Origin: an uncultured Rikenellaceae bacterium
Lineage (GTDB): Bacteria > Bacteroidota > Bacteroidia > Bacteroidales > VadinHA17
Reading direction: 5' to 3'
NCBI GenBank assembly: GCA_964507015.1
Contig: CAZDOM010000007.1
Span: forward strand, 1,812-65,811
Length of the DNA: 64,000 nt
In this document: piece by piece, positions 1 through 64,000 of the stretch
How positions within the stretch are numbered: position 1 is the stretch's first letter
Layout: every line of letters starts with the position of its first letter
Translations under genes and position numbers: made by a program
Notes under the pieces: model-generated
The model's input: only the letters and a program-made list of their open reading frames with translations
Databases searched by the model: none
What the model was told of the DNA's origin: nothing

Positions 1-597
1 CTCAACTGGATGGAGATTTTCAGGATATCACATTTGCCGATTGTCAATAATCAGGATTTCCTGGGTCTTATTTCGGATACTGATATTTATGACACAAATC
101 ATCCGGAAGAACCTATTGGTAATCATGAACTTACATTACTAAAGCCATACGTTACTGAAGATCAGCATCTGTTTGAGGTAATTGGTCTTGCGACACAGCT
201 AAGATTATCGGTTGTTCCGGTTCTGAATAATAAAAACCATTACCGGGGAGTAATTACTACTTCAGATCTTGTCCGCTATCTGGCTGGTATTTCCTCAATG
301 GACCAACCGGGAGGGATACTTGTTCTGGAGCTTATAGAACGTGATTATTCCCTCTCCCAGATTGCCCAGATTGTAGAAGGCAATAATATAAAGGTTTTAA
401 GTATGTATATAACCTCTCCTCCGGATTCGACACTGCTTGAGGTTACACTGAAGGTAAATACAACAGACTTACATGCACTGATAAGGACCTTTGAAAGGTA
501 TAATTATGAGGTTAAAACCTGGGTTACCACAAATGATTCTATCGACAGGTTTTATTCGGAACGGTTTGACCTTCTTATGAAGTATCTTAATATATAA
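1..597 (+). CDS. CBS-domain pair protein; 5' end lies upstream of the window
   Basis: Frame is open from nt 1 (codons L-N-W precede the listed Met at 10). Two CBS-like repeats (HLPIVNNQDFLGLISDTDI; VVPVLNNKNHYRGVITTSDL). Stop codon abuts the nadK ATG at 598. Confidence 0.75.
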   Translation, partial: LNWMEIFRISHLPIVNNQDFLGLISDTDIYDTNHPEEPIGNHELTLLKPYVTEDQHLFEVIGLATQLRLSVVPVLNNKNHYRGVITTSDLVRYLAGISSMDQPGGILVLELIERDYSLSQIAQIVEGNNIKVLSMYITSPPDSTLLEVTLKVNTTDLHALIRTFERYNYEVKTWVTTNDSIDRFYSERFDLLMKYLNI

Positions 598-1482
598 ATG
601 ACTATGCTTCGGAAAGTCGCTGTTTTCAGTAAAGATAATAACTCCAGGACCCGGGAAGGAGTTCAAAATCTGATTAATGAATGTAATAAAAGGAATATAG
701 CAATTCAGCTATATCAAAAACCTGGGAAAACACCTGCCGGTTATATAGGATCAGCAATTGAGCTTTTCAGCGAATTTGAAAGTTTACCTGACCTTCCTGA
801 AATGGTTCTAAGTGTTGGCGGTGATGGCACCTTCCTTGAGACTATGCTTAAGGTTAAAGACTTTGGAATTCCTGTTGCAGGGGTAAATACCGGGAGAATG
901 GGATTTCTGGCTAACATACCGGGAGAAGAGATCAGTAATTCACTCGACCTGCTGTATAAGAATGAGTTTGAAATAATTGAAAGAGCACTACTGAGGATAT
1001 CGGTACCTGATGGACTATTTAAGGGAGAATCGGCCACCGCTCTTAATGAGATTACTATACAGAAGGCCAATACAAGCATGATTACGATAAATGTCTATGT
1101 TGATGACGTCTATCTTAATACATACTGGGCTGACGGTCTTATTGTCTCTACAGCAACTGGTTCGACAGCATATAATCTTTCAGTGGGAGGACCGATTTTA
1201 TCTCCGGATGATGAGAGTATAATTATTTCACCTATCTCTCCGCATAACCTTACAATAAGGCCAATAGTTCTTTCAGGCAGCAACAAACTGAGGATGGTTA
1301 TGGAAGCACGATCGGAAGAGTACCTTGTGACATGTGATTTCAGGTATGAAAAACTACCCATAAACAGTGAGATCAGAATAGAAAAGGCCGGATCAAAGTT
1401 AAAGACAGTGATGCTTAAAGGTACTGATTTTTACAGTACGCTCAGGAACAGGCTAATGTGGGGTTTAGATAAACGAAACTGA
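598..1482 (+). CDS. nadK: NAD+ kinase
   Basis: 294 aa with GGDGTFL, NEITIQK and DGLIVSTATGSTAYNLSVGGPIL signatures of the NAD kinase family. Confidence 0.92.
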   Translation: MTMLRKVAVFSKDNNSRTREGVQNLINECNKRNIAIQLYQKPGKTPAGYIGSAIELFSEFESLPDLPEMVLSVGGDGTFLETMLKVKDFGIPVAGVNTGRMGFLANIPGEEISNSLDLLYKNEFEIIERALLRISVPDGLFKGESATALNEITIQKANTSMITINVYVDDVYLNTYWADGLIVSTATGSTAYNLSVGGPILSPDDESIIISPISPHNLTIRPIVLSGSNKLRMVMEARSEEYLVTCDFRYEKLPINSEIRIEKAGSKLKTVMLKGTDFYSTLRNRLMWGLDKRN

Positions 1483-1513
1483 TAAATTATAAATTATTAT
1501 ACGCAACCTAATT

Positions 1514-1539
1514 CCGGATCTGTATCCGGCGTTTTTTTT
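1514..1539 (+). terminator. Intrinsic terminator after nadK
   Basis: CCGGAT-ctgt-ATCCGG hairpin followed by an 8-T run, about 30 nt after the nadK stop. Confidence 0.7.
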
Positions 1540-1574
1540 GAGAGTATTATTATTTACCCTAACAATTAGATTCT

Positions 1575-1582
1575 TATATTTG
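1575..1582 (+). promoter_or_regulatory. Bacteroidota -7 promoter box (TAnnTTTG)
   Basis: TATATTTG, 27 nt upstream of the ATG at 1609. Confidence 0.5.
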
Positions 1583-1608
1583 TATCAGCATACTAAGCTT
1601 TGTTTATT

Positions 1609-2355
1609 ATGAAAAGGTGCATTTTAATTATATTCATTTTTTGTATAGCAGTTCCTGTTTCACAGGCACAATTGTGGAAGATGAGGAGATATGAGCTTGT
1701 GGGGGGTGTGGGTCCTACATTTTTCTTTGGAGACATTGGGGGATTTTCTCATTCTGAGAATATACTTGGAATACGTGATCTGTCATTTTTACAGACCAGG
1801 TTCAATGTTAACGGGAATTTTAAATACAGGATCACCAGGGATATAAATATCAGGTTAAGTATTACCTATGCACTATTGAGTGCAAATGATAAGCGGGGAT
1901 CCAACACGGAAAGAGCATATGCAGCCACAACATCGATCTTTGAACCGGCCCTTCTGGGTGAATATTATTTTATCAAAAACCAGGCAGAGAACAGCTATCT
2001 TTTTGTCAAAGGGAAAGGCCCCATGATTTCAGAGCTCTTTAAATCGCTTGATTTTTATGTTTTTGCCGGTATCGGAGGAATCTCATATACCGTTAAGGGG
2101 AATGATAAACTTATTGATCTTGGTTTGGAAACAGGGGGATTCTCACCTGTTATCCCGGCAGGGCTGGGAGCAACACTTATCTTTTCTCCAAACCTCAATT
2201 TTGGTGTAGAGGTAGCGGGAAGATATACATTTACCGATTATTTGGATGGCTATACTTCACAATATTCCAAGGCAAATGACGTTTATTATTTTTTGAATTT
2301 TGCTATTACTTATAAACTGAAAACAGGGCCAACAGGATTGCCCTCATTCAGATGA
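1609..2355 (+). CDS. Outer-membrane beta-barrel protein (DUF6089-like), first tandem paralogue
   Basis: Signal peptide ending VSQAQ, alternating aromatic/hydrophobic strands, C-terminal FAITYKL. Alignable to the next ORF (GGVGPTFFFGDIGG vs FAGISAYLGDINP). ATG at 1609 preferred over the TTG at 1600 in the ORF track. Confidence 0.6.
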   Translation: MKRCILIIFIFCIAVPVSQAQLWKMRRYELVGGVGPTFFFGDIGGFSHSENILGIRDLSFLQTRFNVNGNFKYRITRDINIRLSITYALLSANDKRGSNTERAYAATTSIFEPALLGEYYFIKNQAENSYLFVKGKGPMISELFKSLDFYVFAGIGGISYTVKGNDKLIDLGLETGGFSPVIPAGLGATLIFSPNLNFGVEVAGRYTFTDYLDGYTSQYSKANDVYYFLNFAITYKLKTGPTGLPSFR

Positions 2356-2376
2356 TTTTGAGCAGGATCAGTTTTG

Positions 2377-3054
2377 ATGAAACGGTTACCTTGGATTTTT
2401 TTATCTCTATTTTTTTCAGTTACTGCTGCAGGACAGCGTAATGCTGATTATGGTGTTTTTGCAGGTATCTCTGCTTACCTGGGAGACATAAATCCTAACA
2501 GGCTTATGTATTCACCGCTACCGGCAGGCGGAGTCTTTTACAGGTATAATTTTCACCCCAGGCATGCACTCAGAGGTAGCCTTTTTGCCGGAGGATTGAG
2601 AGGTGATGACCTTGATTTTAATAATGATTTCCAGTTAAACCGGGCCAGATCATTTTCAGGATTCATTGGTGAAGCTGCACTTCAGTTCGAATTTAACTTC
2701 CTTCCCTATACTACTGAAGGTAAATTCTGGGATTTCTCTCCATACCTTGCTGTCGGGGCAGGTGTGGCAATTTATAATTCAACAGCTTTTGCAATCCAGC
2801 CTGTAATACCATTCTCTGCGGGTTTTAAGGTCAATGTATATAAAAATATGGGTCTTGAGGTGGAATATGGTTTTCGTAAAACTTTTTATGATAACTTTGA
2901 CGACCTGCAAGATATGGTTGATCCATCTGATTTTGCATGGTTACATAATAATGACTGGTATTCATTTGCAGGTTTTGGCCTTACATGGAAAATTTATAAT
3001 ACACTTGCCGGATGCCATACCTATGATGATGTTATCACGAAGAAACGAAGATAA
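2377..3054 (+). CDS. Outer-membrane beta-barrel protein (DUF6089-like), second tandem paralogue
   Basis: Signal peptide ending VTAAGQ, then ADYGVFAGISAYLGDINPNR, and barrel-like C-terminus GFGLTWKI. Sits upstream of uppS, as is typical in Bacteroidota. Confidence 0.6.
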   Translation: MKRLPWIFLSLFFSVTAAGQRNADYGVFAGISAYLGDINPNRLMYSPLPAGGVFYRYNFHPRHALRGSLFAGGLRGDDLDFNNDFQLNRARSFSGFIGEAALQFEFNFLPYTTEGKFWDFSPYLAVGAGVAIYNSTAFAIQPVIPFSAGFKVNVYKNMGLEVEYGFRKTFYDNFDDLQDMVDPSDFAWLHNNDWYSFAGFGLTWKIYNTLAGCHTYDDVITKKRR

Positions 3055-3057
3055 TTT

Positions 3058-3804
3058 ATGACAATTCAACAAAAGATAGATAAGAAAAGGGTACCAGTTC
3101 ATATCGCAGTAATCATGGATGGAAACGGAAGATGGGCTGCGCAGCATGGGATGGAAAGAGTTCTTGGACATCAGAAGGGTGTGGAAGCTGTCAGAAATGT
3201 TATTGAGGCGGCAGCAGAACTGGAAATAAAATATCTGACGCTCTATGCTTTTTCAACCGAGAACTGGGAAAGACCCGATAATGAAGTATCAGCTCTTATG
3301 AGGATAATGGTACAATCTCTTAATAATGAGACTAATACCATGTTAAAAAACAATATCAGGATAACTGCTATTGGCGATGTAAATCGTCTGGCAGATGATG
3401 TAAGGACGAGGTTATTCGAGACAATAGACCTTACAGCAGCATCGACAGGATTGAATCTGATAATTGCTCTTAGTTACAGCTCGAGATGGGAAATAACTGA
3501 AGCAGTAAAAAAAATAGTCCTGGGAGTAAGAGACAACAAGCTAAAATTTGAAGAGGTGAATGAAAAACTTTTTGAAAAACACCTTAATACTCAAGGGATA
3601 CCGGATCCTGATCTGTTAATAAGAACAAGCGGCGAATTGAGGATAAGCAATTTTCTTCTCTGGCAGCTTGCATATACTGAATTATATTTTACCAGTAAAC
3701 TTTGGCCTGATTTTGGTAAGGTAGATTTTTATGATGCTATAATCGATTTTCAGAAGAGAGAAAGAAGATTCGGTAAGACAAGTGAACAGATTTTAGAAAA
3801 ATGA
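3058..3804 (+). CDS. uppS: Undecaprenyl-diphosphate synthase (cis-isoprenyl transferase)
   Basis: HIAVIMDGNGRWA, LTLYAFSTENWERP and RTSGELRISNFLLWQLAYTELYF signatures. Confidence 0.93.
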   Translation: MTIQQKIDKKRVPVHIAVIMDGNGRWAAQHGMERVLGHQKGVEAVRNVIEAAAELEIKYLTLYAFSTENWERPDNEVSALMRIMVQSLNNETNTMLKNNIRITAIGDVNRLADDVRTRLFETIDLTAASTGLNLIIALSYSSRWEITEAVKKIVLGVRDNKLKFEEVNEKLFEKHLNTQGIPDPDLLIRTSGELRISNFLLWQLAYTELYFTSKLWPDFGKVDFYDAIIDFQKRERRFGKTSEQILEK

Positions 3805-6344
3805 TGAGAATAATGTTAATTAGAAGGATTAAAAAATTAATTATAGCACCATTCCTGATTCTTCTGTGTCTGCCGGCACTATCTCAGGAAGCACAGGAAA
3901 TATTTGATTATCTGACAGAAGAGGATTATGTGATTGGTGGTGTCTCTGTCTCCGGAGTAAGATATCTTGATATTAATGCACTGGTTGGAATTTCAGGCCT
4001 CAGAACAGGTCAGAGGATAACTGTGCCGGGAGAAGTTGTGTCGAATGCCGCTAAAAAACTATGGAATCAGGGACTATTCTCAGATGTCAGGATATCAATC
4101 GACAGAGTTAGGTCGGATACAGTATTCTTTGATATCTACCTTCAGGAGCGGCCCAGAATATCTTCTATAAAAATAAATGGTATAAGAGCATCCGAAAATC
4201 AGGATATACTTGATAAAATAAATCTTCCAGTGGGATCCCAGCTTACGTCGTATATTATGAATACGACAACCAAGATCATCAAGGATCATTACATAGAAAA
4301 GGGATTTCTTAACACAACAGTTGATTTTGTGGAGAAAGATGACCCGGACCAGCCAAATAATGTTATTCTGAATATTAATGTTGATAAGAAGAATAAGGTA
4401 AAAATTGAAGAATTCACTTTTGATGGGAACGAAAGTTATGAAGACAAGAAACTTAGGCGCCAGATGAAGGGAACCAAGAAAAAGAATTTTAACTTTTTTA
4501 AGCCCTCAAAATATATAGGTGATAAATTTGAAGAAGACAAAATTGCTCTTACAACATTCTATAATGATAACGGATTCAAGGATTTCACAATTCTTTCGGA
4601 TTCACTTTACTGGATTTCTGAGGACCGTGTGGGTCTCTTAATAAAGGTTGATGAGGGGGATCAATATTTCCTGAGGAGTGTGAACTGGGTAGGTAACAGT
4701 GTTTACAGGAAAGAGGATCTCGACAAGGTTTTCAATGTGGAAAGGGGATCAGTATATAACCAGTCTCTTATTCTTGACAGGCTTACCGGTGCCGGAGGTG
4801 CCCGGGATGCTGTTAATAATCTTTACCTGGATTTTGGATATCTTTTTTCTCAGATCATACCCGTGGAAGCCAATGTGGAAGGGGATTCTGTTGACCTGGA
4901 AATAAGGATTTACGAGGGGGATCAGGCCTATATTAATGATGTAATTATTACCGGGAATACCCGTACCAATGAACATGTGGCAAGACGTGAACTTTATACA
5001 CTTCCGGGTGACCTTTTCAGTAAGGAAAAGATAATAAGATCGATACGTCAGCTGGGTGTTCTTGGTCATTTCGACCCGGAAAAGATTAATCCTACGCCTC
5101 TTTCCGATCCTGTAAACGGAACAGTGGACCTGTTATACAAGCTTGAGGAAAAAGCAAACGACCAGTTTGAAGTATCAGGCGGCTGGGGCGCCGGGATGCT
5201 TGTGGGTACTGTGGGAGTAAGGTTCAATAATTTTGCCATGAAGAACTTCTTCGATTGGAAGGAATGGAGACCCTATCCGTCTGGAGACGGACAATCGCTG
5301 AGTATCAGGGCACAATCGAACGGACGTGTGTACCAGTCATACAATATCTCGTTTGTTGAACCATGGCTTGGTGGCAAAAAGCCAAATACCTTCTCAGTAT
5401 CTCTTTTCAGATCGAAACTGACAAACAGTAAGAAAAAAACTGATGACGGATACCAGTCCATGATTATCGACGGAGCTTCAATAGGCCTTGGTAAGAGACT
5501 TGACTGGCCTGATGACTTTTTCTCAATATACGGAGAACTTAGTTATCAGAGATATGATCTCAATAACTATAGCGTAATGACATTTCTCTTTCAGAACGGT
5601 GTCTCTAACCTCTTGAGTCTTACCGGCAGGATTCAACGATTTTCGACAAGTCCGAACCTTATCTATCCAAGGAGTGGTTCTTCCTTCTCATTATCACTTC
5701 AGGCAACTCCTCCTTATTCACTAATCAGCGGGAAAGATATGTCGGATGTGCCAGACCAGGTAAAATACAAATGGATCGAATTCCATAAATGGATATTCAA
5801 GGCAGATTATTATTTCCCACTGGACAGAACAGATAAGCTTATACTGAATACACGTTTTTCATTTGGTTATCTGGGTCATTATAACAATGAAATAGGACCA
5901 TCACCATTTGAGAACTTCTCAGTTGGAGGCGACGGGATGACGGGTTACAGCTTCTATGGCAGGGAGATCATTTCTCTCAGGGGGTATTCTTCCGGTAATG
6001 GAGGAATAGGTTCTCTTACGCCTATAGACGAAGAAACAGGAGCACCCATAGGTAATGTTTATTCAAAAATAACTATGGAACTCCGGTACCCGGTAACCCT
6101 CAATCCACAGGCAACAATATACGGTCTGGTTTTCCTTGAAGCAGGAAGAGCATGGACATACCTGAAAGAGTATAATCCCTTCAGATTGAACCGTGCTGCC
6201 GGATTCGGAGTGAGAGCCAACCTTCCAATGTTCGGCCTGCTGGGGATCGACTGGGGATATGGATTCGATGAAGTACCTAATCCTTCAAAGTTCCCTGATG
6301 CCAATAAATCACAATTTCATTTTGTAATAGGACAACAGTTTTAA
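3801..6344 (+). CDS. bamA: Outer membrane protein assembly factor BamA
   Basis: 847 aa with signal peptide, POTRA-repeat region and C-terminal barrel ending FHFVIGQQF. ATGA overlap with uppS; followed by two ompH genes. Confidence 0.9.
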   Translation: MMRIMLIRRIKKLIIAPFLILLCLPALSQEAQEIFDYLTEEDYVIGGVSVSGVRYLDINALVGISGLRTGQRITVPGEVVSNAAKKLWNQGLFSDVRISIDRVRSDTVFFDIYLQERPRISSIKINGIRASENQDILDKINLPVGSQLTSYIMNTTTKIIKDHYIEKGFLNTTVDFVEKDDPDQPNNVILNINVDKKNKVKIEEFTFDGNESYEDKKLRRQMKGTKKKNFNFFKPSKYIGDKFEEDKIALTTFYNDNGFKDFTILSDSLYWISEDRVGLLIKVDEGDQYFLRSVNWVGNSVYRKEDLDKVFNVERGSVYNQSLILDRLTGAGGARDAVNNLYLDFGYLFSQIIPVEANVEGDSVDLEIRIYEGDQAYINDVIITGNTRTNEHVARRELYTLPGDLFSKEKIIRSIRQLGVLGHFDPEKINPTPLSDPVNGTVDLLYKLEEKANDQFEVSGGWGAGMLVGTVGVRFNNFAMKNFFDWKEWRPYPSGDGQSLSIRAQSNGRVYQSYNISFVEPWLGGKKPNTFSVSLFRSKLTNSKKKTDDGYQSMIIDGASIGLGKRLDWPDDFFSIYGELSYQRYDLNNYSVMTFLFQNGVSNLLSLTGRIQRFSTSPNLIYPRSGSSFSLSLQATPPYSLISGKDMSDVPDQVKYKWIEFHKWIFKADYYFPLDRTDKLILNTRFSFGYLGHYNNEIGPSPFENFSVGGDGMTGYSFYGREIISLRGYSSGNGGIGSLTPIDEETGAPIGNVYSKITMELRYPVTLNPQATIYGLVFLEAGRAWTYLKEYNPFRLNRAAGFGVRANLPMFGLLGIDWGYGFDEVPNPSKFPDANKSQFHFVIGQQF

Positions 6345-6363
6345 AACACTAAAATCATAAATC

Positions 6364-6879
6364 ATGAAAAGGACAATTTTATTAACAGCTGTAATAATTC
6401 TGACAACAGCTATGGCTTCAGGTCAGAAATATGCTTTTGTTGATTCTGAATATATCAGGAAAAATATTCCTGCATTCACAACAGCACAGGAACAACTGGA
6501 TAATCTGTCAGACAAGTGGGAAAAAGAGGTGGCTGACGGATATGCCGTGGTTGAACAGATGTACAAGGAATACCAGAATGAATCGGTATTGCTTTCGCAG
6601 GAAATGAAAACCAAAAGAGAAGAAGCAATAATAGCCAGGGAACAGGAAATGAAAGAGCTTCAGAATAAATATTTCGGTATGGAAGGCGAGCTTTTTAAAA
6701 AGAGGGAAGAGCTGGTTAAACCCATTCAGGATGAGATTCTTAGAGCTATAAAAGATATTGCTGTTGAAGGTAATTATGCAGTTATCTTCGATACCGCAGC
6801 CGGGGGAAATATCCTTTTCGCTAATCCTAAATTTGATATCAGCGATCAGGTCCTCGAAAGATTAGGTTATAACAATTAA
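6364..6879 (+). CDS. OmpH/Skp-family periplasmic chaperone
   Basis: 171 aa, signal peptide, coiled-coil rich in E/K/Q, conserved position after bamA. Confidence 0.85.
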   Translation: MKRTILLTAVIILTTAMASGQKYAFVDSEYIRKNIPAFTTAQEQLDNLSDKWEKEVADGYAVVEQMYKEYQNESVLLSQEMKTKREEAIIAREQEMKELQNKYFGMEGELFKKREELVKPIQDEILRAIKDIAVEGNYAVIFDTAAGGNILFANPKFDISDQVLERLGYNN

Positions 6880-6921
6880 ATAACTACTTTTGTAAATTAT
6901 TAAATTTAATAAATTATCGTG

Positions 6922-7428
6922 ATGAAAAGAATCGTTGGAATTGCAGCTCTTGTTATTTTTGTTGCAACTGCCGCACAGTCCCAGAATCTTAAGTTTGGTC
7001 ATATTAATAGTGATGTACTAATTCAGGCATTACCTGAATTTGATTCAGCAAGCGTCAACCTTGAAAATTTCCGTCAGGAACTTATTAATGCCCTGGAACT
7101 GATGACCGTCGAGCTCAATAATAAAAGTGATGCCTATAATAAAGAGAGTAAAAATCTTACTGATGTAGTAAGACAAACTAAAGAACAGGAGCTTATTGAC
7201 CTGAACAGGAGAATACAGGATTTTCAGACAAATGCCCAGGATCAGCTTCAGAATAAACAGATAGAACTCTTCCAGCCTATTTATAACAAAGTCGATAAGG
7301 TTATTAAGGAGGTTGGCAAGGAGAATGGATTCGTATATATATTTAATGTAGGATCAACTCTTTATGTTGATGAAACCAAGAGTGTAAATGTTCTGCCGCT
7401 GGCAAAAGCAAAACTGGGTCTTAAATAA
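6922..7428 (+). CDS. OmpH/Skp-family periplasmic chaperone
   Basis: Signal peptide ending AAQSQ then KFGHINSDVLIQALPE, typical of OmpH. ATG at 6922 preferred over the GTG at 6919. Confidence 0.85.
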   Translation: MKRIVGIAALVIFVATAAQSQNLKFGHINSDVLIQALPEFDSASVNLENFRQELINALELMTVELNNKSDAYNKESKNLTDVVRQTKEQELIDLNRRIQDFQTNAQDQLQNKQIELFQPIYNKVDKVIKEVGKENGFVYIFNVGSTLYVDETKSVNVLPLAKAKLGLK

Positions 7429-7449
7429 ACCGGAAAAATTTTAATAATG

Positions 7450-7479
7450 ACCATCCTTTTTCAGGATGGTTATTTTTTT
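7450..7479 (+). terminator. Intrinsic terminator after the ompH pair
   Basis: ACCATCCT-ttttc-AGGATGGT hairpin followed by TATTTTTTT. It lies inside the N-terminal extension the ORF track gives to murI. Confidence 0.75.
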
Positions 7480-7491
7480 ATAACCCATAAA

Positions 7492-8292
7492 GTGAAAGAA
7501 CAGCCCATAGGTATTTTTGATTCCGGAGTAGGAGGTCTTACTGTTGCTCATGCCATTAAACAGATATTACCGGGTGAGAACCTCGTATATTTCGGCGATA
7601 CAGCACACCTCCCTTATGGTGATAAATCAGCTGAAGCAATAAGATATTACTCAGGCAGGATTACTGAATTCCTTTTACAACACAACTCAAAAATTGTACT
7701 TGTTGCCTGTAACTCTGCATCAGCATCAGCATTTGATACTCTGAAGAAAGAATTCAAAGGCCGGACACTTCTTATTGATGTTATTGACCCGGTTGTTGGT
7801 TACCTCGGAACACGGGATTTCAAAAAAATTGGTGTTATAGGAACCAAGAGGACAATCAGTTCAGGTACATATGAATTGAAGATCAGGGAGAAGAAACCTG
7901 ATACAGCTCTGGTGTCACTTGCAACACCTTTACTTGTACCAATGATAGAAGAAGGATTTATTTTTGATGACATCAGTAATGCAATTATACGTACTTACCT
8001 GTCTGATAAATCAATGGAAGGCATTGAAGCTTTAATTCTTGGTTGTACACACTATCCTATAATAAAGAATCAAATAAACAAGTTCTTTAATTTTAACGTT
8101 GAGATTATCGATTCCGGGAAAATTGTTGCAGCATTGCTCAGGGATATTCTCGAAAAGAATGATATGCTTAATACCAGGGGAAAAGTAAGGGACCAGTTTT
8201 ATATCTCTGATTATACTACCTATTTTGAAAAGATTGCAAGGATGTTCTTCGAAAAGAATATAAATCTTGAGAAAGCAGATATCTGGAATTGA
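7492..8292 (+). CDS. murI: Glutamate racemase
   Basis: IGIFDSGVGGLTV, VLVACNSASA and LGCTHYP motifs. GTG at 7492 gives the usual short N-terminus (VKEQPIGIFDSG) and clears the terminator at 7450-7479. Confidence 0.88.
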   Translation: MKEQPIGIFDSGVGGLTVAHAIKQILPGENLVYFGDTAHLPYGDKSAEAIRYYSGRITEFLLQHNSKIVLVACNSASASAFDTLKKEFKGRTLLIDVIDPVVGYLGTRDFKKIGVIGTKRTISSGTYELKIREKKPDTALVSLATPLLVPMIEEGFIFDDISNAIIRTYLSDKSMEGIEALILGCTHYPIIKNQINKFFNFNVEIIDSGKIVAALLRDILEKNDMLNTRGKVRDQFYISDYTTYFEKIARMFFEKNINLEKADIWN

Positions 8293-8364
8293 TCTGGAAT
8301 CAAAACATGACCAAAATCATAACTGAATAGTTAATTTTTATATGATTTTGCAATTCAATTAACC

Positions 8365-8372
8365 TATTTTTG
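8365..8372 (+). promoter_or_regulatory. Bacteroidota -7 promoter box (TAnnTTTG) upstream of korA
   Basis: TATTTTTG, 61 nt upstream of the korA ATG. Confidence 0.45.
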
Positions 8373-8432
8373 TAATTCCTAACCAACTGATCATGTGTAA
8401 TCAGGCCTTATAATTAATACAGGAGATCTGTT

Positions 8433-10277
8433 ATGGCCCAAAATACTGGTTCAATTAAAAGAGAAGAGGTTGTCGTTCGTTTTTCCGGTGATTCAGGCGA
8501 TGGCATGCAGCTGACGGGAACACTCTTTTCTGATACTGCTGCTTTATACGGTAATGACCTTTCAACTTTTCCTGATTACCCGGCCGAGATACGTGCTCCT
8601 CAGGGAACAGTAGGGGGAGTATCAGGTTTCCAGGTACATCTCGGACACTCAGAGGTTGAAACACCCGGCGATTATGCTGATGTTCTTGTTGCAATGAATC
8701 CGGCTGCTGTTAAAGCAAATGCCATGTGGCTTAAACAGGGAGGTACAATTATTTATGACAAGGACAATTTCTCAGAAAAAAATATTGAAAAGGCGGGATA
8801 TAAAAGTGATCCCATTGCTGAGGAAAATCTTGAGAGTTACAATGTTATTGCAGCCCCGATTACATCGATGGTGAAGGAAGCACTGAAAGATTTTGGCCTT
8901 GAATCAAAATTGGTACTCCGAACAAAAAATATGTTTGCTCTTGGTATGGTTTACTGGCTTTTCGACAGGAAACTAAAATATACTGAACAGTATTTTGAAA
9001 AGAAATTTCAAAAAAGACCGGAAATAGCTGAAGCAAATAAAGTTACTCTCAGGGCAGGATATTATTATGCAGAAACAATAGAAGCCTTAAATCCTGTTAT
9101 TAAAATAGAACCAGCACAGATAGCAAAAGGAACATACAGGAATATAAGCGGTAATACAGCTACTGCATGGGGTTTTATTGCTGCAGCGGAGAAAGCAGGA
9201 TTAAACCTGTTTATCGGATCCTATCCAATCACTCCGGCTACCGGGATACTTGAAGAACTTGCTGCTCGTAAAGATCTGGGAGTTAAATCATTTCAGGCTG
9301 AGGATGAAATTGCAGGTATCTGTGCTGCACTGGGCGCAAGCTTCGCTGGTAACCTGGCAGTAACATCGACATCAGGTCCTGGTCTTGCACTTAAATCTGA
9401 AGCTATTGGACTGGCTGTTATGGCAGAATTACCGGTAGTTGTGATTAATGTACAAAGAGGAGGTCCCTCAACAGGTCTCCCTACAAAAACCGAACAGGCT
9501 GATCTTATGCAGGCAATCTACGGCAGAAACGGAGAATGCCCGGTTGTGGTTCTTGCAGCGAGCACACCTGCAAATTGTTTCCAATTTGCATATGAAGCTG
9601 CAAGAATTGCCGTTGAACATATGACTCCTGTTCTGCTCCTCACTGATGGTTTCCTGGCAAATGGAACAGAACCATGGAAAATTCCATTGATGAAAGAGCT
9701 TCCGGCTATTAAACCTCCTTTTGCCAGCAAAACGGAAACGCCATTCATCCCTTATAAAAGAAATATCGAAACCCTTGCACGATCATGGGCAATACCTGGT
9801 ACCCCGGGACTGGAACACAGGATTGGAGGACTTGAGAAGACAATTAAGGGAACAGTATCCTATGTGCCCGAGAACCATGAAATGATGGTGAAATTAAGAG
9901 CCGAGAAGGTGGCAAGAGTAGCAGAAGGTATCCCTGATCTTAAAGTATATGGAGAGGAATCAGGCGATCTTCTTGTTGCAGGCTGGGGAGGATCTCGAGG
10001 ATACCTTATGACAGCTGTACGTGAATTGCAGGCTGAAGGCAAAAAGATAAGCATGGTAAATTTTAACTATATCAATCCATTACCGAAAAATGTAAAGGAT
10101 GTCTTCAGGAAATTTAAAAGAATAGTCGTTGCAGAACTCAATATGGGTCAGTTTGCTGATTACCTGAGGATTAAATACCAGGAGTTCAATTATGAGCAGA
10201 TCAATAAGATACAGGGTATTCCATTCACTGTAAAGGAGATCAGGGAATCATGTCTTAAATTACTGGAGGAAAACTAA
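8433..10277 (+). CDS. korA: 2-oxoglutarate/2-oxoacid:ferredoxin oxidoreductase, alpha subunit (gamma-alpha fused)
   Basis: 614 aa. N-terminal gamma-like segment (VVVRFSGDSGDGMQLTG) then alpha domain (ISGNTATAWGFIAAAEKAG, GSYPITPAT). Immediately followed by the TPP-binding beta subunit. Confidence 0.85.
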   Translation: MAQNTGSIKREEVVVRFSGDSGDGMQLTGTLFSDTAALYGNDLSTFPDYPAEIRAPQGTVGGVSGFQVHLGHSEVETPGDYADVLVAMNPAAVKANAMWLKQGGTIIYDKDNFSEKNIEKAGYKSDPIAEENLESYNVIAAPITSMVKEALKDFGLESKLVLRTKNMFALGMVYWLFDRKLKYTEQYFEKKFQKRPEIAEANKVTLRAGYYYAETIEALNPVIKIEPAQIAKGTYRNISGNTATAWGFIAAAEKAGLNLFIGSYPITPATGILEELAARKDLGVKSFQAEDEIAGICAALGASFAGNLAVTSTSGPGLALKSEAIGLAVMAELPVVVINVQRGGPSTGLPTKTEQADLMQAIYGRNGECPVVVLAASTPANCFQFAYEAARIAVEHMTPVLLLTDGFLANGTEPWKIPLMKELPAIKPPFASKTETPFIPYKRNIETLARSWAIPGTPGLEHRIGGLEKTIKGTVSYVPENHEMMVKLRAEKVARVAEGIPDLKVYGEESGDLLVAGWGGSRGYLMTAVRELQAEGKKISMVNFNYINPLPKNVKDVFRKFKRIVVAELNMGQFADYLRIKYQEFNYEQINKIQGIPFTVKEIRESCLKLLEEN

Positions 10278-10278
10278 A

Positions 10279-11301
10279 ATGGCAGAGATACAAACATTCA
10301 AGTATACTCCGAAAGACTTCAAATCGGACCAGGAGGTACGATGGTGCCCTGGATGCGGCGATCATGCTGTTTTAAATGCTGTTCAGAAAGCCCTTTCCGA
10401 ACTTGATATCCCGAAAGAGAAATTTGTCTTTGTATCCGGTATCGGATGTTCGTCCAGGTTCCCCTATTATATGGATACTTATGGTTTTCACGGAATACAT
10501 GGCCGTGCCTCAGCAATTGCTACGGGTGTTAAAACGGCAAATCCCGATTTATCAGTATGGCAGATCACAGGTGATGGCGATGCTCTCGCAATAGGTGGTA
10601 ATCATTTCATTCATGTAGTAAGGAGAAATATTGACATTAATATTATTCTTTTTAATAATGAGATTTATGGCCTCACCAAAGGACAATATTCCCCCACTTC
10701 AAATAAAGGACTGGTAACAAAAACATCCCCATTTGGAACAGTAGAGGAGCCCTTCTCAGTTGGTGAACTTGCCATAGGAGCCAAAGGAAAATTCTTTGCA
10801 CGTACTGTGGATGCAAATGTTGCCCTCTCTATCCAGGTCTATATTGAAGCTGCCCGGCATAAAGGAACTTCCGTCATTGAAGTTCTTCAGAACTGTGTAA
10901 TTTTCAATGATGGTATTCATGATGAAGTAACAGGTAAGGATGTCAGAGACGACAGAACCATTATTCTGCAGCACGGGAAACCAATGATTTTTGGTAAGAA
11001 TAATGATAAAGGACTGGTACTCGATGGTCTTAAACTCAAGGTTGTAAAACTGGGTGAAAATGGTATCACTGAAAAGGACCTTATAGTACATGATGCATAC
11101 GAATCAAATCCGGGAATTCAGTATATGCTTGCAAATATGAGATACCCTGAGTATCCTGTGGCACTGGGGGTGTTAAGGTCGGTACCAGGTCATACATACG
11201 AGAATGATCTGGAGGAACAGATTAAATATGTCCGCCAAGATGCTACAATTAAATCTGTTGATGAACTCCTTGCCAGCGGTTCAACGTGGAATGTGGAATA
11301 A
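10279..11301 (+). CDS. korB: 2-oxoglutarate/2-oxoacid:ferredoxin oxidoreductase, beta (TPP-binding) subunit
   Basis: WCPGCGDH, GIGCSSRF and ITGDGDALAIGGNHFIH motifs. Starts 1 nt after the korA stop. Confidence 0.85.
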   Translation: MAEIQTFKYTPKDFKSDQEVRWCPGCGDHAVLNAVQKALSELDIPKEKFVFVSGIGCSSRFPYYMDTYGFHGIHGRASAIATGVKTANPDLSVWQITGDGDALAIGGNHFIHVVRRNIDINIILFNNEIYGLTKGQYSPTSNKGLVTKTSPFGTVEEPFSVGELAIGAKGKFFARTVDANVALSIQVYIEAARHKGTSVIEVLQNCVIFNDGIHDEVTGKDVRDDRTIILQHGKPMIFGKNNDKGLVLDGLKLKVVKLGENGITEKDLIVHDAYESNPGIQYMLANMRYPEYPVALGVLRSVPGHTYENDLEEQIKYVRQDATIKSVDELLASGSTWNVE

Positions 11302-11363
11302 CAAAAGCCATTCTTAACCAATCCCTGTTTTAATTTTCTTTCATTAACTTTAGATCCTGAATA

Positions 11364-11377
11364 CCTTTTGCAAAAGG
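11364..11377. repeat. Perfect 14-nt palindrome abutting the start codon of the 1147-aa gene
   Basis: CCTTTTGCAAAAGG immediately followed by the ATG at 11378. Confidence 0.6.
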
Positions 11378-14300
11378 ATGAAAGAGAATAACGATATAAG
11401 TCCCGAATATCATAAATTACTTCACGATCAGCAGGAACGCCTGAAGGAGCTGGGCTGTATTAATCAGACTACATATATCCTGAAGGAGGGTAAACCCATC
11501 GAAGAGACCCTGCAGCAAATTGTATTGCTATTACCGGCAGCCTGGCAATATCCCGAGTATACGGCAGCCCGGATTATGTACCTCGGTAAGTCGTTTGAAA
11601 CACCTGATTTCCAGGAGACTTCATGGAGGATGGTTCAGGAATTCACTACAATTGATGATGAAAAGGGTACTATAGAGGTTTTTTACACAAAGGAATTCAC
11701 AATAGAGACAGAAGGTCCTTTTCTTAAAGAAGAGAGAGACCTGATAAGAAACATTGCCAGCCTTATTACAGGGTATATCAACAGTTATAAGGCACGTGAT
11801 TTTATCAGGAGTACCAGCATAGAAAGGGAAGAAGATGAAGACCTGACACATGTATCAAGCAGGAAACTCCTGCAGAAATTCCTCGAGCGGCATAATGCTG
11901 AACGCGATGTCTTCCATGATCTTCAGCCTTTTAAGGTCAAAGAGATACTTTTGGTGGCAAACCTTTATGATGCTTATTCCATTGAGGGTGAGGGTCGTTT
12001 TTCCGATCATATGCTGGGAGAATACTACCAGCTCAGTCTTACATCACTGCCCAGGGTAACCGGTGTTACAGGAGACGAGGAAGCTTTTAATAAGCTGAAA
12101 GCCAGACATTATGATATGGTCATAATTATGGTGGGAATACACAAGGAGAGACCTATGAATCTTTGTAAGAAGATAAAGGATAAGTATCCATACCTTCCAA
12201 CATTCCTGCTTATTAACAAACCGGAAGATATTAATTATGTAAAGCAACAGAAAGCAGCAGGAGTTCCATTCGATAATTATTTTGTATGGACAGGTGAGTC
12301 AAAGGTCTTTTTTGCCATGGTCAAACTCCTGGAAGACATGGTCAATGTAGATAACGATACAAAGAAAGGGCTTACATGGGTAATTCTCCTGATAGAAGAT
12401 TCATCAGAATATTATTCAAGCTATCTTCCAATGCTCTATACACTTGTTCTTGAGCAGACAAGAAATCTTATAGCAGATGTCTCAACAGATGAACTGTATA
12501 AAGTACTGAGACTCAGGGCAAGACCAAAGATACTTTTAGCCTCCAGCTGGGAAGATGCAATAAATATATATAATAATTACAAGGAGAGTCTTCTGTGTGT
12601 AATCTCTGATATAAGGTTTCCTAAAAACGGGGAATTACATGAAACAGCAGGCTATGACCTGATAAAACTTATTAAGAAAGAACTTCCAAACCTGCCGTCG
12701 GTACTCCAGTCATCCGATCCTGAAAATGCAAAATATGCCTTCGACCTCAAAGCAAGTTTTATTAATAAGAACTCTGAAAGCCTTTTACAGGACCTTAAAT
12801 CATTTATAACTTATTATCTCGGGTTTGGCCATTTTGTTTACAGGGATAATTCAGGCCGTCAGATTGCTGTGGCAAAGTCGATGAAAGAGTTTGAAGCATA
12901 TCTTGAGACTATTCCTGAAGATTCACTGGCTTACCATGCAATGAAAAACCATTTCTCCCTTTGGTTAATGGCCAGGGGAGAAGTTAAAATAGCCAAACTT
13001 ATTAACCCGATAAAAGTCACAGATTTTTCAAGTCTTAAAGAGCTGAGGAAATTTCTTCTTGAGATTATTCGCAAAAGGCGCAGGGAAACAAATAAAGGAC
13101 GTGTGATAAATTTCGAGGAGTCAGCAATAATTGACGAGACAAACGTGGTTAGTCTTTCGGTGGGGTCACTTGGAGGTAAGGGGAGAGGACTTGCTTTCAT
13201 CAATACATTAATTTACAGTTTTGAACTGGGAAAACTACTCCCCGGGATTAATATAAAGGCACCTGTAACAGCAATTATCGGCACTGATGAGTTTGATATG
13301 TTTATGGAACGCAATCATCTGTGGGATAAGGTAAAGACTGAAAGTGATTTTTCGATACTTCAACCTATGTTTCTTGAAGGGAGCCTGAGCTATACTCTGG
13401 ATAAACAGCTAAGGGTTCTTCTTAAACAAACAGATAAACCGCTTGCAGTACGTTCTTCCAGTCTTTTTGAAGATTCAATGAGCCAACCCTTCTCGGGAAT
13501 ATTCGGTACTTATATTCTGCCTAATAACCATCCCGATTTCGAAGTAAGGTTACGGCAGTTGTCTGAAGCAATAAAACTTGTTTTTTCTTCTATTTATTCC
13601 AGAAATGCACGTAACTATTTTGAAGCTATCAATTATAAGATAGAACAGGAAAAAATGGCTGTTGTGCTTCAGGAAGTTGTTGGCCACAGGTATGAAGATG
13701 TTTATTACCCGCATATAAGCGGAACAGCACAATCCTATAATTTCTATCCGGTTGCACATATGACGCCACAGGATGGTTTTGCAGTGATGGCTGTTGGATT
13801 AGGACACTATGTAGTTGAAGGTGAAAAGGCATTCCGGTTCTCACCTGCATATCCGGCTCTCGATATAATATCTCAGAATGACCTCTATAAGAATTCTCAG
13901 GTCTATTTTTATGCCGTTGACCTTAATAAAAAAGACCTTAACCTTCTTGAAGGAGAAAATGCAGGTCTTATTACCCTGGATATAGGTGAAGCTGAAAAAC
14001 ATGGTACTTTAAGCCATTCCGCATCAGTGCTTAATTCCGATAATGATACTATTATTCCGGGACTCGATACACCCGGCCCCAGGGTAGTAAATTTTGCCAA
14101 TATACTGAAATACAATTATATACCACTTTCCTCAACAATCCGGACTATCCTCGATGTTGTTACTGAAGCAACAGGTAATCCTTCTGAGATCGAATTTGCA
14201 TTGGACCTTACCATGGATAGTAATGGCAATGCATCGTTTTACCTGCTTCAAATAAAACCGCTTGTAGGCTCAGGTGCAGGATACAACATTGACCCTGAAT

Positions 14301-14821
14301 CTATTAATGATGATGACCTTATACTTACATCGTCAAAGAGTATGGGTAATGGGTTAATTGACGATATTTCGGATATTGTATTCTTTGACCCTGAAAAATT
14401 TGATAATCTGAAGACTATTGAGATGGCAGAGGAGATAGACAATATAAATGAGAAAATGTTGAAGGAGGGAACGCGTTATATACTCATAGGGCCTGGTCGT
14501 TGGGGTTCAAAAGATAAATTCATCGGTATACCTGTTGTATGGTCACAGATATCTAATGCAAAAGTGATAGTGGAAATAGGCCTCCCGGATTTTCATATAG
14601 ATGCTTCCCTGGGATCCCACTTTTTTCATAATGTTACGTCAATGAATGTAGGCTACTTTTCTATCGACCAGGCGTCAAATGACGGAACCATAAACTGGCA
14701 AAAACTTAGAAAACAAAAGATCATCAGTAAACATAAGTTCTTCAGACATGTAAAATTTGGAAAACCGGTCCTGGTGAGGATGGATGGTAAAAAACGAATA
14801 GCAGTAATTACAACCAGTTAG
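11378..14821 (+). CDS. Multidomain protein of unknown substrate: N-terminal sensory-like module, degenerate receiver, receiver-like domain, PPDK_N ATP-grasp domain, conserved C-terminal module
   Basis: 1147 aa. GSLGGKGRGLAFIN and PLAVRSSSLFEDSMSQPFSGIFGTY match the nucleotide-binding domain of PEP synthase/PPDK. ILLIEDS...VISDIRFP...VLQSS...FINK resembles a CheY-like receiver. C-terminus has ILIGPGRWGS...GIPVVWSQIS...GSHFFHNVTS. No TSHAA-type swivel motif seen. Confidence 0.8.
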   Translation: MKENNDISPEYHKLLHDQQERLKELGCINQTTYILKEGKPIEETLQQIVLLLPAAWQYPEYTAARIMYLGKSFETPDFQETSWRMVQEFTTIDDEKGTIEVFYTKEFTIETEGPFLKEERDLIRNIASLITGYINSYKARDFIRSTSIEREEDEDLTHVSSRKLLQKFLERHNAERDVFHDLQPFKVKEILLVANLYDAYSIEGEGRFSDHMLGEYYQLSLTSLPRVTGVTGDEEAFNKLKARHYDMVIIMVGIHKERPMNLCKKIKDKYPYLPTFLLINKPEDINYVKQQKAAGVPFDNYFVWTGESKVFFAMVKLLEDMVNVDNDTKKGLTWVILLIEDSSEYYSSYLPMLYTLVLEQTRNLIADVSTDELYKVLRLRARPKILLASSWEDAINIYNNYKESLLCVISDIRFPKNGELHETAGYDLIKLIKKELPNLPSVLQSSDPENAKYAFDLKASFINKNSESLLQDLKSFITYYLGFGHFVYRDNSGRQIAVAKSMKEFEAYLETIPEDSLAYHAMKNHFSLWLMARGEVKIAKLINPIKVTDFSSLKELRKFLLEIIRKRRRETNKGRVINFEESAIIDETNVVSLSVGSLGGKGRGLAFINTLIYSFELGKLLPGINIKAPVTAIIGTDEFDMFMERNHLWDKVKTESDFSILQPMFLEGSLSYTLDKQLRVLLKQTDKPLAVRSSSLFEDSMSQPFSGIFGTYILPNNHPDFEVRLRQLSEAIKLVFSSIYSRNARNYFEAINYKIEQEKMAVVLQEVVGHRYEDVYYPHISGTAQSYNFYPVAHMTPQDGFAVMAVGLGHYVVEGEKAFRFSPAYPALDIISQNDLYKNSQVYFYAVDLNKKDLNLLEGENAGLITLDIGEAEKHGTLSHSASVLNSDNDTIIPGLDTPGPRVVNFANILKYNYIPLSSTIRTILDVVTEATGNPSEIEFALDLTMDSNGNASFYLLQIKPLVGSGAGYNIDPESINDDDLILTSSKSMGNGLIDDISDIVFFDPEKFDNLKTIEMAEEIDNINEKMLKEGTRYILIGPGRWGSKDKFIGIPVVWSQISNAKVIVEIGLPDFHIDASLGSHFFHNVTSMNVGYFSIDQASNDGTINWQKLRKQKIISKHKFFRHVKFGKPVLVRMDGKKRIAVITTS

Positions 14822-14836
14822 TAAATATGTTGCTTT

Positions 14837-17809
14837 ATGACAATAATCGACGGTATCCTCGATCTTCAAAAATATGATTTCACTGATACCTCCTTCAATT
14901 TGCTGATGCAGAGGAGAATCCATAAGGTGCTTATAATCTGCAGTAACTATGATAATTACATGCTTGAGGAGGATGGAAGAATTGATGAGCGGATTTTTAA
15001 TGAATATGTATCACTTAACCTCAGGTATCCTCCATCTTTTATACAGACCAACAATGTCGACGATGCCTTTAAAATATTGAAAACAGGGGATATTGACCTT
15101 GTGATTTCAATGGTCAGCCTTAAAGGAACAGATGTTTTTTTTCTTGCTAAAAAAAGCAAGGAGCAATATCCGAATATCCCTATTGTTGTACTAACCTATT
15201 TTTCACGGGAGGTCTCAATGAGGCTGGAAGGAGAAGATCTCAGTGCTATTGACTATGTATTCTCCTGGTTAGGGGATTCCTCTCTTATACTGGCAATTAT
15301 TAAGCTGATCGAGGATAAGATGAATGCTGAACATGATATTGAACAGATTGGAGTCCAGTCTATTATACTCGTTGAGAATTCAATAAGATATATTTCGTCT
15401 TATCTCCCGAATATTTACAGGATAGTATTGATGCAATCGCTTGACTTTCAGCGCGAAGCACTTAATGAGCACCAGCGGATGCTTAAAATGAGAGGAAGAC
15501 CCAAGATTTTGCTTGCAACCAACTTCGAAGATGCAGTTAACATGTATAATAAATATAAATACAATGTTCTTGGTGTTATTTCCGACATAAGCTATAAAAG
15601 GAACGGGATGCCGGATGAGAATGCCGGTCTTGAGTTATGCAAAGTAGTAATGGCTGATGACGATAAGGTTCCCTTCCTTCTTCAGTCTTCAAATATCAAC
15701 CATAAGAGAAATGCCGAAGAACTTGGTGCAGGGTTTATCCATAAATATTCAAAGTCACTGGCCCTCGAACTGCGTAATTTTATAATTCAAAACCTTGCAT
15801 TTGGACCTTTTGTTTTCAGAAATCCGGATACACTCGAACCTATTGCAATTGCTACTGACCTGCAGAGTCTCCAGCAGAAGATACTTACCGTTCCCGATAA
15901 TACACTCGAATATCATGCATCGAGGAATCATTTTTCCAAATGGTTGAATGCCAGAGCTTTGTTCCCTGTGGCGCAAATGTTTAAGTATCTGCGGAGAGAG
16001 GATTTCGACAGTATGGATGAGATGAGGAGATTTCTCTATATCGCCATTTCGAGTTTCCGCCTGGGCAAGGGACGGGGAGTTATAGCTAAATTCGACAAGG
16101 CTACATTTGATGAATACCAGATATTTTCGAGGATAGGAGAAGGATCAATAGGGGGTAAAGCAAGGGGCCTTGCTTTCATCAACAGGATGATCAAGGAAAA
16201 TAAGCTTTTCAATAAGTTTCCCGAGGTCCTCATTACTATTCCCAAGACTGTAGTTCTGAGTACCGACATTTTTGAAGAGTTCATGGATCATAATAATCTC
16301 TATTCTGTTGCTCTTTCCGATATTTCTGATGACGAGATGCTCAACAGGTTTATAAATGCTGAATTACCTGGTCGTGTTTATCAGGACTTCTATGCATTCC
16401 TGGAAGTATCTACGAGCCATCCCATTGCTGTTCGCTCATCGAGTAAACTGGAAGACTCACAATATCAGCCTTTTGCAGGAGTATATTCAACATACATGAT
16501 ACCCAGGCTTGCAGATAACAAGGGTATGGTAAAGATGCTCTCCGATGCAATAAAAGAGGTTTATGCATCAGTTTACTATAAAGCAAGCAAAGCATATATG
16601 ATGGCAACATCAAATGTTATTGATGAGGAGAGAATGGGTATAGTACTCCAGGAGATTTGCGGTAACAGGCATGGGAGTAATTTTTATCCGACAATTTCTG
16701 GTGTTGCACAATCAATAAACTACTATCCTGTAGGTTCTGAAAAGGCCGAAGATGGTATAGCTCATGTTGCGTTCGGACTAGGTAAACTTATTGTTGAGGG
16801 AGGTATATCGCTGCGTTTTTGTCCCAGGGTGCCAAAGAAGATCCTGCAACTTTCATCCCCGGAAACAGCACTTAGAGATACACAGAAAGAATTCCGGGCA
16901 CTTGATCTCAATGTTGACAGATTTGTCCCATCTGTTGATGACGGGGTAAATATCCCGGCAATCGACATTAAAGACGCAAATAATGAAGGGGCGATGAAGC
17001 TTGTAGCTTCGACATATGATTACGAAAATAACATGCTTCATGATGGAATAATACGTCCGGGTAAGAGAGTAATTACTTTTTCCGGTGTTCTGCAGCACGG
17101 TTCCTTCCCCCTGGCCGAAATACTTACGACTCTTCTTGACCTGGGCCAGAAGGAGATGAATAATCCTATAGAGATAGAATTTGCAGCCAATCTGGAGACA
17201 CCACCGGGAACACCGAAAATCTTTAATTTCTTGCAAATAAGACCAATAGTTGATTCCGACGAGACCTATAGCATTAATCTTGATAATATCAGGGCAGAAG
17301 ATACTATTATCTTTTCTGATTCCGCCCTTGGACATGGTATTTTCAAAGGGATACATGATTTTGTGTATGTTAAGCCGGAGACATTTAGTTCAACAATGAA
17401 TAAGACTCTTGCTGATATAGTTGAAACCCTTAATAACGGATTTATCAGAGAGTCAAAGGGTTATGTGCTGGTAGGTCCGGGCCGATGGGGATCACAAGAT
17501 CCCTGGCTTGGGATACCTGTTAAGTGGTCACAGATATCAGCTGCCAGGATCATTATTGAATCAGGATTGGAGAATTACCGTATTGATCCAAGCCAGGGAA
17601 CTCATTTTTTCCAGAATCTCACTTCATTCAGGGTAGGTTATTTCACCCTCAATCCATATATCAATGAAGGTTTTTATGATGTTGATTATCTTAATAAACA
17701 AAACGTGGTTTATGAGGATGATTATGTCAGACATGTACATTTTGAAAAACCTCTTGAAATTATCATTGACGGTAAAAAGCATAAAGGTGCTATAATGAAA
17801 TCCGTATAA
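14837..17809 (+). CDS. Paralogue of the preceding gene: degenerate receiver, receiver-like domain, PPDK_N ATP-grasp domain, conserved C-terminal module; lacks the N-terminal sensory module
   Basis: 990 aa, 15 nt after the upstream paralogue. GSIGGKARGLAFIN, PIAVRSSSKLEDSQYQPFAGVYSTY, IILVENS...VISDISY...LLQSS...FIHK, VLVGPGRWGS...GIPVKWSQIS...GTHFFQNLTS. Confidence 0.8.
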   Translation: MTIIDGILDLQKYDFTDTSFNLLMQRRIHKVLIICSNYDNYMLEEDGRIDERIFNEYVSLNLRYPPSFIQTNNVDDAFKILKTGDIDLVISMVSLKGTDVFFLAKKSKEQYPNIPIVVLTYFSREVSMRLEGEDLSAIDYVFSWLGDSSLILAIIKLIEDKMNAEHDIEQIGVQSIILVENSIRYISSYLPNIYRIVLMQSLDFQREALNEHQRMLKMRGRPKILLATNFEDAVNMYNKYKYNVLGVISDISYKRNGMPDENAGLELCKVVMADDDKVPFLLQSSNINHKRNAEELGAGFIHKYSKSLALELRNFIIQNLAFGPFVFRNPDTLEPIAIATDLQSLQQKILTVPDNTLEYHASRNHFSKWLNARALFPVAQMFKYLRREDFDSMDEMRRFLYIAISSFRLGKGRGVIAKFDKATFDEYQIFSRIGEGSIGGKARGLAFINRMIKENKLFNKFPEVLITIPKTVVLSTDIFEEFMDHNNLYSVALSDISDDEMLNRFINAELPGRVYQDFYAFLEVSTSHPIAVRSSSKLEDSQYQPFAGVYSTYMIPRLADNKGMVKMLSDAIKEVYASVYYKASKAYMMATSNVIDEERMGIVLQEICGNRHGSNFYPTISGVAQSINYYPVGSEKAEDGIAHVAFGLGKLIVEGGISLRFCPRVPKKILQLSSPETALRDTQKEFRALDLNVDRFVPSVDDGVNIPAIDIKDANNEGAMKLVASTYDYENNMLHDGIIRPGKRVITFSGVLQHGSFPLAEILTTLLDLGQKEMNNPIEIEFAANLETPPGTPKIFNFLQIRPIVDSDETYSINLDNIRAEDTIIFSDSALGHGIFKGIHDFVYVKPETFSSTMNKTLADIVETLNNGFIRESKGYVLVGPGRWGSQDPWLGIPVKWSQISAARIIIESGLENYRIDPSQGTHFFQNLTSFRVGYFTLNPYINEGFYDVDYLNKQNVVYEDDYVRHVHFEKPLEIIIDGKKHKGAIMKSV

Positions 17810-17870
17810 GATTTCATTAACGGCATATCGAATTTCAAAATATAATTTTATAAAGCTGCTAAATTTTTCT

Positions 17871-18755
17871 TTACAATAATACTGCAGCTTCAGTCAGGAT
17901 ATCTTTATTTATCTTTTTTATCAATCCCTGCAGGACATTTCCGGGGCCTACTTCAGTAAATGATAAGGCACCGTCAGAAATCATATTCTCTATGCTTTGT
18001 GTCCACAGAACCGGTGAGGTTAGCTGTGCGACCAGGTTTGATTTAATTACCTCCGGATCAGTTGAGGGTTTTGCTGTTACATTCTGATATACAGGGCATA
18101 TTGCCGTATTAAAGTCTGTTTTCCTGATTGCTTCTTCCAGTTCACTCCTGGCAGGTTCCATAAAGGGAGAATGGAATGCCCCGTTAACAGCCAGTTTAAT
18201 AGCCCGTTTAATTCCCTTATCCTTTAGTATTTCAATAGCTCTGTCGATACCTTCGTTTGAGCCTGAAATAACCAGTTGACCCGGACTGTTATAGTTTGCA
18301 GGTACTACGATCTCATCTATTGAGCTGCAAATATATTCAACCATTTTATCTTCAGCACCAATTACCGCCGCCATAGCTGATGGAGCAAGTTCACATGCTT
18401 TTTGCATAGCTGAAGCTCTTTTTGATACAAGAATAAGTCCATCTTCGAATGAAAGCGTTTTGCCGGTAGTAAGAGCGGAGAATTCTCCGAGTGAGTGTCC
18501 TGCAACCATCTCTGGGCTGAATGATTTTCCCATGATAGCAGCAAGTATCGTTGAATGCAGGAAAATGGCCGGCTGGGTAACACTGGTTCGTTTCAGATCA
18601 TCATCACTACCATTGAACATAATATCGGTAATGCGAAAGCCCAGAATAGAGTTTGCTGTTTCGAACATCTCTTTTGCCATGGGGAACTTTTCATAAAGGT
18701 CATAGCCCATACCAGTATATTGTGCTCCCTGTCCGGGGAAAACATATGCTCTCAT
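17871..18755 (-). CDS. fabD: Malonyl-CoA:ACP transacylase
   Basis: FPGQGAQYTGMG, GHSLGEFSAL (active-site Ser), GAFHSP; 294 aa. Confidence 0.92.
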   Translation of the reverse strand: MRAYVFPGQGAQYTGMGYDLYEKFPMAKEMFETANSILGFRITDIMFNGSDDDLKRTSVTQPAIFLHSTILAAIMGKSFSPEMVAGHSLGEFSALTTGKTLSFEDGLILVSKRASAMQKACELAPSAMAAVIGAEDKMVEYICSSIDEIVVPANYNSPGQLVISGSNEGIDRAIEILKDKGIKRAIKLAVNGAFHSPFMEPARSELEEAIRKTDFNTAICPVYQNVTAKPSTDPEVIKSNLVAQLTSPVLWTQSIENMISDGALSFTEVGPGNVLQGLIKKINKDILTEAAVLL

Positions 18756-18804
18756 TTATACAATTATTTTGTGAATTTGGTATAGTTTATAATCAGAGGG
18801 ATCA

Positions 18805-19452
18805 TTAGTGAAGTTTTGACCCGATCAGGTGAATAAACTCTTCACGTGTATTCATATTCTCCAGGAAAATACCGGTGAATGCTGATGTAGTTGTTACCGA
18901 ATTCTGTTTTTGTACTCCCCTTATCTGCATGCACATATGCTGTGCCTCGATGACAACAGCAACTCCCAGTGGTTTGAGAGTCTCCTGTATACAGTTCCTT
19001 ATCTGGGTTGTCAGACGTTCCTGTACCTGGAGGCGTCTTGAATAAGTCTCAACTACACGGGCTATCTTACTGAGTCCGGTTATATAACCATCCGGGATAT
19101 ATGCTACATGGGCCTTGCCGAAGAATGGAAGCATATGGTGTTCACACATTGAATAAAGATCGATGTCTTTCACTATTACCATTTGCCTGTATTCTTCCTT
19201 GAATTTGGCCGATTGGAGTATATGAACAGGATCAATACTATAACCTACAGTTAGATAATTTAACGCCTGAGCTACCCTTAAAGGGGTTTTAAGCAATCCC
19301 TCCCTTTCAGGATCTTCACCTAACAGTTTCAGTATCCTTTTATACATTGTTGCTATCTCCTCGATGACTTCGGAATTCCATGTTTCAATCTTATTGTAAC
19401 CTGTTTCGGTCAATCCGGAACCGTCATTGATTTTTTCAATCTTGTCAACCAT
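18805..19452 (-). CDS. folE: GTP cyclohydrolase I
   Basis: [20 protein letters not shown] and RLQVQERLT signatures. Confidence 0.9.
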
Positions 19453-19855
19453 AATATTCTATTGAGTTGTTTTCCGTTTCTTCAATTTTAATACAATGAA
19501 GCTGTGCGCCCTCATTCTCAATGGGTTGCATCAGCTCATTCCAGATAGCTGTAGCCAGATTTTCTGTTGTGGCAATTTTACCCTTCATGAAATCAACCTC
19601 AAGGTTGATATTCCTGTGGTCAATTTTTGAAATTATCCTCTCCTGAATTATTTTCTTCAGGATATTAGTATTCATCACAAAACCATGATCTTCAGCAGGT
19701 TCTCCTTTAATTGTGACATAGAGGATGTAATTGTGTCCATGCCAGTTCGGGTTTGAACATTTGCCGAATATCTCATAGTTTTTTTCATCTGACCAGTCCT
19801 GCCTGAACATCCTGTGCGCAGCACTGAATCTTTCTCTGCGGGTTAGGTAGATCAT
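19445..19855 (-). CDS. 6-pyruvoyl-tetrahydropterin synthase family protein (PTPS/QueD)
   Basis: RFSAAHR...[14 protein letters not shown] (Cys-x5-HGH, as in animal PTPS) and C-terminal [11 protein letters not shown]. Start moved to the Met of [10 protein letters not shown]. 8-nt overlap with folE. Confidence 0.8.
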
Positions 19856-19919
19856 AATATTACCGGTTTTAATTACAATATTAACCAATAAAATTGAGCT
19901 TTTTAAGAGTTAAAAGCAA

Positions 19920-19927
19920 TATATTTG
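19920..19927 (+). promoter_or_regulatory. Bacteroidota -7 promoter box (TAnnTTTG) upstream of mqnB
   Basis: TATATTTG in the divergent intergenic region, 83 nt upstream of the ATG at 20010. Confidence 0.4.
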
Positions 19928-20009
19928 ATAAGTTGATCTGCCCGGTTTGCGCAATGCTCTACCTGATAATGAATAGAGAACATGCCAAATAACCTGTGAT
20001 AAGACTAAC

Positions 20010-20693
20010 ATGAACATTAATATACCTCGTAAGATACTGGTTGTTGCTGCAACTGAAGCAGAAGGAGAGGCTCTTAAAAAGATCCCCGGCATATTATCAT
20101 ACGAAAATGATTATCATCTGGGGAATTCTATTATCACTTTGCTTGTTACAGGTATAGGGCAGGCGGCAACAGCATGGTCACTAACAAAATGGCTCTCCTG
20201 TAATGAGAAACCAGACCTTGCAATAAATATAGGGATTGCAGGAAGCTATAATGATAATTTGAAAATCGGGGAAGTAGTGGCTCCTGTTTCGGATTGTTTT
20301 GCAGATTCCGGAGTCGAAACAGAGGGAAAAATAATTACACTTGCAGAAGCCGGTATTGAGAATCCTCCATTCAGGGAGGGGAAAATTTTTGCTGAAAATG
20401 AATATATGCAGGCAGTATTGAAAGTATTAATGCAGGTATCAGCAATTACTGTGAATATGGTTACAGGTTCGAAAGTGACCATTGAGAGAATGAAAGAGAG
20501 GTTTAAACCTGATATCGAGACCATGGAGGGTGCTACTTTTTTTTATATTTGTAGCAGGGAGAATACCCCTTTTATTGCATTGAGGGCCATTTCCAATAAA
20601 GTTGAACCGCGGAATAAGGATAATTGGGATATATCTCTTGCAATTAATAACCTTTCCGGCAGATTAGAAGAGATTTTATTATTGTTTGATTGA
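20010..20693 (+). CDS. mqnB: Futalosine hydrolase (PNP/UDP-type nucleosidase)
   Basis: 227 aa nucleosidase fold (ILVVAATEAEGEAL, GIAGSY, METMEGATFFY), directly upstream of mqnD. Confidence 0.7.
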   Translation: MNINIPRKILVVAATEAEGEALKKIPGILSYENDYHLGNSIITLLVTGIGQAATAWSLTKWLSCNEKPDLAINIGIAGSYNDNLKIGEVVAPVSDCFADSGVETEGKIITLAEAGIENPPFREGKIFAENEYMQAVLKVLMQVSAITVNMVTGSKVTIERMKERFKPDIETMEGATFFYICSRENTPFIALRAISNKVEPRNKDNWDISLAINNLSGRLEEILLLFD

Positions 20694-20697
20694 TATT

Positions 20698-21528
20698 ATG
20701 AAGCTTACACTAGGTTTCTCACCATGCCCGAATGATACTTTCATTTTTGATGCGTTGGTTCACAGGCGTATTGATACTGAGGGCATGGAATTCGATTATA
20801 TTATTGCCGATGTGGAAGAATTAAATCAGAGAGCCCTGTCCTTTACCATTGACATTACAAAGATAAGTATCCACGCATATGCTTTCGCTGCTCAAAACTA
20901 TCTTATACTTGATTCCGGAAGTGCACTGGGTTACGGGAATGGCCCCCTTTTGATAAGCAAACGGAAAATAGATACTGATGAACTGATTAATTCCAGAATT
21001 GCTATTCCGGGAAAATTCACTACGGCCAACCTCCTTTTCAGTATAGCATGGCCCGAGGCTGTTAATAAAAGAGAATACCTGTTCTCCGATATTGAAGAGG
21101 TCCTTCTCAGGGAAGAAGCTGATGCCGGACTTATCATCCATGAAACCCGTTTTACATATCAAAAGAAAGGACTTCTGAAAATTGCCGATCTTGGTGAACA
21201 CTGGGAAAAACTTACCAGTCTGCCTGTGCCCCTGGGTACAATCGTTATAAAAAGAAATATACCTTCCGAAACTGGTTTAAAGGTTAACCGTATTATAAGG
21301 CGAAGCCTTGAACATGCTTATGATAATCCGGAAGCATCTGTTGATTTTATTATGTCAAATGCACATGATCTGGATAAAAAGGTGGTTGATAGTCATATCA
21401 GGCTTTACGTCAATAATTACACACTAGACCTTGGTAAAGGTGGAAAAGAAGCCATTAGTAATCTGTTCAGGATTGCCAGGGAAAAAACAGTAATTCCGGA
21501 GATCCCGGGGAAAATCTTTGTCACATAG
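20698..21528 (+). CDS. mqnD: 1,4-dihydroxy-6-naphthoate synthase (futalosine pathway)
   Basis: N-terminal MKLTLGFSPCPNDTFIFDAL signature. ATG at 20698 preferred over the TTG at 20686. Confidence 0.75.
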   Translation: MKLTLGFSPCPNDTFIFDALVHRRIDTEGMEFDYIIADVEELNQRALSFTIDITKISIHAYAFAAQNYLILDSGSALGYGNGPLLISKRKIDTDELINSRIAIPGKFTTANLLFSIAWPEAVNKREYLFSDIEEVLLREEADAGLIIHETRFTYQKKGLLKIADLGEHWEKLTSLPVPLGTIVIKRNIPSETGLKVNRIIRRSLEHAYDNPEASVDFIMSNAHDLDKKVVDSHIRLYVNNYTLDLGKGGKEAISNLFRIAREKTVIPEIPGKIFVT

Positions 21529-21569
21529 ATAAATTAATTATTGGTCAGTTATATTAAAAATAGATAAGT

Positions 21570-23144
21570 ATGAAAAATAAGTTATTCCATGTACTGATTT
21601 TATTGGTAATTTCCCAGGGGGTTATTGCTCAGAATGATAAAGTCACTGATCGTATCATTGAAATCGGTAAGACCGATAATCGTACGATGCATCATCTGGA
21701 TGTTATATGTAACCGTTTTGGAGGCCGGCTGGTCGGTTCTGATGCTTTTGAAAATGCGGCATTATGGTGTGCCTCTGAGTTTAAGAAGTGGGGTATGGAG
21801 GTTATCATGGATGAGGCTGGTATGGTGCCTGTAGGATTTAACCGCGGCCCGTGGTTTGGAAGGCTGCTTTCAGATAACGGAATGAGCCTTCATTTTGCAA
21901 CACCCTCATATACAGCAGGTACAAAAGGAGTACAGCGAGGACATGTGCTCATTGAACCAAAAACCCGGGAAGAATTTGAAAGAATGAAAGGTGCCCTTAA
22001 AGGCGCATGGGTACTGATAGAAGGTAAAAACAACGGATGGCCTATAGACTTTTCTGCTGCAGGTGATTCTGTCAGGGCAGCGACAATTGCATACAATGAT
22101 TCGATTTTAAAGGAGTACAGGGAGGAGATGAGGAAAAAGTACGGGAACATGCCCATAGCACCTCCTGGTGTGGAGCCTCCGGCTACAAAAGAGGAACCTG
22201 CCCTTTTTTATCGTGAAATGTGTGAAGCGGGGATACTTGGCGTGATACAGTCAGCAGAGGTACCAATAAGAGTACTTTACGACAGAAAAAATATTGACAG
22301 GATGACATTTGATAACCTGCCGACAGTTTGTGATATAAAACTCGATGAAAGCCAGTATGAAATTATCGAAACTATGGTAAAGGAACACCGCTATTTTCTT
22401 CTTGAGTTTGATATTCGTAACCATTTTAAACCCGGTCCTATACCATATCATAATGTTATTGGGGTTATACGTGGTACAAAGTATCCAAATGAATATGTTA
22501 TTATGGGAGGGCACCTTGATGCATTTGATGTTGCTACCGGAGGTGTTGATGACGGATCAGGAGCTACCCCTGTCATGGAGGCTGCACGACTTATGCTGGC
22601 TGCAGGAGCAAAACCAAAACGAACGGTCCTTGTATGCCTGTGGGCTGCAGAAGAATTTGGTCTCTATGGCTCAAAACACTGGGTGGAATCAAATATGGAT
22701 AAGCTGCCTAAAATATCAAATTATTTCAACCGCGATGGTGGTCCGCTGGTAATATCAGGGCTGACAGTCCCTGAAGCGATGTATGATGATTTTGAAAAGA
22801 TATGCAAACCATTGAATGATATTAATCCGGATTTTCCATTTAAACTGAACAAGAGAACACAACCGGCACGCCCCAGGCCAACAACAGCAAGAGGGTCAGA
22901 TCATGCATATTTTGCAATGAATGGGGTGCCGACTCTTTCATTTGAAACAACTGATCCCAAAGGGTATAATTTCAACTATGGTGAGATATGGCATACTGAA
23001 AACGACCTTTATACAAAAAGTATCCCTGAATATCAGGAACATAGTTCTGTAGTAATGGCTGTTGTCATAAACGGACTGGCTAATCTTGACCACATTCTTT
23101 CAAGAGAAGGACTTTATGCAGAAAAGACTGAAGAAGATGAATAA
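21570..23144 (+). CDS. M28-family zinc aminopeptidase, secreted
   Basis: Signal peptide; metal-ligand blocks GGHLDAFDVATGGVDDGSGA and LWAAEEFGLYGSKHW; late H in GEIWHTENDL. Confidence 0.8.
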   Translation: MKNKLFHVLILLVISQGVIAQNDKVTDRIIEIGKTDNRTMHHLDVICNRFGGRLVGSDAFENAALWCASEFKKWGMEVIMDEAGMVPVGFNRGPWFGRLLSDNGMSLHFATPSYTAGTKGVQRGHVLIEPKTREEFERMKGALKGAWVLIEGKNNGWPIDFSAAGDSVRAATIAYNDSILKEYREEMRKKYGNMPIAPPGVEPPATKEEPALFYREMCEAGILGVIQSAEVPIRVLYDRKNIDRMTFDNLPTVCDIKLDESQYEIIETMVKEHRYFLLEFDIRNHFKPGPIPYHNVIGVIRGTKYPNEYVIMGGHLDAFDVATGGVDDGSGATPVMEAARLMLAAGAKPKRTVLVCLWAAEEFGLYGSKHWVESNMDKLPKISNYFNRDGGPLVISGLTVPEAMYDDFEKICKPLNDINPDFPFKLNKRTQPARPRPTTARGSDHAYFAMNGVPTLSFETTDPKGYNFNYGEIWHTENDLYTKSIPEYQEHSSVVMAVVINGLANLDHILSREGLYAEKTEEDE

Positions 23145-23165
23145 CAGACTGATAAATAGAATATC

Positions 23166-23738
23166 ATGAAATTATATGAACTGGTATTTAAAACACGCTC
23201 CTATCGTAGGTTTGATGAGTCTCATAAGATTGATTACAAAGTACTTGAGGAACTTGTAGATCTGGCAAGGCTTTCTGCATCTGCATCCAACAGGCAGCCA
23301 CTCAAATATATGATCTGCAACTTGCCGGTGGATAATGAGAAGATCTTCCCGACAATTGCATGGGCCGGTTATCTTAAGGAGTGGAATGGTCCCGAACCCG
23401 GTGAGAGACCTGCAGGTTATATTATTGTCCTGGGTGATAAATCAATTACAGAAGTGTTTGGTGTTGACCCCGGTATTGCGGCACAGACTATTATGCTTGG
23501 AGCAACAGAAGCCGGACTGGGAGGATGCATGATAGCTTCAATAAAACGGGAACAGCTTCGTAATGTAATGAGAATACCGGAAAAGTATGATATACTTTTA
23601 ATTCTTGCACTTGGCAAACCTGTAGAGGATGTTATAATTGATGAAATAAAGGAGGGTGATGTAAAATACTGGAGAGACGATAAAAGAAATCATCATGTTC
23701 CGAAACGTCCACTTGATGAGTTGATTATAAAGTTTTAA
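23166..23738 (+). CDS. Nitroreductase-family protein
   Basis: 190 aa; TRSYRRFDE, ASASNRQP and GLGGCMIAS blocks typical of the FMN nitroreductase fold. Confidence 0.75.
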   Translation: MKLYELVFKTRSYRRFDESHKIDYKVLEELVDLARLSASASNRQPLKYMICNLPVDNEKIFPTIAWAGYLKEWNGPEPGERPAGYIIVLGDKSITEVFGVDPGIAAQTIMLGATEAGLGGCMIASIKREQLRNVMRIPEKYDILLILALGKPVEDVIIDEIKEGDVKYWRDDKRNHHVPKRPLDELIIKF

Positions 23739-23752
23739 CTTAAGGGTATAAA

Positions 23753-24478
23753 ATGATAAGAATCTTATTTATATTGCTTTTTATTCTACTGATAACCAGT
23801 TCATTGTCAGGACAGGTTCTGAGAGATTCAGAACCAGATACAGTGATGCTCTTTCAGGGACTTGTCGTTGATGCAGGAACACTCAATCCTGTCGAAGGAT
23901 CACAAATAATTATAAACAGGGTATTTACTGCTGTTACGGATGATGAGGGTAAATTTGCTTTTTATGTAAAAAGGAACGATACAGTTACATTTAGTATGCT
24001 GGGATATAAATCAGCAATTCTTCATATCGGTGATACATTATCAGGAAAGGAATTTATTGCAGGTGTTTATTTACACACCGATACTCTCGAAATTGCTGAA
24101 GTGGTTATTGTTCCCAGGACCACTAACCTGCGATCAGAGATATTTACTTCACATCCGGAGACAAGCCAGGTTATGGAAAATGCAAAATATAATCTGGAAG
24201 TATCCTCCTACCAGGGAAGGGTAAGCCAGGGTAAGCTTGGAGATCCATCTCTCAATTACGAGGTGCTCAGACAACAGCAGAGAACTGATGCATATACAAA
24301 AGGACAGATACCTCCCGACAGGATCGTCGGATTCAGTCCGCTTATGATAATTCCAGCTGCATACCTGCTTATGAATGGATTACCCGGGAAACCACCTGCT
24401 CTTAAACCACAGCTTACCGAACAGGAAGTGGATGAACTGCACAGGAGATACCTGGAGACAATAAGAAGGAGGGAGTGA
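23753..24478 (+). CDS. Carboxypeptidase-regulatory-like domain protein
   Basis: Signal peptide, then FQGLVVDAGTLNPVEGSQIII...TDDEGKFAFYV...VTFSMLGYKS (CarboxypepD_reg-like pattern). Confidence 0.6.
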   Translation: MIRILFILLFILLITSSLSGQVLRDSEPDTVMLFQGLVVDAGTLNPVEGSQIIINRVFTAVTDDEGKFAFYVKRNDTVTFSMLGYKSAILHIGDTLSGKEFIAGVYLHTDTLEIAEVVIVPRTTNLRSEIFTSHPETSQVMENAKYNLEVSSYQGRVSQGKLGDPSLNYEVLRQQQRTDAYTKGQIPPDRIVGFSPLMIIPAAYLLMNGLPGKPPALKPQLTEQEVDELHRRYLETIRRRE

Positions 24479-24486
24479 AGATCCGC

Positions 24487-24501
24487 TCCCGCTATGCGGG
24501 A
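24487..24501. terminator. Short GC hairpin between convergent genes (possible terminator)
   Basis: TCCCGC-tat-GCGGGA, 9 nt after the TGA of the upstream gene. No T-tail. Confidence 0.3.
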
Positions 24502-24537
24502 TGTCGTTACTTCGTTCCTCCAAATCCACAATCCTGA

Positions 24538-25449
24538 CTATCCCTTATAGAATATCGCCTTAATGATCTGGCTCGCCATTTTGGGATTTTCCTTTATTCT
24601 GCGTGTGCAGTAACCAAACCATTTTACTCCGAATGGAACATATACTCTCATAGCATGACCATCATTAACGATGGAATCGCGAAGATTTGGAGTAACACCA
24701 TAAAGCATCTGGAATTCATAGAGATGTTTTGGAACATTATATTTTTCGATAAGTCTATAAGCTCCGTCTACCAGAGGTTTATCGTGTGTCGCAATGCCCA
24801 CATATATCCTGTTCTTCAGCATGAATTCAAGGTCTTCCAGAAAATGCCGGTTTATCTCATCATATTTCTTATATGCTATGGCTTCAGGTTCAACATAAAT
24901 ACCTTTACAGAGTCTGAAACTCAGGGGTATCTCTTCACTGTTCAGATCAGATAAACCCTTAATATCATCAAGTGTTCTTTTAAGATAAGCCTGAACTACC
25001 AGTCCCACATTAACCGGATATTCAGTTTTAAGTCTTCTGAAGAGTTCTATTTCTAAATCAGTACAGGGTGAGTCTTCCATATCTATCCTGATAAAACCGT
25101 TATATGAGGCTGCTTTTGTTACAATTTCCCTTATATGATTGTAACAAACCTCTTTATCGATCAAAAGTCCAAAACTTGTTGGTTTTACTGAGAAATTGCC
25201 TTTTAATTCATTTTTGTATGATACATCGATCAGGTTAAGATATTCCTGTTTGTTAACTTCTGCCTCATCGAGGTTATTGATGAATTCGCCGAGGACATCC
25301 AGGGTAACAAGTATATTCTTACCGTTAAGTTCCTTTGATACACGCATTGCATCATCAATAGTCTCACCGGAGATATATGAGCGTGAAAAAATCCAGACGA
25401 ATTTTTTTGGGAAATAAGGCAATATTGTGGCTATAAATTTGTTGAACAT
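24538..25449 (-). CDS. Monofunctional proline dehydrogenase
   Basis: 303 aa; LDVLGE, IRIDMEDS, VVQAYLKRT, RLCKGIY, EFQMLYGV, YVPFG..W..YCTRRIKENP blocks as in short PutA-type PRODH. Confidence 0.8.
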   Translation of the reverse strand: MFNKFIATILPYFPKKFVWIFSRSYISGETIDDAMRVSKELNGKNILVTLDVLGEFINNLDEAEVNKQEYLNLIDVSYKNELKGNFSVKPTSFGLLIDKEVCYNHIREIVTKAASYNGFIRIDMEDSPCTDLEIELFRRLKTEYPVNVGLVVQAYLKRTLDDIKGLSDLNSEEIPLSFRLCKGIYVEPEAIAYKKYDEINRHFLEDLEFMLKNRIYVGIATHDKPLVDGAYRLIEKYNVPKHLYEFQMLYGVTPNLRDSIVNDGHAMRVYVPFGVKWFGYCTRRIKENPKMASQIIKAIFYKG

Positions 25450-25635
25450 GATCTGTAATAATTGAATAATTTTGCTTTTTATTGTATGCTAATTAATATG
25501 TTTTAAGTTCGTTTTTTAATGACCTTTGTCATTGATTAAGGTTATATTATCAGGCGAATTTGCTTATTTTGGATTAATTTTTCAGCTTATGCAACCATTT
25601 TTTTTTAACGGTTGTCTTAAAAATGTCCTCTGTAT

Positions 25636-26214
25636 ATGATGAGTGACCAGCAAATAATTGAAGGTTGCGCAAGGAATGAAAGAAAGGCGCAGCAGGAGCT
25701 TTACAACAGGTACTCGCATTTTTTGCTGGGTGTATGTCTGAGGTATGCAACGGATAAATCTGAGGCGGAGGATATATTACAGGATAGTTTTTTAAAGATT
25801 TTTTTCAACATAAAAGATTATTCAGGAACAGGTTCTTTTATAGGATGGCTAAGGAAGATTGCAGTCAATACCGCGATTACTCATTATCATAAGCACCTGA
25901 AATTCAGGTACTATCTTGAAATTGAGGAATATGTATCGGTAGAGTCGGGTGTTTCGAGTTTTGAAGAAGATCTCTTTACATCTGATGAACTGTTCAGGGT
26001 ATTGAATGAATTGCCGGCAGGTTACAGAATGGTTTTTAACCTCTATGCGGTAGAAGGTTATAAACATAAGGAGATAGCCACGATGCTGGGTATCGACACA
26101 AACACATCGAAATCACAGTACAGCCGGGCAAAGGCAGCGATCAGAGAAAAGCTTGAAAAGCTTCGAAAGCTGAAAGGCAACTATCCTGCCGGTAATATAG
26201 GATCAGAAGGTTGA
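25636..26214 (+). CDS. ECF-type RNA polymerase sigma-70 factor
   Basis: Region 2 (AEDILQDSFLKIF, GWLRKIAVNTAITHY) and region 4 (YRMVFNLYAVEGYKHKEIATMLGIDTNTSKSQYSRAKAAI). Confidence 0.88.
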   Translation: MMSDQQIIEGCARNERKAQQELYNRYSHFLLGVCLRYATDKSEAEDILQDSFLKIFFNIKDYSGTGSFIGWLRKIAVNTAITHYHKHLKFRYYLEIEEYVSVESGVSSFEEDLFTSDELFRVLNELPAGYRMVFNLYAVEGYKHKEIATMLGIDTNTSKSQYSRAKAAIREKLEKLRKLKGNYPAGNIGSEG

Positions 26215-26227
26215 AATTAGTAAAAGA

Positions 26228-27553
26228 GTGAAAGACAAAAATGAAGATAAGGCATTAAGGGAATTATTCCGGAATAAACTGGAAAATGCAGAAGTGATTC
26301 CTTCTCCATCAGTAGGTAAGTTCCTTATGAGAAAGCTTACACTGAAGCAATTCCTTCGTTTTAATGCAGCACGGCTTAATATATGGTATGCAGGCGGGAT
26401 AGCTGTTGCAGGAGCCCTTATTGCAATCGTTCTGACTAGTGATCCCGGGAAAAAAGAACAGTTGAAATCTTCACCTTTAGTTACTGAGCAGGAAAGTAAG
26501 GAAGTATTACGTGACACAAAGAACATTGATACCACTACCGGCTTTGAAGAACCAGATACCCGGAATAAGATCATTTCAGAAAAACAGGGAAATTCAGAAT
26601 CACCCCAAAGTACTTTTACAGAGACAGGTAATACAATTCATAAAGATGAGAAACCTGATGCTGTTACCTCTATACAGATACCCGATATTTCTGAAGAGGG
26701 ATTGAATACCAAAAGCGAAACTGAACGTAATAATCTTAAAGGTAAAGTATATCAGTATGATAATTTCATAGCGGCATCAGTCACTGAAGGATGTGCTCCA
26801 TTGAAGGTTATATTCAGGAGTATGATAGCTCCTGATGATTCATGCAGGTGGACATTTGGGGACGGAGGATATTCAACAGAAAGGAATACGGAATGGATAT
26901 TTGATATTGAAGGCGAATATAAGGTCACTCTCGATATATCTGCTGCAGATAGAAAGAAACTGTATTCAGTTATCAATATTGTTGTTCATCCCCGGCCTGT
27001 TGCACGTTTTGAAATTACTCCCGAAGATGCTGTTATTCCAGAGGATGAAATTGTGTTTATGAATTATTCCTCAAATGCTGTGAGATATAAATGGAATTTT
27101 GGAGATGGAACAACTTCAAACCTTTTTGAACCAAGTCATTTCTACAGGAAGTACGGCGAATATAATGTTCAGCTAATTGCCTTTTCAGAACAGGGCTGCT
27201 CAGATTCCCTTACTATTTTTGATGCCTATTCCGGTTCTTCTTACTTTGTAACCTTCCCGAATGCATTTATTCCGAATCCTAACGGTCCTTCCGGCGGCTA
27301 TTATACACCCAGGAGCGATGAAGCTGCTCATGTGTTCCATCCTGTCTATTCAGGTGTGGCAGAATATCAGTTAAGGATATTCAGCAGACTGGGTATACTG
27401 ATCTTTGAAAGTAATGATATAAATATTGGATGGGATGGTTATTATAAAGGAGGAATGACTGATCCCGGTGTCTATATCTGGAAAGTACGCGGAAAATTTA
27501 TTAACGGAGAACCCTTTACCAAAATGGGAGATGTAACCCTCCTCAGGAATTAA
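26228..27553 (+). CDS. Anti-sigma-like N-terminus and single TM segment fused to PKD repeats and a T9SS type-B C-terminal sorting domain
   Basis: Starts 14 nt after the sigma stop. LRELFRNKLENAEVIPSPSV head, TM NIWYAGGIAVAGALIAIVLTS. Two PKD-like repeats (WTFGDGGYS, WNFGDGTTS). C-terminal FPNAFIPNPNG...LRIFSRLGILIFES...GWDGYYKG...GVYIWKV...GDVTLLRN. Confidence 0.75.
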   Translation: MKDKNEDKALRELFRNKLENAEVIPSPSVGKFLMRKLTLKQFLRFNAARLNIWYAGGIAVAGALIAIVLTSDPGKKEQLKSSPLVTEQESKEVLRDTKNIDTTTGFEEPDTRNKIISEKQGNSESPQSTFTETGNTIHKDEKPDAVTSIQIPDISEEGLNTKSETERNNLKGKVYQYDNFIAASVTEGCAPLKVIFRSMIAPDDSCRWTFGDGGYSTERNTEWIFDIEGEYKVTLDISAADRKKLYSVINIVVHPRPVARFEITPEDAVIPEDEIVFMNYSSNAVRYKWNFGDGTTSNLFEPSHFYRKYGEYNVQLIAFSEQGCSDSLTIFDAYSGSSYFVTFPNAFIPNPNGPSGGYYTPRSDEAAHVFHPVYSGVAEYQLRIFSRLGILIFESNDINIGWDGYYKGGMTDPGVYIWKVRGKFINGEPFTKMGDVTLLRN

Positions 27554-27739
27554 TCTTACCTGTCCTGAAGTCTAAACAACCCGGTTTATCATTCATCAAT
27601 AAAAAACCAGCATTCATCTATATTTACACTCTGTTCGTTAAAAATCCTAACGAAACATGACATTTTTGACTGAAAAAATCGTTTAAAAAGGTGAAATGTT
27701 GATGGATTTCATTATTTTCGTCAATATAAAATTACGGGA

Positions 27740-28735
27740 GTGACATTGCTGAAGAGGATTAAATATATATTTATTCTAACTTTTATCCTTGTAGTTGATA
27801 TTTACAGTCAGGATCCTACATTTTCCCAGTTTTATGCAAATCCTCTTTACCTTTCTCCTTCATTTGCGGGGGCAACGGAGGAATACAGGTTTAGTATGAA
27901 CTACAGAAACCAGTGGCCTGCTGTCCCGGGAGTCTTTCATACCTACAGCATCTCGTTCGATAAAGCACTGATAAACTTTAATTCAGGTATTGGTGTACTT
28001 GCAACTTATGACGTTGCAGGTTCCGGAAATTTAAGCACCACCAACATAGGTTTGCTCTATTCTTATGACTTCAACATAAACAGGGAATGGCATGTAAGGC
28101 CGGGAGTGAATTTTAAGTTTTATTACCTGGGTCTCGATATTTATAAGCTTGTGTGGAACAGCCAGTTGAGAGGCAGTGGTACAACACCTTCTATTTCTCC
28201 TCCTCCCTTTGATAATGTTGCTGATGTTGATTTTGCATTCTCAACCCTTGTCTACAATGACAGAATCTGGGCGGGATTTACTCTTGACCATTTACTTGTT
28301 CCAAAGACATCTTTCTATGCAGAGGAGGCAAATGTGCCGATAAAGTTCAATATGTACGGAGGTATGCAGATAATTAAGAAAACAAGGTTGAGAACAAAAA
28401 TCAGGGAGGTCTTATCTGTAGCCATGAACTTTCAAAAACAGGCCAAATTTTACCAGACAGATTTGGGATTATATTATTATAAAGATCCGCTGATATTTGG
28501 ACTTTGGTACAGGGGACTCCCGTTAGTTACATCCCAGGCAGGCGATGCTATTATAGGCCTCGTTGGAATTAAAACAGAACAGCTGCATATTGGATACAGC
28601 TATGATTTTACAATCTCAAACCTGATCGGTTCAACCGGTGGAGCTCATGAGATATCACTTATCTATGAATTTACATCATTTACCATAGGGTCTCAACGGA
28701 AAAAAATTCGTGCAATTCCATGCCCTGAGTTTTAA
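27740..28735 (+). CDS. PorP/SprF-family type IX secretion membrane protein
   Basis: SQDPTFSQFYANPLYLSPSFAG N-terminal signature, then YRNQWP and an HEISLIY-type barrel. GTG start. Confidence 0.85.
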   Translation: MTLLKRIKYIFILTFILVVDIYSQDPTFSQFYANPLYLSPSFAGATEEYRFSMNYRNQWPAVPGVFHTYSISFDKALINFNSGIGVLATYDVAGSGNLSTTNIGLLYSYDFNINREWHVRPGVNFKFYYLGLDIYKLVWNSQLRGSGTTPSISPPPFDNVADVDFAFSTLVYNDRIWAGFTLDHLLVPKTSFYAEEANVPIKFNMYGGMQIIKKTRLRTKIREVLSVAMNFQKQAKFYQTDLGLYYYKDPLIFGLWYRGLPLVTSQAGDAIIGLVGIKTEQLHIGYSYDFTISNLIGSTGGAHEISLIYEFTSFTIGSQRKKIRAIPCPEF

Positions 28736-28839
28736 TAAGAATATTTTTCTCTTTTTTAGTTCCTGACTCATTACAGACCTATTTATATTTATTTTATATT
28801 TGCGCCTGATTCAATTGTTAAACAAATATTTGATTTATA

Positions 28840-29442
28840 ATGAAGAAGCTTTCCATTATACTGTTTTCGGTACTTTTTCTGGCTTTGGGCCTCCTCTATT
28901 TTTTCCATTTTTCAGGAACCGGGGTGAATAAAGAATCAGAAGAATCTTCTGAATATCATGAAGTAACTTCATCTGGAATTGCCTATGTAGACGTGGACTC
29001 TATCATCTTTAAATTTGACATGTTCTACGACAGGAGGGAAGAATTGATGGGTAAGCAGCAAAAAGCTGAAGCTGAACTCAACTCAAAAGCAAGCCTGTAC
29101 GAGAGAAACGCAAGGGATTACCAGGAAAAGGTAAGTAAAGGCCTTGTTACCAGGGCAACTGCTGCAGAAATGGAGCAAAACCTTCTTCAGCAGCAACAGG
29201 ACCTGGTCAATCTTCGTGATAACCTGCAGGCTAACCTTGTTGAAGAGGAACAGGTGATGAACCGTCAGATTCTTGAGTATATTACTACATTCCTCGAGGA
29301 AAATAGATCGGAATACAATTACCAGTATATTCTTGGCAAGAGTTTCGGGGGACAGGTTCTTTATGGAGATACTTCTCTCGACATCACCGACAAAGTACTA
29401 AAGGCCATTAATAAAAAATATCAGGCAGAGAATAAAAAATAA
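28840..29442 (+). CDS. OmpH-family protein (third OmpH-like gene in the window)
   Basis: N-terminal hydrophobic anchor, IAYVDVDSIIFKF, long Q/E-rich coiled coil. Confidence 0.7.
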   Translation: MKKLSIILFSVLFLALGLLYFFHFSGTGVNKESEESSEYHEVTSSGIAYVDVDSIIFKFDMFYDRREELMGKQQKAEAELNSKASLYERNARDYQEKVSKGLVTRATAAEMEQNLLQQQQDLVNLRDNLQANLVEEEQVMNRQILEYITTFLEENRSEYNYQYILGKSFGGQVLYGDTSLDITDKVLKAINKKYQAENKK

Positions 29443-29444
29443 TC

Positions 29445-30719
29445 ATGGGATTTGCTTCAGCCTGGCTGAATAAAAATGCTCTTTTCCCTGAGTTTATTAA
29501 AGAAGCACCTGATAACCAGACAGGTATTATAATTGTTGTACCTGCATTTAATGAGCCTTATATTACATCCCTGCTGGAGTGTCTTAAATCATGTGATGAA
29601 CCCGACTGTCAAGTTGAGGTGCTTGTCGTTATTAATGCTCCATCTGATGCATCATCTGAGAGCATCAGGAATAATTCAGTTTGTAAACAAAATATCGAAA
29701 AGTGGATAGGTGCTAATAATGACCGTTTCCTCAGGATTTATTATTTTAATACGGGGATAGCTCCTGTTGATGACTGGGGTGTTGGCCTGGCCAGGAAAAG
29801 CGGTATGGATGAAGCTTTAAGACGTTTCGATAAACTGGGGGAACCTGATGGTATAATAGTATCTCTTGATGCCGATTGCATAGTCGAAAAAAACTATTTA
29901 ACCGCTTTTTGCAACGAATTCTATAAGAAAAAAGAGAGAAAGGCTTGTTCTGTATATTTTGAACATCCCCTTACAGGCAATCAATTTCCGGGCCGATTAT
30001 ATGATTATATTGCCCAATATGAACTTCACCTGAGATATTTTGTACAGGGTCTCAGGTACTCCGGGTTTCCTTATGCATTTCATACAGTAGGGTCGGCACT
30101 TGCTGTTAAAGCACTTCAATATGTTAAAGCGGGAGGAATGAACCGAAGACAGGCAGGTGAGGATTTCTATTTTATTCAAAAACTGGCCCCGCTGGGAGGA
30201 TACTTCTACCTGAACAGTACTACTGTTTTTCCATCACCCAGGGAATCATACAGGGTACCTTTCGGAACAGGTGTAATGATGAAAAAACTTATGGATGATT
30301 CAGGAAACAGGTTGTTAACATATAACACAAAAGCATTTAGCGATCTTAAAAATATCTTTGAGATTGCCCGGAAAATGTATTTGGCTGATCAGGCTGAAGT
30401 ATTAGATTCATATGAGGTATTGCCTGCAGGAATAAGTTTTTTGACGGGTAAGCAGGAATGGAATTCGAAGATAAATGAGATTCAGAGAAATACATCCTCC
30501 TTTGAGGCTTTTATGAAGAGGTTCTTTATATGGTTCAATATGTTCAGAATTGTAAAGTACCTAAACAATATTCATGCTGCCACCTATAGTAAAGTTCCTG
30601 TTGAAGAATCGGCTGGTAATATGCTGGCCATATCAGGAATGAAAAATATCCCGAAAGATATTTACGAGCTGCTTATATATTACAGGAGAATGGAAAAGGG
30701 TTTAACTACAACTGGTTAG
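29445..30719 (+). CDS. Family-2 glycosyltransferase
   Basis: IIVVPAFNEP and SLDADC (DxD-type) motifs, GEDFYF block; 424 aa. Confidence 0.7.
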   Translation: MGFASAWLNKNALFPEFIKEAPDNQTGIIIVVPAFNEPYITSLLECLKSCDEPDCQVEVLVVINAPSDASSESIRNNSVCKQNIEKWIGANNDRFLRIYYFNTGIAPVDDWGVGLARKSGMDEALRRFDKLGEPDGIIVSLDADCIVEKNYLTAFCNEFYKKKERKACSVYFEHPLTGNQFPGRLYDYIAQYELHLRYFVQGLRYSGFPYAFHTVGSALAVKALQYVKAGGMNRRQAGEDFYFIQKLAPLGGYFYLNSTTVFPSPRESYRVPFGTGVMMKKLMDDSGNRLLTYNTKAFSDLKNIFEIARKMYLADQAEVLDSYEVLPAGISFLTGKQEWNSKINEIQRNTSSFEAFMKRFFIWFNMFRIVKYLNNIHAATYSKVPVEESAGNMLAISGMKNIPKDIYELLIYYRRMEKGLTTTG

Positions 30720-31063
30720 TTGTTTCTCCTGGTTATTTCACGGTCTTCACGTGGTGTAAGAATTATATACAGGTCCTCTTCAGGCTTTTTCATCCTGTAT
30801 TGTTCCCGGGCAAATTTTTCAAGACTCTCATCATCAGTCTTCAACTCCTGCAGCTTCCTGCGATCAACCTCGATTTTTTTCAGGTAATACTCTTTTTCAT
30901 CCCGTAATTTTTGTAGTTCCCTGATCTCTTTATAACGTGATATAAGGTTGTTCGAATCAAGCAGTAAAAGCCATATCAGGAAAATAAGTATAGTTAAGAC
31001 ATATTTATTTCTGAATATAGCGGGAATCTTTTCTATAAATCTGAATCTGTTCATATAATACAA
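30716..31063 (-). CDS. Septum formation initiator (FtsB/DivIC-like)
   Basis: 115 aa; one N-terminal TM (VLTILIFLIWLLLL) then a coiled coil (IRELQKLRDEKEYYLKKIE). Confidence 0.7.
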   Translation of the reverse strand: MYYMNRFRFIEKIPAIFRNKYVLTILIFLIWLLLLDSNNLISRYKEIRELQKLRDEKEYYLKKIEVDRRKLQELKTDDESLEKFAREQYRMKKPEEDLYIILTPREDREITRRNN

Positions 31064-31079
31064 ACCTACAATTTTTTTT

Positions 31080-31283
31080 TCATCCGCCGCTCATAAGGTA
31101 AATGATTTGAACCTTATCGCCTTCACTTATGAATGTTGTGTCGTATTTATCCTTTTGGATCAGTATATTGTTTATTTTAATGATTCTCATCCTGAATGTA
31201 TATCTTTTAAGCTCAAGCAGTCTGCTTACTGTCAGTGTTTTATCGCTGAGTTCTTCTTCCCTGTTATTTAATAATATTTTCAT
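31080..31283 (-). CDS. ThiS/MoaD-family ubiquitin-like sulfur carrier
   Basis: 67 aa ending in GG (EGDKVQIIYLMSGG). Overall ThiS pattern (ILLNN...LTVSRLLE...INN.LI.KD.Y....I.EGD). Confidence 0.85.
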   Translation of the reverse strand: MKILLNNREEELSDKTLTVSRLLELKRYTFRMRIIKINNILIQKDKYDTTFISEGDKVQIIYLMSGG

Positions 31284-31880
31284 TCAGGAATTAAGTTTTT
31301 TGTTCATAAGTATTTCGATAGCAGTGTTGGCCTGCATATTTGCTACAATTCCAACTCTTGGAGCCAGTGGCGGAAGATCTTCATTGGCATTTGTCGATTC
31401 ATCACCACATACATAAAGTGTATTGTCAATTTTACGAAATCTTAAAGTCTCATTATTTCCCCAGCCGGCAATTCCTGATCCTATTATTACCGGTATTCCC
31501 GGCATTTTCAACTGAATCGTTTCAATCAGCATCTCTTTCATTTCATTACTGTCGAAAGCTTCGATAATAACGTCGCAGCCTTCAAAAACAGAAGGTATAT
31601 TCGACTCATTCAGCTTATGGTTGTGACCTATCACTTTTACTAAAGGATTTATTCTTGCGATATTCTCCTTAAGGGCTTCGGTTTTAAGCATGCCTATCTG
31701 GTCAGCAAAGTAATATTGCCGGTTAAGGTTAGCCTTTTCAATAATGTCAAAATCAGCAACTACCAGCGTACCTGCTCCGCTTCTGGCAAGTGCAATTGCA
31801 CAGTTTGAACCAAGACCACCGGCACCTGCTATCCCTATTCTGAATTTACCTAGATGTGATGTAATTTCCGGAAACTTCAT
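31284..31880 (-). CDS. ThiF/MoeB/HesA-family E1-like adenylyltransferase
   Basis: GIAGAGGLGSNCAIALARSGAGTLVVADFDIIEKANLNRQ nucleotide-binding motif. Abuts the ThiS-like gene. Start set at MKFPE because a TAnnTTTG box lies inside the longer ORF. Confidence 0.8.
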   Translation of the reverse strand: MKFPEITSHLGKFRIGIAGAGGLGSNCAIALARSGAGTLVVADFDIIEKANLNRQYYFADQIGMLKTEALKENIARINPLVKVIGHNHKLNESNIPSVFEGCDVIIEAFDSNEMKEMLIETIQLKMPGIPVIIGSGIAGWGNNETLRFRKIDNTLYVCGDESTNANEDLPPLAPRVGIVANMQANTAIEILMNKKLNS

Positions 31881-31902
31881 AGAAGTATGACTTATATAAT
31901 TG

Positions 31903-31910
31903 CAAATATA
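31903..31910 (-). promoter_or_regulatory. Bacteroidota -7 promoter box (TAnnTTTG) for thiF-thiS
   Basis: Minus-strand TATATTTG, 22 nt upstream of the ATG at 31880. Confidence 0.5.
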
Positions 31911-31953
31911 CAATATGATTATAACCTGTCTGTAAAAAAATGTCCGGTAAAAA

Positions 31954-31987
31954 TCCAGTATAGCGTACTGATCTATGTCATACTGGA
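31954..31987. promoter_or_regulatory. Inverted repeat in the divergent thiF | aor control region
   Basis: TCCAGTAT-N18-ATACTGGA, just upstream of the aor -7 box. Confidence 0.45.
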
Positions 31988-32002
31988 CAGTATAAAATTT
32001 TG

Positions 32003-32010
32003 TAACTTTG
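32003..32010 (+). promoter_or_regulatory. Bacteroidota -7 promoter box (TAnnTTTG) for aor
   Basis: TAACTTTG, 45 nt upstream of the ATG at 32055. Confidence 0.5.
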
Positions 32011-32054
32011 GTACATTCTCTTAACTGCCATCTTTTTAATAAAATCTTTTCAAT

Positions 32055-34211
32055 ATGGATACGGTTTTACAGAAAGCTCAACACAAAATACTTAAAGAGT
32101 GGAAATATATCTGGACTCCTTTAGATAAAGGTTATACCGACAAGGTCCTGTATATAAATGTAGGTACTAATGATATCAGGGGAAAAGATGTTCCCCTGGA
32201 GATGAAGGAAAAATTCATCGGGGGGAAAGGATACGGACTAAGGCTCTTATGGGATGGTACAAAGCCTGATACGAAATGGAATAGTCCTGATAATGAGATT
32301 GTTATATCTTCGGGGCCTATTGGTGGAATAACCCAGTATTCCGGATCAGGTAAATCGTTGGTAGTCAGTATTTCTCCTCAGACAGACTCTGTGATGGACA
32401 GTAATGTAGGAGGTTTTTTCGGACCCTTTCTGAAGTTTTCAGGATTTGATGCAATTGAATTACAGGGTAAAGCCCAAAAGGATGTAATTGTATTTATTGA
32501 CGGAATAAATCATAAAGTAGAGGTTTATGAAGCTAATGATGAAGAGGCAACTGACAGCCACATACTTGTTGAGCAGCTTACCGATTATTTTGCTGTTGAT
32601 GAAAAGGATAAAAAGAATATTGGAGTAGTCTCATCCGGTTCTGCTGCGAAACATTCACTGATTGGGATGCTTAATTTCAGCTTTTATGATCCCAAGCGTA
32701 AGAAGGTAAGGGTGAAACAGGCTGGAAGGGGAGGAATAGGTACAGTATTCCGGGACAAGAATATACGAGCTCTTGTCTGTAAGATACCCGGAGTAAAGGG
32801 CAATCTTAATAATGTTGTTGATCTTGACGCAATTATGGAGCGTGGCAGACGGTTTAACAAAGAGATGAGAGAACTTGACGACAAACAATGCCAGATGCGC
32901 CAGGTTGGAACAGCTCACCTGATGGAGATAATGAACGATCATGATCTGTTGCCGGTAAATAACTATAAGTATGGAAGTCATCCCGATGCTTACAAAATCG
33001 ATTCATCGATATGGAAGAAACACTTTACGCAGAACATTCCTGATGGTTGCTGGATAGGTTGTAATATGTCGTGTACCAAGGGGGTGGACGATTATGAGAT
33101 AAGGACCGGACCCTATAAAGGGAATAAGGTAATAGTAGATGGTCCTGAATATGAGAATGCAGCCGGTTTAGGTTCAAATTGCGGAATATTCGATTCTCAT
33201 TATATTATTGAGAGCAATTTTTACTGTGACACATACGGAATTTGTACGATTACCTGGAGTACCGTCACAGCTTTCATTATGGAATGTTATGAGAATGGAA
33301 TACTTAACAAGGAAAGAACCGGAGGGTTGGAACTTAATTTCGGTAATGCGGATGCGGCCCTTGAAATGATACATCAGCTGGCACGCGGTGAAGGTTTCGG
33401 GAAAATTGCCGGACTTGGTGTGCGGCATGCAAAGGAGCTTTTTATTAAAAACGAATGGGGAGATGCTGATTTCCTGAACGATATCGGTATGGAAAACAAA
33501 GGGCTTGAATATTCCCAATATATATCAAAAGAATCACTTGCTCAGCAGGGAGGTTTTGCCATGACAAACAAAGGTCCTCAGCATGATGAAGCATGGCTCA
33601 TTTTTATGGATATGGTAAACAACCAGATACCTACCTTTGAGAATAAGGCTGAGGCGTTGCACTATTTTCCAATGTTCAGAACATGGTTCGGGCTGGTTGG
33701 ATTGTGCAAGCTGCCATGGAATGATATTGAGCCTGAGAATAATGCAGAGACTGATGAGCCCGCAAAAGTACCGGAGCATGTCGATAATTATGTTACTATA
33801 TATAAGGCAGTTACAGGCCGTGAGTTCGATAAGCACAGACTCATTGAGGATTCAGAAAGAGTTTACAACTTCCAGCGAATATTTAACCTGCGGAGGGGAT
33901 ACGGCACACGGATACATGACAAACAACCATATCGTGCCGCAGGCCCCGTTACGAAAGAGGAGTATGAATCAAGAGCCGAAAGGTATGATAACCAAATTAT
34001 GGAAAAGTTAAATATTGATCCTTCAGGGAAATCAACAGAGGAAAAAATGAAGATCCTCAGAAAATACAGGGAAAATCAGTATGAAGCTCTTGTTGATGCT
34101 GTCTATAAGAGAAGAGGATGGAACAAAAACGGGGTTCCCACTATTGAGTTCCTGAAAAAAATAGGAATGGATCTTCCGGAAGTAATTGAGGTTGTTAAGG
34201 AGTATCAATAG
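32055..34211 (+). CDS. Aldehyde:ferredoxin oxidoreductase family protein (tungsto/molybdopterin, long form)
   Basis: 718 aa; GGKGYGLRLL N-terminal block, Cys cluster DGCWIGCNMSCTK, CDTYGICTITWSTVTAFIMECYENGIL, and late FGLVGLCKLPW block typical of AOR-family enzymes. Confidence 0.85.
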   Translation: MDTVLQKAQHKILKEWKYIWTPLDKGYTDKVLYINVGTNDIRGKDVPLEMKEKFIGGKGYGLRLLWDGTKPDTKWNSPDNEIVISSGPIGGITQYSGSGKSLVVSISPQTDSVMDSNVGGFFGPFLKFSGFDAIELQGKAQKDVIVFIDGINHKVEVYEANDEEATDSHILVEQLTDYFAVDEKDKKNIGVVSSGSAAKHSLIGMLNFSFYDPKRKKVRVKQAGRGGIGTVFRDKNIRALVCKIPGVKGNLNNVVDLDAIMERGRRFNKEMRELDDKQCQMRQVGTAHLMEIMNDHDLLPVNNYKYGSHPDAYKIDSSIWKKHFTQNIPDGCWIGCNMSCTKGVDDYEIRTGPYKGNKVIVDGPEYENAAGLGSNCGIFDSHYIIESNFYCDTYGICTITWSTVTAFIMECYENGILNKERTGGLELNFGNADAALEMIHQLARGEGFGKIAGLGVRHAKELFIKNEWGDADFLNDIGMENKGLEYSQYISKESLAQQGGFAMTNKGPQHDEAWLIFMDMVNNQIPTFENKAEALHYFPMFRTWFGLVGLCKLPWNDIEPENNAETDEPAKVPEHVDNYVTIYKAVTGREFDKHRLIEDSERVYNFQRIFNLRRGYGTRIHDKQPYRAAGPVTKEEYESRAERYDNQIMEKLNIDPSGKSTEEKMKILRKYRENQYEALVDAVYKRRGWNKNGVPTIEFLKKIGMDLPEVIEVVKEYQ

Positions 34212-34224
34212 AAAAGGTTAATAT

Positions 34225-35406
34225 ATGAAAATGATTTCTATTTCTGAAGCTTATGAAATAGTAATGAATGCCTGTTTCTCAACCGGAAAGGAATATGTTC
34301 CTTTTATTGAATCACTGAACCGGGTCCTTGCCGGTGATATCATCAGCGATATGGAGATGCCGCCTTTCAACAAAGCATCTGTTGATGGTTTTGCATGTAG
34401 AAAATCTGACCTGGACAATGAACTGAAGGTCATAGAAACCGTTTCTGCCGGCGGATGGCCCGAAAAACCTGCAGGTAAAAACCTTTGTACACGTATTATG
34501 ACAGGAGCAGCTGTTCCGGAAGGTGCAGATTGTGTTATTATGGTGGAAGATACAGAAACATTACCTTCCGGAAAAATCAGGTTCACTGGTTCTTCAACAA
34601 AGGATAACATCGCATTTAAAGGAGAGGATATAAAAAAGGGATATGTTGTAATGACAGCCGGAAGCCTTATTAAACCTCAGCATATCGGGGTAATGGCTAC
34701 TGTCGGATATACATCTGTTGCAGTAAGTTGTAAACCTCGTATTGCTGTTATCAGCTCAGGAGATGAACTGGTGGAACCGGATAAAAAACCCGGCAGATCA
34801 CAGATAAGGAATTGTAATTCATACCAGCTTATGGCACAGACTGAGAGGGCTGGTGGTGCAGTAAAATATTATGGTATTGCACGAGATGATGAACAGGAAA
34901 CATTTGATATTGTGCAAAAAGCTCTGTCGGAGAGTGACCTGATAATAATAACAGGCGGAGTTTCAATGGGAGATTTTGATTTTATTCCCTCTGTGCTGGA
35001 AAGGGCAGGTGTCAGGCTGCAATTTTCAAGAGTAGCGGTCCAACCAGGTAAACCAACTACATTCGGAATACATCCCAAAGCACTTGTTTTTGGACTTCCC
35101 GGAAACCCTGTATCATCTTTCATGCAATTTGAGATTCTTATCAGACCATTGATAAATAAAATGATGCGACATGCCTGGAAGCCGATAATAATAGACTTAC
35201 CACTTAAAGATGGATTCTACAGAAAATCTGCCGATAGAATGGGATTAGTTCCTGTCATAATAACTGAAGATCAGCATGTTATGCCTGTTGAATATCATGG
35301 ATCAGCACATATTTCTGCAATTCCTGATGCATTTGGCATCATTGCCATTCCTGCCGGGCAGCACAAAATAGAGAAGGGTACAGTGGTAAGTGTACGTCAG
35401 ATATGA
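34225..35406 (+). CDS. moeA: Molybdopterin molybdenum/tungsten transferase
   Basis: 393 aa; PPFNKASVDGFA, IMTGAAVPEGAD, IITGGVSMGDFD, VAVQPGKP, GLPGNPVSS blocks. Confidence 0.88.
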   Translation: MKMISISEAYEIVMNACFSTGKEYVPFIESLNRVLAGDIISDMEMPPFNKASVDGFACRKSDLDNELKVIETVSAGGWPEKPAGKNLCTRIMTGAAVPEGADCVIMVEDTETLPSGKIRFTGSSTKDNIAFKGEDIKKGYVVMTAGSLIKPQHIGVMATVGYTSVAVSCKPRIAVISSGDELVEPDKKPGRSQIRNCNSYQLMAQTERAGGAVKYYGIARDDEQETFDIVQKALSESDLIIITGGVSMGDFDFIPSVLERAGVRLQFSRVAVQPGKPTTFGIHPKALVFGLPGNPVSSFMQFEILIRPLINKMMRHAWKPIIIDLPLKDGFYRKSADRMGLVPVIITEDQHVMPVEYHGSAHISAIPDAFGIIAIPAGQHKIEKGTVVSVRQI

Positions 35407-35433
35407 TAATAAAAACTATTACTTACATTATTA

Positions 35434-35946
35434 ATGGATCTTCCTGAAAAAATAAATGTCCTCATTATTACGTTGAGCGACAGGGCTTACAAGGGTGAAT
35501 ATAATGACTTGAGCGGCCCCCGCGTAAAAGAGATACTCTCAGATTATTTTCATGATGATAATCAGGTATATAATATTGATATGAAACTTATCCCCGATGA
35601 TACTGTTATTCTGAGGGAAATTCTGGCAGATGCAGGCACTTTGTACAATCTTATAATTACAACAGGGGGGACAGGAATAGGTCCAAGGGATATCACTATA
35701 GAAACTGTCAGGCCGATGCTATCAAAGGAGATCCCGGGTATTATGGAATATATCAGGGTAAAATATGGATCACAAAAACCAAATGCTCTCCTTTCCAGAG
35801 GTGTTGCCGGTATTCTTGGGAATGCGATTATTTACACGATTCCAGGATCACAAAAAGCTGCAGAAGAATATATGACAGAAATAACCAGAATACTAAAACA
35901 CACAATATTAATGCAGTACGGAATAGATACACACAGGCATGGTTAA
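35434..35946 (+). CDS. MogA/MoaB-family molybdopterin adenylyltransferase
   Basis: 170 aa; ITLSDRAYKGEY, IITTGGTGIGPRDIT, RGVAG motifs. Confidence 0.8.
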   Translation: MDLPEKINVLIITLSDRAYKGEYNDLSGPRVKEILSDYFHDDNQVYNIDMKLIPDDTVILREILADAGTLYNLIITTGGTGIGPRDITIETVRPMLSKEIPGIMEYIRVKYGSQKPNALLSRGVAGILGNAIIYTIPGSQKAAEEYMTEITRILKHTILMQYGIDTHRHG

Positions 35947-37232
35947 TAAGAGACCTTATTGTTTGTGTTTGCAGTGGCTGTTCCTATTACCCGGTCAAAT
36001 CGCTCATAAGGATTCCTGTAATAAACAAACACAGTATAATCATTCTCAGTATCATAATGGTTGCTCTCGAAGAGTGTGGCAATTCCCTGAGTATTTCCCT
36101 TCTTTAAAAATACATATTCATAATTATACCAACCCTGTTTCAGAAGGATAGTACATTCATACTGCCCCTGCTGAGGATTATATGTCATAATGTTATTATT
36201 ATTGAATTCCCAGTTGTTAAAACTTCCTGATACATACAAATTTCCATCTGCTATCATATATTTCGACGGCAGGGTAAAATAGACATAGACATAATCGGCA
36301 TCTGTTTCAGGATTTCTTCCCTCACTACTTGAAATGTAGTACCGGCCATTAAAATCCTGCCAGTAAAAATATGGTTTGTATTCCCTGTTTTCTGATGGAA
36401 CCAGGTATATATTATAATATGGTGCCATGTAGTCTATTTTTCTTATAAATTCTGATTTGTACCTGATACTCCTGATGTCGAAATACCTGAATTCATTTCC
36501 TCCATTGAAAATATAATTTTCAGATATTGTATTGAATCTGAGCTGGTTATTTCCAATAAAGTCAGGTTTAAGGTTCTGTTTTGCGTTATCCCAGCGACCA
36601 TTTTGAAGTACGGAACAATAAATATTCCTGGCAGGATCGGTTACAGAGATACCGGCAAAATTTATAGTAAACTCAAGTTGCTGACCTGTATTATCTAAAG
36701 ATGGAATAAGCGGTCGGAATGTTCTCATATTTATTCCGGCAGAACCCTCCGTAATCACAAAACGTTGTATAAAAACCGGATTATCAGGTTCTCCCTCGGG
36801 ATAAACATAAAGGATGTAATTGCCAGATAATAAGAATGAGATTCTATCGTTGGGAAATGCCAGGGAATAATGATAAAAATTTACTGTGGTATTGAATGAC
36901 GGTTGACTATTCTCTATTGGATTGTCAGGTAAACCCTCCAGGTATTCATTGGTAAAAATATCTGATTTGTTCCAGTCTTTATCACAGTGATAGAAGGTAT
37001 AATAGAATGTATCATTATAGTCACCAATAAGATCAAACTGAAGCATGAGTTTCTCTTCACTGTTTAATCTTATAACAGGGTAGGAAAAATTCCATCCTTC
37101 TTTATAGAGCTGGAGTGTTTTGACTCTTTCGTCAAATATTCTGTTTGTATAAAAATCAGGATAGTCGCTTTTCCCATACATTAGTGTTCCGGTAAGCAGA
37201 TTCAGAATTACATACAACAATAATTCACGCAT
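35943..37232 (-). CDS. DUF5103-like protein (T9SS plug-protein family, tentative)
   Basis: 429 aa. N-terminal VKTLQLYKEGW...PVIRLNSEEKLMLQFDLIG...YYTFYHCDKDWNKSDI...EYLEG recalls the DUF5103 pattern from memory. 4-nt convergent stop overlap with mogA. Confidence 0.5.
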   Translation of the reverse strand: MRELLLYVILNLLTGTLMYGKSDYPDFYTNRIFDERVKTLQLYKEGWNFSYPVIRLNSEEKLMLQFDLIGDYNDTFYYTFYHCDKDWNKSDIFTNEYLEGLPDNPIENSQPSFNTTVNFYHYSLAFPNDRISFLLSGNYILYVYPEGEPDNPVFIQRFVITEGSAGINMRTFRPLIPSLDNTGQQLEFTINFAGISVTDPARNIYCSVLQNGRWDNAKQNLKPDFIGNNQLRFNTISENYIFNGGNEFRYFDIRSIRYKSEFIRKIDYMAPYYNIYLVPSENREYKPYFYWQDFNGRYYISSSEGRNPETDADYVYVYFTLPSKYMIADGNLYVSGSFNNWEFNNNNIMTYNPQQGQYECTILLKQGWYNYEYVFLKKGNTQGIATLFESNHYDTENDYTVFVYYRNPYERFDRVIGTATANTNNKVSY

Positions 37233-37322
37233 AATGTGTGCTTTAAACAGGATGTTAACAAAAATAATGCAAAAATATTACATCATATAAGACATTTTTT
37301 AAGATTTATCGGGAGCTATTTA

Positions 37323-37330
37323 TACATTTG
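37323..37330 (+). promoter_or_regulatory. Bacteroidota -7 promoter box (TAnnTTTG) for the nqr operon
   Basis: TACATTTG, 65 nt upstream of the nqrA ATG. Confidence 0.5.
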
Positions 37331-37394
37331 TAACTATAGTTAATTTATTAACAGTCCCTTGTTAAAAGGATTTATTTAATGGCTTCATAAAAAT

Positions 37395-38747
37395 ATGTCC
37401 GGAACAATAAGTTTAAAAAAGGGATATAATATCCCATTAAAAGGTAAAGCTGAAAAAAAGATAGCCGGAGAGTGCAATCCGATAAGGTTTGGAGTTAAAC
37501 CTGTCGATTTTCCCGGGCTCATTCCAAAAATGGAGGTAAAACCGGGAGAAAAGATAAAAGCCGGGACACCCTTGTTTCATGATAAAAACCGGCCGGCGAT
37601 AAAATTCACCTCCCCGGTAAGTGGTACTGTCATATCAGTGGAAAGGGGAGAAAGACGGAGGATCCTTGAAGTTGTTATTGAAAAAAGCGGAAATGCTTAT
37701 GTCAATTTCGGGAAGAATGACCCTGCATCATTATCACGGGGAAAGATAATAGAAAAGCTTCTTTTATCAGGACTCTGGCCGGCTGTACGACAACGTCCAT
37801 ATCATGTTATTGCTAATCCGGAAGATAATCCGAAATCGATTTTCATAGCTGGATTTGATACTTCTCCTCTGGCACCGGATTATGATTTCATAATGGATAA
37901 TCTTCCTGCAGAGATTTTTCAGACAGGTATCTCGGCAATCTCAAAACTCACAGGAGGAAAAGTAAATCTGGTGCTGGAAAAGAAAGCTTCAAAAACACCC
38001 GGAAAATACAATTTCAATGGTGTTGAGGTCTCTTATTTCTCCGGACCACATCCTGCAGGGAATGTAGGCATTCATATTCATCATCTTGACCCTGTCAATA
38101 AAGGTGAGGCTGTATGGTTTGTTAATTTCCAGGATGTTATAGCTATCGGGAATCTGTTCGCGGAAGGGATCTATAAACCTGAAAGAGTGATTGCCCTGAC
38201 AGGGTCAGAGGTATCTAATCCACAGTATTACAAAGGATTATCAGGGTGTTCAATAGCACCAATCATCAGGGATAATATCATGTCGTGGAATCTTAGATAT
38301 ATAAGCGGCAATGTATTGACAGGAACAAAAATAAACGCTGACGGGTATCTTGGTTACTACGATTCACAGGTAACAGTAATACCTGAAGGAGATAAATATG
38401 AATTCTTTGGATGGGTACTGCCCGGAGCTGATAAGCTTAGTTTCTCAAGAACATTTTTATCAAGCTTCATCCCGAAAAAAAGTTTCAGCCCCGACACAAA
38501 CTTTCATGGTGGTAAAAGAGCTTTTGTATTAACCGGGCAGTATGAAAAAGTACTTCCTATGGATATATATCCCATGCATCTGCTTAAAGCAATTATTTCA
38601 GGTGATATTGACCTGATGGAAAACCTGGGTATTTATGAGGTTGCTGAAGAGGATTTTGCCCTCTGTGAGTTTATCTGCCCGTCGAAAATTGAGATACAGT
38701 CTATAATTAGGAATGGTCTGGATTTGATGATAAAGGAAATGAGTTAA
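37395..38747 (+). CDS. nqrA: Na+-translocating NADH:quinone oxidoreductase subunit A
   Basis: 450 aa; ISLKKGYNIPLKG N-terminus; first gene of a complete nqrABCDEF series. Confidence 0.9.
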   Translation: MSGTISLKKGYNIPLKGKAEKKIAGECNPIRFGVKPVDFPGLIPKMEVKPGEKIKAGTPLFHDKNRPAIKFTSPVSGTVISVERGERRRILEVVIEKSGNAYVNFGKNDPASLSRGKIIEKLLLSGLWPAVRQRPYHVIANPEDNPKSIFIAGFDTSPLAPDYDFIMDNLPAEIFQTGISAISKLTGGKVNLVLEKKASKTPGKYNFNGVEVSYFSGPHPAGNVGIHIHHLDPVNKGEAVWFVNFQDVIAIGNLFAEGIYKPERVIALTGSEVSNPQYYKGLSGCSIAPIIRDNIMSWNLRYISGNVLTGTKINADGYLGYYDSQVTVIPEGDKYEFFGWVLPGADKLSFSRTFLSSFIPKKSFSPDTNFHGGKRAFVLTGQYEKVLPMDIYPMHLLKAIISGDIDLMENLGIYEVAEEDFALCEFICPSKIEIQSIIRNGLDLMIKEMS

Positions 38748-38769
38748 TAACATGTGACAATACTGAAGA

Positions 38770-39930
38770 ATGGATTCTTTAAGAAAAAAACTGGATAAAA
38801 TAAAACCCCATTTTGAAGAGGGAGGAAAGCTTTCAAAATTGAGGTCAGTTTTTGAAGGATTCGAAGCTTTTATGTTCGTATCCAACAAGGTAACTGTTAA
38901 AGGTTCACATATCAGAGATAACATTGACCTTAAGAGAACAATGACAGTTGTTATAATCGCACTGTTACCGGCTCTTTTATTTGGTTCTTATAATACAGGC
39001 CTCCAGCATTTCAGGTCTGTCGGGACAGATCCTTCCATACTTCAGGCATTCTGGTTCGGCTTCCTGAGAATACTCCCGCTAATAATTGTAAGTTATGTTG
39101 TGGGTCTGGGAATAGAGTTTATTGCAGCCCAGATAAGAGGACATGAGATCAATGAGGGCTTCCTGGTAACAGGTCTTCTTATACCATTGATAATGCCTGT
39201 TGATGTTCCTCTCTGGATGCTTGCTCTTGGAACGGCCTTTGCTGTAATACTTGGCAAAGAGGTCTTCGGTGGAACAGGTATGAATGTGTTTAATCCGGCA
39301 CTTCTTGCCAGGGCTTTTGTCTTTTTCAGTTACCCGGGGTGGATGACAGGGGATAATGTCTGGACTGAAGGCCTGATGAAGGGCCAGAATATTATTGACG
39401 GATTCTCGGGTGCCACACCCCTTTCAATGGGAGCATCCGGAGATTTTGCTGGTCTGCCATCATTCATGAATATGTTCATCGGGACAATTCCCGGTTCAGT
39501 AGGAGAGACTTCAACTATTGCTATCCTTATAGGAGCATTTATACTGATAGTGACAGGAATGGGGAGCTGGAAAATTATCGTAAGTGTTTTTGGAGGAGGA
39601 CTCCTGATGGGACTTTTACTTAATGCAATTGCGGCAAATCCTTATATGGAGATACCTTTTTATTATCACTTTGCAATGGGTGGTTTTGCATTCGGGGCTG
39701 TATTTATGGCAACAGATCCGGTTACTGCGTCGCAAACAGAAAAAGGGAAATGGATTTACGGACTTTTGATAGGTATCCTGTCGGTTCTGTTCAGGGTTCT
39801 TAATCCTGCCTATCCCGAAGGGGTAATGTTAGCAATATTACTTATGAACATGTTTTCCCCGCTTATTGATCATTTTGTCATACAATCTAATATAAAGCGA
39901 AGGCTGCGACGAGCTGTACTGGCAGTATAA
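38770..39930 (+). CDS. nqrB: Na+-NQR subunit B
   Basis: Polytopic membrane protein with the FMN-attachment motif DGFSGATPLS. Confidence 0.92.
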   Translation: MDSLRKKLDKIKPHFEEGGKLSKLRSVFEGFEAFMFVSNKVTVKGSHIRDNIDLKRTMTVVIIALLPALLFGSYNTGLQHFRSVGTDPSILQAFWFGFLRILPLIIVSYVVGLGIEFIAAQIRGHEINEGFLVTGLLIPLIMPVDVPLWMLALGTAFAVILGKEVFGGTGMNVFNPALLARAFVFFSYPGWMTGDNVWTEGLMKGQNIIDGFSGATPLSMGASGDFAGLPSFMNMFIGTIPGSVGETSTIAILIGAFILIVTGMGSWKIIVSVFGGGLLMGLLLNAIAANPYMEIPFYYHFAMGGFAFGAVFMATDPVTASQTEKGKWIYGLLIGILSVLFRVLNPAYPEGVMLAILLMNMFSPLIDHFVIQSNIKRRLRRAVLAV

Positions 39931-39982
39931 AGCTAAGCTGAGGATAACAGCATGAGTCTGTTGAAATTAAAAATATTACCAT

Positions 39983-40684
39983 ATGAAAAAATTCAGTAAC
40001 AAATATATATTCATATTCTCGACAGTGATGGTAGTAATTGTGGCTTCTCTCCTGTCGCTGGCAGCCACTCTTTTGCAGCCTGCCCAGGAAAGAAACCTGG
40101 AAATAGAAAAGAAAAAAAGTATGCTGGAGTCAATACTTATTCCGGCTACGCGGAATGATGCAGTGGAGCTTTATGATAAATATATAAAAGAAAGCTTTGT
40201 CCTGAACAGTAAGGGAGAGATAATGGAAAATGTTGATGCGTTCAATGTTGTTTTGAAAAACGAACAGAAAAAACCCCTTGATGAACAATACCTCCCGGTA
40301 TTTATATCAATTCCCGATAATGGTGAAAAAGTAATCATCCTGCCAGTTCAGGGAAAAGGATTATGGGGTCCCATTTGGGGTTATGTATCATTAATGCCCG
40401 ACATGAACACTATCTATGGTGTTACATTCGATCATAAGGGTGAGACTCCAGGACTGGGGGCAGAGATAAATACTTCTCATTTTGAGAATATGTTTAAGGG
40501 GAAACAACTATTTGATAATGATAAATTTATATCTGTAGATGTCGTCAAAGGAGGTGCCGACCCTAATGACAAACATGGTGTTGACGCAATTTCAGGCGGG
40601 ACTATTACAAGTAAGGGTCTCGAGAAGATGCTTTTTGATTGTATAGCAAAATATGAAGATTACCTTTTAAAAAACAGAATTTAA
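39983..40684 (+). CDS. nqrC: Na+-NQR subunit C
   Basis: Single N-terminal TM; FMN-attachment motif DAISGGTITSKG. Confidence 0.9.
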   Translation: MKKFSNKYIFIFSTVMVVIVASLLSLAATLLQPAQERNLEIEKKKSMLESILIPATRNDAVELYDKYIKESFVLNSKGEIMENVDAFNVVLKNEQKKPLDEQYLPVFISIPDNGEKVIILPVQGKGLWGPIWGYVSLMPDMNTIYGVTFDHKGETPGLGAEINTSHFENMFKGKQLFDNDKFISVDVVKGGADPNDKHGVDAISGGTITSKGLEKMLFDCIAKYEDYLLKNRI

Positions 40685-40687
40685 CAT

Positions 40688-41341
40688 ATGAACAACCAGG
40701 AAAAAGAGCCGTTATTTTCGGCTAAGAATTTTAACCTTCTAACTGCTCCGTTGAACAAGAATAATCCCATTACTATCCAGGTTCTGGGAATATGTTCAGC
40801 TCTGGCGGTCACTGTTAAGCTTAAGCCTGCGCTGGTGATGGCATTATCAGTCACAATAGTCATCGCTGTATCGAATGTTGTGGTTGCAGCTCTCCGGCAG
40901 TATATTCCGGACAGAATAAGGATTATTGTACAGCTGGTAGTCATTGCAACACTTGTGATACTTGTGGACCAGATATTAAAGGCATACGCTTTTGATGTGA
41001 GTAAACAACTCTCTGTTTTTGTCGGACTTATAATTACCAACTGTATTATTATGGGTCGTCTTGAGGCATTTGCCATGGCAAACAAACCATGGCAGTCATT
41101 TCTTGATGGAGTGGGTAACGGTGCCGGATATGGTATAATACTGATTATTGTGGCATTCCTCAGGGAGTTACTGGGGTCAGGAACCATATATGGTTATCCT
41201 GTGATTGAGAAACTCGGACTCTATTCTATAGGATATGAAAATAACGGGATGATGATTCTCCCTCCGATGGCCCTGATTGTTGTCGGATTAATAATCTGGG
41301 CACAGAGAGGCAGGGATAAAAGCCTGATTGAGAATAAATAA
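40688..41341 (+). CDS. nqrD: Na+-NQR subunit D
   Basis: Conserved Cys pair ([18 protein letters not shown]); RnfE/NqrD-type membrane protein. Confidence 0.92.
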
Positions 41342-41352
41342 TAAAAAAGACT

Positions 41353-41970
41353 ATGGAAAACCTACTGAATATATTTATCAAATCGATCTTTGTCGAAAAC
41401 ATGGTTTTTGCATTCTTCCTTGGTATGTGTTCATACCTGGCAGTGTCAAAAACCGTGAAGACATCTATAGGACTTGGTATAGCAGTTGTATTTGTACTTC
41501 TGATAACGGTACCGGTAAATTTCCTTATTGAGAAATTTATTCTGAAAAAGGGTGCACTGATCTGGCTGGGCCAGGGATTTGCAGATGTGGATCTAAGTTT
41601 TTTAACCTTCATAGTATTTATTGCAACCATTGCAGCAATGGTTCAACTTGTTGAAATGATAATTGAAAAATTCAGTCCTGCCCTTTATAACTCCCTGGGG
41701 ATTTTTCTCCCGCTGATAGCAGTGAACTGTGCTATCCTGGGCGCATCACTTTTTATGCAGGAAAGAGAATATGCAAATATTGCAGAAGCAACAGTATTTG
41801 GTATAGGTTCAGGAATAGGCTGGCTGCTGGCAATTGTCGGTATAGCTGCAATACGTGAGAAACTACAGTATAGTAATGTGCCCGACCCTCTTAAAGGTCT
41901 GGGTATCACTTTTATACTTACAGGATTGATGGCAATTGCTTTTATGGGTTTTATGGGCATCAAAATTTAA
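41353..41970 (+). CDS. nqrE: Na+-NQR subunit E
   Basis: Conserved Cys pair ([18 protein letters not shown]). Confidence 0.92.
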
Positions 41971-43239
41971 ATGATATATCATATTATGGTTCTAGCTGTT
42001 ACAACTACGCTTACCCTGCTTTATAGTGTTATAGTCTTTCTTATAATTATTCTATTGCTGGTTTTTGGACTTCTTCTGGCAAGGGATAAGCTTTTACCAA
42101 AAGGAGATGTTACTCTTCAGATAAATGACCGTGAAATAACTGTTTCTCCCGGTTCAAACCTGCTTTCAACACTGTCATCAAACGGTATCTATCTTCCTTC
42201 AGCATGTGGCGGCGGAGGTACATGCGGTATGTGTAAGTGTCAGATACTGGAAGGAGGCGGCTCCATACTCCCTACTGAAACAGGATTCTTTACACGTAAA
42301 GAACAATTGAATAACTGGAGGCTGGGTTGCCAGGTGAAAATACGTGAACCACTCAAAATAAAGGTTCCTGAAGCTGTTCTTGGGATAAAGAAATGGGAAT
42401 GTGAAGTAGTATCTAACAGGAACGTTGCAACATTTATTAAGGAGTTTGTAGTTAAACTGCCTGAAGGAGAAAAACTTGATTTTGAGCCGGGTGGATATAT
42501 CCAGATAGATGTACCAAAATACCAGACAACATTCAGGGATTTTATCATTGATGAGAATTACCATGAAGACTGGGATAATTATAAAATGTGGGATCTTTCA
42601 ATAAAGAACAGTGAAGAGACATTCAGGGCATACTCAATGGCAAATTATCCTGCTGAAAAGAATCTCATTAAACTGAATATAAGAATAGCAACACCACCTT
42701 GGAATAATACCAAAAAACAATTTATGAAGGTCCCACCCGGGATCTGTTCAACATATATATTTTCAAGAAAACCTGGCGACAAAGTATCCATTTCAGGGCC
42801 ATATGGCGAATTTCATATAAAAGACACAAATAACGAAATGGTATATATTGGCGGGGGAGCAGGTATGGCACCTTTGCGATCACATATATTCCACCTGTTC
42901 CATACACTGAAAACCGGACGTAAAGTATCATACTGGTATGGTGCAAGATCACTCAGAGAGGTCTTCTATGAAAATGAATTCAGAGCAATAGAGAAAAAAT
43001 TCCCGAATTTTAAGTTTGTACTTGCTCTTTCAGAACCTCTTCCTGAAGATAAATGGAAAGGCCCGACCTGTTTCATTCATCAGGTTCTCTTTGATAATTA
43101 CCTGGATAAACATGAGGAACCTGAAGATATTGAATATTACTTCTGCGGACCACCAATGATGAATAACGCAGTCGTTAAAATGCTTTACGACCTTGGAATC
43201 CCGGAAGAAAATATTTCATTCGACGATTTCGGTATATAA
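41971..43239 (+). CDS. nqrF: Na+-NQR subunit F
   Basis: N-terminal TM, 2Fe-2S motif CGGGGTCGMCKC, FAD motif RAYSMAN, NAD(H) motif GGGAGMAP. Confidence 0.92.
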   Translation: MIYHIMVLAVTTTLTLLYSVIVFLIIILLLVFGLLLARDKLLPKGDVTLQINDREITVSPGSNLLSTLSSNGIYLPSACGGGGTCGMCKCQILEGGGSILPTETGFFTRKEQLNNWRLGCQVKIREPLKIKVPEAVLGIKKWECEVVSNRNVATFIKEFVVKLPEGEKLDFEPGGYIQIDVPKYQTTFRDFIIDENYHEDWDNYKMWDLSIKNSEETFRAYSMANYPAEKNLIKLNIRIATPPWNNTKKQFMKVPPGICSTYIFSRKPGDKVSISGPYGEFHIKDTNNEMVYIGGGAGMAPLRSHIFHLFHTLKTGRKVSYWYGARSLREVFYENEFRAIEKKFPNFKFVLALSEPLPEDKWKGPTCFIHQVLFDNYLDKHEEPEDIEYYFCGPPMMNNAVVKMLYDLGIPEENISFDDFGI

Positions 43240-43251
43240 CAATATATATCT

Positions 43252-43298
43252 CTCTGTGTCTCTTTGTGTCTTCTCAGTCCCACAGAGGAGACACAGAG
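43252..43298. repeat. REP/MITE-like hairpin element between nqrF and apbE
   Basis: Perfect 11-bp inverted repeat CTCTGTGTCTC (43252-43262) / GAGACACAGAG (43288-43298). The element is bracketed by the direct repeat CAATATAT (43240-43247 and 43312-43319). Confidence 0.55.
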
Positions 43299-43324
43299 TG
43301 CCACGAAGTTTCAATATATTTAAA

Positions 43325-44338
43325 ATGAAAATCAAATTATCAGGACTGGCATTTTTGCTGTTAATAACGACAACAGCATGTAAAAAACAACTTGAATTCT
43401 CCAGCTTCAACGGATTTGCACAGGGTACAACATATAGTATTGTTTTTGAAGATAATGGCAAAATTGATCCTTCAGAGTTGAGAGAAAAGGTAGAAAAGAT
43501 TCTTCATGATTTTGATATGTCACTCTCGTTGTATCAGGATTCATCTGTAGTTTCCAGAATAAACAGGAATGAAACTTTGACACCTGATACATATTTTATT
43601 AAAGCCTTCAGACAATCTGAAGAGATAAATCTATTGACAGATGGTTCATTTGATATAACTGTAGATCCATTGGTTGAGGCATGGGGCTTTGGACCGGATG
43701 CTGTTAAAAACTATAATGAAGCTATCCATGACTCCCTTATGAAGTTCATCGGTATGGACAAGGTGGAGATAAGAGATGGGATGGTATATAAAACTGATTC
43801 CCGTATAAAATTTGATTTCAATGCAATTGCACAGGGCTATTCAGTTGATATAGTCAGTAACTATCTGAATAGCATAGGTATAAATCATCACCTGGTTGAA
43901 ATTGGGGGTGAAGTAAAAACCTGTGGTGATAAAGGAGGTGTATTGTGGAGGATAGGTATTGACCGGCCTGAAGATAATAATATGATGCCCGGCGAAGATC
44001 TGCAGGCAATTATCAGCTTGAAGGACAGATCTCTGGCAACATCAGGAAATTACAGAAAATTTTATATAGAAGATGGCATCAAATATTCCCATACGATTGA
44101 TCCCAAAACGGGTTATCCTGCAAGGAACAGGTTATTAAGTGCAACGATCGTTACCGATAACTGTGCAACTGCTGATGGTGTTGCCACAGCATGCATGGTA
44201 ATGGGCCTCGAAAGAACAATTAATTTCCTGGAATTACATCCTGAATTTGAGGCATACCTTATCTATTCTGATGATAAGGGATATTTTATAACATGGTCAA
44301 CGGAATCTCTTAAGAAGTATATTTCTGAAGTAAAATAA
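43325..44338 (+). CDS. apbE: FAD:protein FMN transferase (flavin transferase lipoprotein)
   Basis: Lipoprotein signal MKIKLSGLAFLLLITTTAC, then GTTYSIVF, DITVDPLVEAWGFG, IAQGYSVD, ATSGNY, YSHTIDPKTG blocks. Start moved from 43193, which overlaps nqrF and the hairpin. Confidence 0.88.
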   Translation: MKIKLSGLAFLLLITTTACKKQLEFSSFNGFAQGTTYSIVFEDNGKIDPSELREKVEKILHDFDMSLSLYQDSSVVSRINRNETLTPDTYFIKAFRQSEEINLLTDGSFDITVDPLVEAWGFGPDAVKNYNEAIHDSLMKFIGMDKVEIRDGMVYKTDSRIKFDFNAIAQGYSVDIVSNYLNSIGINHHLVEIGGEVKTCGDKGGVLWRIGIDRPEDNNMMPGEDLQAIISLKDRSLATSGNYRKFYIEDGIKYSHTIDPKTGYPARNRLLSATIVTDNCATADGVATACMVMGLERTINFLELHPEFEAYLIYSDDKGYFITWSTESLKKYISEVK

Positions 44339-44414
44339 TAGAGTTCAATTTTATTTTTGAATATATTGGATTTTTCTGATTACTGAATTAGCAGCAAGGA
44401 GACTGTCACTATGG

Positions 44415-44639
44415 CTAAATATCGATGTTGCATGCCTTACAACCCTGCATGTTATTGTTTGGATTACAGCCTATGTCGGTTTTTTGAGCACATTTGATGC
44501 CCCGCTTACTCATTTCCTTATTATGGCCCACATGTGTCTCCGGGAACCGGCCATTAGACTTGAGCAGGATTCTGATACCCAGAAGTGCAATTGCAAATAG
44601 CAGGAAAACAGCGCTTATAAAAAGCAATTTAACAAACAT
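44415..44639 (-). CDS. Small single-pass membrane protein with a 4-Cys/2-His tail
   Basis: 74 aa. TM LLFISAVFLLFAIALLGIRILL followed by basic residues. Tail has H36, H39, C50, C58, C67, C70 (GCKAC). Convergent with apbE. Confidence 0.55.
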   Translation of the reverse strand: MFVKLLFISAVFLLFAIALLGIRILLKSNGRFPETHVGHNKEMSKRGIKCAQKTDIGCNPNNNMQGCKACNIDI

Positions 44640-44731
44640 CAGTGAAGCATATTAAACATTATTTCAAAGATAATCATCATTTAATCTATTATTGTTAAAC
44701 AACTCCAACAAAAAATTGTTAATTATTCAGA

Positions 44732-47167
44732 GTGAACATAAAACAACCAGTTTTTATGGTACAAAACAAAAAAAAATCAGATATAAAAATTAACAGGGAG
44801 ATCATCCTGGCTGACTATCGTCTTGCCAATGTCAGCAGGAACCTGTCAATTACAGGTCGACGTGAAGTATTATCAGGAAAAGCAAAATTCGGAATTTTTG
44901 GGGATGGGAAGGAACTGATACAGATAGCCATGGCCAGGCAATTCAGGGACGGAGACTGGAGATCAGGTTATTACAGAGACCAGACCTGGATGATGGCAAT
45001 GGGACTCTATGATTCAGTAGAATTCTTTCATCAGCTTTATGGTAATACTGACAGAAACATTAATCCGGGTAGCGGAGGACGGGTATTCAATAATCATTTT
45101 TCGGTTCCTAATATAAATCCCGATGGTACCTGGCGTGATCTGACAAAACAAAAAAATTCATCTTCAGACATATCTCCTACAGCCGGACAGATGCCCCGCC
45201 TTCTTGGTCTGGCCTATGCATCAAAATTATTCCGGTCGAATAAAGAACTGCATCAGTATAAGACATTATCGCTGAAAGGCAACGAAGTGGCATTTGGCTC
45301 AATAGGTGATGCCAGTACTTCAGAGGGCCACTTCTGGGAAACAATGAATGCAGCAGGTGTTTTGCAGGTGCCTATGGCTATATCTGTATACGATGATGGT
45401 TATGGTATCTCGGTTCCAAAGAAATACCAGACAACAAAAGGGAGTATTTCTGATATCATGAAAGGGTTTGAAAAAGAATCTGGTCGACCGGGGATACTTA
45501 TCTACAAAGGCAAAGGATGGGATTATCAGGGACTTATTAAAATGTATGAAGAAGGGATCGCGATTTGCAGAAGGGATCATGTTCCTGTATTATTCCATAT
45601 CGAGGAGGTGACACAGCCCCTTGGTCACTCTACATCAGGATCACATGAAAGATATAAAAGTGAGGAGAGGTTGAAATGGGAGGAAGAATTTGATCCGATA
45701 AGAAAAATGAGAAAATGGATCATCAGTCAAAATATTGCGAACGCTGAAGAACTTGACAAAATAGAGTCTGAAACCGGAGAGGAAGTAAGGGAATCAAAGA
45801 AAAAAAGCTGGAAGATGTTCCAGGACCCTATAAAGATTGAAAGGGATGCATTGGTGAAAATTATAAGGGACAGATCCTGCAAATGTCATGAAGAGATAAA
45901 GGAAGCTTCGGTGGATGAAATAACAGCAGAGCTGGAAAAGGTACTGACCCCGATCCGTAAGGATAACTTCATGGCTGCACGTAAGATTCTCAGGAATGTA
46001 TGTGAATCATGTAACAAAGCAGATAACCTCAGAGAGGAGCTTCACGGATGGCTTAAAAGAAACTATGCCGATGCCTCAATGAGCTATGACAAGTTCCTTT
46101 ATAATGAGACATCAACATCTGTTCTTAATGTTAAACCTGTTGCGCCGAAATACTCGGAAAGTTCTCCCGAAGTGCCCGGAAGACAGGTTCTCCGTGAGAA
46201 CTATGACAAACTCTTTTCGAAATATCCTCTCCTGGTTACTTTTGGTGAGGATACCGGTAAAATTGGTGGAGTAAACCAGTCACTGGAAGGTTTACAGAAG
46301 AAATATGGCGAATTGAGAATTACAGATACCGGGATCAGGGAAACCACGATACTGGGTCAGGGGATAGGTCTTTCGCTGAGAGGTATGAGACCTATTGCCG
46401 AGATACAATATCTCGATTATCTTATGTATGCCATCCAGACCTTAAGTGATGATCTCGCAACAACTCATTACCGGACAGCAGGCAGGATGGTTGCACCCCT
46501 TATTGTATCAACCCGTGGACACAGACTTGAAGGAATCTGGCATTCCGGATCACCTATGAGTATGCTTATTAACTCTGTAAGAGGAGTCTATGTTTGTGCC
46601 CCAAGAGATATGACCCGGGCTGCAGGATTTTATAATACTCTCCTTCAGGGAAATGATCCTGCAATTGTAATAGAACCCTTGAATGGTTATCGACTTAAGG
46701 AGAAACTTCCGGATAACATCGGTGAATTTTGTATCAGGCTTGGAGTTCCTGAGATCCTTACCAGCGGTACCGATCTGACACTGGTAACATATGGATCAAC
46801 TGTCAGGATAGCCGCAGAAGCAGTTAAACAGCTTTCATCACATGGAATATCAGTTGAGCTTATCGATGTGCAGACACTTGTTCCGTTTGATATCGGGAAG
46901 ATCATACTTGATTCAATAAGGAAAACCAACAGAATACTCTTTCTCGATGAAGATGTTCCTGGAGGTACCACTGCATATATGATGCAGGAAGTGCTTGAGA
47001 AACAGGGTGGATGGCAATATCTCGATTCACAACCAAAAACACTTACTGCCAAAGAGCATCGTCCGGCATACACTACTGATGGAGATTATTTCTCAAAACC
47101 AAGTGCCGAGGATGTTTTCGATGCAGTATATGCTATGATGAAGGAAGCAATACCGGCAAAGTATTAG
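44732..47167 (+). CDS. TPP-dependent 2-oxoacid dehydrogenase E1 component, fused alpha/beta subunits
   Basis: 811 aa. Alpha-like half (FGSIGDASTSEGHFWETMNAAG...YDDGYGIS), beta-like half (ITDTGIRETTILGQGIGLS, EIQYLDY, transketolase-C-like end). GTG start; an ATG 24 nt downstream is an alternative. Confidence 0.8.
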   Translation: MNIKQPVFMVQNKKKSDIKINREIILADYRLANVSRNLSITGRREVLSGKAKFGIFGDGKELIQIAMARQFRDGDWRSGYYRDQTWMMAMGLYDSVEFFHQLYGNTDRNINPGSGGRVFNNHFSVPNINPDGTWRDLTKQKNSSSDISPTAGQMPRLLGLAYASKLFRSNKELHQYKTLSLKGNEVAFGSIGDASTSEGHFWETMNAAGVLQVPMAISVYDDGYGISVPKKYQTTKGSISDIMKGFEKESGRPGILIYKGKGWDYQGLIKMYEEGIAICRRDHVPVLFHIEEVTQPLGHSTSGSHERYKSEERLKWEEEFDPIRKMRKWIISQNIANAEELDKIESETGEEVRESKKKSWKMFQDPIKIERDALVKIIRDRSCKCHEEIKEASVDEITAELEKVLTPIRKDNFMAARKILRNVCESCNKADNLREELHGWLKRNYADASMSYDKFLYNETSTSVLNVKPVAPKYSESSPEVPGRQVLRENYDKLFSKYPLLVTFGEDTGKIGGVNQSLEGLQKKYGELRITDTGIRETTILGQGIGLSLRGMRPIAEIQYLDYLMYAIQTLSDDLATTHYRTAGRMVAPLIVSTRGHRLEGIWHSGSPMSMLINSVRGVYVCAPRDMTRAAGFYNTLLQGNDPAIVIEPLNGYRLKEKLPDNIGEFCIRLGVPEILTSGTDLTLVTYGSTVRIAAEAVKQLSSHGISVELIDVQTLVPFDIGKIILDSIRKTNRILFLDEDVPGGTTAYMMQEVLEKQGGWQYLDSQPKTLTAKEHRPAYTTDGDYFSKPSAEDVFDAVYAMMKEAIPAKY

Positions 47168-47177
47168 CCCTCCACGA

Positions 47178-47219
47178 ACTCACCCCCTTCCTTTATTACG
47201 TTCAGGATGGGGGGTGAGT
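47178..47219. terminator. GC-rich hairpin between convergent genes (possible bidirectional terminator)
   Basis: ACTCACCCCC (47178-47187) pairs with GGGGGTGAGT (47210-47219). 22-nt loop, no clear T-tail. Confidence 0.4.
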
Positions 47220-47251
47220 ATATGTTGTATTAAGAGGATGAAAATGGTATT

Positions 47252-49012
47252 TTACTCTGTGATCCTGATAATATTCATTAATTCAGTTGCAGCCTCTTTG
47301 GGACCGGATGTCTCAAAGCCGGGTATTCCGAGTCTTGTTCTCATCTGACCTACATAGATACCCTTCTCATAGAAAATATTGAAGTACCTTGATGCTATTT
47401 CCTCATGTAATTCCCTGTATTCAGGCGGACCGAAAATATTTGCAAAATATGAATTTACAATACCACTGGTTGTGGTTGTTCCTTTGCTCATCACTGCTCC
47501 ATTTCTGAATACTTCAAGTGCCTCAGGAACGGTATTGAATTTTTCTATTACAGGATGTTCATCATCTATTTCCTCATAGTTATTCGCATACAGGATATAG
47601 TCGATCTTATGACCTTTGGTCACGTTTTGAAATGATGTGACAGGGATGACAATCCGGGAATTCACCTGGCTCGGGTTCATTATTATTGACCTGTCGAGAT
47701 GTCCGAAAGCATATCCTGGCTGCAGATCATCGAGTCTCAGAAAAGCTCCGGTTTCGGTACCATAACCAATTGGAGTACCACTATCATCAATTTCAATAGA
47801 GCCCATATCATCTGCAATAATTGTCATCTCACGAATATATTTCTCACCGAGGATACGGAATGCTTCAAGTGTTTCTGATTTACCTGCCCCGGTATCGCCA
47901 ATCATTAGAATAGTTGCTTCTTTATCGCCATGCAGAAGAATTCTGACCATTGCTCCATGGAAGGGCATTTTTCCTGATTTCATTACAATTGAATTGTGCA
48001 GTGTCAGGATCATCTTTTTCAGATACCCGAAATATCCGAATTCAGGTCTGCCGGGAGTTGCCCCGACAAATATTCCGTTTACATGATCTTCATAAAAGAC
48101 TGTTGGAAATTCTGCCAGACCATCAAGAACATCTTCCTGTACCCCATACAGGAAAAGAGCATCGGGCTGCCTCTTTAGATCAGCATCATCAGCAAGCTTG
48201 AAAAGATTACACATGGAAAGTCCCAGTTCAATGAATGTGAGATGAAAATAGACCATGATAAGCAGTTTTCCTGCTTTGACAGGATAACATAGCCAGTCGT
48301 CAGTTTTTAAGTCTACAAGGTCAACAGGATTTTGACTGATACGTTTAAAGTGCCCTGTTCTTTTATTCATAGGTTGTTGTATAACCAGCGGAGGATAAAT
48401 CAGGGCCTGGCGAATCACCTGGATATTATTCAGTTTAAGATATTTGCCATGAGGATATGGTATATTTTTTGGAAGTGAAATTACTGCCATTTCAGCACCT
48501 GCAGTAACCTGCCGGTAAACATTGGGGTGGCTGCCGGAGATATTTTCCTGAATATGCCGGTAAACTGTTCTGATCAGATGAGTGAGATGTTCAATAGTCT
48601 CGTTAAATGTACGATAGGGCCTTTTGTCAAGACGATCTCCTTCGGAATCATTTATTATAAAACGGTCAAAATGCCTCCAGTAATCATATAAGAATTCAAT
48701 AAAGTTATTCAATAGATGCAGATCTCTCAGGAAAGATCCCGATCTGTCAAAAATATGAGGTAATACCTTTGCTTCATACCTGTAGAGAAGGGTAAGTGTT
48801 CTGACTAGATCATCTACAGCAGGATTATTAATTTCCCCATCCCGGAATATCTGCAATAAAGGTGAGTCCCTGGTGCTAAGTTTCTCCAGGCAGTGATCAA
48901 GTACCATCCTGAACTTTTCACTTTCCAGTAATTCCTCAGCAGTCTCACACATCCTTTCACGATTGTTGAGGATTGCCTTATTTCCAATAATTCTTAAAGT
49001 GCTTTTTTGCAT
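47252..49012 (-). CDS. Protein of unknown function with a C-terminal PEPCK/HPr-kinase-like P-loop domain
   Basis: 586 aa. FHGAMVRILLHGDKEATILMIGDTGAGKSETLEAF...IADDMGSIEIDDSGTPIGYGTETGAFLRL resembles the HprK GxSGxGKSE / IADD motifs and the PEPCK kinase-1a / GDDEHGW...FEGGCYAK arrangement. The N-terminal ~330 aa is unrecognised. Confidence 0.6.
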   Translation of the reverse strand: MQKSTLRIIGNKAILNNRERMCETAEELLESEKFRMVLDHCLEKLSTRDSPLLQIFRDGEINNPAVDDLVRTLTLLYRYEAKVLPHIFDRSGSFLRDLHLLNNFIEFLYDYWRHFDRFIINDSEGDRLDKRPYRTFNETIEHLTHLIRTVYRHIQENISGSHPNVYRQVTAGAEMAVISLPKNIPYPHGKYLKLNNIQVIRQALIYPPLVIQQPMNKRTGHFKRISQNPVDLVDLKTDDWLCYPVKAGKLLIMVYFHLTFIELGLSMCNLFKLADDADLKRQPDALFLYGVQEDVLDGLAEFPTVFYEDHVNGIFVGATPGRPEFGYFGYLKKMILTLHNSIVMKSGKMPFHGAMVRILLHGDKEATILMIGDTGAGKSETLEAFRILGEKYIREMTIIADDMGSIEIDDSGTPIGYGTETGAFLRLDDLQPGYAFGHLDRSIIMNPSQVNSRIVIPVTSFQNVTKGHKIDYILYANNYEEIDDEHPVIEKFNTVPEALEVFRNGAVMSKGTTTTSGIVNSYFANIFGPPEYRELHEEIASRYFNIFYEKGIYVGQMRTRLGIPGFETSGPKEAATELMNIIRITE

Positions 49013-49165
49013 AATTTGTTAAAAATCCGGGCAAAATTATGATAATATTTAATTGACTTCTTATTTTTACTTAATTATTTGTCTGTTTTTCAAGAAATTT
49101 ATCAAATTACAAAGCAAAAGTTGTAATTACGTTGTTTATGTAAAAATATGTAACTTGCCGTGGTA

Positions 49166-49756
49166 ATGAAACCGGAACTTGATTTTTTTACAATATTACC
49201 TGAAGACAAAATACCGGCAAAAGGTAAAATCCTTATTTCCGAACCCTTTCTGCCTGATACTTTTTTTAACCGTACTGTAGTATATATGGCAGATCATAAT
49301 GCTGAAGGTTCTGTTGGTTTTATACTGAATAAAAAACTTGAGATCAAAGTATGTGATGCCATTTCTGGTTTTGAGGGATGGGATGAGTTTCTTAGTATGG
49401 GCGGCCCCGTTGCCCCTGATACACTTCATTATCTCCATAATCTTGGTGAACAGATCCCAAAAAGTGTGCTGGTTGATGAAAATATCTATTGGGGAGGCGA
49501 TATTGATGTAATAAAAGATCTTATAAGTTCAGGTGGCCTGGATAATACACAGATAAGGTTTTTCCTGGGTTATTCAGGATGGTCGGCAGGTCAGCTTGAG
49601 AAAGAACTTAAAGAGAACTCCTGGGTTATTGCAACGATCAATTCTGATATAGTCCTGAATGACCAGGTTGATGATGCATGGAAAAGGATACTGCGGGGAT
49701 TGAAAAAGAAATACCGTATGTGGGCTGACTTCCCGGATTCACCGGATATGAACTAA
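49166..49756 (+). CDS. YqgE/AlgH-family protein (UPF0301)
   Basis: ISEPFLPDTFFNRTVVYMADHNAEGSVGFILNK and GGPV...FLGYSGWSAGQLE blocks. ATG at 49166 preferred over the GTG at 49160. Confidence 0.8.
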   Translation: MKPELDFFTILPEDKIPAKGKILISEPFLPDTFFNRTVVYMADHNAEGSVGFILNKKLEIKVCDAISGFEGWDEFLSMGGPVAPDTLHYLHNLGEQIPKSVLVDENIYWGGDIDVIKDLISSGGLDNTQIRFFLGYSGWSAGQLEKELKENSWVIATINSDIVLNDQVDDAWKRILRGLKKKYRMWADFPDSPDMN

Positions 49757-49759
49757 AAC

Positions 49760-50770
49760 CTATAAATGCATTATCTTAAATACCAGTTCTTTAAGGATAT
49801 CTCCCGGTTCGCTGCTAAGATCACCAAAGCCTTTCGATTTCATATCATAGGTACGTAAAAGCGCAATAGCCTGTACCGTTTTAGCCAGAGTGTATTTTGA
49901 AGCTGAGAGTTCATAATCCTTTACAAAAAAGGGATTTATCCTGAGCGCGGCCGCTACATTGTTTTTTGATTTATCGGTAAGATTATGATATGTCAGTAAC
50001 CTGGTAAAAAAGCTGAATAACGATGCTATTGAAAAAGTTATTGGATTGTCTTTTTGGTTACTGGCAAAATGAAGAACAATCCTGTTGGCTTTCAGGATAT
50101 TTTTTTCACCTACAGCCTTTTGAAGCTCGAAATTATTATAGTCTTTACTAATCCCGATATTTTTTTCAATAAGTGAGGTTGTTATCACAGGCTTATCCCT
50201 GGGGAGAGTGATTAAAAGCTTATTGAGTTCATTTACAATCTTATGAAGATCAGTTCCCAGGTATTCCGTTAGCAGAGCACTGGCACTGGGATCGGTTTTG
50301 ATACCCTCCTTCATAAGGTATCTGTCAATCCAGGCAGGAACCTGATAATCCCTGAGTCTTGATGATTCAAAATAAACAGCATGTGTTGTAAGTGCCTTAT
50401 AGAATTTAGTTCTTTTATCCAGTGATTTGTATTTATAATTAATGACCAGTAAAGTTGACTCAAGTGGTTTTTCAAGATAGAAAAGGAGATCCTCAATTTT
50501 TTTAAGAGATTGTGCCTCTTTTACTATCACAACCTGATGACTTGACATCATTGGAAACTTCCGGGCTGTATCGATTATTGAAGCAACAGAAGTATCTTCT
50601 CCGTAAAGGATAACCTGGTTAAAAGACTTTTCTGCCTCAGGAAGGATCTTTTCTTCAATATAATCTGAAATAAGGTCAATATAATAAGGTTCTTCTCCGG
50701 CAAGGAAATAAACCGGTTTAAAGATCCTTTTTTTTAGGTCAGAAATTATCTCTTCATAGGTTACTGCCAT
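49760..50770 (-). CDS. holA: DNA polymerase III delta subunit
   Basis: 336 aa; KPVYFLAGEEPYYID N-terminus and overall delta-subunit length and helical C-terminus. Confidence 0.75.
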   Translation of the reverse strand: MAVTYEEIISDLKKRIFKPVYFLAGEEPYYIDLISDYIEEKILPEAEKSFNQVILYGEDTSVASIIDTARKFPMMSSHQVVIVKEAQSLKKIEDLLFYLEKPLESTLLVINYKYKSLDKRTKFYKALTTHAVYFESSRLRDYQVPAWIDRYLMKEGIKTDPSASALLTEYLGTDLHKIVNELNKLLITLPRDKPVITTSLIEKNIGISKDYNNFELQKAVGEKNILKANRIVLHFASNQKDNPITFSIASLFSFFTRLLTYHNLTDKSKNNVAAALRINPFFVKDYELSASKYTLAKTVQAIALLRTYDMKSKGFGDLSSEPGDILKELVFKIMHL

Positions 50771-50771
50771 A

Positions 50772-51542
50772 TTAAAATCTCAGATGTTTTACAGAAATCC
50801 CGTTATCCTTAATCTCTCTAAGGGCATCAATGCCGATCTTTAAGTGCATTTCAACATATTTATCAGTTACCTGGCGATCACTGTTAGCTGTTTTTATCCC
50901 TGTTGATATCATAGGCTGGTCTGAAACCAGAAGAAGTGCCCCGGTGGGTATTTCATTGGCAAATCCAACTGTGAATATGGTCGCTGTCTCCATATCAATT
51001 GCCATAGCTCGCGTTTTGACAAGATACTTTTTAAAGCGTGCATCATATTCCCATACCCTTCTGTTTGTAGTGTATATGGTGCCTGTCCAGTATTCTTTTT
51101 TATAGCGGATTATAGTTGTTGAAATTGCACTCTGTAGCTTGAAGGCAGGCAGGGCCGGTACCTCTACCGGAAGATAGTCATTGGATGTACCGTCACTCCT
51201 GATAGCAGCAATAGGGAGTATAAGATCACCAACCTTGTTCTTTTTTTTCAGTCCTCCGCATTTACCCAGGAAAAGAACTGCATTGGGATCCACAGCACTC
51301 AGAAGATCCATGATAGTTGCAGCATTGGGGCTCCCCATCCCAAAATATATCATAGTAATACCGTTGGCAGTAGCACTGGGCATATTCTTGTCTTTTCCTT
51401 CTATTTCAACATTATGCCATTTAGCGAAGAGTTCAACATAATAAATGAAATTAGTTAAGAGAAAATACTTCCCGAAGGTTCCCAGTTCTTTACCAGTATA
51501 TCTTGGAAGCCAGTTGGTGACAATATCATCTTTGGTTTTCAT
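50772..51542 (-). CDS. amn: AMP nucleosidase (short, catalytic-domain-only form)
   Basis: 256 aa; WLPRYTG, FGKYFLLTNFIYYVE, ITMIYFGMGSPNAATIMDLL, FLGKCGGLK, MLPIAAIR-type blocks (PNP/UDP fold, Amn subtype). Confidence 0.75.
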   Translation of the reverse strand: MKTKDDIVTNWLPRYTGKELGTFGKYFLLTNFIYYVELFAKWHNVEIEGKDKNMPSATANGITMIYFGMGSPNAATIMDLLSAVDPNAVLFLGKCGGLKKKNKVGDLILPIAAIRSDGTSNDYLPVEVPALPAFKLQSAISTTIIRYKKEYWTGTIYTTNRRVWEYDARFKKYLVKTRAMAIDMETATIFTVGFANEIPTGALLLVSDQPMISTGIKTANSDRQVTDKYVEMHLKIGIDALREIKDNGISVKHLRF

Positions 51543-51591
51543 GGTTATAATCTAATATTCCCTTTCTACAGATCAATTAATATTATCTCAA

Positions 51592-51599
51592 TATATTTG
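51592..51599 (+). promoter_or_regulatory. Bacteroidota -7 promoter box (TAnnTTTG)
   Basis: TATATTTG overlapping the TTG start at 51597 proposed by the ORF track, which argues for a downstream start. Confidence 0.45.
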
Positions 51600-51635
51600 T
51601 TATTATTTTTCTGGGATCAAAAGTACAAAACAAAG

Positions 51636-52094
51636 TTGAAAGAGTTAAATCTACCGGAATATTCATTCAGGATTATCAGGGAGGGAGGATCAGAAAAGAT
51701 CTTTGACTCTATAAGAAAGAAATATGTAAAGCATACTCCCGAGGAGAGGGTACGGCAGTATTTTGTCAGGTACCTGGTTAATGAGGGAAAATATCCTGAA
51801 GGGCTTATTGGTATAGAGGTTATGTCTGGGTACAATAAGCTTAGAAAAAGAGTCGATATCCTGGTTCATAACAGGAAGGGGCAGCCGGTAATGATCGTGG
51901 AGTGTAAAGCACCTTCAGTAACTCTTACCGAGGAAGTTTTTGATCAGGCAGTTTGCTATAACATGGGTTTTAAAGTCCCTTATCTTATCGTTACAAATGG
52001 CATTCATCACTTTGCCTGTAAGATTGACCATGAAAAGAACGATTTTGAATATCTGCTTGTAATCCCGCTTTATGATGAAATATCCGGATTATGA
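51636..52094 (+). CDS. HsdR N-terminal-domain (PD-(D/E)xK-like) small protein
   Basis: LNLPEYSFRI...IFDSIRKKYVKHTPEERVRQYFVRYL...DILVH...VMIVECKAP pattern of the widespread Bacteroidota HsdR_N family. TTG at 51636 is tentative; no in-frame ATG is nearby. Confidence 0.65.
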   Translation: MKELNLPEYSFRIIREGGSEKIFDSIRKKYVKHTPEERVRQYFVRYLVNEGKYPEGLIGIEVMSGYNKLRKRVDILVHNRKGQPVMIVECKAPSVTLTEEVFDQAVCYNMGFKVPYLIVTNGIHHFACKIDHEKNDFEYLLVIPLYDEISGL

Positions 52095-53089
52095 TCCTGG
52101 TTACATGTGCCATAATAAGAAATGAGGATAGCGATATCCTGGTTGTCCAAAGGGGAGAAAAGAGTGACCACCCTTTTAAGTGGGAATTCCCCGGGGGCAA
52201 GGTGCAAAATGGGGAGTCCGAAGAGGAGTCTGTTATCCGCGAAATTAAAGAGGAACTATCTATGGATATTATCATTTGCAGCAGGAATGAACCTGTTGAC
52301 CATGATTATGGCCATAAAAGGATTACCCTGATTCCTTTCATATGTGATACTCTTGATGAAATACCATTATTATCAGAACATTTGGATTTCAAATGGGTTT
52401 CAACGAAAGATCTGAAATCAGTAGATTTTTGTGAGGCGGATCTTTTTGTAGCTGAAGCATATCTTGCAAAAATTGCTGACATAGAGCCTGATGATAAATA
52501 TATTGAATGTGATGATCAACCGGAAAAGACAGACAGGGAGTTAAAGGAGATGATCAACAGGATGATGAGCCGCCAGGAGGCAGAATGGGTGGCAGCATCA
52601 GCAGTTGATAATCCTGAAATTTTTAACAAGTTGTTTGAGTATTCATTTCATAGTGACCGTAAACTTGCATTTCGCGCATCATGGACATTATCAAAAGCAT
52701 GTGATAATTACCCGGAGTTAATTTATCCTCATCTTACCAGAATGATTGAGGGACTTAAAGAAATTGATAATGAGAGTACTGAGAGATCTTTCCTGAGAAT
52801 ACTTACGATGACTGACCTGACGAAGATAGGTGAGCAATATCACGGGATCCTTGCAGACCATTGTTTTAATGCGCTCAGATCGGGTCTCTCTGCAATTGCG
52901 ATAAAAGCTTATTCAATGGAAATAATATACAGGCTTGCACTTATCTATCCTGACCTCGCACATGAGCTTTCCTCATCCATAAGCATGTTACAGGGAGATG
53001 GTGCAGCAGCCGGCATAGTTGCCAGAGGAACAATCATCCTTAAAAAACTTGCTGAAATCAGTACAGACGGAGAATCCAGTCAGTTATGA
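52091..53089 (+). CDS. Nudix (MutT-like) hydrolase fused to a HEAT/AlkD-like helical repeat domain
   Basis: Nudix box GGKVQNGESEEESVIREIKEELSMDI in the first ~125 aa. The C-terminal ~190 aa is all-helical repeat sequence (LAFRASWTLSKACDNYPELIYPHL...). ATGA overlap with the upstream gene. Confidence 0.75.
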   Translation: MILVTCAIIRNEDSDILVVQRGEKSDHPFKWEFPGGKVQNGESEEESVIREIKEELSMDIIICSRNEPVDHDYGHKRITLIPFICDTLDEIPLLSEHLDFKWVSTKDLKSVDFCEADLFVAEAYLAKIADIEPDDKYIECDDQPEKTDRELKEMINRMMSRQEAEWVAASAVDNPEIFNKLFEYSFHSDRKLAFRASWTLSKACDNYPELIYPHLTRMIEGLKEIDNESTERSFLRILTMTDLTKIGEQYHGILADHCFNALRSGLSAIAIKAYSMEIIYRLALIYPDLAHELSSSISMLQGDGAAAGIVARGTIILKKLAEISTDGESSQL

Positions 53090-53151
53090 TCTTAAGGACT
53101 TCAACTCTTCAACTTATTTTTTACTTTTACAAGTCTTTAATTTTATTTCAA

Positions 53152-53766
53152 ATGCGTATAGTAGACACCAGAGGCCAACAGTGTCCGGTACCTATTCTGG
53201 CAACAAAAAAAGCCTTAAAGGAGGCGAAAACCGGTGAATCATTCGAGGTTCTGACCGATAATCAGACATCGTTCAACAATCTTACTCGTTTCCTGAAGGA
53301 AAATAAGATTCAATTTTTAACTGTAGCATCTGATGGTGTCTGGACTTTTACAATTAAGAAAGGAAGTGATGAGATTACTATGAAAGAACCATCAGAATAT
53401 TGCACAACTGATATACCTCATTTTTCACAGGGAGATTTTGTGATTGCAATATCATCTGACAGAATGGGATCCGGTGATCAACAACTGGGTGATTTGTTGA
53501 TGACAAATTTCATTAAGGCTATAAAGGATCTTGATATTTTACCCGGGAAGATACTGTTTTATAACCGTGGTGTAATGCTTGGTAAGGACGATTCCTCTGT
53601 AATTGGGGATCTTAAGGAGCTGGAAAAAATGGGAGTGAGGTTGTTGTTGTGTGCAACATGTATTGAATATTATTCTCTGAATGACCAGATAAATGTTGGT
53701 ACACTTAGTAACATGTACGAAATAACCCAGTCGATGGCTTCGGCCACTAATGTAGTAAAGCCCTGA
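53152..53766 (+). CDS. yedF: YedF-type selenium-metabolism protein (TusA-like N-domain plus DsrE-like C-domain)
   Basis: MRIVDTRGQQCPVPILATKKAL (CPxP TusA motif), then a second domain ending LLLCATCIEYY. Directly upstream of selD. Start moved from 53086 to the Met preceding the TusA motif. Confidence 0.75.
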   Translation: MRIVDTRGQQCPVPILATKKALKEAKTGESFEVLTDNQTSFNNLTRFLKENKIQFLTVASDGVWTFTIKKGSDEITMKEPSEYCTTDIPHFSQGDFVIAISSDRMGSGDQQLGDLLMTNFIKAIKDLDILPGKILFYNRGVMLGKDDSSVIGDLKELEKMGVRLLLCATCIEYYSLNDQINVGTLSNMYEITQSMASATNVVKP

Positions 53767-53777
53767 AAAACAAGGAT

Positions 53778-54821
53778 ATGAAATCTATTGATCTGCTTCA
53801 AATGGTTGAAAGCGGAGGATGTTCATCAAAAATCCCTCCCGCACAGCTTGAGGAGATACTCCGATACCTTCCACTACCTGATGATCCTGATATCCTTGTC
53901 AGTATTGATACACAAGATGATGCCGGAGTATATAAAGTAAATGAAGAACTTGCACTGGTATTTACCACCGATTTCTTTCCCCCTGTTTGCAGTGATCCTT
54001 ATGAATTCGGACAGATTGCGGCAGCAAATTCTATCAGCGATGTGTATGCGATGGGTGGAACACCTGTAATAGCATTGAATATAATGATGTTCCCGGCTGC
54101 AAAACTACCTGTTGAGGCATACAGAGAGATACTGAAAGGAGGTGCTGACATAGCATCCCGGGCAGGTGTGAAGATCATTGGCGGACATTCTATTGATGAC
54201 TATCCTCCTAAATACGGAATGGCAGTGGTAGGATACATTCATCCACGGGAAATCATAACAAATGCCGGTGCCCGGCCCGGTAATATACTCATACTTACAA
54301 AACCTCTGGGTACGGGTATTATCCTTGCCGGACAACGACTGGAATTAACTTCTGAAGATGATGTAAACCAGGTAAAAGCTGTTATGAAACTCCTTAATAA
54401 ATCTGGTGCGGAGGTAATGAGAAAATTCGGGGTACGTGCAGCTACTGATATTACAGGTTTTGGACTTGCCGGACATACTCTTAAGATGGCAAGGGCAAGT
54501 AGTGTATCAATTACACTTAATCTTAAAACCCTGCCACTTATCAGTAATACATATTCAATTACAGATCAGGGTTGTATCCCCGGAGCTGCATTCAGAAACC
54601 TGGAATACGTTGAGAACGATGCCCATTTTGACAATGATCTTGATTATAACCTGAAGATGATAGCTTTTGATGCGCAGACTTCAGGGGGATTACTGATGGC
54701 AGTGCAGCCGGAAAAATCAGATGAAGTAATCTCTGAACTTCATAAAAAAGGTCTTAAGGCATCAACCAAAATAGGTTTTGTGACAGAAAAACACGAGAAA
54801 TATCTATATCTGGAAGATTAA
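53778..54821 (+). CDS. selD: Selenide, water dikinase (selenophosphate synthetase), Cys form
   Basis: N-terminal loop SGGCSSKIP (Cys three residues before Lys, as in E. coli GCGCK), DDAGVY, ISDVYAMGG, GGHSIDD, ATDITGFGLAGH blocks. Confidence 0.9.
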   Translation: MKSIDLLQMVESGGCSSKIPPAQLEEILRYLPLPDDPDILVSIDTQDDAGVYKVNEELALVFTTDFFPPVCSDPYEFGQIAAANSISDVYAMGGTPVIALNIMMFPAAKLPVEAYREILKGGADIASRAGVKIIGGHSIDDYPPKYGMAVVGYIHPREIITNAGARPGNILILTKPLGTGIILAGQRLELTSEDDVNQVKAVMKLLNKSGAEVMRKFGVRAATDITGFGLAGHTLKMARASSVSITLNLKTLPLISNTYSITDQGCIPGAAFRNLEYVENDAHFDNDLDYNLKMIAFDAQTSGGLLMAVQPEKSDEVISELHKKGLKASTKIGFVTEKHEKYLYLED

Positions 54822-54888
54822 TCGCAGATGTTCTAAAATTACATAAGGGTAAAACCATTTTAAATGGTCATTATTTAAAACCTTAACC

Positions 54889-55923
54889 ATGAAAAGGATT
54901 ATCATTTTCATTTTTTTAGCAGGCTTAATAGTAATAAGCTGCAGAAAAGAGTATAACAACCGGCCGACAGAAGAGATGTTGAATGTCAGAGGTTATACAA
55001 ACTGGTACATAGATGATTTCAGATGCGGACTTTTTGTTCCGCCTTCATATGACAGCGCCAGAGAATATCCGCTGATTATATTTCTTCACGGGTATTCCGA
55101 TACAACAACATGGGATCTTGGCTGGTATAATGAGCCTTTTGTCACGGATGATCCCTGTATTGTGCTGACTCCCAAGTGTCCAAAAAAGCAGAGAGCAGGC
55201 TGGGGTGACAGTTTTGACCCGGGAACCAGTCCCATGATGGCTAAAGCATATGAAATGATGGAAATGGCAGAAGAAGTTTTTAACCTTGATAAAGATAGAT
55301 ACTATATCTACGGAAGTTCGATGGGAGGATACGGAACATACGGGGCAATAAAAAAAAATCCGGATATGTTCGCAGCAGCTTATGTTGAATGCGGAAATGC
55401 ATCTCTTGATATTGCTCCGATAATAGCAAAAATGCCGTTCTGGATGTTTCATGGCTCGAATGATTCAATCGTTCCTGTTCAGCCGACGCGGAATCTCTAC
55501 CAGGCTGTTATTGATGAAGGAGGAACAATGATTCGATATACTGAATATCCCGGAGTCGGACATAACGTATGGGATTATACCGGTAAGGAGACGACGCTTC
55601 CATACTGGCTACTTGCTCAGAGAAGAGGTTCGGTTCATTTTTCTCCTGAGGCAATTGCCGGTTTTAATGCTGAACTAACACCGGAGAATAAGGTCAGCCT
55701 GAACTGGGATCTGCCGTCAGAAGCTGCTGAGGATAACACGATCTGGTATTGCAAAATTTACCGGGATGATACAGTAGTCAGGGAAGTATATAATGACAGC
55801 AATCATTATGTTGATTCAACTGCACTCGAACCCGGCGACTATGTTTACGGAATCACTGGTGTGAATTATTATTACAGGGAATCTGTACATTCGCGACAGG
55901 TGACTATTGCAATTGGGAAATAG
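54889..55923 (+). CDS. Alpha/beta-hydrolase esterase lipoprotein with a C-terminal Ig/Fn3-like domain
   Basis: Lipobox LIVISC; PLIIFLHGYSD, nucleophile elbow GSSMGGYG, FHGSNDSIVP, GVGHNVW. C-terminal ~100 aa is beta-rich. Confidence 0.7.
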   Translation: MKRIIIFIFLAGLIVISCRKEYNNRPTEEMLNVRGYTNWYIDDFRCGLFVPPSYDSAREYPLIIFLHGYSDTTTWDLGWYNEPFVTDDPCIVLTPKCPKKQRAGWGDSFDPGTSPMMAKAYEMMEMAEEVFNLDKDRYYIYGSSMGGYGTYGAIKKNPDMFAAAYVECGNASLDIAPIIAKMPFWMFHGSNDSIVPVQPTRNLYQAVIDEGGTMIRYTEYPGVGHNVWDYTGKETTLPYWLLAQRRGSVHFSPEAIAGFNAELTPENKVSLNWDLPSEAAEDNTIWYCKIYRDDTVVREVYNDSNHYVDSTALEPGDYVYGITGVNYYYRESVHSRQVTIAIGK

Positions 55924-56034
55924 ATCACTCTATCTGCTGATACCTGAAATTCTTATATGCTCAGTTAAATTTGTAACAATAACGTAACAAATAATAGTTA
56001 TAATATCAGACAAGAGTACCTAATTTAACACTCG

Positions 56035-56042
56035 TAATTTTG
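56035..56042 (+). promoter_or_regulatory. Bacteroidota -7 promoter box (TAnnTTTG) upstream of the PiT gene
   Basis: TAATTTTG, 77 nt upstream of the ATG at 56119. A second match, TAAATTTG, lies about 70 nt further upstream. Confidence 0.4.
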
Positions 56043-56118
56043 TATGTAGTATCTTCTATATTGTTGAAGATGAGCATTTAGAGGCATTATTGCCACGGAT
56101 TCTTGTTCTTGTCTGAGA

Positions 56119-57105
56119 ATGACATATTTATACATCATCATCGGCCTCGTTTTAATCTTTGATTTCATCAACGGATTTCACGATTCTGCTAACTCGATAG
56201 CTACAGTTGTATCAACAAAAGTACTCTCCCCTTTAGCAGCAGTCGGTCTTGCAGCAACATTTAATTTCCTTGCTTTCCTGGTTTTTCATTTGAAAGTAGC
56301 CACAACGATTGGCAAAGGAGTAATAGATGCAGAGATAATAACTCTTAATCTTATATCAGCAGCAGTTACTGCCGCAATTGTATGGAACCTCATTACATGG
56401 TGGATGGGATTGCCTTCGAGTTCATCTCATACACTGGTAGGAGGGCTGGTAGGAGCTGCTGTTGCCGGGAATGGATTCAGCTCAGTTATTTACTCCGGAG
56501 TAATTAAAATAGGAGTCTTTATTGTTGTTGCTCCCGTAATGGGAATGGTTATTTCGTTTATCATCTCTGTAATTGTGCTGCATATTGTAAAAAACCATTC
56601 ACCATCTGGTGTTGATAAACATTTCCGCCGGCTACAATTATTATCGGCTTCAGCTTTCAGTCTGGGGCATGGAGGCAATGATGCCCAGAAATCCATGGGT
56701 ATTATCTGGGTAGCATTGATTGCGACTAACCAGGTCACCAAAGATGCCCCGATCGATCTCTGGATAGTATTATCATGTCAGGCTGCAATTGCGCTTGGGA
56801 CACTGTTCGGAGGATGGAGGATAGTTAAGACTATGGGGCAAAGAATTACTAAACTTAAACCTTTTGAAGGATTTTGTGCAGAGACAGCCGGAGCACTTAC
56901 ACTTTTTGTCGCAACACATTTTGGAATACCTGTTAGTACCACTCATACAATAACCGGTTCAATAATAGGTGTTGGTGCAACAAAAAGATTAACTGCAGTC
57001 AAGTGGGGGATAACAGGTAAAATATTTATTGCCTGGATACTTACTATACCTGTATCAGCTATTATTGGCGCTGTGATGTTTTACTTATTCAGCGCTATAT
57101 CTTAA
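56119..57105 (+). CDS. PiT-family inorganic phosphate transporter
   Basis: GFHDSANSIATVVST and GHGGNDAQKSMGI signature repeats; polytopic membrane protein. Confidence 0.88.
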   Translation: MTYLYIIIGLVLIFDFINGFHDSANSIATVVSTKVLSPLAAVGLAATFNFLAFLVFHLKVATTIGKGVIDAEIITLNLISAAVTAAIVWNLITWWMGLPSSSSHTLVGGLVGAAVAGNGFSSVIYSGVIKIGVFIVVAPVMGMVISFIISVIVLHIVKNHSPSGVDKHFRRLQLLSASAFSLGHGGNDAQKSMGIIWVALIATNQVTKDAPIDLWIVLSCQAAIALGTLFGGWRIVKTMGQRITKLKPFEGFCAETAGALTLFVATHFGIPVSTTHTITGSIIGVGATKRLTAVKWGITGKIFIAWILTIPVSAIIGAVMFYLFSAIS

Positions 57106-57145
57106 TAAAACATGGTAATAGTAACAGCTGCAGTTGTTTTAAATA

Positions 57146-58906
57146 TCAATACTTTGGCAGTGAAAAGAGAAATTCGGTTCCGCCACCGGTCTTATTCCTG
57201 ACCAGGATCTCTCCCTTTTGAAGCAGAACAGCATTCTTTACTATGGCTAATCCCAGACCTGTGCCTCCGCTTTTTCTTGAACGACCTGAATCGATACGGT
57301 AAAAACGTTCGAAAACACGGTTTATATGTTCCTGTGGTATGCCCACTCCATTATCGGAAAATGAGAAATGATAGAATTTTTTATCCTCATTATAAACAAG
57401 AACATTTATGATTGTATTATTTCCAGCGTAGTTGATGGCATTCTCGACCAGATTCTGAAAAATGGATAGAACCAGGGATTTATTCCCATTAACGACCACA
57501 TTATCACCTATATTGATTTCAACTTTCATATTTCGTCCTTCAATAGCTGATTTGAAATTATCTCTTACCTCTTTGACGATCTTTTTTATTTTCACCTTTT
57601 CGGGAGGGAAAGAATCACTTGCCTCTTCTATTTTATTCAAGACGGAAATATCGTTGATAAGCCCTGTCAGTCTGTCAGTCTGGGCTAAAGCTTTTTCCAG
57701 AAAATACTCTTGCTTCTTGGGGGTAATCTCCTGGTCATTCAGAAGCGTTTCAAGATACCCTTTTACTGAAGATACAGGAGTTTTAAGCTCATGTGATATA
57801 TTTGAGGTCATCTGCTGTTTAATGAGCTTGTTTTTACCTGTTTTGGTAATATCACTGAGAATAATCTCAAAACTTTTATCATAGAAAATAACACACTGAA
57901 TCCTGAAGAATCTTCCGTCTTTAGATACCTGGTATTCCATTTTAGGAAGGTCATCAGATTTTATAACTGCCTCCTTATGTTTATTTACAAATTCATTGAC
58001 TTCTTCAAATTCCGGTATCTCAAAGAAATTCGATGAGAATATCTTAAGATCCCCTGAAATCATGTTCGTAAACTGCATAAAATGATCGTTATTAAATATC
58101 CGGTCTTTATCAGGCCCGAAAAGGGCAATTCCCTCATTTAATGCATTAAGGTGGTTAAAGAGTTTTTCCTTTTCATTTGCCAGATCATTTTTTGTTGACA
58201 GGAGATTGTTATAAATATCAAGTATTTCAGAACCGATGATCCCCAGTTCATTTTTTGGGAACTCTGCTATAAAAGGTTTATCATTCCTCAGACTTATGGC
58301 AAAATCTTTTAGCCGTGTTACTGATTCACCGAACCTGTTGGTGACCACGAGAAGAACAGTCCCGATAATTATGAAACAAAAAAGTATTATGATCAGGAAC
58401 CTCAGATTTGCCTTCAGGAAATTTGACACCGTTACGTCGTAAATCAATGCTGTCCTGATGAAATAACGAGAATAAAATTTTGAATAGTAATAGTATTCCT
58501 GTCCTGTTGTACCCGATTTCCTTATAGCAGTACCAAAATCTTTCTTTAATGATTCAAATATTTCGGGACGAGATTTATGATTTTCCATGTTTTCATAATT
58601 ATGCACGAAACTATCGTATAGGATATATCCCGAAGTATCAATAACAGATATTCTCAGATTGGGGTGGGGCAGAAGTGTGATCAGGGAGTCGATGCGATTG
58701 TAATCGCCGTCAAAATATATATAGTTGATATTCAAATAGTTGTTAACAATCCTTGTGATATTGTACAATTCGTCATTAAGAGTAGCTATCCTGTACTCCT
58801 TTTCCCTTTTATACAAATATGTTAGGATAAGCATAGCGACAACAGCAAATATTGCCGAGTAGAAAAAGAAAAGATTATTTCTGAATTTATTCTTTGTAGC
58901 AGTCAT
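57146..58906 (-). CDS. Sensor histidine kinase (two TM segments, periplasmic domain, PAS-like, HisKA, HATPase_c)
   Basis: H-box [20 protein letters not shown]-box [11 protein letters not shown]1 DNGVGIP, G2 [10 protein letters not shown]. Confidence 0.88.
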
Positions 58907-58920
58907 TTTAATTCCTGAAA

Positions 58921-59607
58921 TCAGATTTCAAAATAGTAACCATACCCTGTTTTATTTTTGAGATTTTTTCCGCATTTTCCAAGTTTGCTTCTCAGCCTTG
59001 TTATGTTAACATCAACAGTTCTTTCTGTTACAATAACGTCGTTACCCCAAACAGAATCAAGCAGATCATCTCTGGAAAAAACCTTTCCCTGGTTATCGAT
59101 AAGCAGTTTCAGTATTTCAAATTCTTTCTTTGTCAGTTCAACTTTTTCATCATTAATAATTACTCGTTTCCTTGCAGTGTCAAGTTCCAGTTCTCCTATC
59201 CTGATGGTTGAGTGGACTTTACCTTTATCTGATTTGGCACGTTTCAGAACAGCTTTAACCCTAGCCATAAGTTCATTGATTGAGAAAGGCTTGGCCATAT
59301 AATCGTCTGCCCCAAGACTGAATCCGGTAAGTATATCATTCTCAGTGTCTTTAGCAGTAAGAAATATTATTGGCGTATTGACATTCATTTCCTTCCTGAG
59401 AGTATCGGCAAATTTAAATCCCGACATTGGTCCCATCATAACATCAAGAAGAATAAGATCAATATTGTTAAGGGTTCTTTTTATAGCCTCCTCAGCAGAA
59501 TGGGCTACTTCAGTATGGTATCCTGCATTTCCAAGGTTATACTGTAATATTTCACACAGATCCTCTTCATCGTCGACAATCAGGATTCTTTTATTTTTCG
59601 CTTCCAT
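58921..59607 (-). CDS. OmpR/PhoB-family response regulator
   Basis: [36 protein letters not shown], then a winged helix ([13 protein letters not shown]...[14 protein letters not shown]). Start set at MEAKNK because a TAnnTTTG box lies within the longer ORF. Confidence 0.88.
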
Positions 59608-59634
59608 TTGAAAATTGTCTTTATAATTTTTCTG

Positions 59635-59642
59635 CAAATTTA
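59635..59642 (-). promoter_or_regulatory. Bacteroidota -7 promoter box (TAnnTTTG) for the two-component operon
   Basis: Minus-strand TAAATTTG, 27 nt upstream of the ATG at 59607. Confidence 0.45.
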
Positions 59643-59733
59643 TTACTTTCTTGTTAACAAAATGGATAAATGCCTGCTGATCAGTAACCGTGATCAACAG
59701 GCATTAAATCAATTGTACGCGAAAAATACCTGC

Positions 59734-62631
59734 TTAAAACAAGGCGTAAGTGAGTTTTAAGTGGTATGTTATTCCCGGCTCAAGTCTTGTAAAAAACTGA
59801 TCGGTTGGATTAAAAGATTTGAATACGGATTCTTTTTTGTCATTCAGCAGGTTCTCAATTTTAAATCCAAGCTGGGTTTTCTTGTTTCTCCCAAAGCTTT
59901 TGCTGGCTGTAAGGTTTAAACTATGAAAAGGTAACATATAGATGTCAGGTCTGTCGGCTATTCCAACATACTGAAGAGTTTTCCCCTGGACATTATAATA
60001 AAAACCCGCTTCGAGACCTGACCAAAATCCTCTTTCACCGCCTGAATAGGATATTCCACTGTTTATGATATATGGAGCCTGGCCTGCCATTACACTGTAC
60101 AGATCAATTGTTTCACCTGTTCTTGCATTCTCAACCCTGGAATAATATTCGGTTAAGCTTAACTTGATACGTGACCTTGTAACAGATATATTTGAAGTTA
60201 TATTAAAATTCTTAAATGATGGCAGAAGAGCTTCAAGATTCTGGCGGAATTCAACCTCAAGTCCAAGAACCTGGCCGTCACCCACATTTCTTGGCTGGAA
60301 ACAACCGGTTTGAGAAGCATATTGTACGATCTCAATAGGGTTGATAAAATATTTATAGAATCCGCTTACTGAAAGCATCTGACCATTTTTCCGGAACAGT
60401 TCCCAGCGAAGGTCCGTATTATGAATATATGAACTGACGAGGTTGCCATTCCAGTATTCTTTACCCTGTACATCATCAGCATCGCGGAACATACCTCCCA
60501 CAAATGTACGGCCGCTGATAGGATCAGCAATTTCTGCAAAAGAGAGCTCCTTAAATGAGGGTCTTGCAATTGTTCTGGCATACGAAAATCTGAGGTTCTG
60601 ATTGGCTGACAGATTATAGATCAGGTTAATTGACGGGAAGAATCCCAGGTCGTCAAGGACCTTATCATTATTCAAAACTTTAGTGCCGAGTTGATTTTGT
60701 CCTGTATATCTCTGGACATACTTCTCAACTCTTAATCCTGCTATAATATTTAGTCCTTTGAACAGACTGAGTTCTGTTGACACATAACCTGCAGTATTAC
60801 TGGAATTAGCATTGAATTTGTTTGGATTAGACGGGATAAAACCTGCTTCATAAGTTGTTCCTGAAGATACCTGAGAGCCGTTAAGCGGCCATAAATTTTC
60901 TGGTTGGAACAATTCATCAGGATCCCCGGTAAGAGTTACATTACGAATATTAAAAGCAAATTTATTAATAGCAAAATCACGCTCTTTATATCCGTACAAT
61001 CCACCAAAATTTAATTTTGCCTTTTCTCCCCTGAAATTATATTCTCTGGTAACATGAACTACACCGATAAGGTTAATTTCAGACAAATCTCTCCATATCC
61101 TTTCAGGAAATCCGGATTCTGTATTTATTCTGAAATCTGAATTATCTGTGACATATCTTACAAAGCGGGCATCCGGGTCTTTGATAACTGACAATGTCGG
61201 GGAGAGTTTCCATACAAGCTCCCATTTTGAGCCATCGAAGGAGTGTTTTCCATCAATAAGCAGGTTTGTCAGTGAACGCTGGCTGTATTCAAGGTTATGC
61301 TGAAATCCCTTGAAATTACTCCCCTGGTCGGATCCGACATAATCAAAAATACCTGCTTTTGATTCACCGTTTTGCAGGTGTAAAAAGTTAATACGGTATT
61401 TTGAGTTAAGTGTTTTTACTGCAAATCCTGCAAGTCCGCTTAACAGTACATTATGTACTCCAAAATCACCAACCTGGAATTCCCTTACTTCAAGTTCAGT
61501 AACATCAGGATAACTTGAAAGTCCGTAACGACCATATTCAGCGTTTTTATAATATTCCGTATTACTTTTATATGAAAAACCGAAATTATATCCTAATGTT
61601 ACCTTTTTAACAGGTATTTGATTCCCGAAAGAGGTTCCGAAACTATAATCCATCAGGTTTGTTTGTTTAATGGCAGCCATTGTGGGATTAAAACTTTCCA
61701 GAACTTCCCGGTAACGCAGACCTGCTTCACTATCAGGGTCCCCTATAACTGAGGCAAAAAACGGAAGATTTGTTGTAGCGGGTATCGCCCTGGTACCATC
61801 ATCAAACCCCAGAAAATCAGTACGTCCACCTTTATATGTCAGATAATCACTTTTAAAATGATAATCAGGATTATAACTTGTGCTAAAATTCAGGTTTCCT
61901 TTCTTCTGATCAGGGAAATCCTTGATGGCTATATCAATAACTCCTCCCGTAAAATCAGCCGGCAGATCGGCACTGAAAGATTTATAGACAATTATATTGT
62001 CAATAATACTGGTAGGAAAAATATCCATCTGCATTGTGTTGCGATCAGGATCAAGACCAGGAATATCAACCCCGTTTACTATCGTTTTAGTATATCGGTC
62101 TCCCAGTCCGCGAACATAAACATATTTACCTCCTTCAACAGAGACACCGGGTATTCGTTTTATAGATGATGCAGCGTCGGAATCACCTATTTTCCTGAAA
62201 CCGGCAGCAGAGATCCCATCCATCAGTGAAGGATTTTTCATTTTAATTGTCATGATATCTCCCTCTGTGTTTCGCGTCATGTTGGCAGTAACGGTAACTT
62301 CAGATAATCCGATTGTCGATGTTTTTAGTGAAAGGTTATTAAGAAGCGTGATTTCATCCGGGGTTACCTTGACACCGGTAATTGATTTAGCTTCATATGA
62401 AACAAACGAAAGTTTCAGATTATAGGTGCCTGAAGGAACAGACAAGTTGAATTTCCCATCCAGGTCGGAGACTATTCCCATGCTTGTACCTTCCACAAGC
62501 ACAGTGACACCTATCATGGGATCGCCGGTGGTTTCATCAAACACAGAACCCCTGATAATGCCGTTCTGTGCATTTAGCTTTATAGAAGCCAGTAGAATTA
62601 AGGTTACTAAGAAGAAGTTCCTTATGCACAT
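59734..62631 (-). CDS. TonB-dependent receptor with N-terminal CarboxypepD_reg domain
   Basis: 965 aa. Signal peptide ending LNAQ, GIIRGSVFDETTGDPMIGVTVLVEGT...DLDGKF, plug region (PGVSVEGGKYVYVRGLGDRY), barrel ending LKLTYALF. No SusD-like gene follows. Confidence 0.88.
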   Translation of the reverse strand: MCIRNFFLVTLILLASIKLNAQNGIIRGSVFDETTGDPMIGVTVLVEGTSMGIVSDLDGKFNLSVPSGTYNLKLSFVSYEAKSITGVKVTPDEITLLNNLSLKTSTIGLSEVTVTANMTRNTEGDIMTIKMKNPSLMDGISAAGFRKIGDSDAASSIKRIPGVSVEGGKYVYVRGLGDRYTKTIVNGVDIPGLDPDRNTMQMDIFPTSIIDNIIVYKSFSADLPADFTGGVIDIAIKDFPDQKKGNLNFSTSYNPDYHFKSDYLTYKGGRTDFLGFDDGTRAIPATTNLPFFASVIGDPDSEAGLRYREVLESFNPTMAAIKQTNLMDYSFGTSFGNQIPVKKVTLGYNFGFSYKSNTEYYKNAEYGRYGLSSYPDVTELEVREFQVGDFGVHNVLLSGLAGFAVKTLNSKYRINFLHLQNGESKAGIFDYVGSDQGSNFKGFQHNLEYSQRSLTNLLIDGKHSFDGSKWELVWKLSPTLSVIKDPDARFVRYVTDNSDFRINTESGFPERIWRDLSEINLIGVVHVTREYNFRGEKAKLNFGGLYGYKERDFAINKFAFNIRNVTLTGDPDELFQPENLWPLNGSQVSSGTTYEAGFIPSNPNKFNANSSNTAGYVSTELSLFKGLNIIAGLRVEKYVQRYTGQNQLGTKVLNNDKVLDDLGFFPSINLIYNLSANQNLRFSYARTIARPSFKELSFAEIADPISGRTFVGGMFRDADDVQGKEYWNGNLVSSYIHNTDLRWELFRKNGQMLSVSGFYKYFINPIEIVQYASQTGCFQPRNVGDGQVLGLEVEFRQNLEALLPSFKNFNITSNISVTRSRIKLSLTEYYSRVENARTGETIDLYSVMAGQAPYIINSGISYSGGERGFWSGLEAGFYYNVQGKTLQYVGIADRPDIYMLPFHSLNLTASKSFGRNKKTQLGFKIENLLNDKKESVFKSFNPTDQFFTRLEPGITYHLKLTYALF

Positions 62632-62694
62632 AATTGATTGTAAATTATTAAGTTAGTTGTCCATTTCTGCAGATTTTCAATGCAATATCATTAT

Positions 62695-64000
62695 TTAAAA
62701 ATCGTCAAGTGCACCTGACACTTCGGCCCATGACCAGTTCCGGAAAGCAGAAACATCTGCTCCCACAGTGTTGGCTCCGGCAGCAACTGCAATGGTAAAC
62801 TGATCACTTCCGCCTTTAAAGAAATCAGTTACAGCAGTACCCGCAGGAAGGGTTACTTCAAAGTCAGTAAAAGTACAGACATAGTCCGTTGGCAGTTCAT
62901 CAAAATCCTGACCTGCCTTAAGTCCAAAGAAGTATATATTATCCATATCAACATTGGAATTAGGGTCAAGATCGACAAGACCCTGGGCATCCCCTGCATA
63001 TGCACTTGCATTTGTAATAGTATGTTTGGCTACCATGATACCTTCTGGTCCGTCAAGTTCAAAACATTCGTCACCAGGATTTACAATTATGATGTTATCA
63101 ATAGTACCTCCCCATGACTGGTCCGTATCAATTGCATCATCACCTGTATTCCATACAACAACATTTTTAAGTTCTACAGTACCACCAAACCACTCAATTC
63201 CATCATCCTGGTTGGATACAATTTCTATATTTTCAATTACAGTACCTGATCCAACACCTCCCAGGGTAAGTCCGTTTATCTCATTACCTTCCCCGATATT
63301 TGCTCCGCCATGGCGGATAGAGATATATTTCAAAGTACCTGAATTGTCAGTCTCATCATTACCACCATAAAGACCATTAAGATCTGAAGGAGGAATTCCC
63401 TCTATCTGCATTGCAACAGCTTCAGCTGATATAGGAGCTTTGCCAAGTACTATCACACCACCCCAAAGACCGTTAACAGTGGGTTCAAGATTCGGGCTTT
63501 CAATTTCTCCCGGGACAATTTCATCTGCAACAGAAGTAAATATAATAGGAGATATCGAAGTACCGACTGCATTAAGTTTTCCGCCTCTGGCAATCATTAA
63601 TGCCGTTGCATTGGCATCAGATCCTTCACGTCCTTTGATTATAACACCGGGTTGAATGGTAAGAATTGCACCATCAAGAACAGTAATACGTCCTTCAAGA
63701 ATATATATTTTACCGGTTTCCCATGTTGTATTCTCATCAATATTCTCGGCTACAGAGATAGTCGGATATGATTCAACATTTAAAACAGCTACTCCCACTG
63801 CTGATTTTTCATAACTGTCAGTAATAGTAATTGTTACTGAACCTGCACCAGTTTCTCTTCCGGCTGTAAATGTTACAACAACATTTCCTGAAGTGGCTCC
63901 TGCAGTCCCATCAGTTTTAATTACCGCTGTTCCTCCAATGACATCAAGTGTTGAGGTACTGTAACCACCCCCGGCTGTATAACTGAATGTAAGGTCTACA
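62695..64000 (-). CDS. Parallel beta-helix surface protein of unknown function; 5' end outside the window
   Basis: My manual translation finds the minus-strand frame open from the listed GTG at 63798 up to nt 64000 (...VVVTFTAGRETGAGSVTITITDSYEKSAVGVAV...). Repeats such as GGANIGEGNEINGLTLGGVGSGTVIENIEIVSNQDDGIEWFGGTVELKNVVVWNTGDDAIDTD suggest a right-handed beta-helix. Directly upstream of the TonB receptor. Confidence 0.65.
   Translation of the reverse strand, partial: VDLTFSYTAGGGYSTSTLDVIGGTAVIKTDGTAGATSGNVVVTFTAGRETGAGSVTITITDSYEKSAVGVAVLNVESYPTISVAENIDENTTWETGKIYILEGRITVLDGAILTIQPGVIIKGREGSDANATALMIARGGKLNAVGTSISPIIFTSVADEIVPGEIESPNLEPTVNGLWGGVIVLGKAPISAEAVAMQIEGIPPSDLNGLYGGNDETDNSGTLKYISIRHGGANIGEGNEINGLTLGGVGSGTVIENIEIVSNQDDGIEWFGGTVELKNVVVWNTGDDAIDTDQSWGGTIDNIIIVNPGDECFELDGPEGIMVAKHTITNASAYAGDAQGLVDLDPNSNVDMDNIYFFGLKAGQDFDELPTDYVCTFTDFEVTLPAGTAVTDFFKGGSDQFTIAVAAGANTVGADVSAFRNWSWAEVSGALDDF

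Follow-up and report, generated by a model that had tools for sequence, protein, structure and literature searches.

The PPDK_N ATP-grasp domain occurs in PpsA, PPDK, rifampin phosphotransferase (RPH), PigC and GWD, and every characterised PPDK_N enzyme known to us acts on small molecules or glucans. Closer to nitrogen signalling, PtsP (EI-Ntr) is a phospho-His swivel enzyme with a GAF sensor fused at its N-terminus, and the nucleotidyltransferases GlnE and GlnD are covalent switches of nitrogen-assimilation proteins. Glutamate dehydrogenase (GDH) is one of two points at which ammonium enters biomass and the exit point for glutamate carbon. To our knowledge, the actinobacterial GarA/OdhI system apart, little has been described of its post-translational control in most bacteria, and we know of no explanation for old reports of reversible in vivo inactivation of Bacteroides GDH.

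Here we analyse two adjacent genes, P1 and P2, in a 64-kb window (the whole stretch of DNA studied), whose products place signalling receivers ahead of a PPDK_N domain. They belong to a widespread, uncharacterised family: literature searches that covered PPDK_N combined with response regulators, as well as DUF5752, GDH and its reversible inactivation, yielded nothing on it, and no published characterisation of orthologues, which the initial annotation had listed as a possible refutation, was found.

Two paralogous genes downstream of korAB

Re-reading the sequence recovered both same-strand open reading frames of the initial annotation, including the short spacer between them (Table 1). Their proposed paralogy is borne out by BLASTP, which aligns the products at 36% identity over 985 aa (E = 0), and every motif block quoted in its favour was found. 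Orthologues of P1 are 65-83% identical and lie in syntenic loci, and those of P2 are 77-90% identical. For P2 we built an AlphaFold2 (AF2) model on a 48-sequence alignment (pLDDT 88, pTM 0.82), replacing an earlier run on a shallow alignment of orthologues (82-90% identity) in which pLDDT was 63 and the ATP-grasp domain was unfolded.

The korA product scores 657 bits against the NCBIfam model OAFO_sf (cut-off 483), without equivalog-level support for 2-oxoglutarate specificity, and NCBIfam beta-subunit models score under their cut-offs on the korB product. The gap between korB and P1 was confirmed, and a scan found no terminator-like site inside it, as had been reported; co-transcription is not obligatory, since 3 kb of opposite-strand genes interrupt this spacer in some relatives. 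No histidine kinase is adjacent, again as first described: the sole one among the scanned open reading frames of the window lies at 57146-58906 (-), about 40 kb away, and none was linked to the family in any gene neighbourhood examined. Scanning the window for tRNAs and against Rfam gave no matches.

Table 1 Features of the P1-P2 locus, in window coordinates
Feature	Position	Strand	Details
korA (context gene)	8433..10277	+	2-oxoacid:acceptor (ferredoxin) oxidoreductase alpha subunit; Pfam POR, POR_N, PFOR_II
korB (context gene)	10279..11301	+	2-oxoacid:ferredoxin oxidoreductase beta subunit; Pfam TPP_enzyme_C
korB-P1 spacer, 76 nt	11302..11377	+	Sequence read
P1, 1147 aa	11378..14821	+	N-domain, pseudo-receiver, receiver, linker, ATP-grasp, C-domain
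P1 N-terminal sensor-like domain, aa 1-140	11378..11797	+	EGPFLKEERxLI; possibly GAF-like
P1 pseudo-receiver, aa about 187-330	11936..12367	+	Response_reg at 226-292, 23 bits; aligned to P2 pseudo-receiver
P1 receiver, aa about 332-480	12371..12817	+	E340-D341, D411 (12608-12610), S445, K464
P1 linker alpha/beta domain, aa 481-596	12818..13165	+	Weak DUF5752 match
P1 PPDK_N ATP-grasp, aa 597-963	13166..14266	+	Pfam E 2.7e-31; K601, R692, E939, Q958
P1 C-terminal domain, aa 964-1147	14267..14818	+	GPGRWGS (R1041), E1066, GSHFF (H1081 at 14618-14620)
P1-P2 spacer, 15 nt	14822..14836	+	Between P1 and P2
P2, 990 aa	14837..17809	+	Pseudo-receiver, receiver, linker, ATP-grasp, C-domain
P2 pseudo-receiver, aa 28-171	14918..15349	+	Response_reg 34 bits; M92 at 15110-15112
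P2 receiver, aa 173-320	15353..15796	+	E180-N181, D250 (15584-15586), S284, K303
P2 linker domain, aa 321-436	15797..16144	+	Motif YHAxxNHFSxWLxAR, invariant W369; AF2 model
P2 PPDK_N ATP-grasp, aa 437-810	16145..17266	+	Pfam E 2.3e-33
P2 C-terminal domain, aa 811-990	17267..17806	+	GPGRWGS (R883), E908, S919, G921, H923 (17603-17605)

Receivers and N-terminal modules

The secondary structure of the P2 model contains two (beta-alpha)5 units, corresponding to the two receiver-like domains of the initial annotation. That the first is degenerate is supported by alignment to FleR, in which Met takes the place of the phospho-acceptor Asp (M92 in P2, M251 in P1), and we therefore call it a pseudo-receiver. 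A match to Response_reg (PF00072) had been predicted for the second receiver; the one obtained, on the pseudo-receiver, exceeds the cut-off in P2 with 34 bits but stays below it in P1 at 23 bits. The second receiver retains the phospho-acceptor Asp, the Ser and the Lys in both proteins, as claimed. Conservation was counted over 152 family sequences (32-51% identity, P2 numbering): 130 of 141 aligned representatives (92%) retain D250, so the acceptor is not lost in most orthologues, and K303 (140/144) and S/T284 (139/146) are similarly conserved. The acidic pair, by contrast, had been ascribed to both proteins and holds for P1 (E-D) but not for P2, which has E-N (ILVENS), as do its orthologues; the second acidic position is Asp in 118/136 family members. 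With E-N standing for the acidic pair, the P2 receiver may be poorly phosphorylatable. It also carries a long alpha1 insertion, and its Foldseek matches are REC domains and PleD. PleD-type regulators resemble P1 and P2 in having a REC-like pair, one competent and one degenerate, N-terminal to an enzyme (Foldseek E about 1e-7); unlike PleD, P1 and P2 put the pseudo-receiver first and have an ATP-grasp output rather than GGDEF.

P1 alone has an additional N-terminal domain of about 140-170 aa, which the earlier description had missed. It shares 35% identity (E 2e-26) with the N-terminus of a receiver-less sister family described below. Pfam gave no match to this domain, and a structural search gave a non-significant match (E 0.36) to the Nlh2 chain 4g3v, which we take to be a GAF domain; the P1 domain is possibly GAF-like. 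Searching with the 175-aa N-domain of P1 returned short fragments only and no new architectures. Between the receivers and the ATP-grasp domain lies a linker, in which DUF5752 (PF19027) matches P1 residues 499-573 at 24.6 bits (cut-off 23), has no match in P2, and scores 17-25 bits in several relatives.

ATP-grasp domain and likeness to known enzymes

The PPDK_N domain (PF01326) is matched centrally in both proteins, as expected. In P2 its motif residues are GGK441, R533-S-S, E539-D540, E779/E781, Q800 and R802, and conservation across the family is almost complete (K441 149/150, R533 152/152, E781 146/147 and Q800 145/146). We take these positions to be equivalent to the ATP/Mg site of PPDK, on which assignment the predicted ATP/Mg ligands of the family are intact and near-invariant across >12 phyla. 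Using the P2 model, the top Foldseek match was RPH (5hv3, E 2e-11), which is the best structural match to the ATP-grasp domain, followed by PleD-type REC-REC pairs.

Relatives are annotated in public databases as 'phosphoenolpyruvate synthase'. P1 and P2 do share with PpsA and PPDK the PPDK_N domain with its GGK, RSSxxED, ExE and Q..R ligands, and a small domain right after it in which a conserved His opens a helix. Unlike those enzymes, however, they lack a swivel detectable with PF00391 (PEP_mobile) and the PEP/pyruvate TIM barrel (PF02896, PEP-utilizers_C), neither model matching at E<=1, and they place two receivers and a linker before the ATP-grasp domain. The family also has GDH as its genomic partner, not genes of gluconeogenesis. 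RPH and PigC/RedH are PPDK_N enzymes that also lack the PEP barrel and have a small C-terminal His domain, but in RPH and PigC the His domain is a canonical PEP_mobile swivel and a large substrate-binding domain occupies the centre of the protein; the P1/P2 family has neither of these and carries signalling domains instead, and neither Pfam nor the AF2 model places an RPH/PigC-type domain between ATP-grasp and C-domain. NCBIfam equivalogs for PpsA, PigC and RPH score about 10-54 bits against cut-offs of 598-1300, over the ATP-grasp domain only. The nearest models are PpsA, PigC and RedH, the best reaching 54 bits (cut-off 883), with PigC at 38-46 bits (cut-off 1300) and RPH at 9.9-19.5 bits (cut-off 999). 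We therefore rejected assignment to ordinary PpsA, PPDK or RPH, in agreement with the initial annotation.

A C-terminal domain with a near-invariant histidine

Directly after the ATP-grasp domain, both proteins have a family-specific C-terminal domain of about 180-185 aa with no Pfam match, which the initial annotation had not recognised as a domain. Three of its residues are highly conserved: R883 (142/143), E908 (140/142) and H923 (139/144), the last within a G[ST]HFF motif. In the AF2 model of P2, H923 opens a helix (922-930) between two strands, and the domain terminates in an IDGxxxxGxI hairpin.

The initial annotation could find no phospho-His swivel. That reading agrees with the lack of a PEP_mobile match, which extended to 28 isolated C-domains searched at E<=10, but it was probably too strong, given the near-invariant His and the swivel-like topology of the modelled domain, judged against what we take to be the strand and helix order of swivel domains. 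The model makes this domain a candidate divergent phospho-His swivel. Profile searches of the PDB with the C-domain gave nothing significant, and hhalign against PpsA and against a six-sequence swivel alignment from PDB hits gave probabilities of <=1%. The two weak hhalign alignments disagree on the residue matching the His; in one of them the swivel His falls opposite R883, not H923. We also considered a Pol-beta nucleotidyltransferase fold, suggested by the resemblance of GPGRWGS..D to hG[GS]..DxD, and rejected it because the genuine NTP_transf_2 domain of the sister protein (962-1011) follows a shared region that ends near residue 870.

Distribution and gene neighbourhoods

The family comprises 1174 clusters at 50% identity (E<=1e-30) from >12 phyla. 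Its N-terminal modules differ between members (REC-REC, N-domain plus REC-REC, N-domain alone or none), which speaks for an input role of these modules and for the conserved core, ATP-grasp plus C-domain, as the output; the existence of receiver-less versions indicates that receivers are not obligatory for this core. The minimal form, of 583 aa, consists of the ATP-grasp and C-domains without a linker, and the receiver-less sister family adds an NTP_transf_2 domain to the same core. The core motifs GGK, RSSxxED, ExEF, LQxR, GxGRWG[ST], [ST]HFF and a terminal DGxxxxG are all found in P1, P2 and the 583-aa form, and most but not all of them in the sister protein. On these sequence motifs we define a GDH-linked superfamily of ATP-grasp plus GPGRWGS/G[ST]HFF C-domain proteins.

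Tandem duplication proved to be conserved within the clade and to recur elsewhere, with a second family gene in 18/79 mid-distance Bacteroidales loci and 11/80 phylum-diverse loci, but it is dispensable, as P1 is missing from 5 of the 80 closest Bacteroidales loci. Linkage to korAB likewise stood in part. Throughout one Bacteroidales clade, korA and/or korB lie upstream (72/80 closest loci, all syntenic), but outside it the association is rare (2/79 mid-distance Bacteroidales and 1/80 phylum-diverse loci), and these counts exclude korAB as a conserved partner of the whole family.

The family-wide neighbour is GDH, found within 500 nt of the family gene in 43/77 phylum-diverse loci, on the same strand in 36 of the 43 and with a median gap of 111 nt. 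The adjacent GDH is of the NADP-specific type (NF006929, 751 bits). Five loci hold alternating GDH-family-GDH-family arrays, and two others have the order GDH(-) P1 P2 GDH(+). GDH is also present in 16/79 mid-distance Bacteroidales loci, P1-P2 tandems among them, and in 63/80 loci of the sister family, where GDH, the 583-aa minimal core and the sister protein frequently form a run. Neither the window nor any of the 80 closest loci contains GDH, and none is linked in Muribaculaceae, so a GDH role for P1 and P2 themselves rests on homology. In eight Bacteroidales loci, P1 and P2 flank clustered genes for NuoE, NuoF, rubrerythrin and a fusion protein that is GltD-like and NuoG-like.

Proposed function and alternatives

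We favour, with a probability of about 0.4, the reading that P1 and P2 are an uncharacterised signal-gated phosphotransfer module acting on the glutamate/2-oxoglutarate node. Either a kinase encoded elsewhere or a small phosphodonor would phosphorylate the receiver Asp (D411 in P1, D250 in P2) and so release the core; in P1, the N-domain may add to this release by binding a ligand. The ATP-grasp domain would then use ATP to phosphorylate the C-domain His (H1081 in P1, H923 in P2), in the manner of PpsA, PPDK and RPH, and from the His the phosphoryl group would go on to a target at the node, most likely GDH or a partner protein. The signal would thereby set ammonium assimilation against glutamate catabolism. 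P1 and P2 probably form a hetero-oligomer. In the lineage of the source genome, the pair would have moved beside a korAB-type 2-oxoacid:ferredoxin oxidoreductase, an enzyme thought to make 2-oxoglutarate in Bacteroidales; the korAB and NuoE/NuoF/GltD-like contexts fit the same node. PtsP, GlnE and GlnD are functional analogies, with homology to P1 and P2 limited to general domain classes: the proposed phosphodonor is ATP rather than the PEP used by PtsP, and the NTP_transf_2 domain of the sister family recalls GlnE and GlnD. A more specific version, which we consider unlikely, is that the core represents a protein-modifying enzyme of a type not recognised before: a protein kinase of dikinase style, with a nucleotidyltransferase attached in the sister family, that covalently switches GDH on or off in response to two-component or metabolite signals.

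Gene adjacency is compatible with action on GDH or merely with co-regulation in a shared pathway. The latter is assumed if the core is instead a small-molecule dikinase that phosphorylates a metabolite of the glutamate, 2-oxoglutarate or NAD(P)H node, with the receiver tuning flux. The substrates of the known PPDK_N enzymes and the identity of the nearest NCBIfam models speak for such an enzyme, and the linker motif YHAxxNHFSxWL with its invariant W369 could form a ligand pocket. Yet there is neither a PEP-utilizers_C barrel nor an RPH/PigC-type substrate domain, the 583-aa form dispenses with the linker, and duplication of the GDH-family pair better fits partner-specific protein recognition; we hold this reading to be doubtful. 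The view that these are an ordinary PEP synthase, PPDK or rifampin-type phosphotransferase, as their database names, the PPDK_N match and the Foldseek match to RPH would have it, is effectively refuted by the missing PEP_mobile and PEP-utilizers_C matches, the low equivalog scores confined to ATP-grasp, the absence of a rifampin-binding domain and the two receivers ahead of the ATP-grasp domain.

The lack of a linked histidine kinase in all neighbourhoods examined would be accounted for if the ATP-grasp/His module replaced the kinase and phosphorylated the receiver Asp of the same protein or of its paralogue; phosphorylation would then govern a protein-protein interaction, for example with GDH, as the output. 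Joint conservation of the ATP site, the His and the receiver Asp, with no separate substrate domain, is consistent with such a self-contained phosphorelay. However, an N-terminal receiver is in the usual input position, and the receiver cannot be an obligatory acceptor because forms that lack receivers, or have the core alone, are common and likewise linked to GDH; we know of no precedent for transfer from a swivel His to a receiver Asp, and regard the relay as improbable. Slightly harder still to credit is a non-catalytic sensor or scaffold, in which the ATP-grasp domain would read ATP or AMP as energy charge and regulate partners allosterically without phosphotransfer. The C-domain could be assigned to no known catalytic fold and its acceptor chemistry is only predicted, as this would allow, but E781, Q800, R802, K441, R533 and the His are near-invariant across >12 phyla, and pure binding modules usually relax their Mg/phosphate ligand residues.

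Under the favoured phosphotransfer reading, the family is a concrete, testable candidate for GDH control, combining an ATP site, a His, signalling inputs and GDH linkage, and it is tied genomically to GDH, 2-oxoglutarate synthesis and NAD(P)H/ferredoxin oxidoreductases. From the family genes that adjoin GDH in many phyla, we draw the proposal that it may control the cellular uptake or release of ammonia. If true, covalent switching of GDH would be the GDH counterpart, in >12 phyla, of the control of glutamine synthetase by GlnE/GlnD. In B. thetaiotaomicron, 'trans-acting gene(s) downstream of gdhA' were reportedly noted by Baggio and Morrison in 1996. Identifying these with a family member is not supported by the genes that flank BT1970, which we take to be gdhA: BT1969 encodes malic enzyme and BT1971 catalase. 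The analysis also corrects the pervasive 'phosphoenolpyruvate synthase' misannotation, by which the reconstructed metabolism of metagenome-assembled genomes from Bacteroidota, Acidobacteriota, Ignavibacteriota, Planctomycetota and other groups is distorted.

Architecture of the tandem paralogues

P1 and P2, the two neighbouring proteins encoded downstream of the 2-oxoacid:ferredoxin oxidoreductase subunit genes korA and korB, lie on the same strand exactly at the coordinates of the initial annotation (11378-17809), with a 15-nt spacer between them. In BLASTP, P1 residues 169-1147 aligned to P2 residues 10-989 with no more than 11 gaps (36% identical, 59% similar), and by this alignment they are true paralogues of one architecture over their full length, as had been proposed. 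P1 carries an N-terminal extension of about 170 residues relative to P2, and no third copy was found in the 64-kb window.

Pfam identified PPDK_N in P1 (E = 2.7e-31) and P2 (E = 2.3e-33), a weak match to Response_reg and, in P1, a marginal match to DUF5752. As the initial annotation expected, PEP_mobile and PEP-utilizers_C gave no match in either protein at E<=1, so that two of the three domains defining the PpsA/PPDK/rifampin phosphotransferase (RPH) family were not detected, and the NCBIfam equivalogs PpsA, PigC, RedH and RPH scored 20-54 bits against cut-offs of 600-1300, over the first part of the ATP-grasp only. An AF2 model of P2 reached a poor pLDDT of 63 on a shallow alignment, whereas a model from 48 diverse relatives was confident (pLDDT 88.1, pTM 0.82) and resolved the five units tabulated below. 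The best PDB match of this model by Foldseek was RPH 5hv3 (E = 2e-11), followed by receiver-receiver (REC-REC) pairs of PleD-type regulators, which likewise place a REC and pseudo-REC pair ahead of an enzyme. Despite the PPDK_N and RPH matches, the missing domains and low equivalog scores make it very improbable that P1 and P2 are ordinary PpsA or RPH. Rather, they read as a variation on two kinds already known, response regulators whose output is an enzyme and ATP-grasp phosphotransferases of the PPDK type.

Coordinates of features in the window, in P2 and at loci of relatives
Feature	Position	Strand	Description
P1	window 11378-14821	+	1147-aa ORF
P2	window 14837-17809	+	990-aa ORF
P2 pseudo-receiver	residues 28-171		(beta-alpha)5, AF2 model
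P2 receiver	residues 173-320		(beta-alpha)5, long alpha1 insertion, AF2 model
P2 receiver metal-binding pair	window 15374-15379		E180-N181
P2 linker	residues 321-436		alpha/beta, AF2 model
P2 ATP-grasp	residues 437-810		AF2 model
P2 C-terminal domain	residues 811-990		alpha/beta, AF2 model
Glutamate racemase	window 7447-8292		directly upstream of korA; TIGR00067, 207 bits vs cut-off 147
Aldehyde:ferredoxin oxidoreductase	window 32055-34211		
NqrA	window 37395-38747		start of Nqr cluster
2-oxoacid dehydrogenase component	window 44732-47167		fused E1 alpha/beta
Histidine kinase	window 57146-58906	-	HisKA + HATPase_c
L029 P1; P2	6931-9996; 10225-13188		closest set
L032 P1; P2	7846-10011; 11300-14263		closest set
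L138 ORF	13097-14518		~473 aa, Ala/Arg/His-rich
L178 locus	120-12985		P1 and P2 around four-gene cluster
L245 locus	6288-10961		NTP_transf_2, Metallophos and family genes
L283 run	4862-11195		GDH, minimal protein, sister protein

The first receiver is degenerate, as described initially, with Met at the acceptor Asp position (LVISMVSL pairs with FleR LVISDVNM in a profile alignment), whereas in the second Asp, Ser and Lys are all retained (P1 D411/S445/K464; P2 D250/S284/K303). The acidic pair, which the initial annotation also listed as kept, is E-N rather than E-D in P2 and all its close orthologues. Because it lacks the second-position Asp found in P1 and 118/136 family members, the P2 receiver may be poorly phosphorylatable. 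Across aligned members, the acceptor Asp is not lost in most orthologues but kept in 130/141, alongside Lys in 140/144 and Ser/Thr in 139/146. The only histidine kinase among scanned window ORFs lies ~40 kb from the pair, in line with the earlier remark that none is adjacent.

A conserved C-terminal domain

To the pair we added 150 representatives of 50%-identity clusters, 32-57% identical to P2 (n = 152). In P2 numbering, ATP-grasp residues K441 (149/150), R533 (152/152), E781 (146/147) and Q800 (145/146), which we take to be counterparts of the PPDK ATP/Mg ligands, were almost invariant, as were C-domain residues R883 of GPGRWGS (142/143), E908 (140/142), S919 (138/142), G921 (142/144) and H923 of G[ST]HFF (139/144). 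Judged by residue conservation, the ATP site is intact and both the His and the receiver pocket are conserved. A non-catalytic nucleotide sensor is accordingly rated as improbable.

Pfam found no match to 28 isolated C-domain copies even at E<=10, PDB sequences gave none either, and hhalign probabilities against PpsA or a six-member swivel alignment were 1% or less. In the AF2 model, the domain directly follows the ATP-grasp and runs hairpin, helix, strand, strand, His helix, strand, helix and final hairpin, with the His at the helix N-terminus and the sequence ending in IDGxxxxGxI. Element order, placement, His position and terminal sequence resemble those of the PpsA, PPDK and RPH swivel domains, and the model somewhat favours a divergent phospho-His swivel. 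The initial statement that no phospho-His domain is present is thus probably wrong, given the conservation of H923 and the swivel-like predicted topology.

Distribution and genomic neighbourhoods

Word-index searching with P2 returned >8000 matches, the top 120 being 81-100% identical proteins of Bacteroidales MAGs under names such as 'phosphoenolpyruvate synthase', 'PEP/pyruvate-binding domain-containing protein', 'response regulator' and 'CheY-like'. An exhaustive search of 50%-identity representatives gave 5026 matches at E<=1e-3, of which 1174 reached E<=1e-30. Of the 150 matches listed, most (~110) showed the complete ~990-aa architecture, and many of these were equidistant from P1 and P2. 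Relatives in species-representative genomes, among the matches listed, came from Eisenbacteria, Myxococcota, Acidobacteriota, Fibrobacterota, Gemmatimonadota, Ignavibacteria, Zixibacteria, Calditrichia, Planctomycetota, Desulfobacterales, Bdellovibrionota, Spirochaetes, Clostridia, Actinomycetota and Chromatiales. Literature searches found no published work on this family, and the initial description 'unknown chemistry' stands; a lead identifying a member with the B. thetaiotaomicron 'trans-acting gene(s) downstream of gdhA' was not supported.

At the 80 closest loci (P2 77-90% identical), the order bamA, ompH, ompH, murI, korA, korB, P1, P2 recurred in 80/80, the opposite strand carrying fabD, folE and PTPS, and P1 preceded P2 in nearly all with enough upstream sequence. 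P1 was missing in five (L019, L039, L040, L050, L070), where P2 directly follows korB. Five others (L022, L037, L041, L061, L066) had ~3 kb between korB and P1, comprising opposite-strand ORFs of 317, 385 and 158 aa in L037. In two relatives, L029 and L032, P1 is apparently truncated or an extra 0.2-1.3 kb precedes P2, which may reflect an insertion or an assembly problem.

The weight first placed on korAB was misplaced. These genes were nearby in 72/80 closest, 2/79 mid-distance Bacteroidales (57-66%) and 1/80 phylum-diverse loci; the arrangement with the tandem pair is not confined to this genome, as the closest loci attest, and korAB is local to one clade. Since whole-region synteny prevails within that clade, adjacency is weak evidence of a functional link. 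Glutamate dehydrogenase (GDH) was found at none of the 80 closest loci, at 16 of the 79 mid-distance loci (second family gene, 18/79) and within 500 nt of a family gene at 43/77 phylum-diverse loci, on the same strand in 36 of 43 (second family gene, 11/80). The sole widely recurrent neighbour in the phylum-diverse set (53/80) was a ~450-aa ELFV dehydrogenase matching the NADP-specific GDH equivalog at 751 bits (cut-off 536). The median gap was 111 nt over 58 adjacent pairs, and alternating GDH-family-GDH-family arrays occurred at five loci (L093, L109, L123, L138, L140). With only one or two copies of the gene in a genome, adjacency this frequent far exceeds chance. korAB linkage is local, whereas GDH linkage is general across the family.

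Other contexts were varied. Two mid-distance Bacteroidales loci (L162, L163) read GDH(-) P1(+) P2(+) GDH(+). At eight further mid-distance loci (L178, L198, L201, L204, L216, L229, L231, L238), P1 and P2 stand ~6 kb apart around four genes for NuoE-like and NuoF-like proteins, a 1238-aa fusion of 2Fe-2S, GltD-like and NuoG/FdhA-like modules, and rubrerythrin, a cluster resembling an NAD(P)H/ferredoxin oxidoreductase of the flavin-based type. Muribaculaceae copies adjoin an AraC-type gene, and one relative adjoins an amino-acid ABC transporter. A ~473-aa ORF with abundant Ala, Arg and His, which recurs close to GDH where the genome is GC-rich (L081-L160), looks like a spurious call rather than a gene.

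The core and its proposed activity

Several GDH arrays encode a receiver-less sister protein (about 1063-1064 aa; 27% identical to P2 429-947; 431 relatives in species genomes) with a P1-type N-domain (35% identity, E = 2e-26), PPDK_N, the C-domain (GPGRWGS ... GTHFFQ) and an extra NTP_transf_2 nucleotidyltransferase domain. GDH was present at 63/80 sister-family loci and a second family gene at 53/80; korAB was not seen. A three-gene run is common (L250-L329; Phycisphaerae, Ignavibacteria, Zixibacteria, Aminicenantes, Calditrichia and others), comprising a ~420-aa GDH (best NCBIfam match an archaeal GdhA model, below cut-off), a 583-aa minimal protein of ATP-grasp and C-domain alone with every core motif, and the sister protein. 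Because receiver-less and minimal forms occur near GDH, the ATP-grasp/C-domain core, rather than the receiver, is by gene content the conserved, GDH-tied functional unit, and the N-terminal receivers and sensor domains appear as interchangeable inputs. What we add to the initial annotation is the linkage to GDH across the family and a delimitation of this core. At L245 (Bacteroidota), genes for NTP_transf_2 (282 aa) and Metallophos (287 aa) proteins lie directly upstream, overlapping the family gene start; the stand-alone NTP_transf_2 echoes the sister-family fusion.

We tentatively favour, at a probability of roughly 0.4, a signal-gated His phosphotransfer acting at the glutamate/2-oxoglutarate node. 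Receiver phosphorylation, or a ligand on the P1 N-domain, would release the core; ATP would phosphorylate the C-domain His, dikinase-style; and the His would pass the phosphoryl group to a target at this node, for which GDH itself is the most plausible candidate. The three Bacteroidales contexts (korAB-type oxidoreductase, GltD/NuoEF-type NAD(P)H-ferredoxin oxidoreductase and NADP-GDH) suit a single theme, in which 2-oxoglutarate and NADPH would be supplied and used for ammonium assimilation. In anaerobes of the Bacteroides type, 2-oxoglutarate is formed from succinyl-CoA by reductive carboxylation.

In their first half-reaction the proteins would work like PpsA, PPDK and RPH. Among the rival readings, a small-molecule dikinase is one that we consider unlikely. 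A self-contained ATP-to-His-to-Asp relay, less likely still though a little ahead of the nucleotide sensor, would draw on the conserved receiver Asp and has the receiver-less forms against it. The boldest reading, in which these proteins form a new class of GDH-modifying enzyme, is also considered unlikely.

The recurrence of unlike core-protein pairs (P1 with P2; minimal core with sister protein) suggests hetero-oligomers. P0371, a 1639-aa ENA metagenome protein with two PPDK_N stretches (a core, then a second core-containing unit), could be a genuine fusion of the tandem paralogues, in which case it would support a heteromer, or else an artefact of assembly or of a frameshift.

The window has no tRNA genes (1-64000) and no Rfam match at gathering thresholds, and elsewhere encodes the three redox and 2-oxoacid proteins tabulated. 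Glutamate racemase, also glutamate-using, is part of a conserved block of envelope genes (bamA-ompH-ompH-murI), and its position beside korA is probably coincidental.
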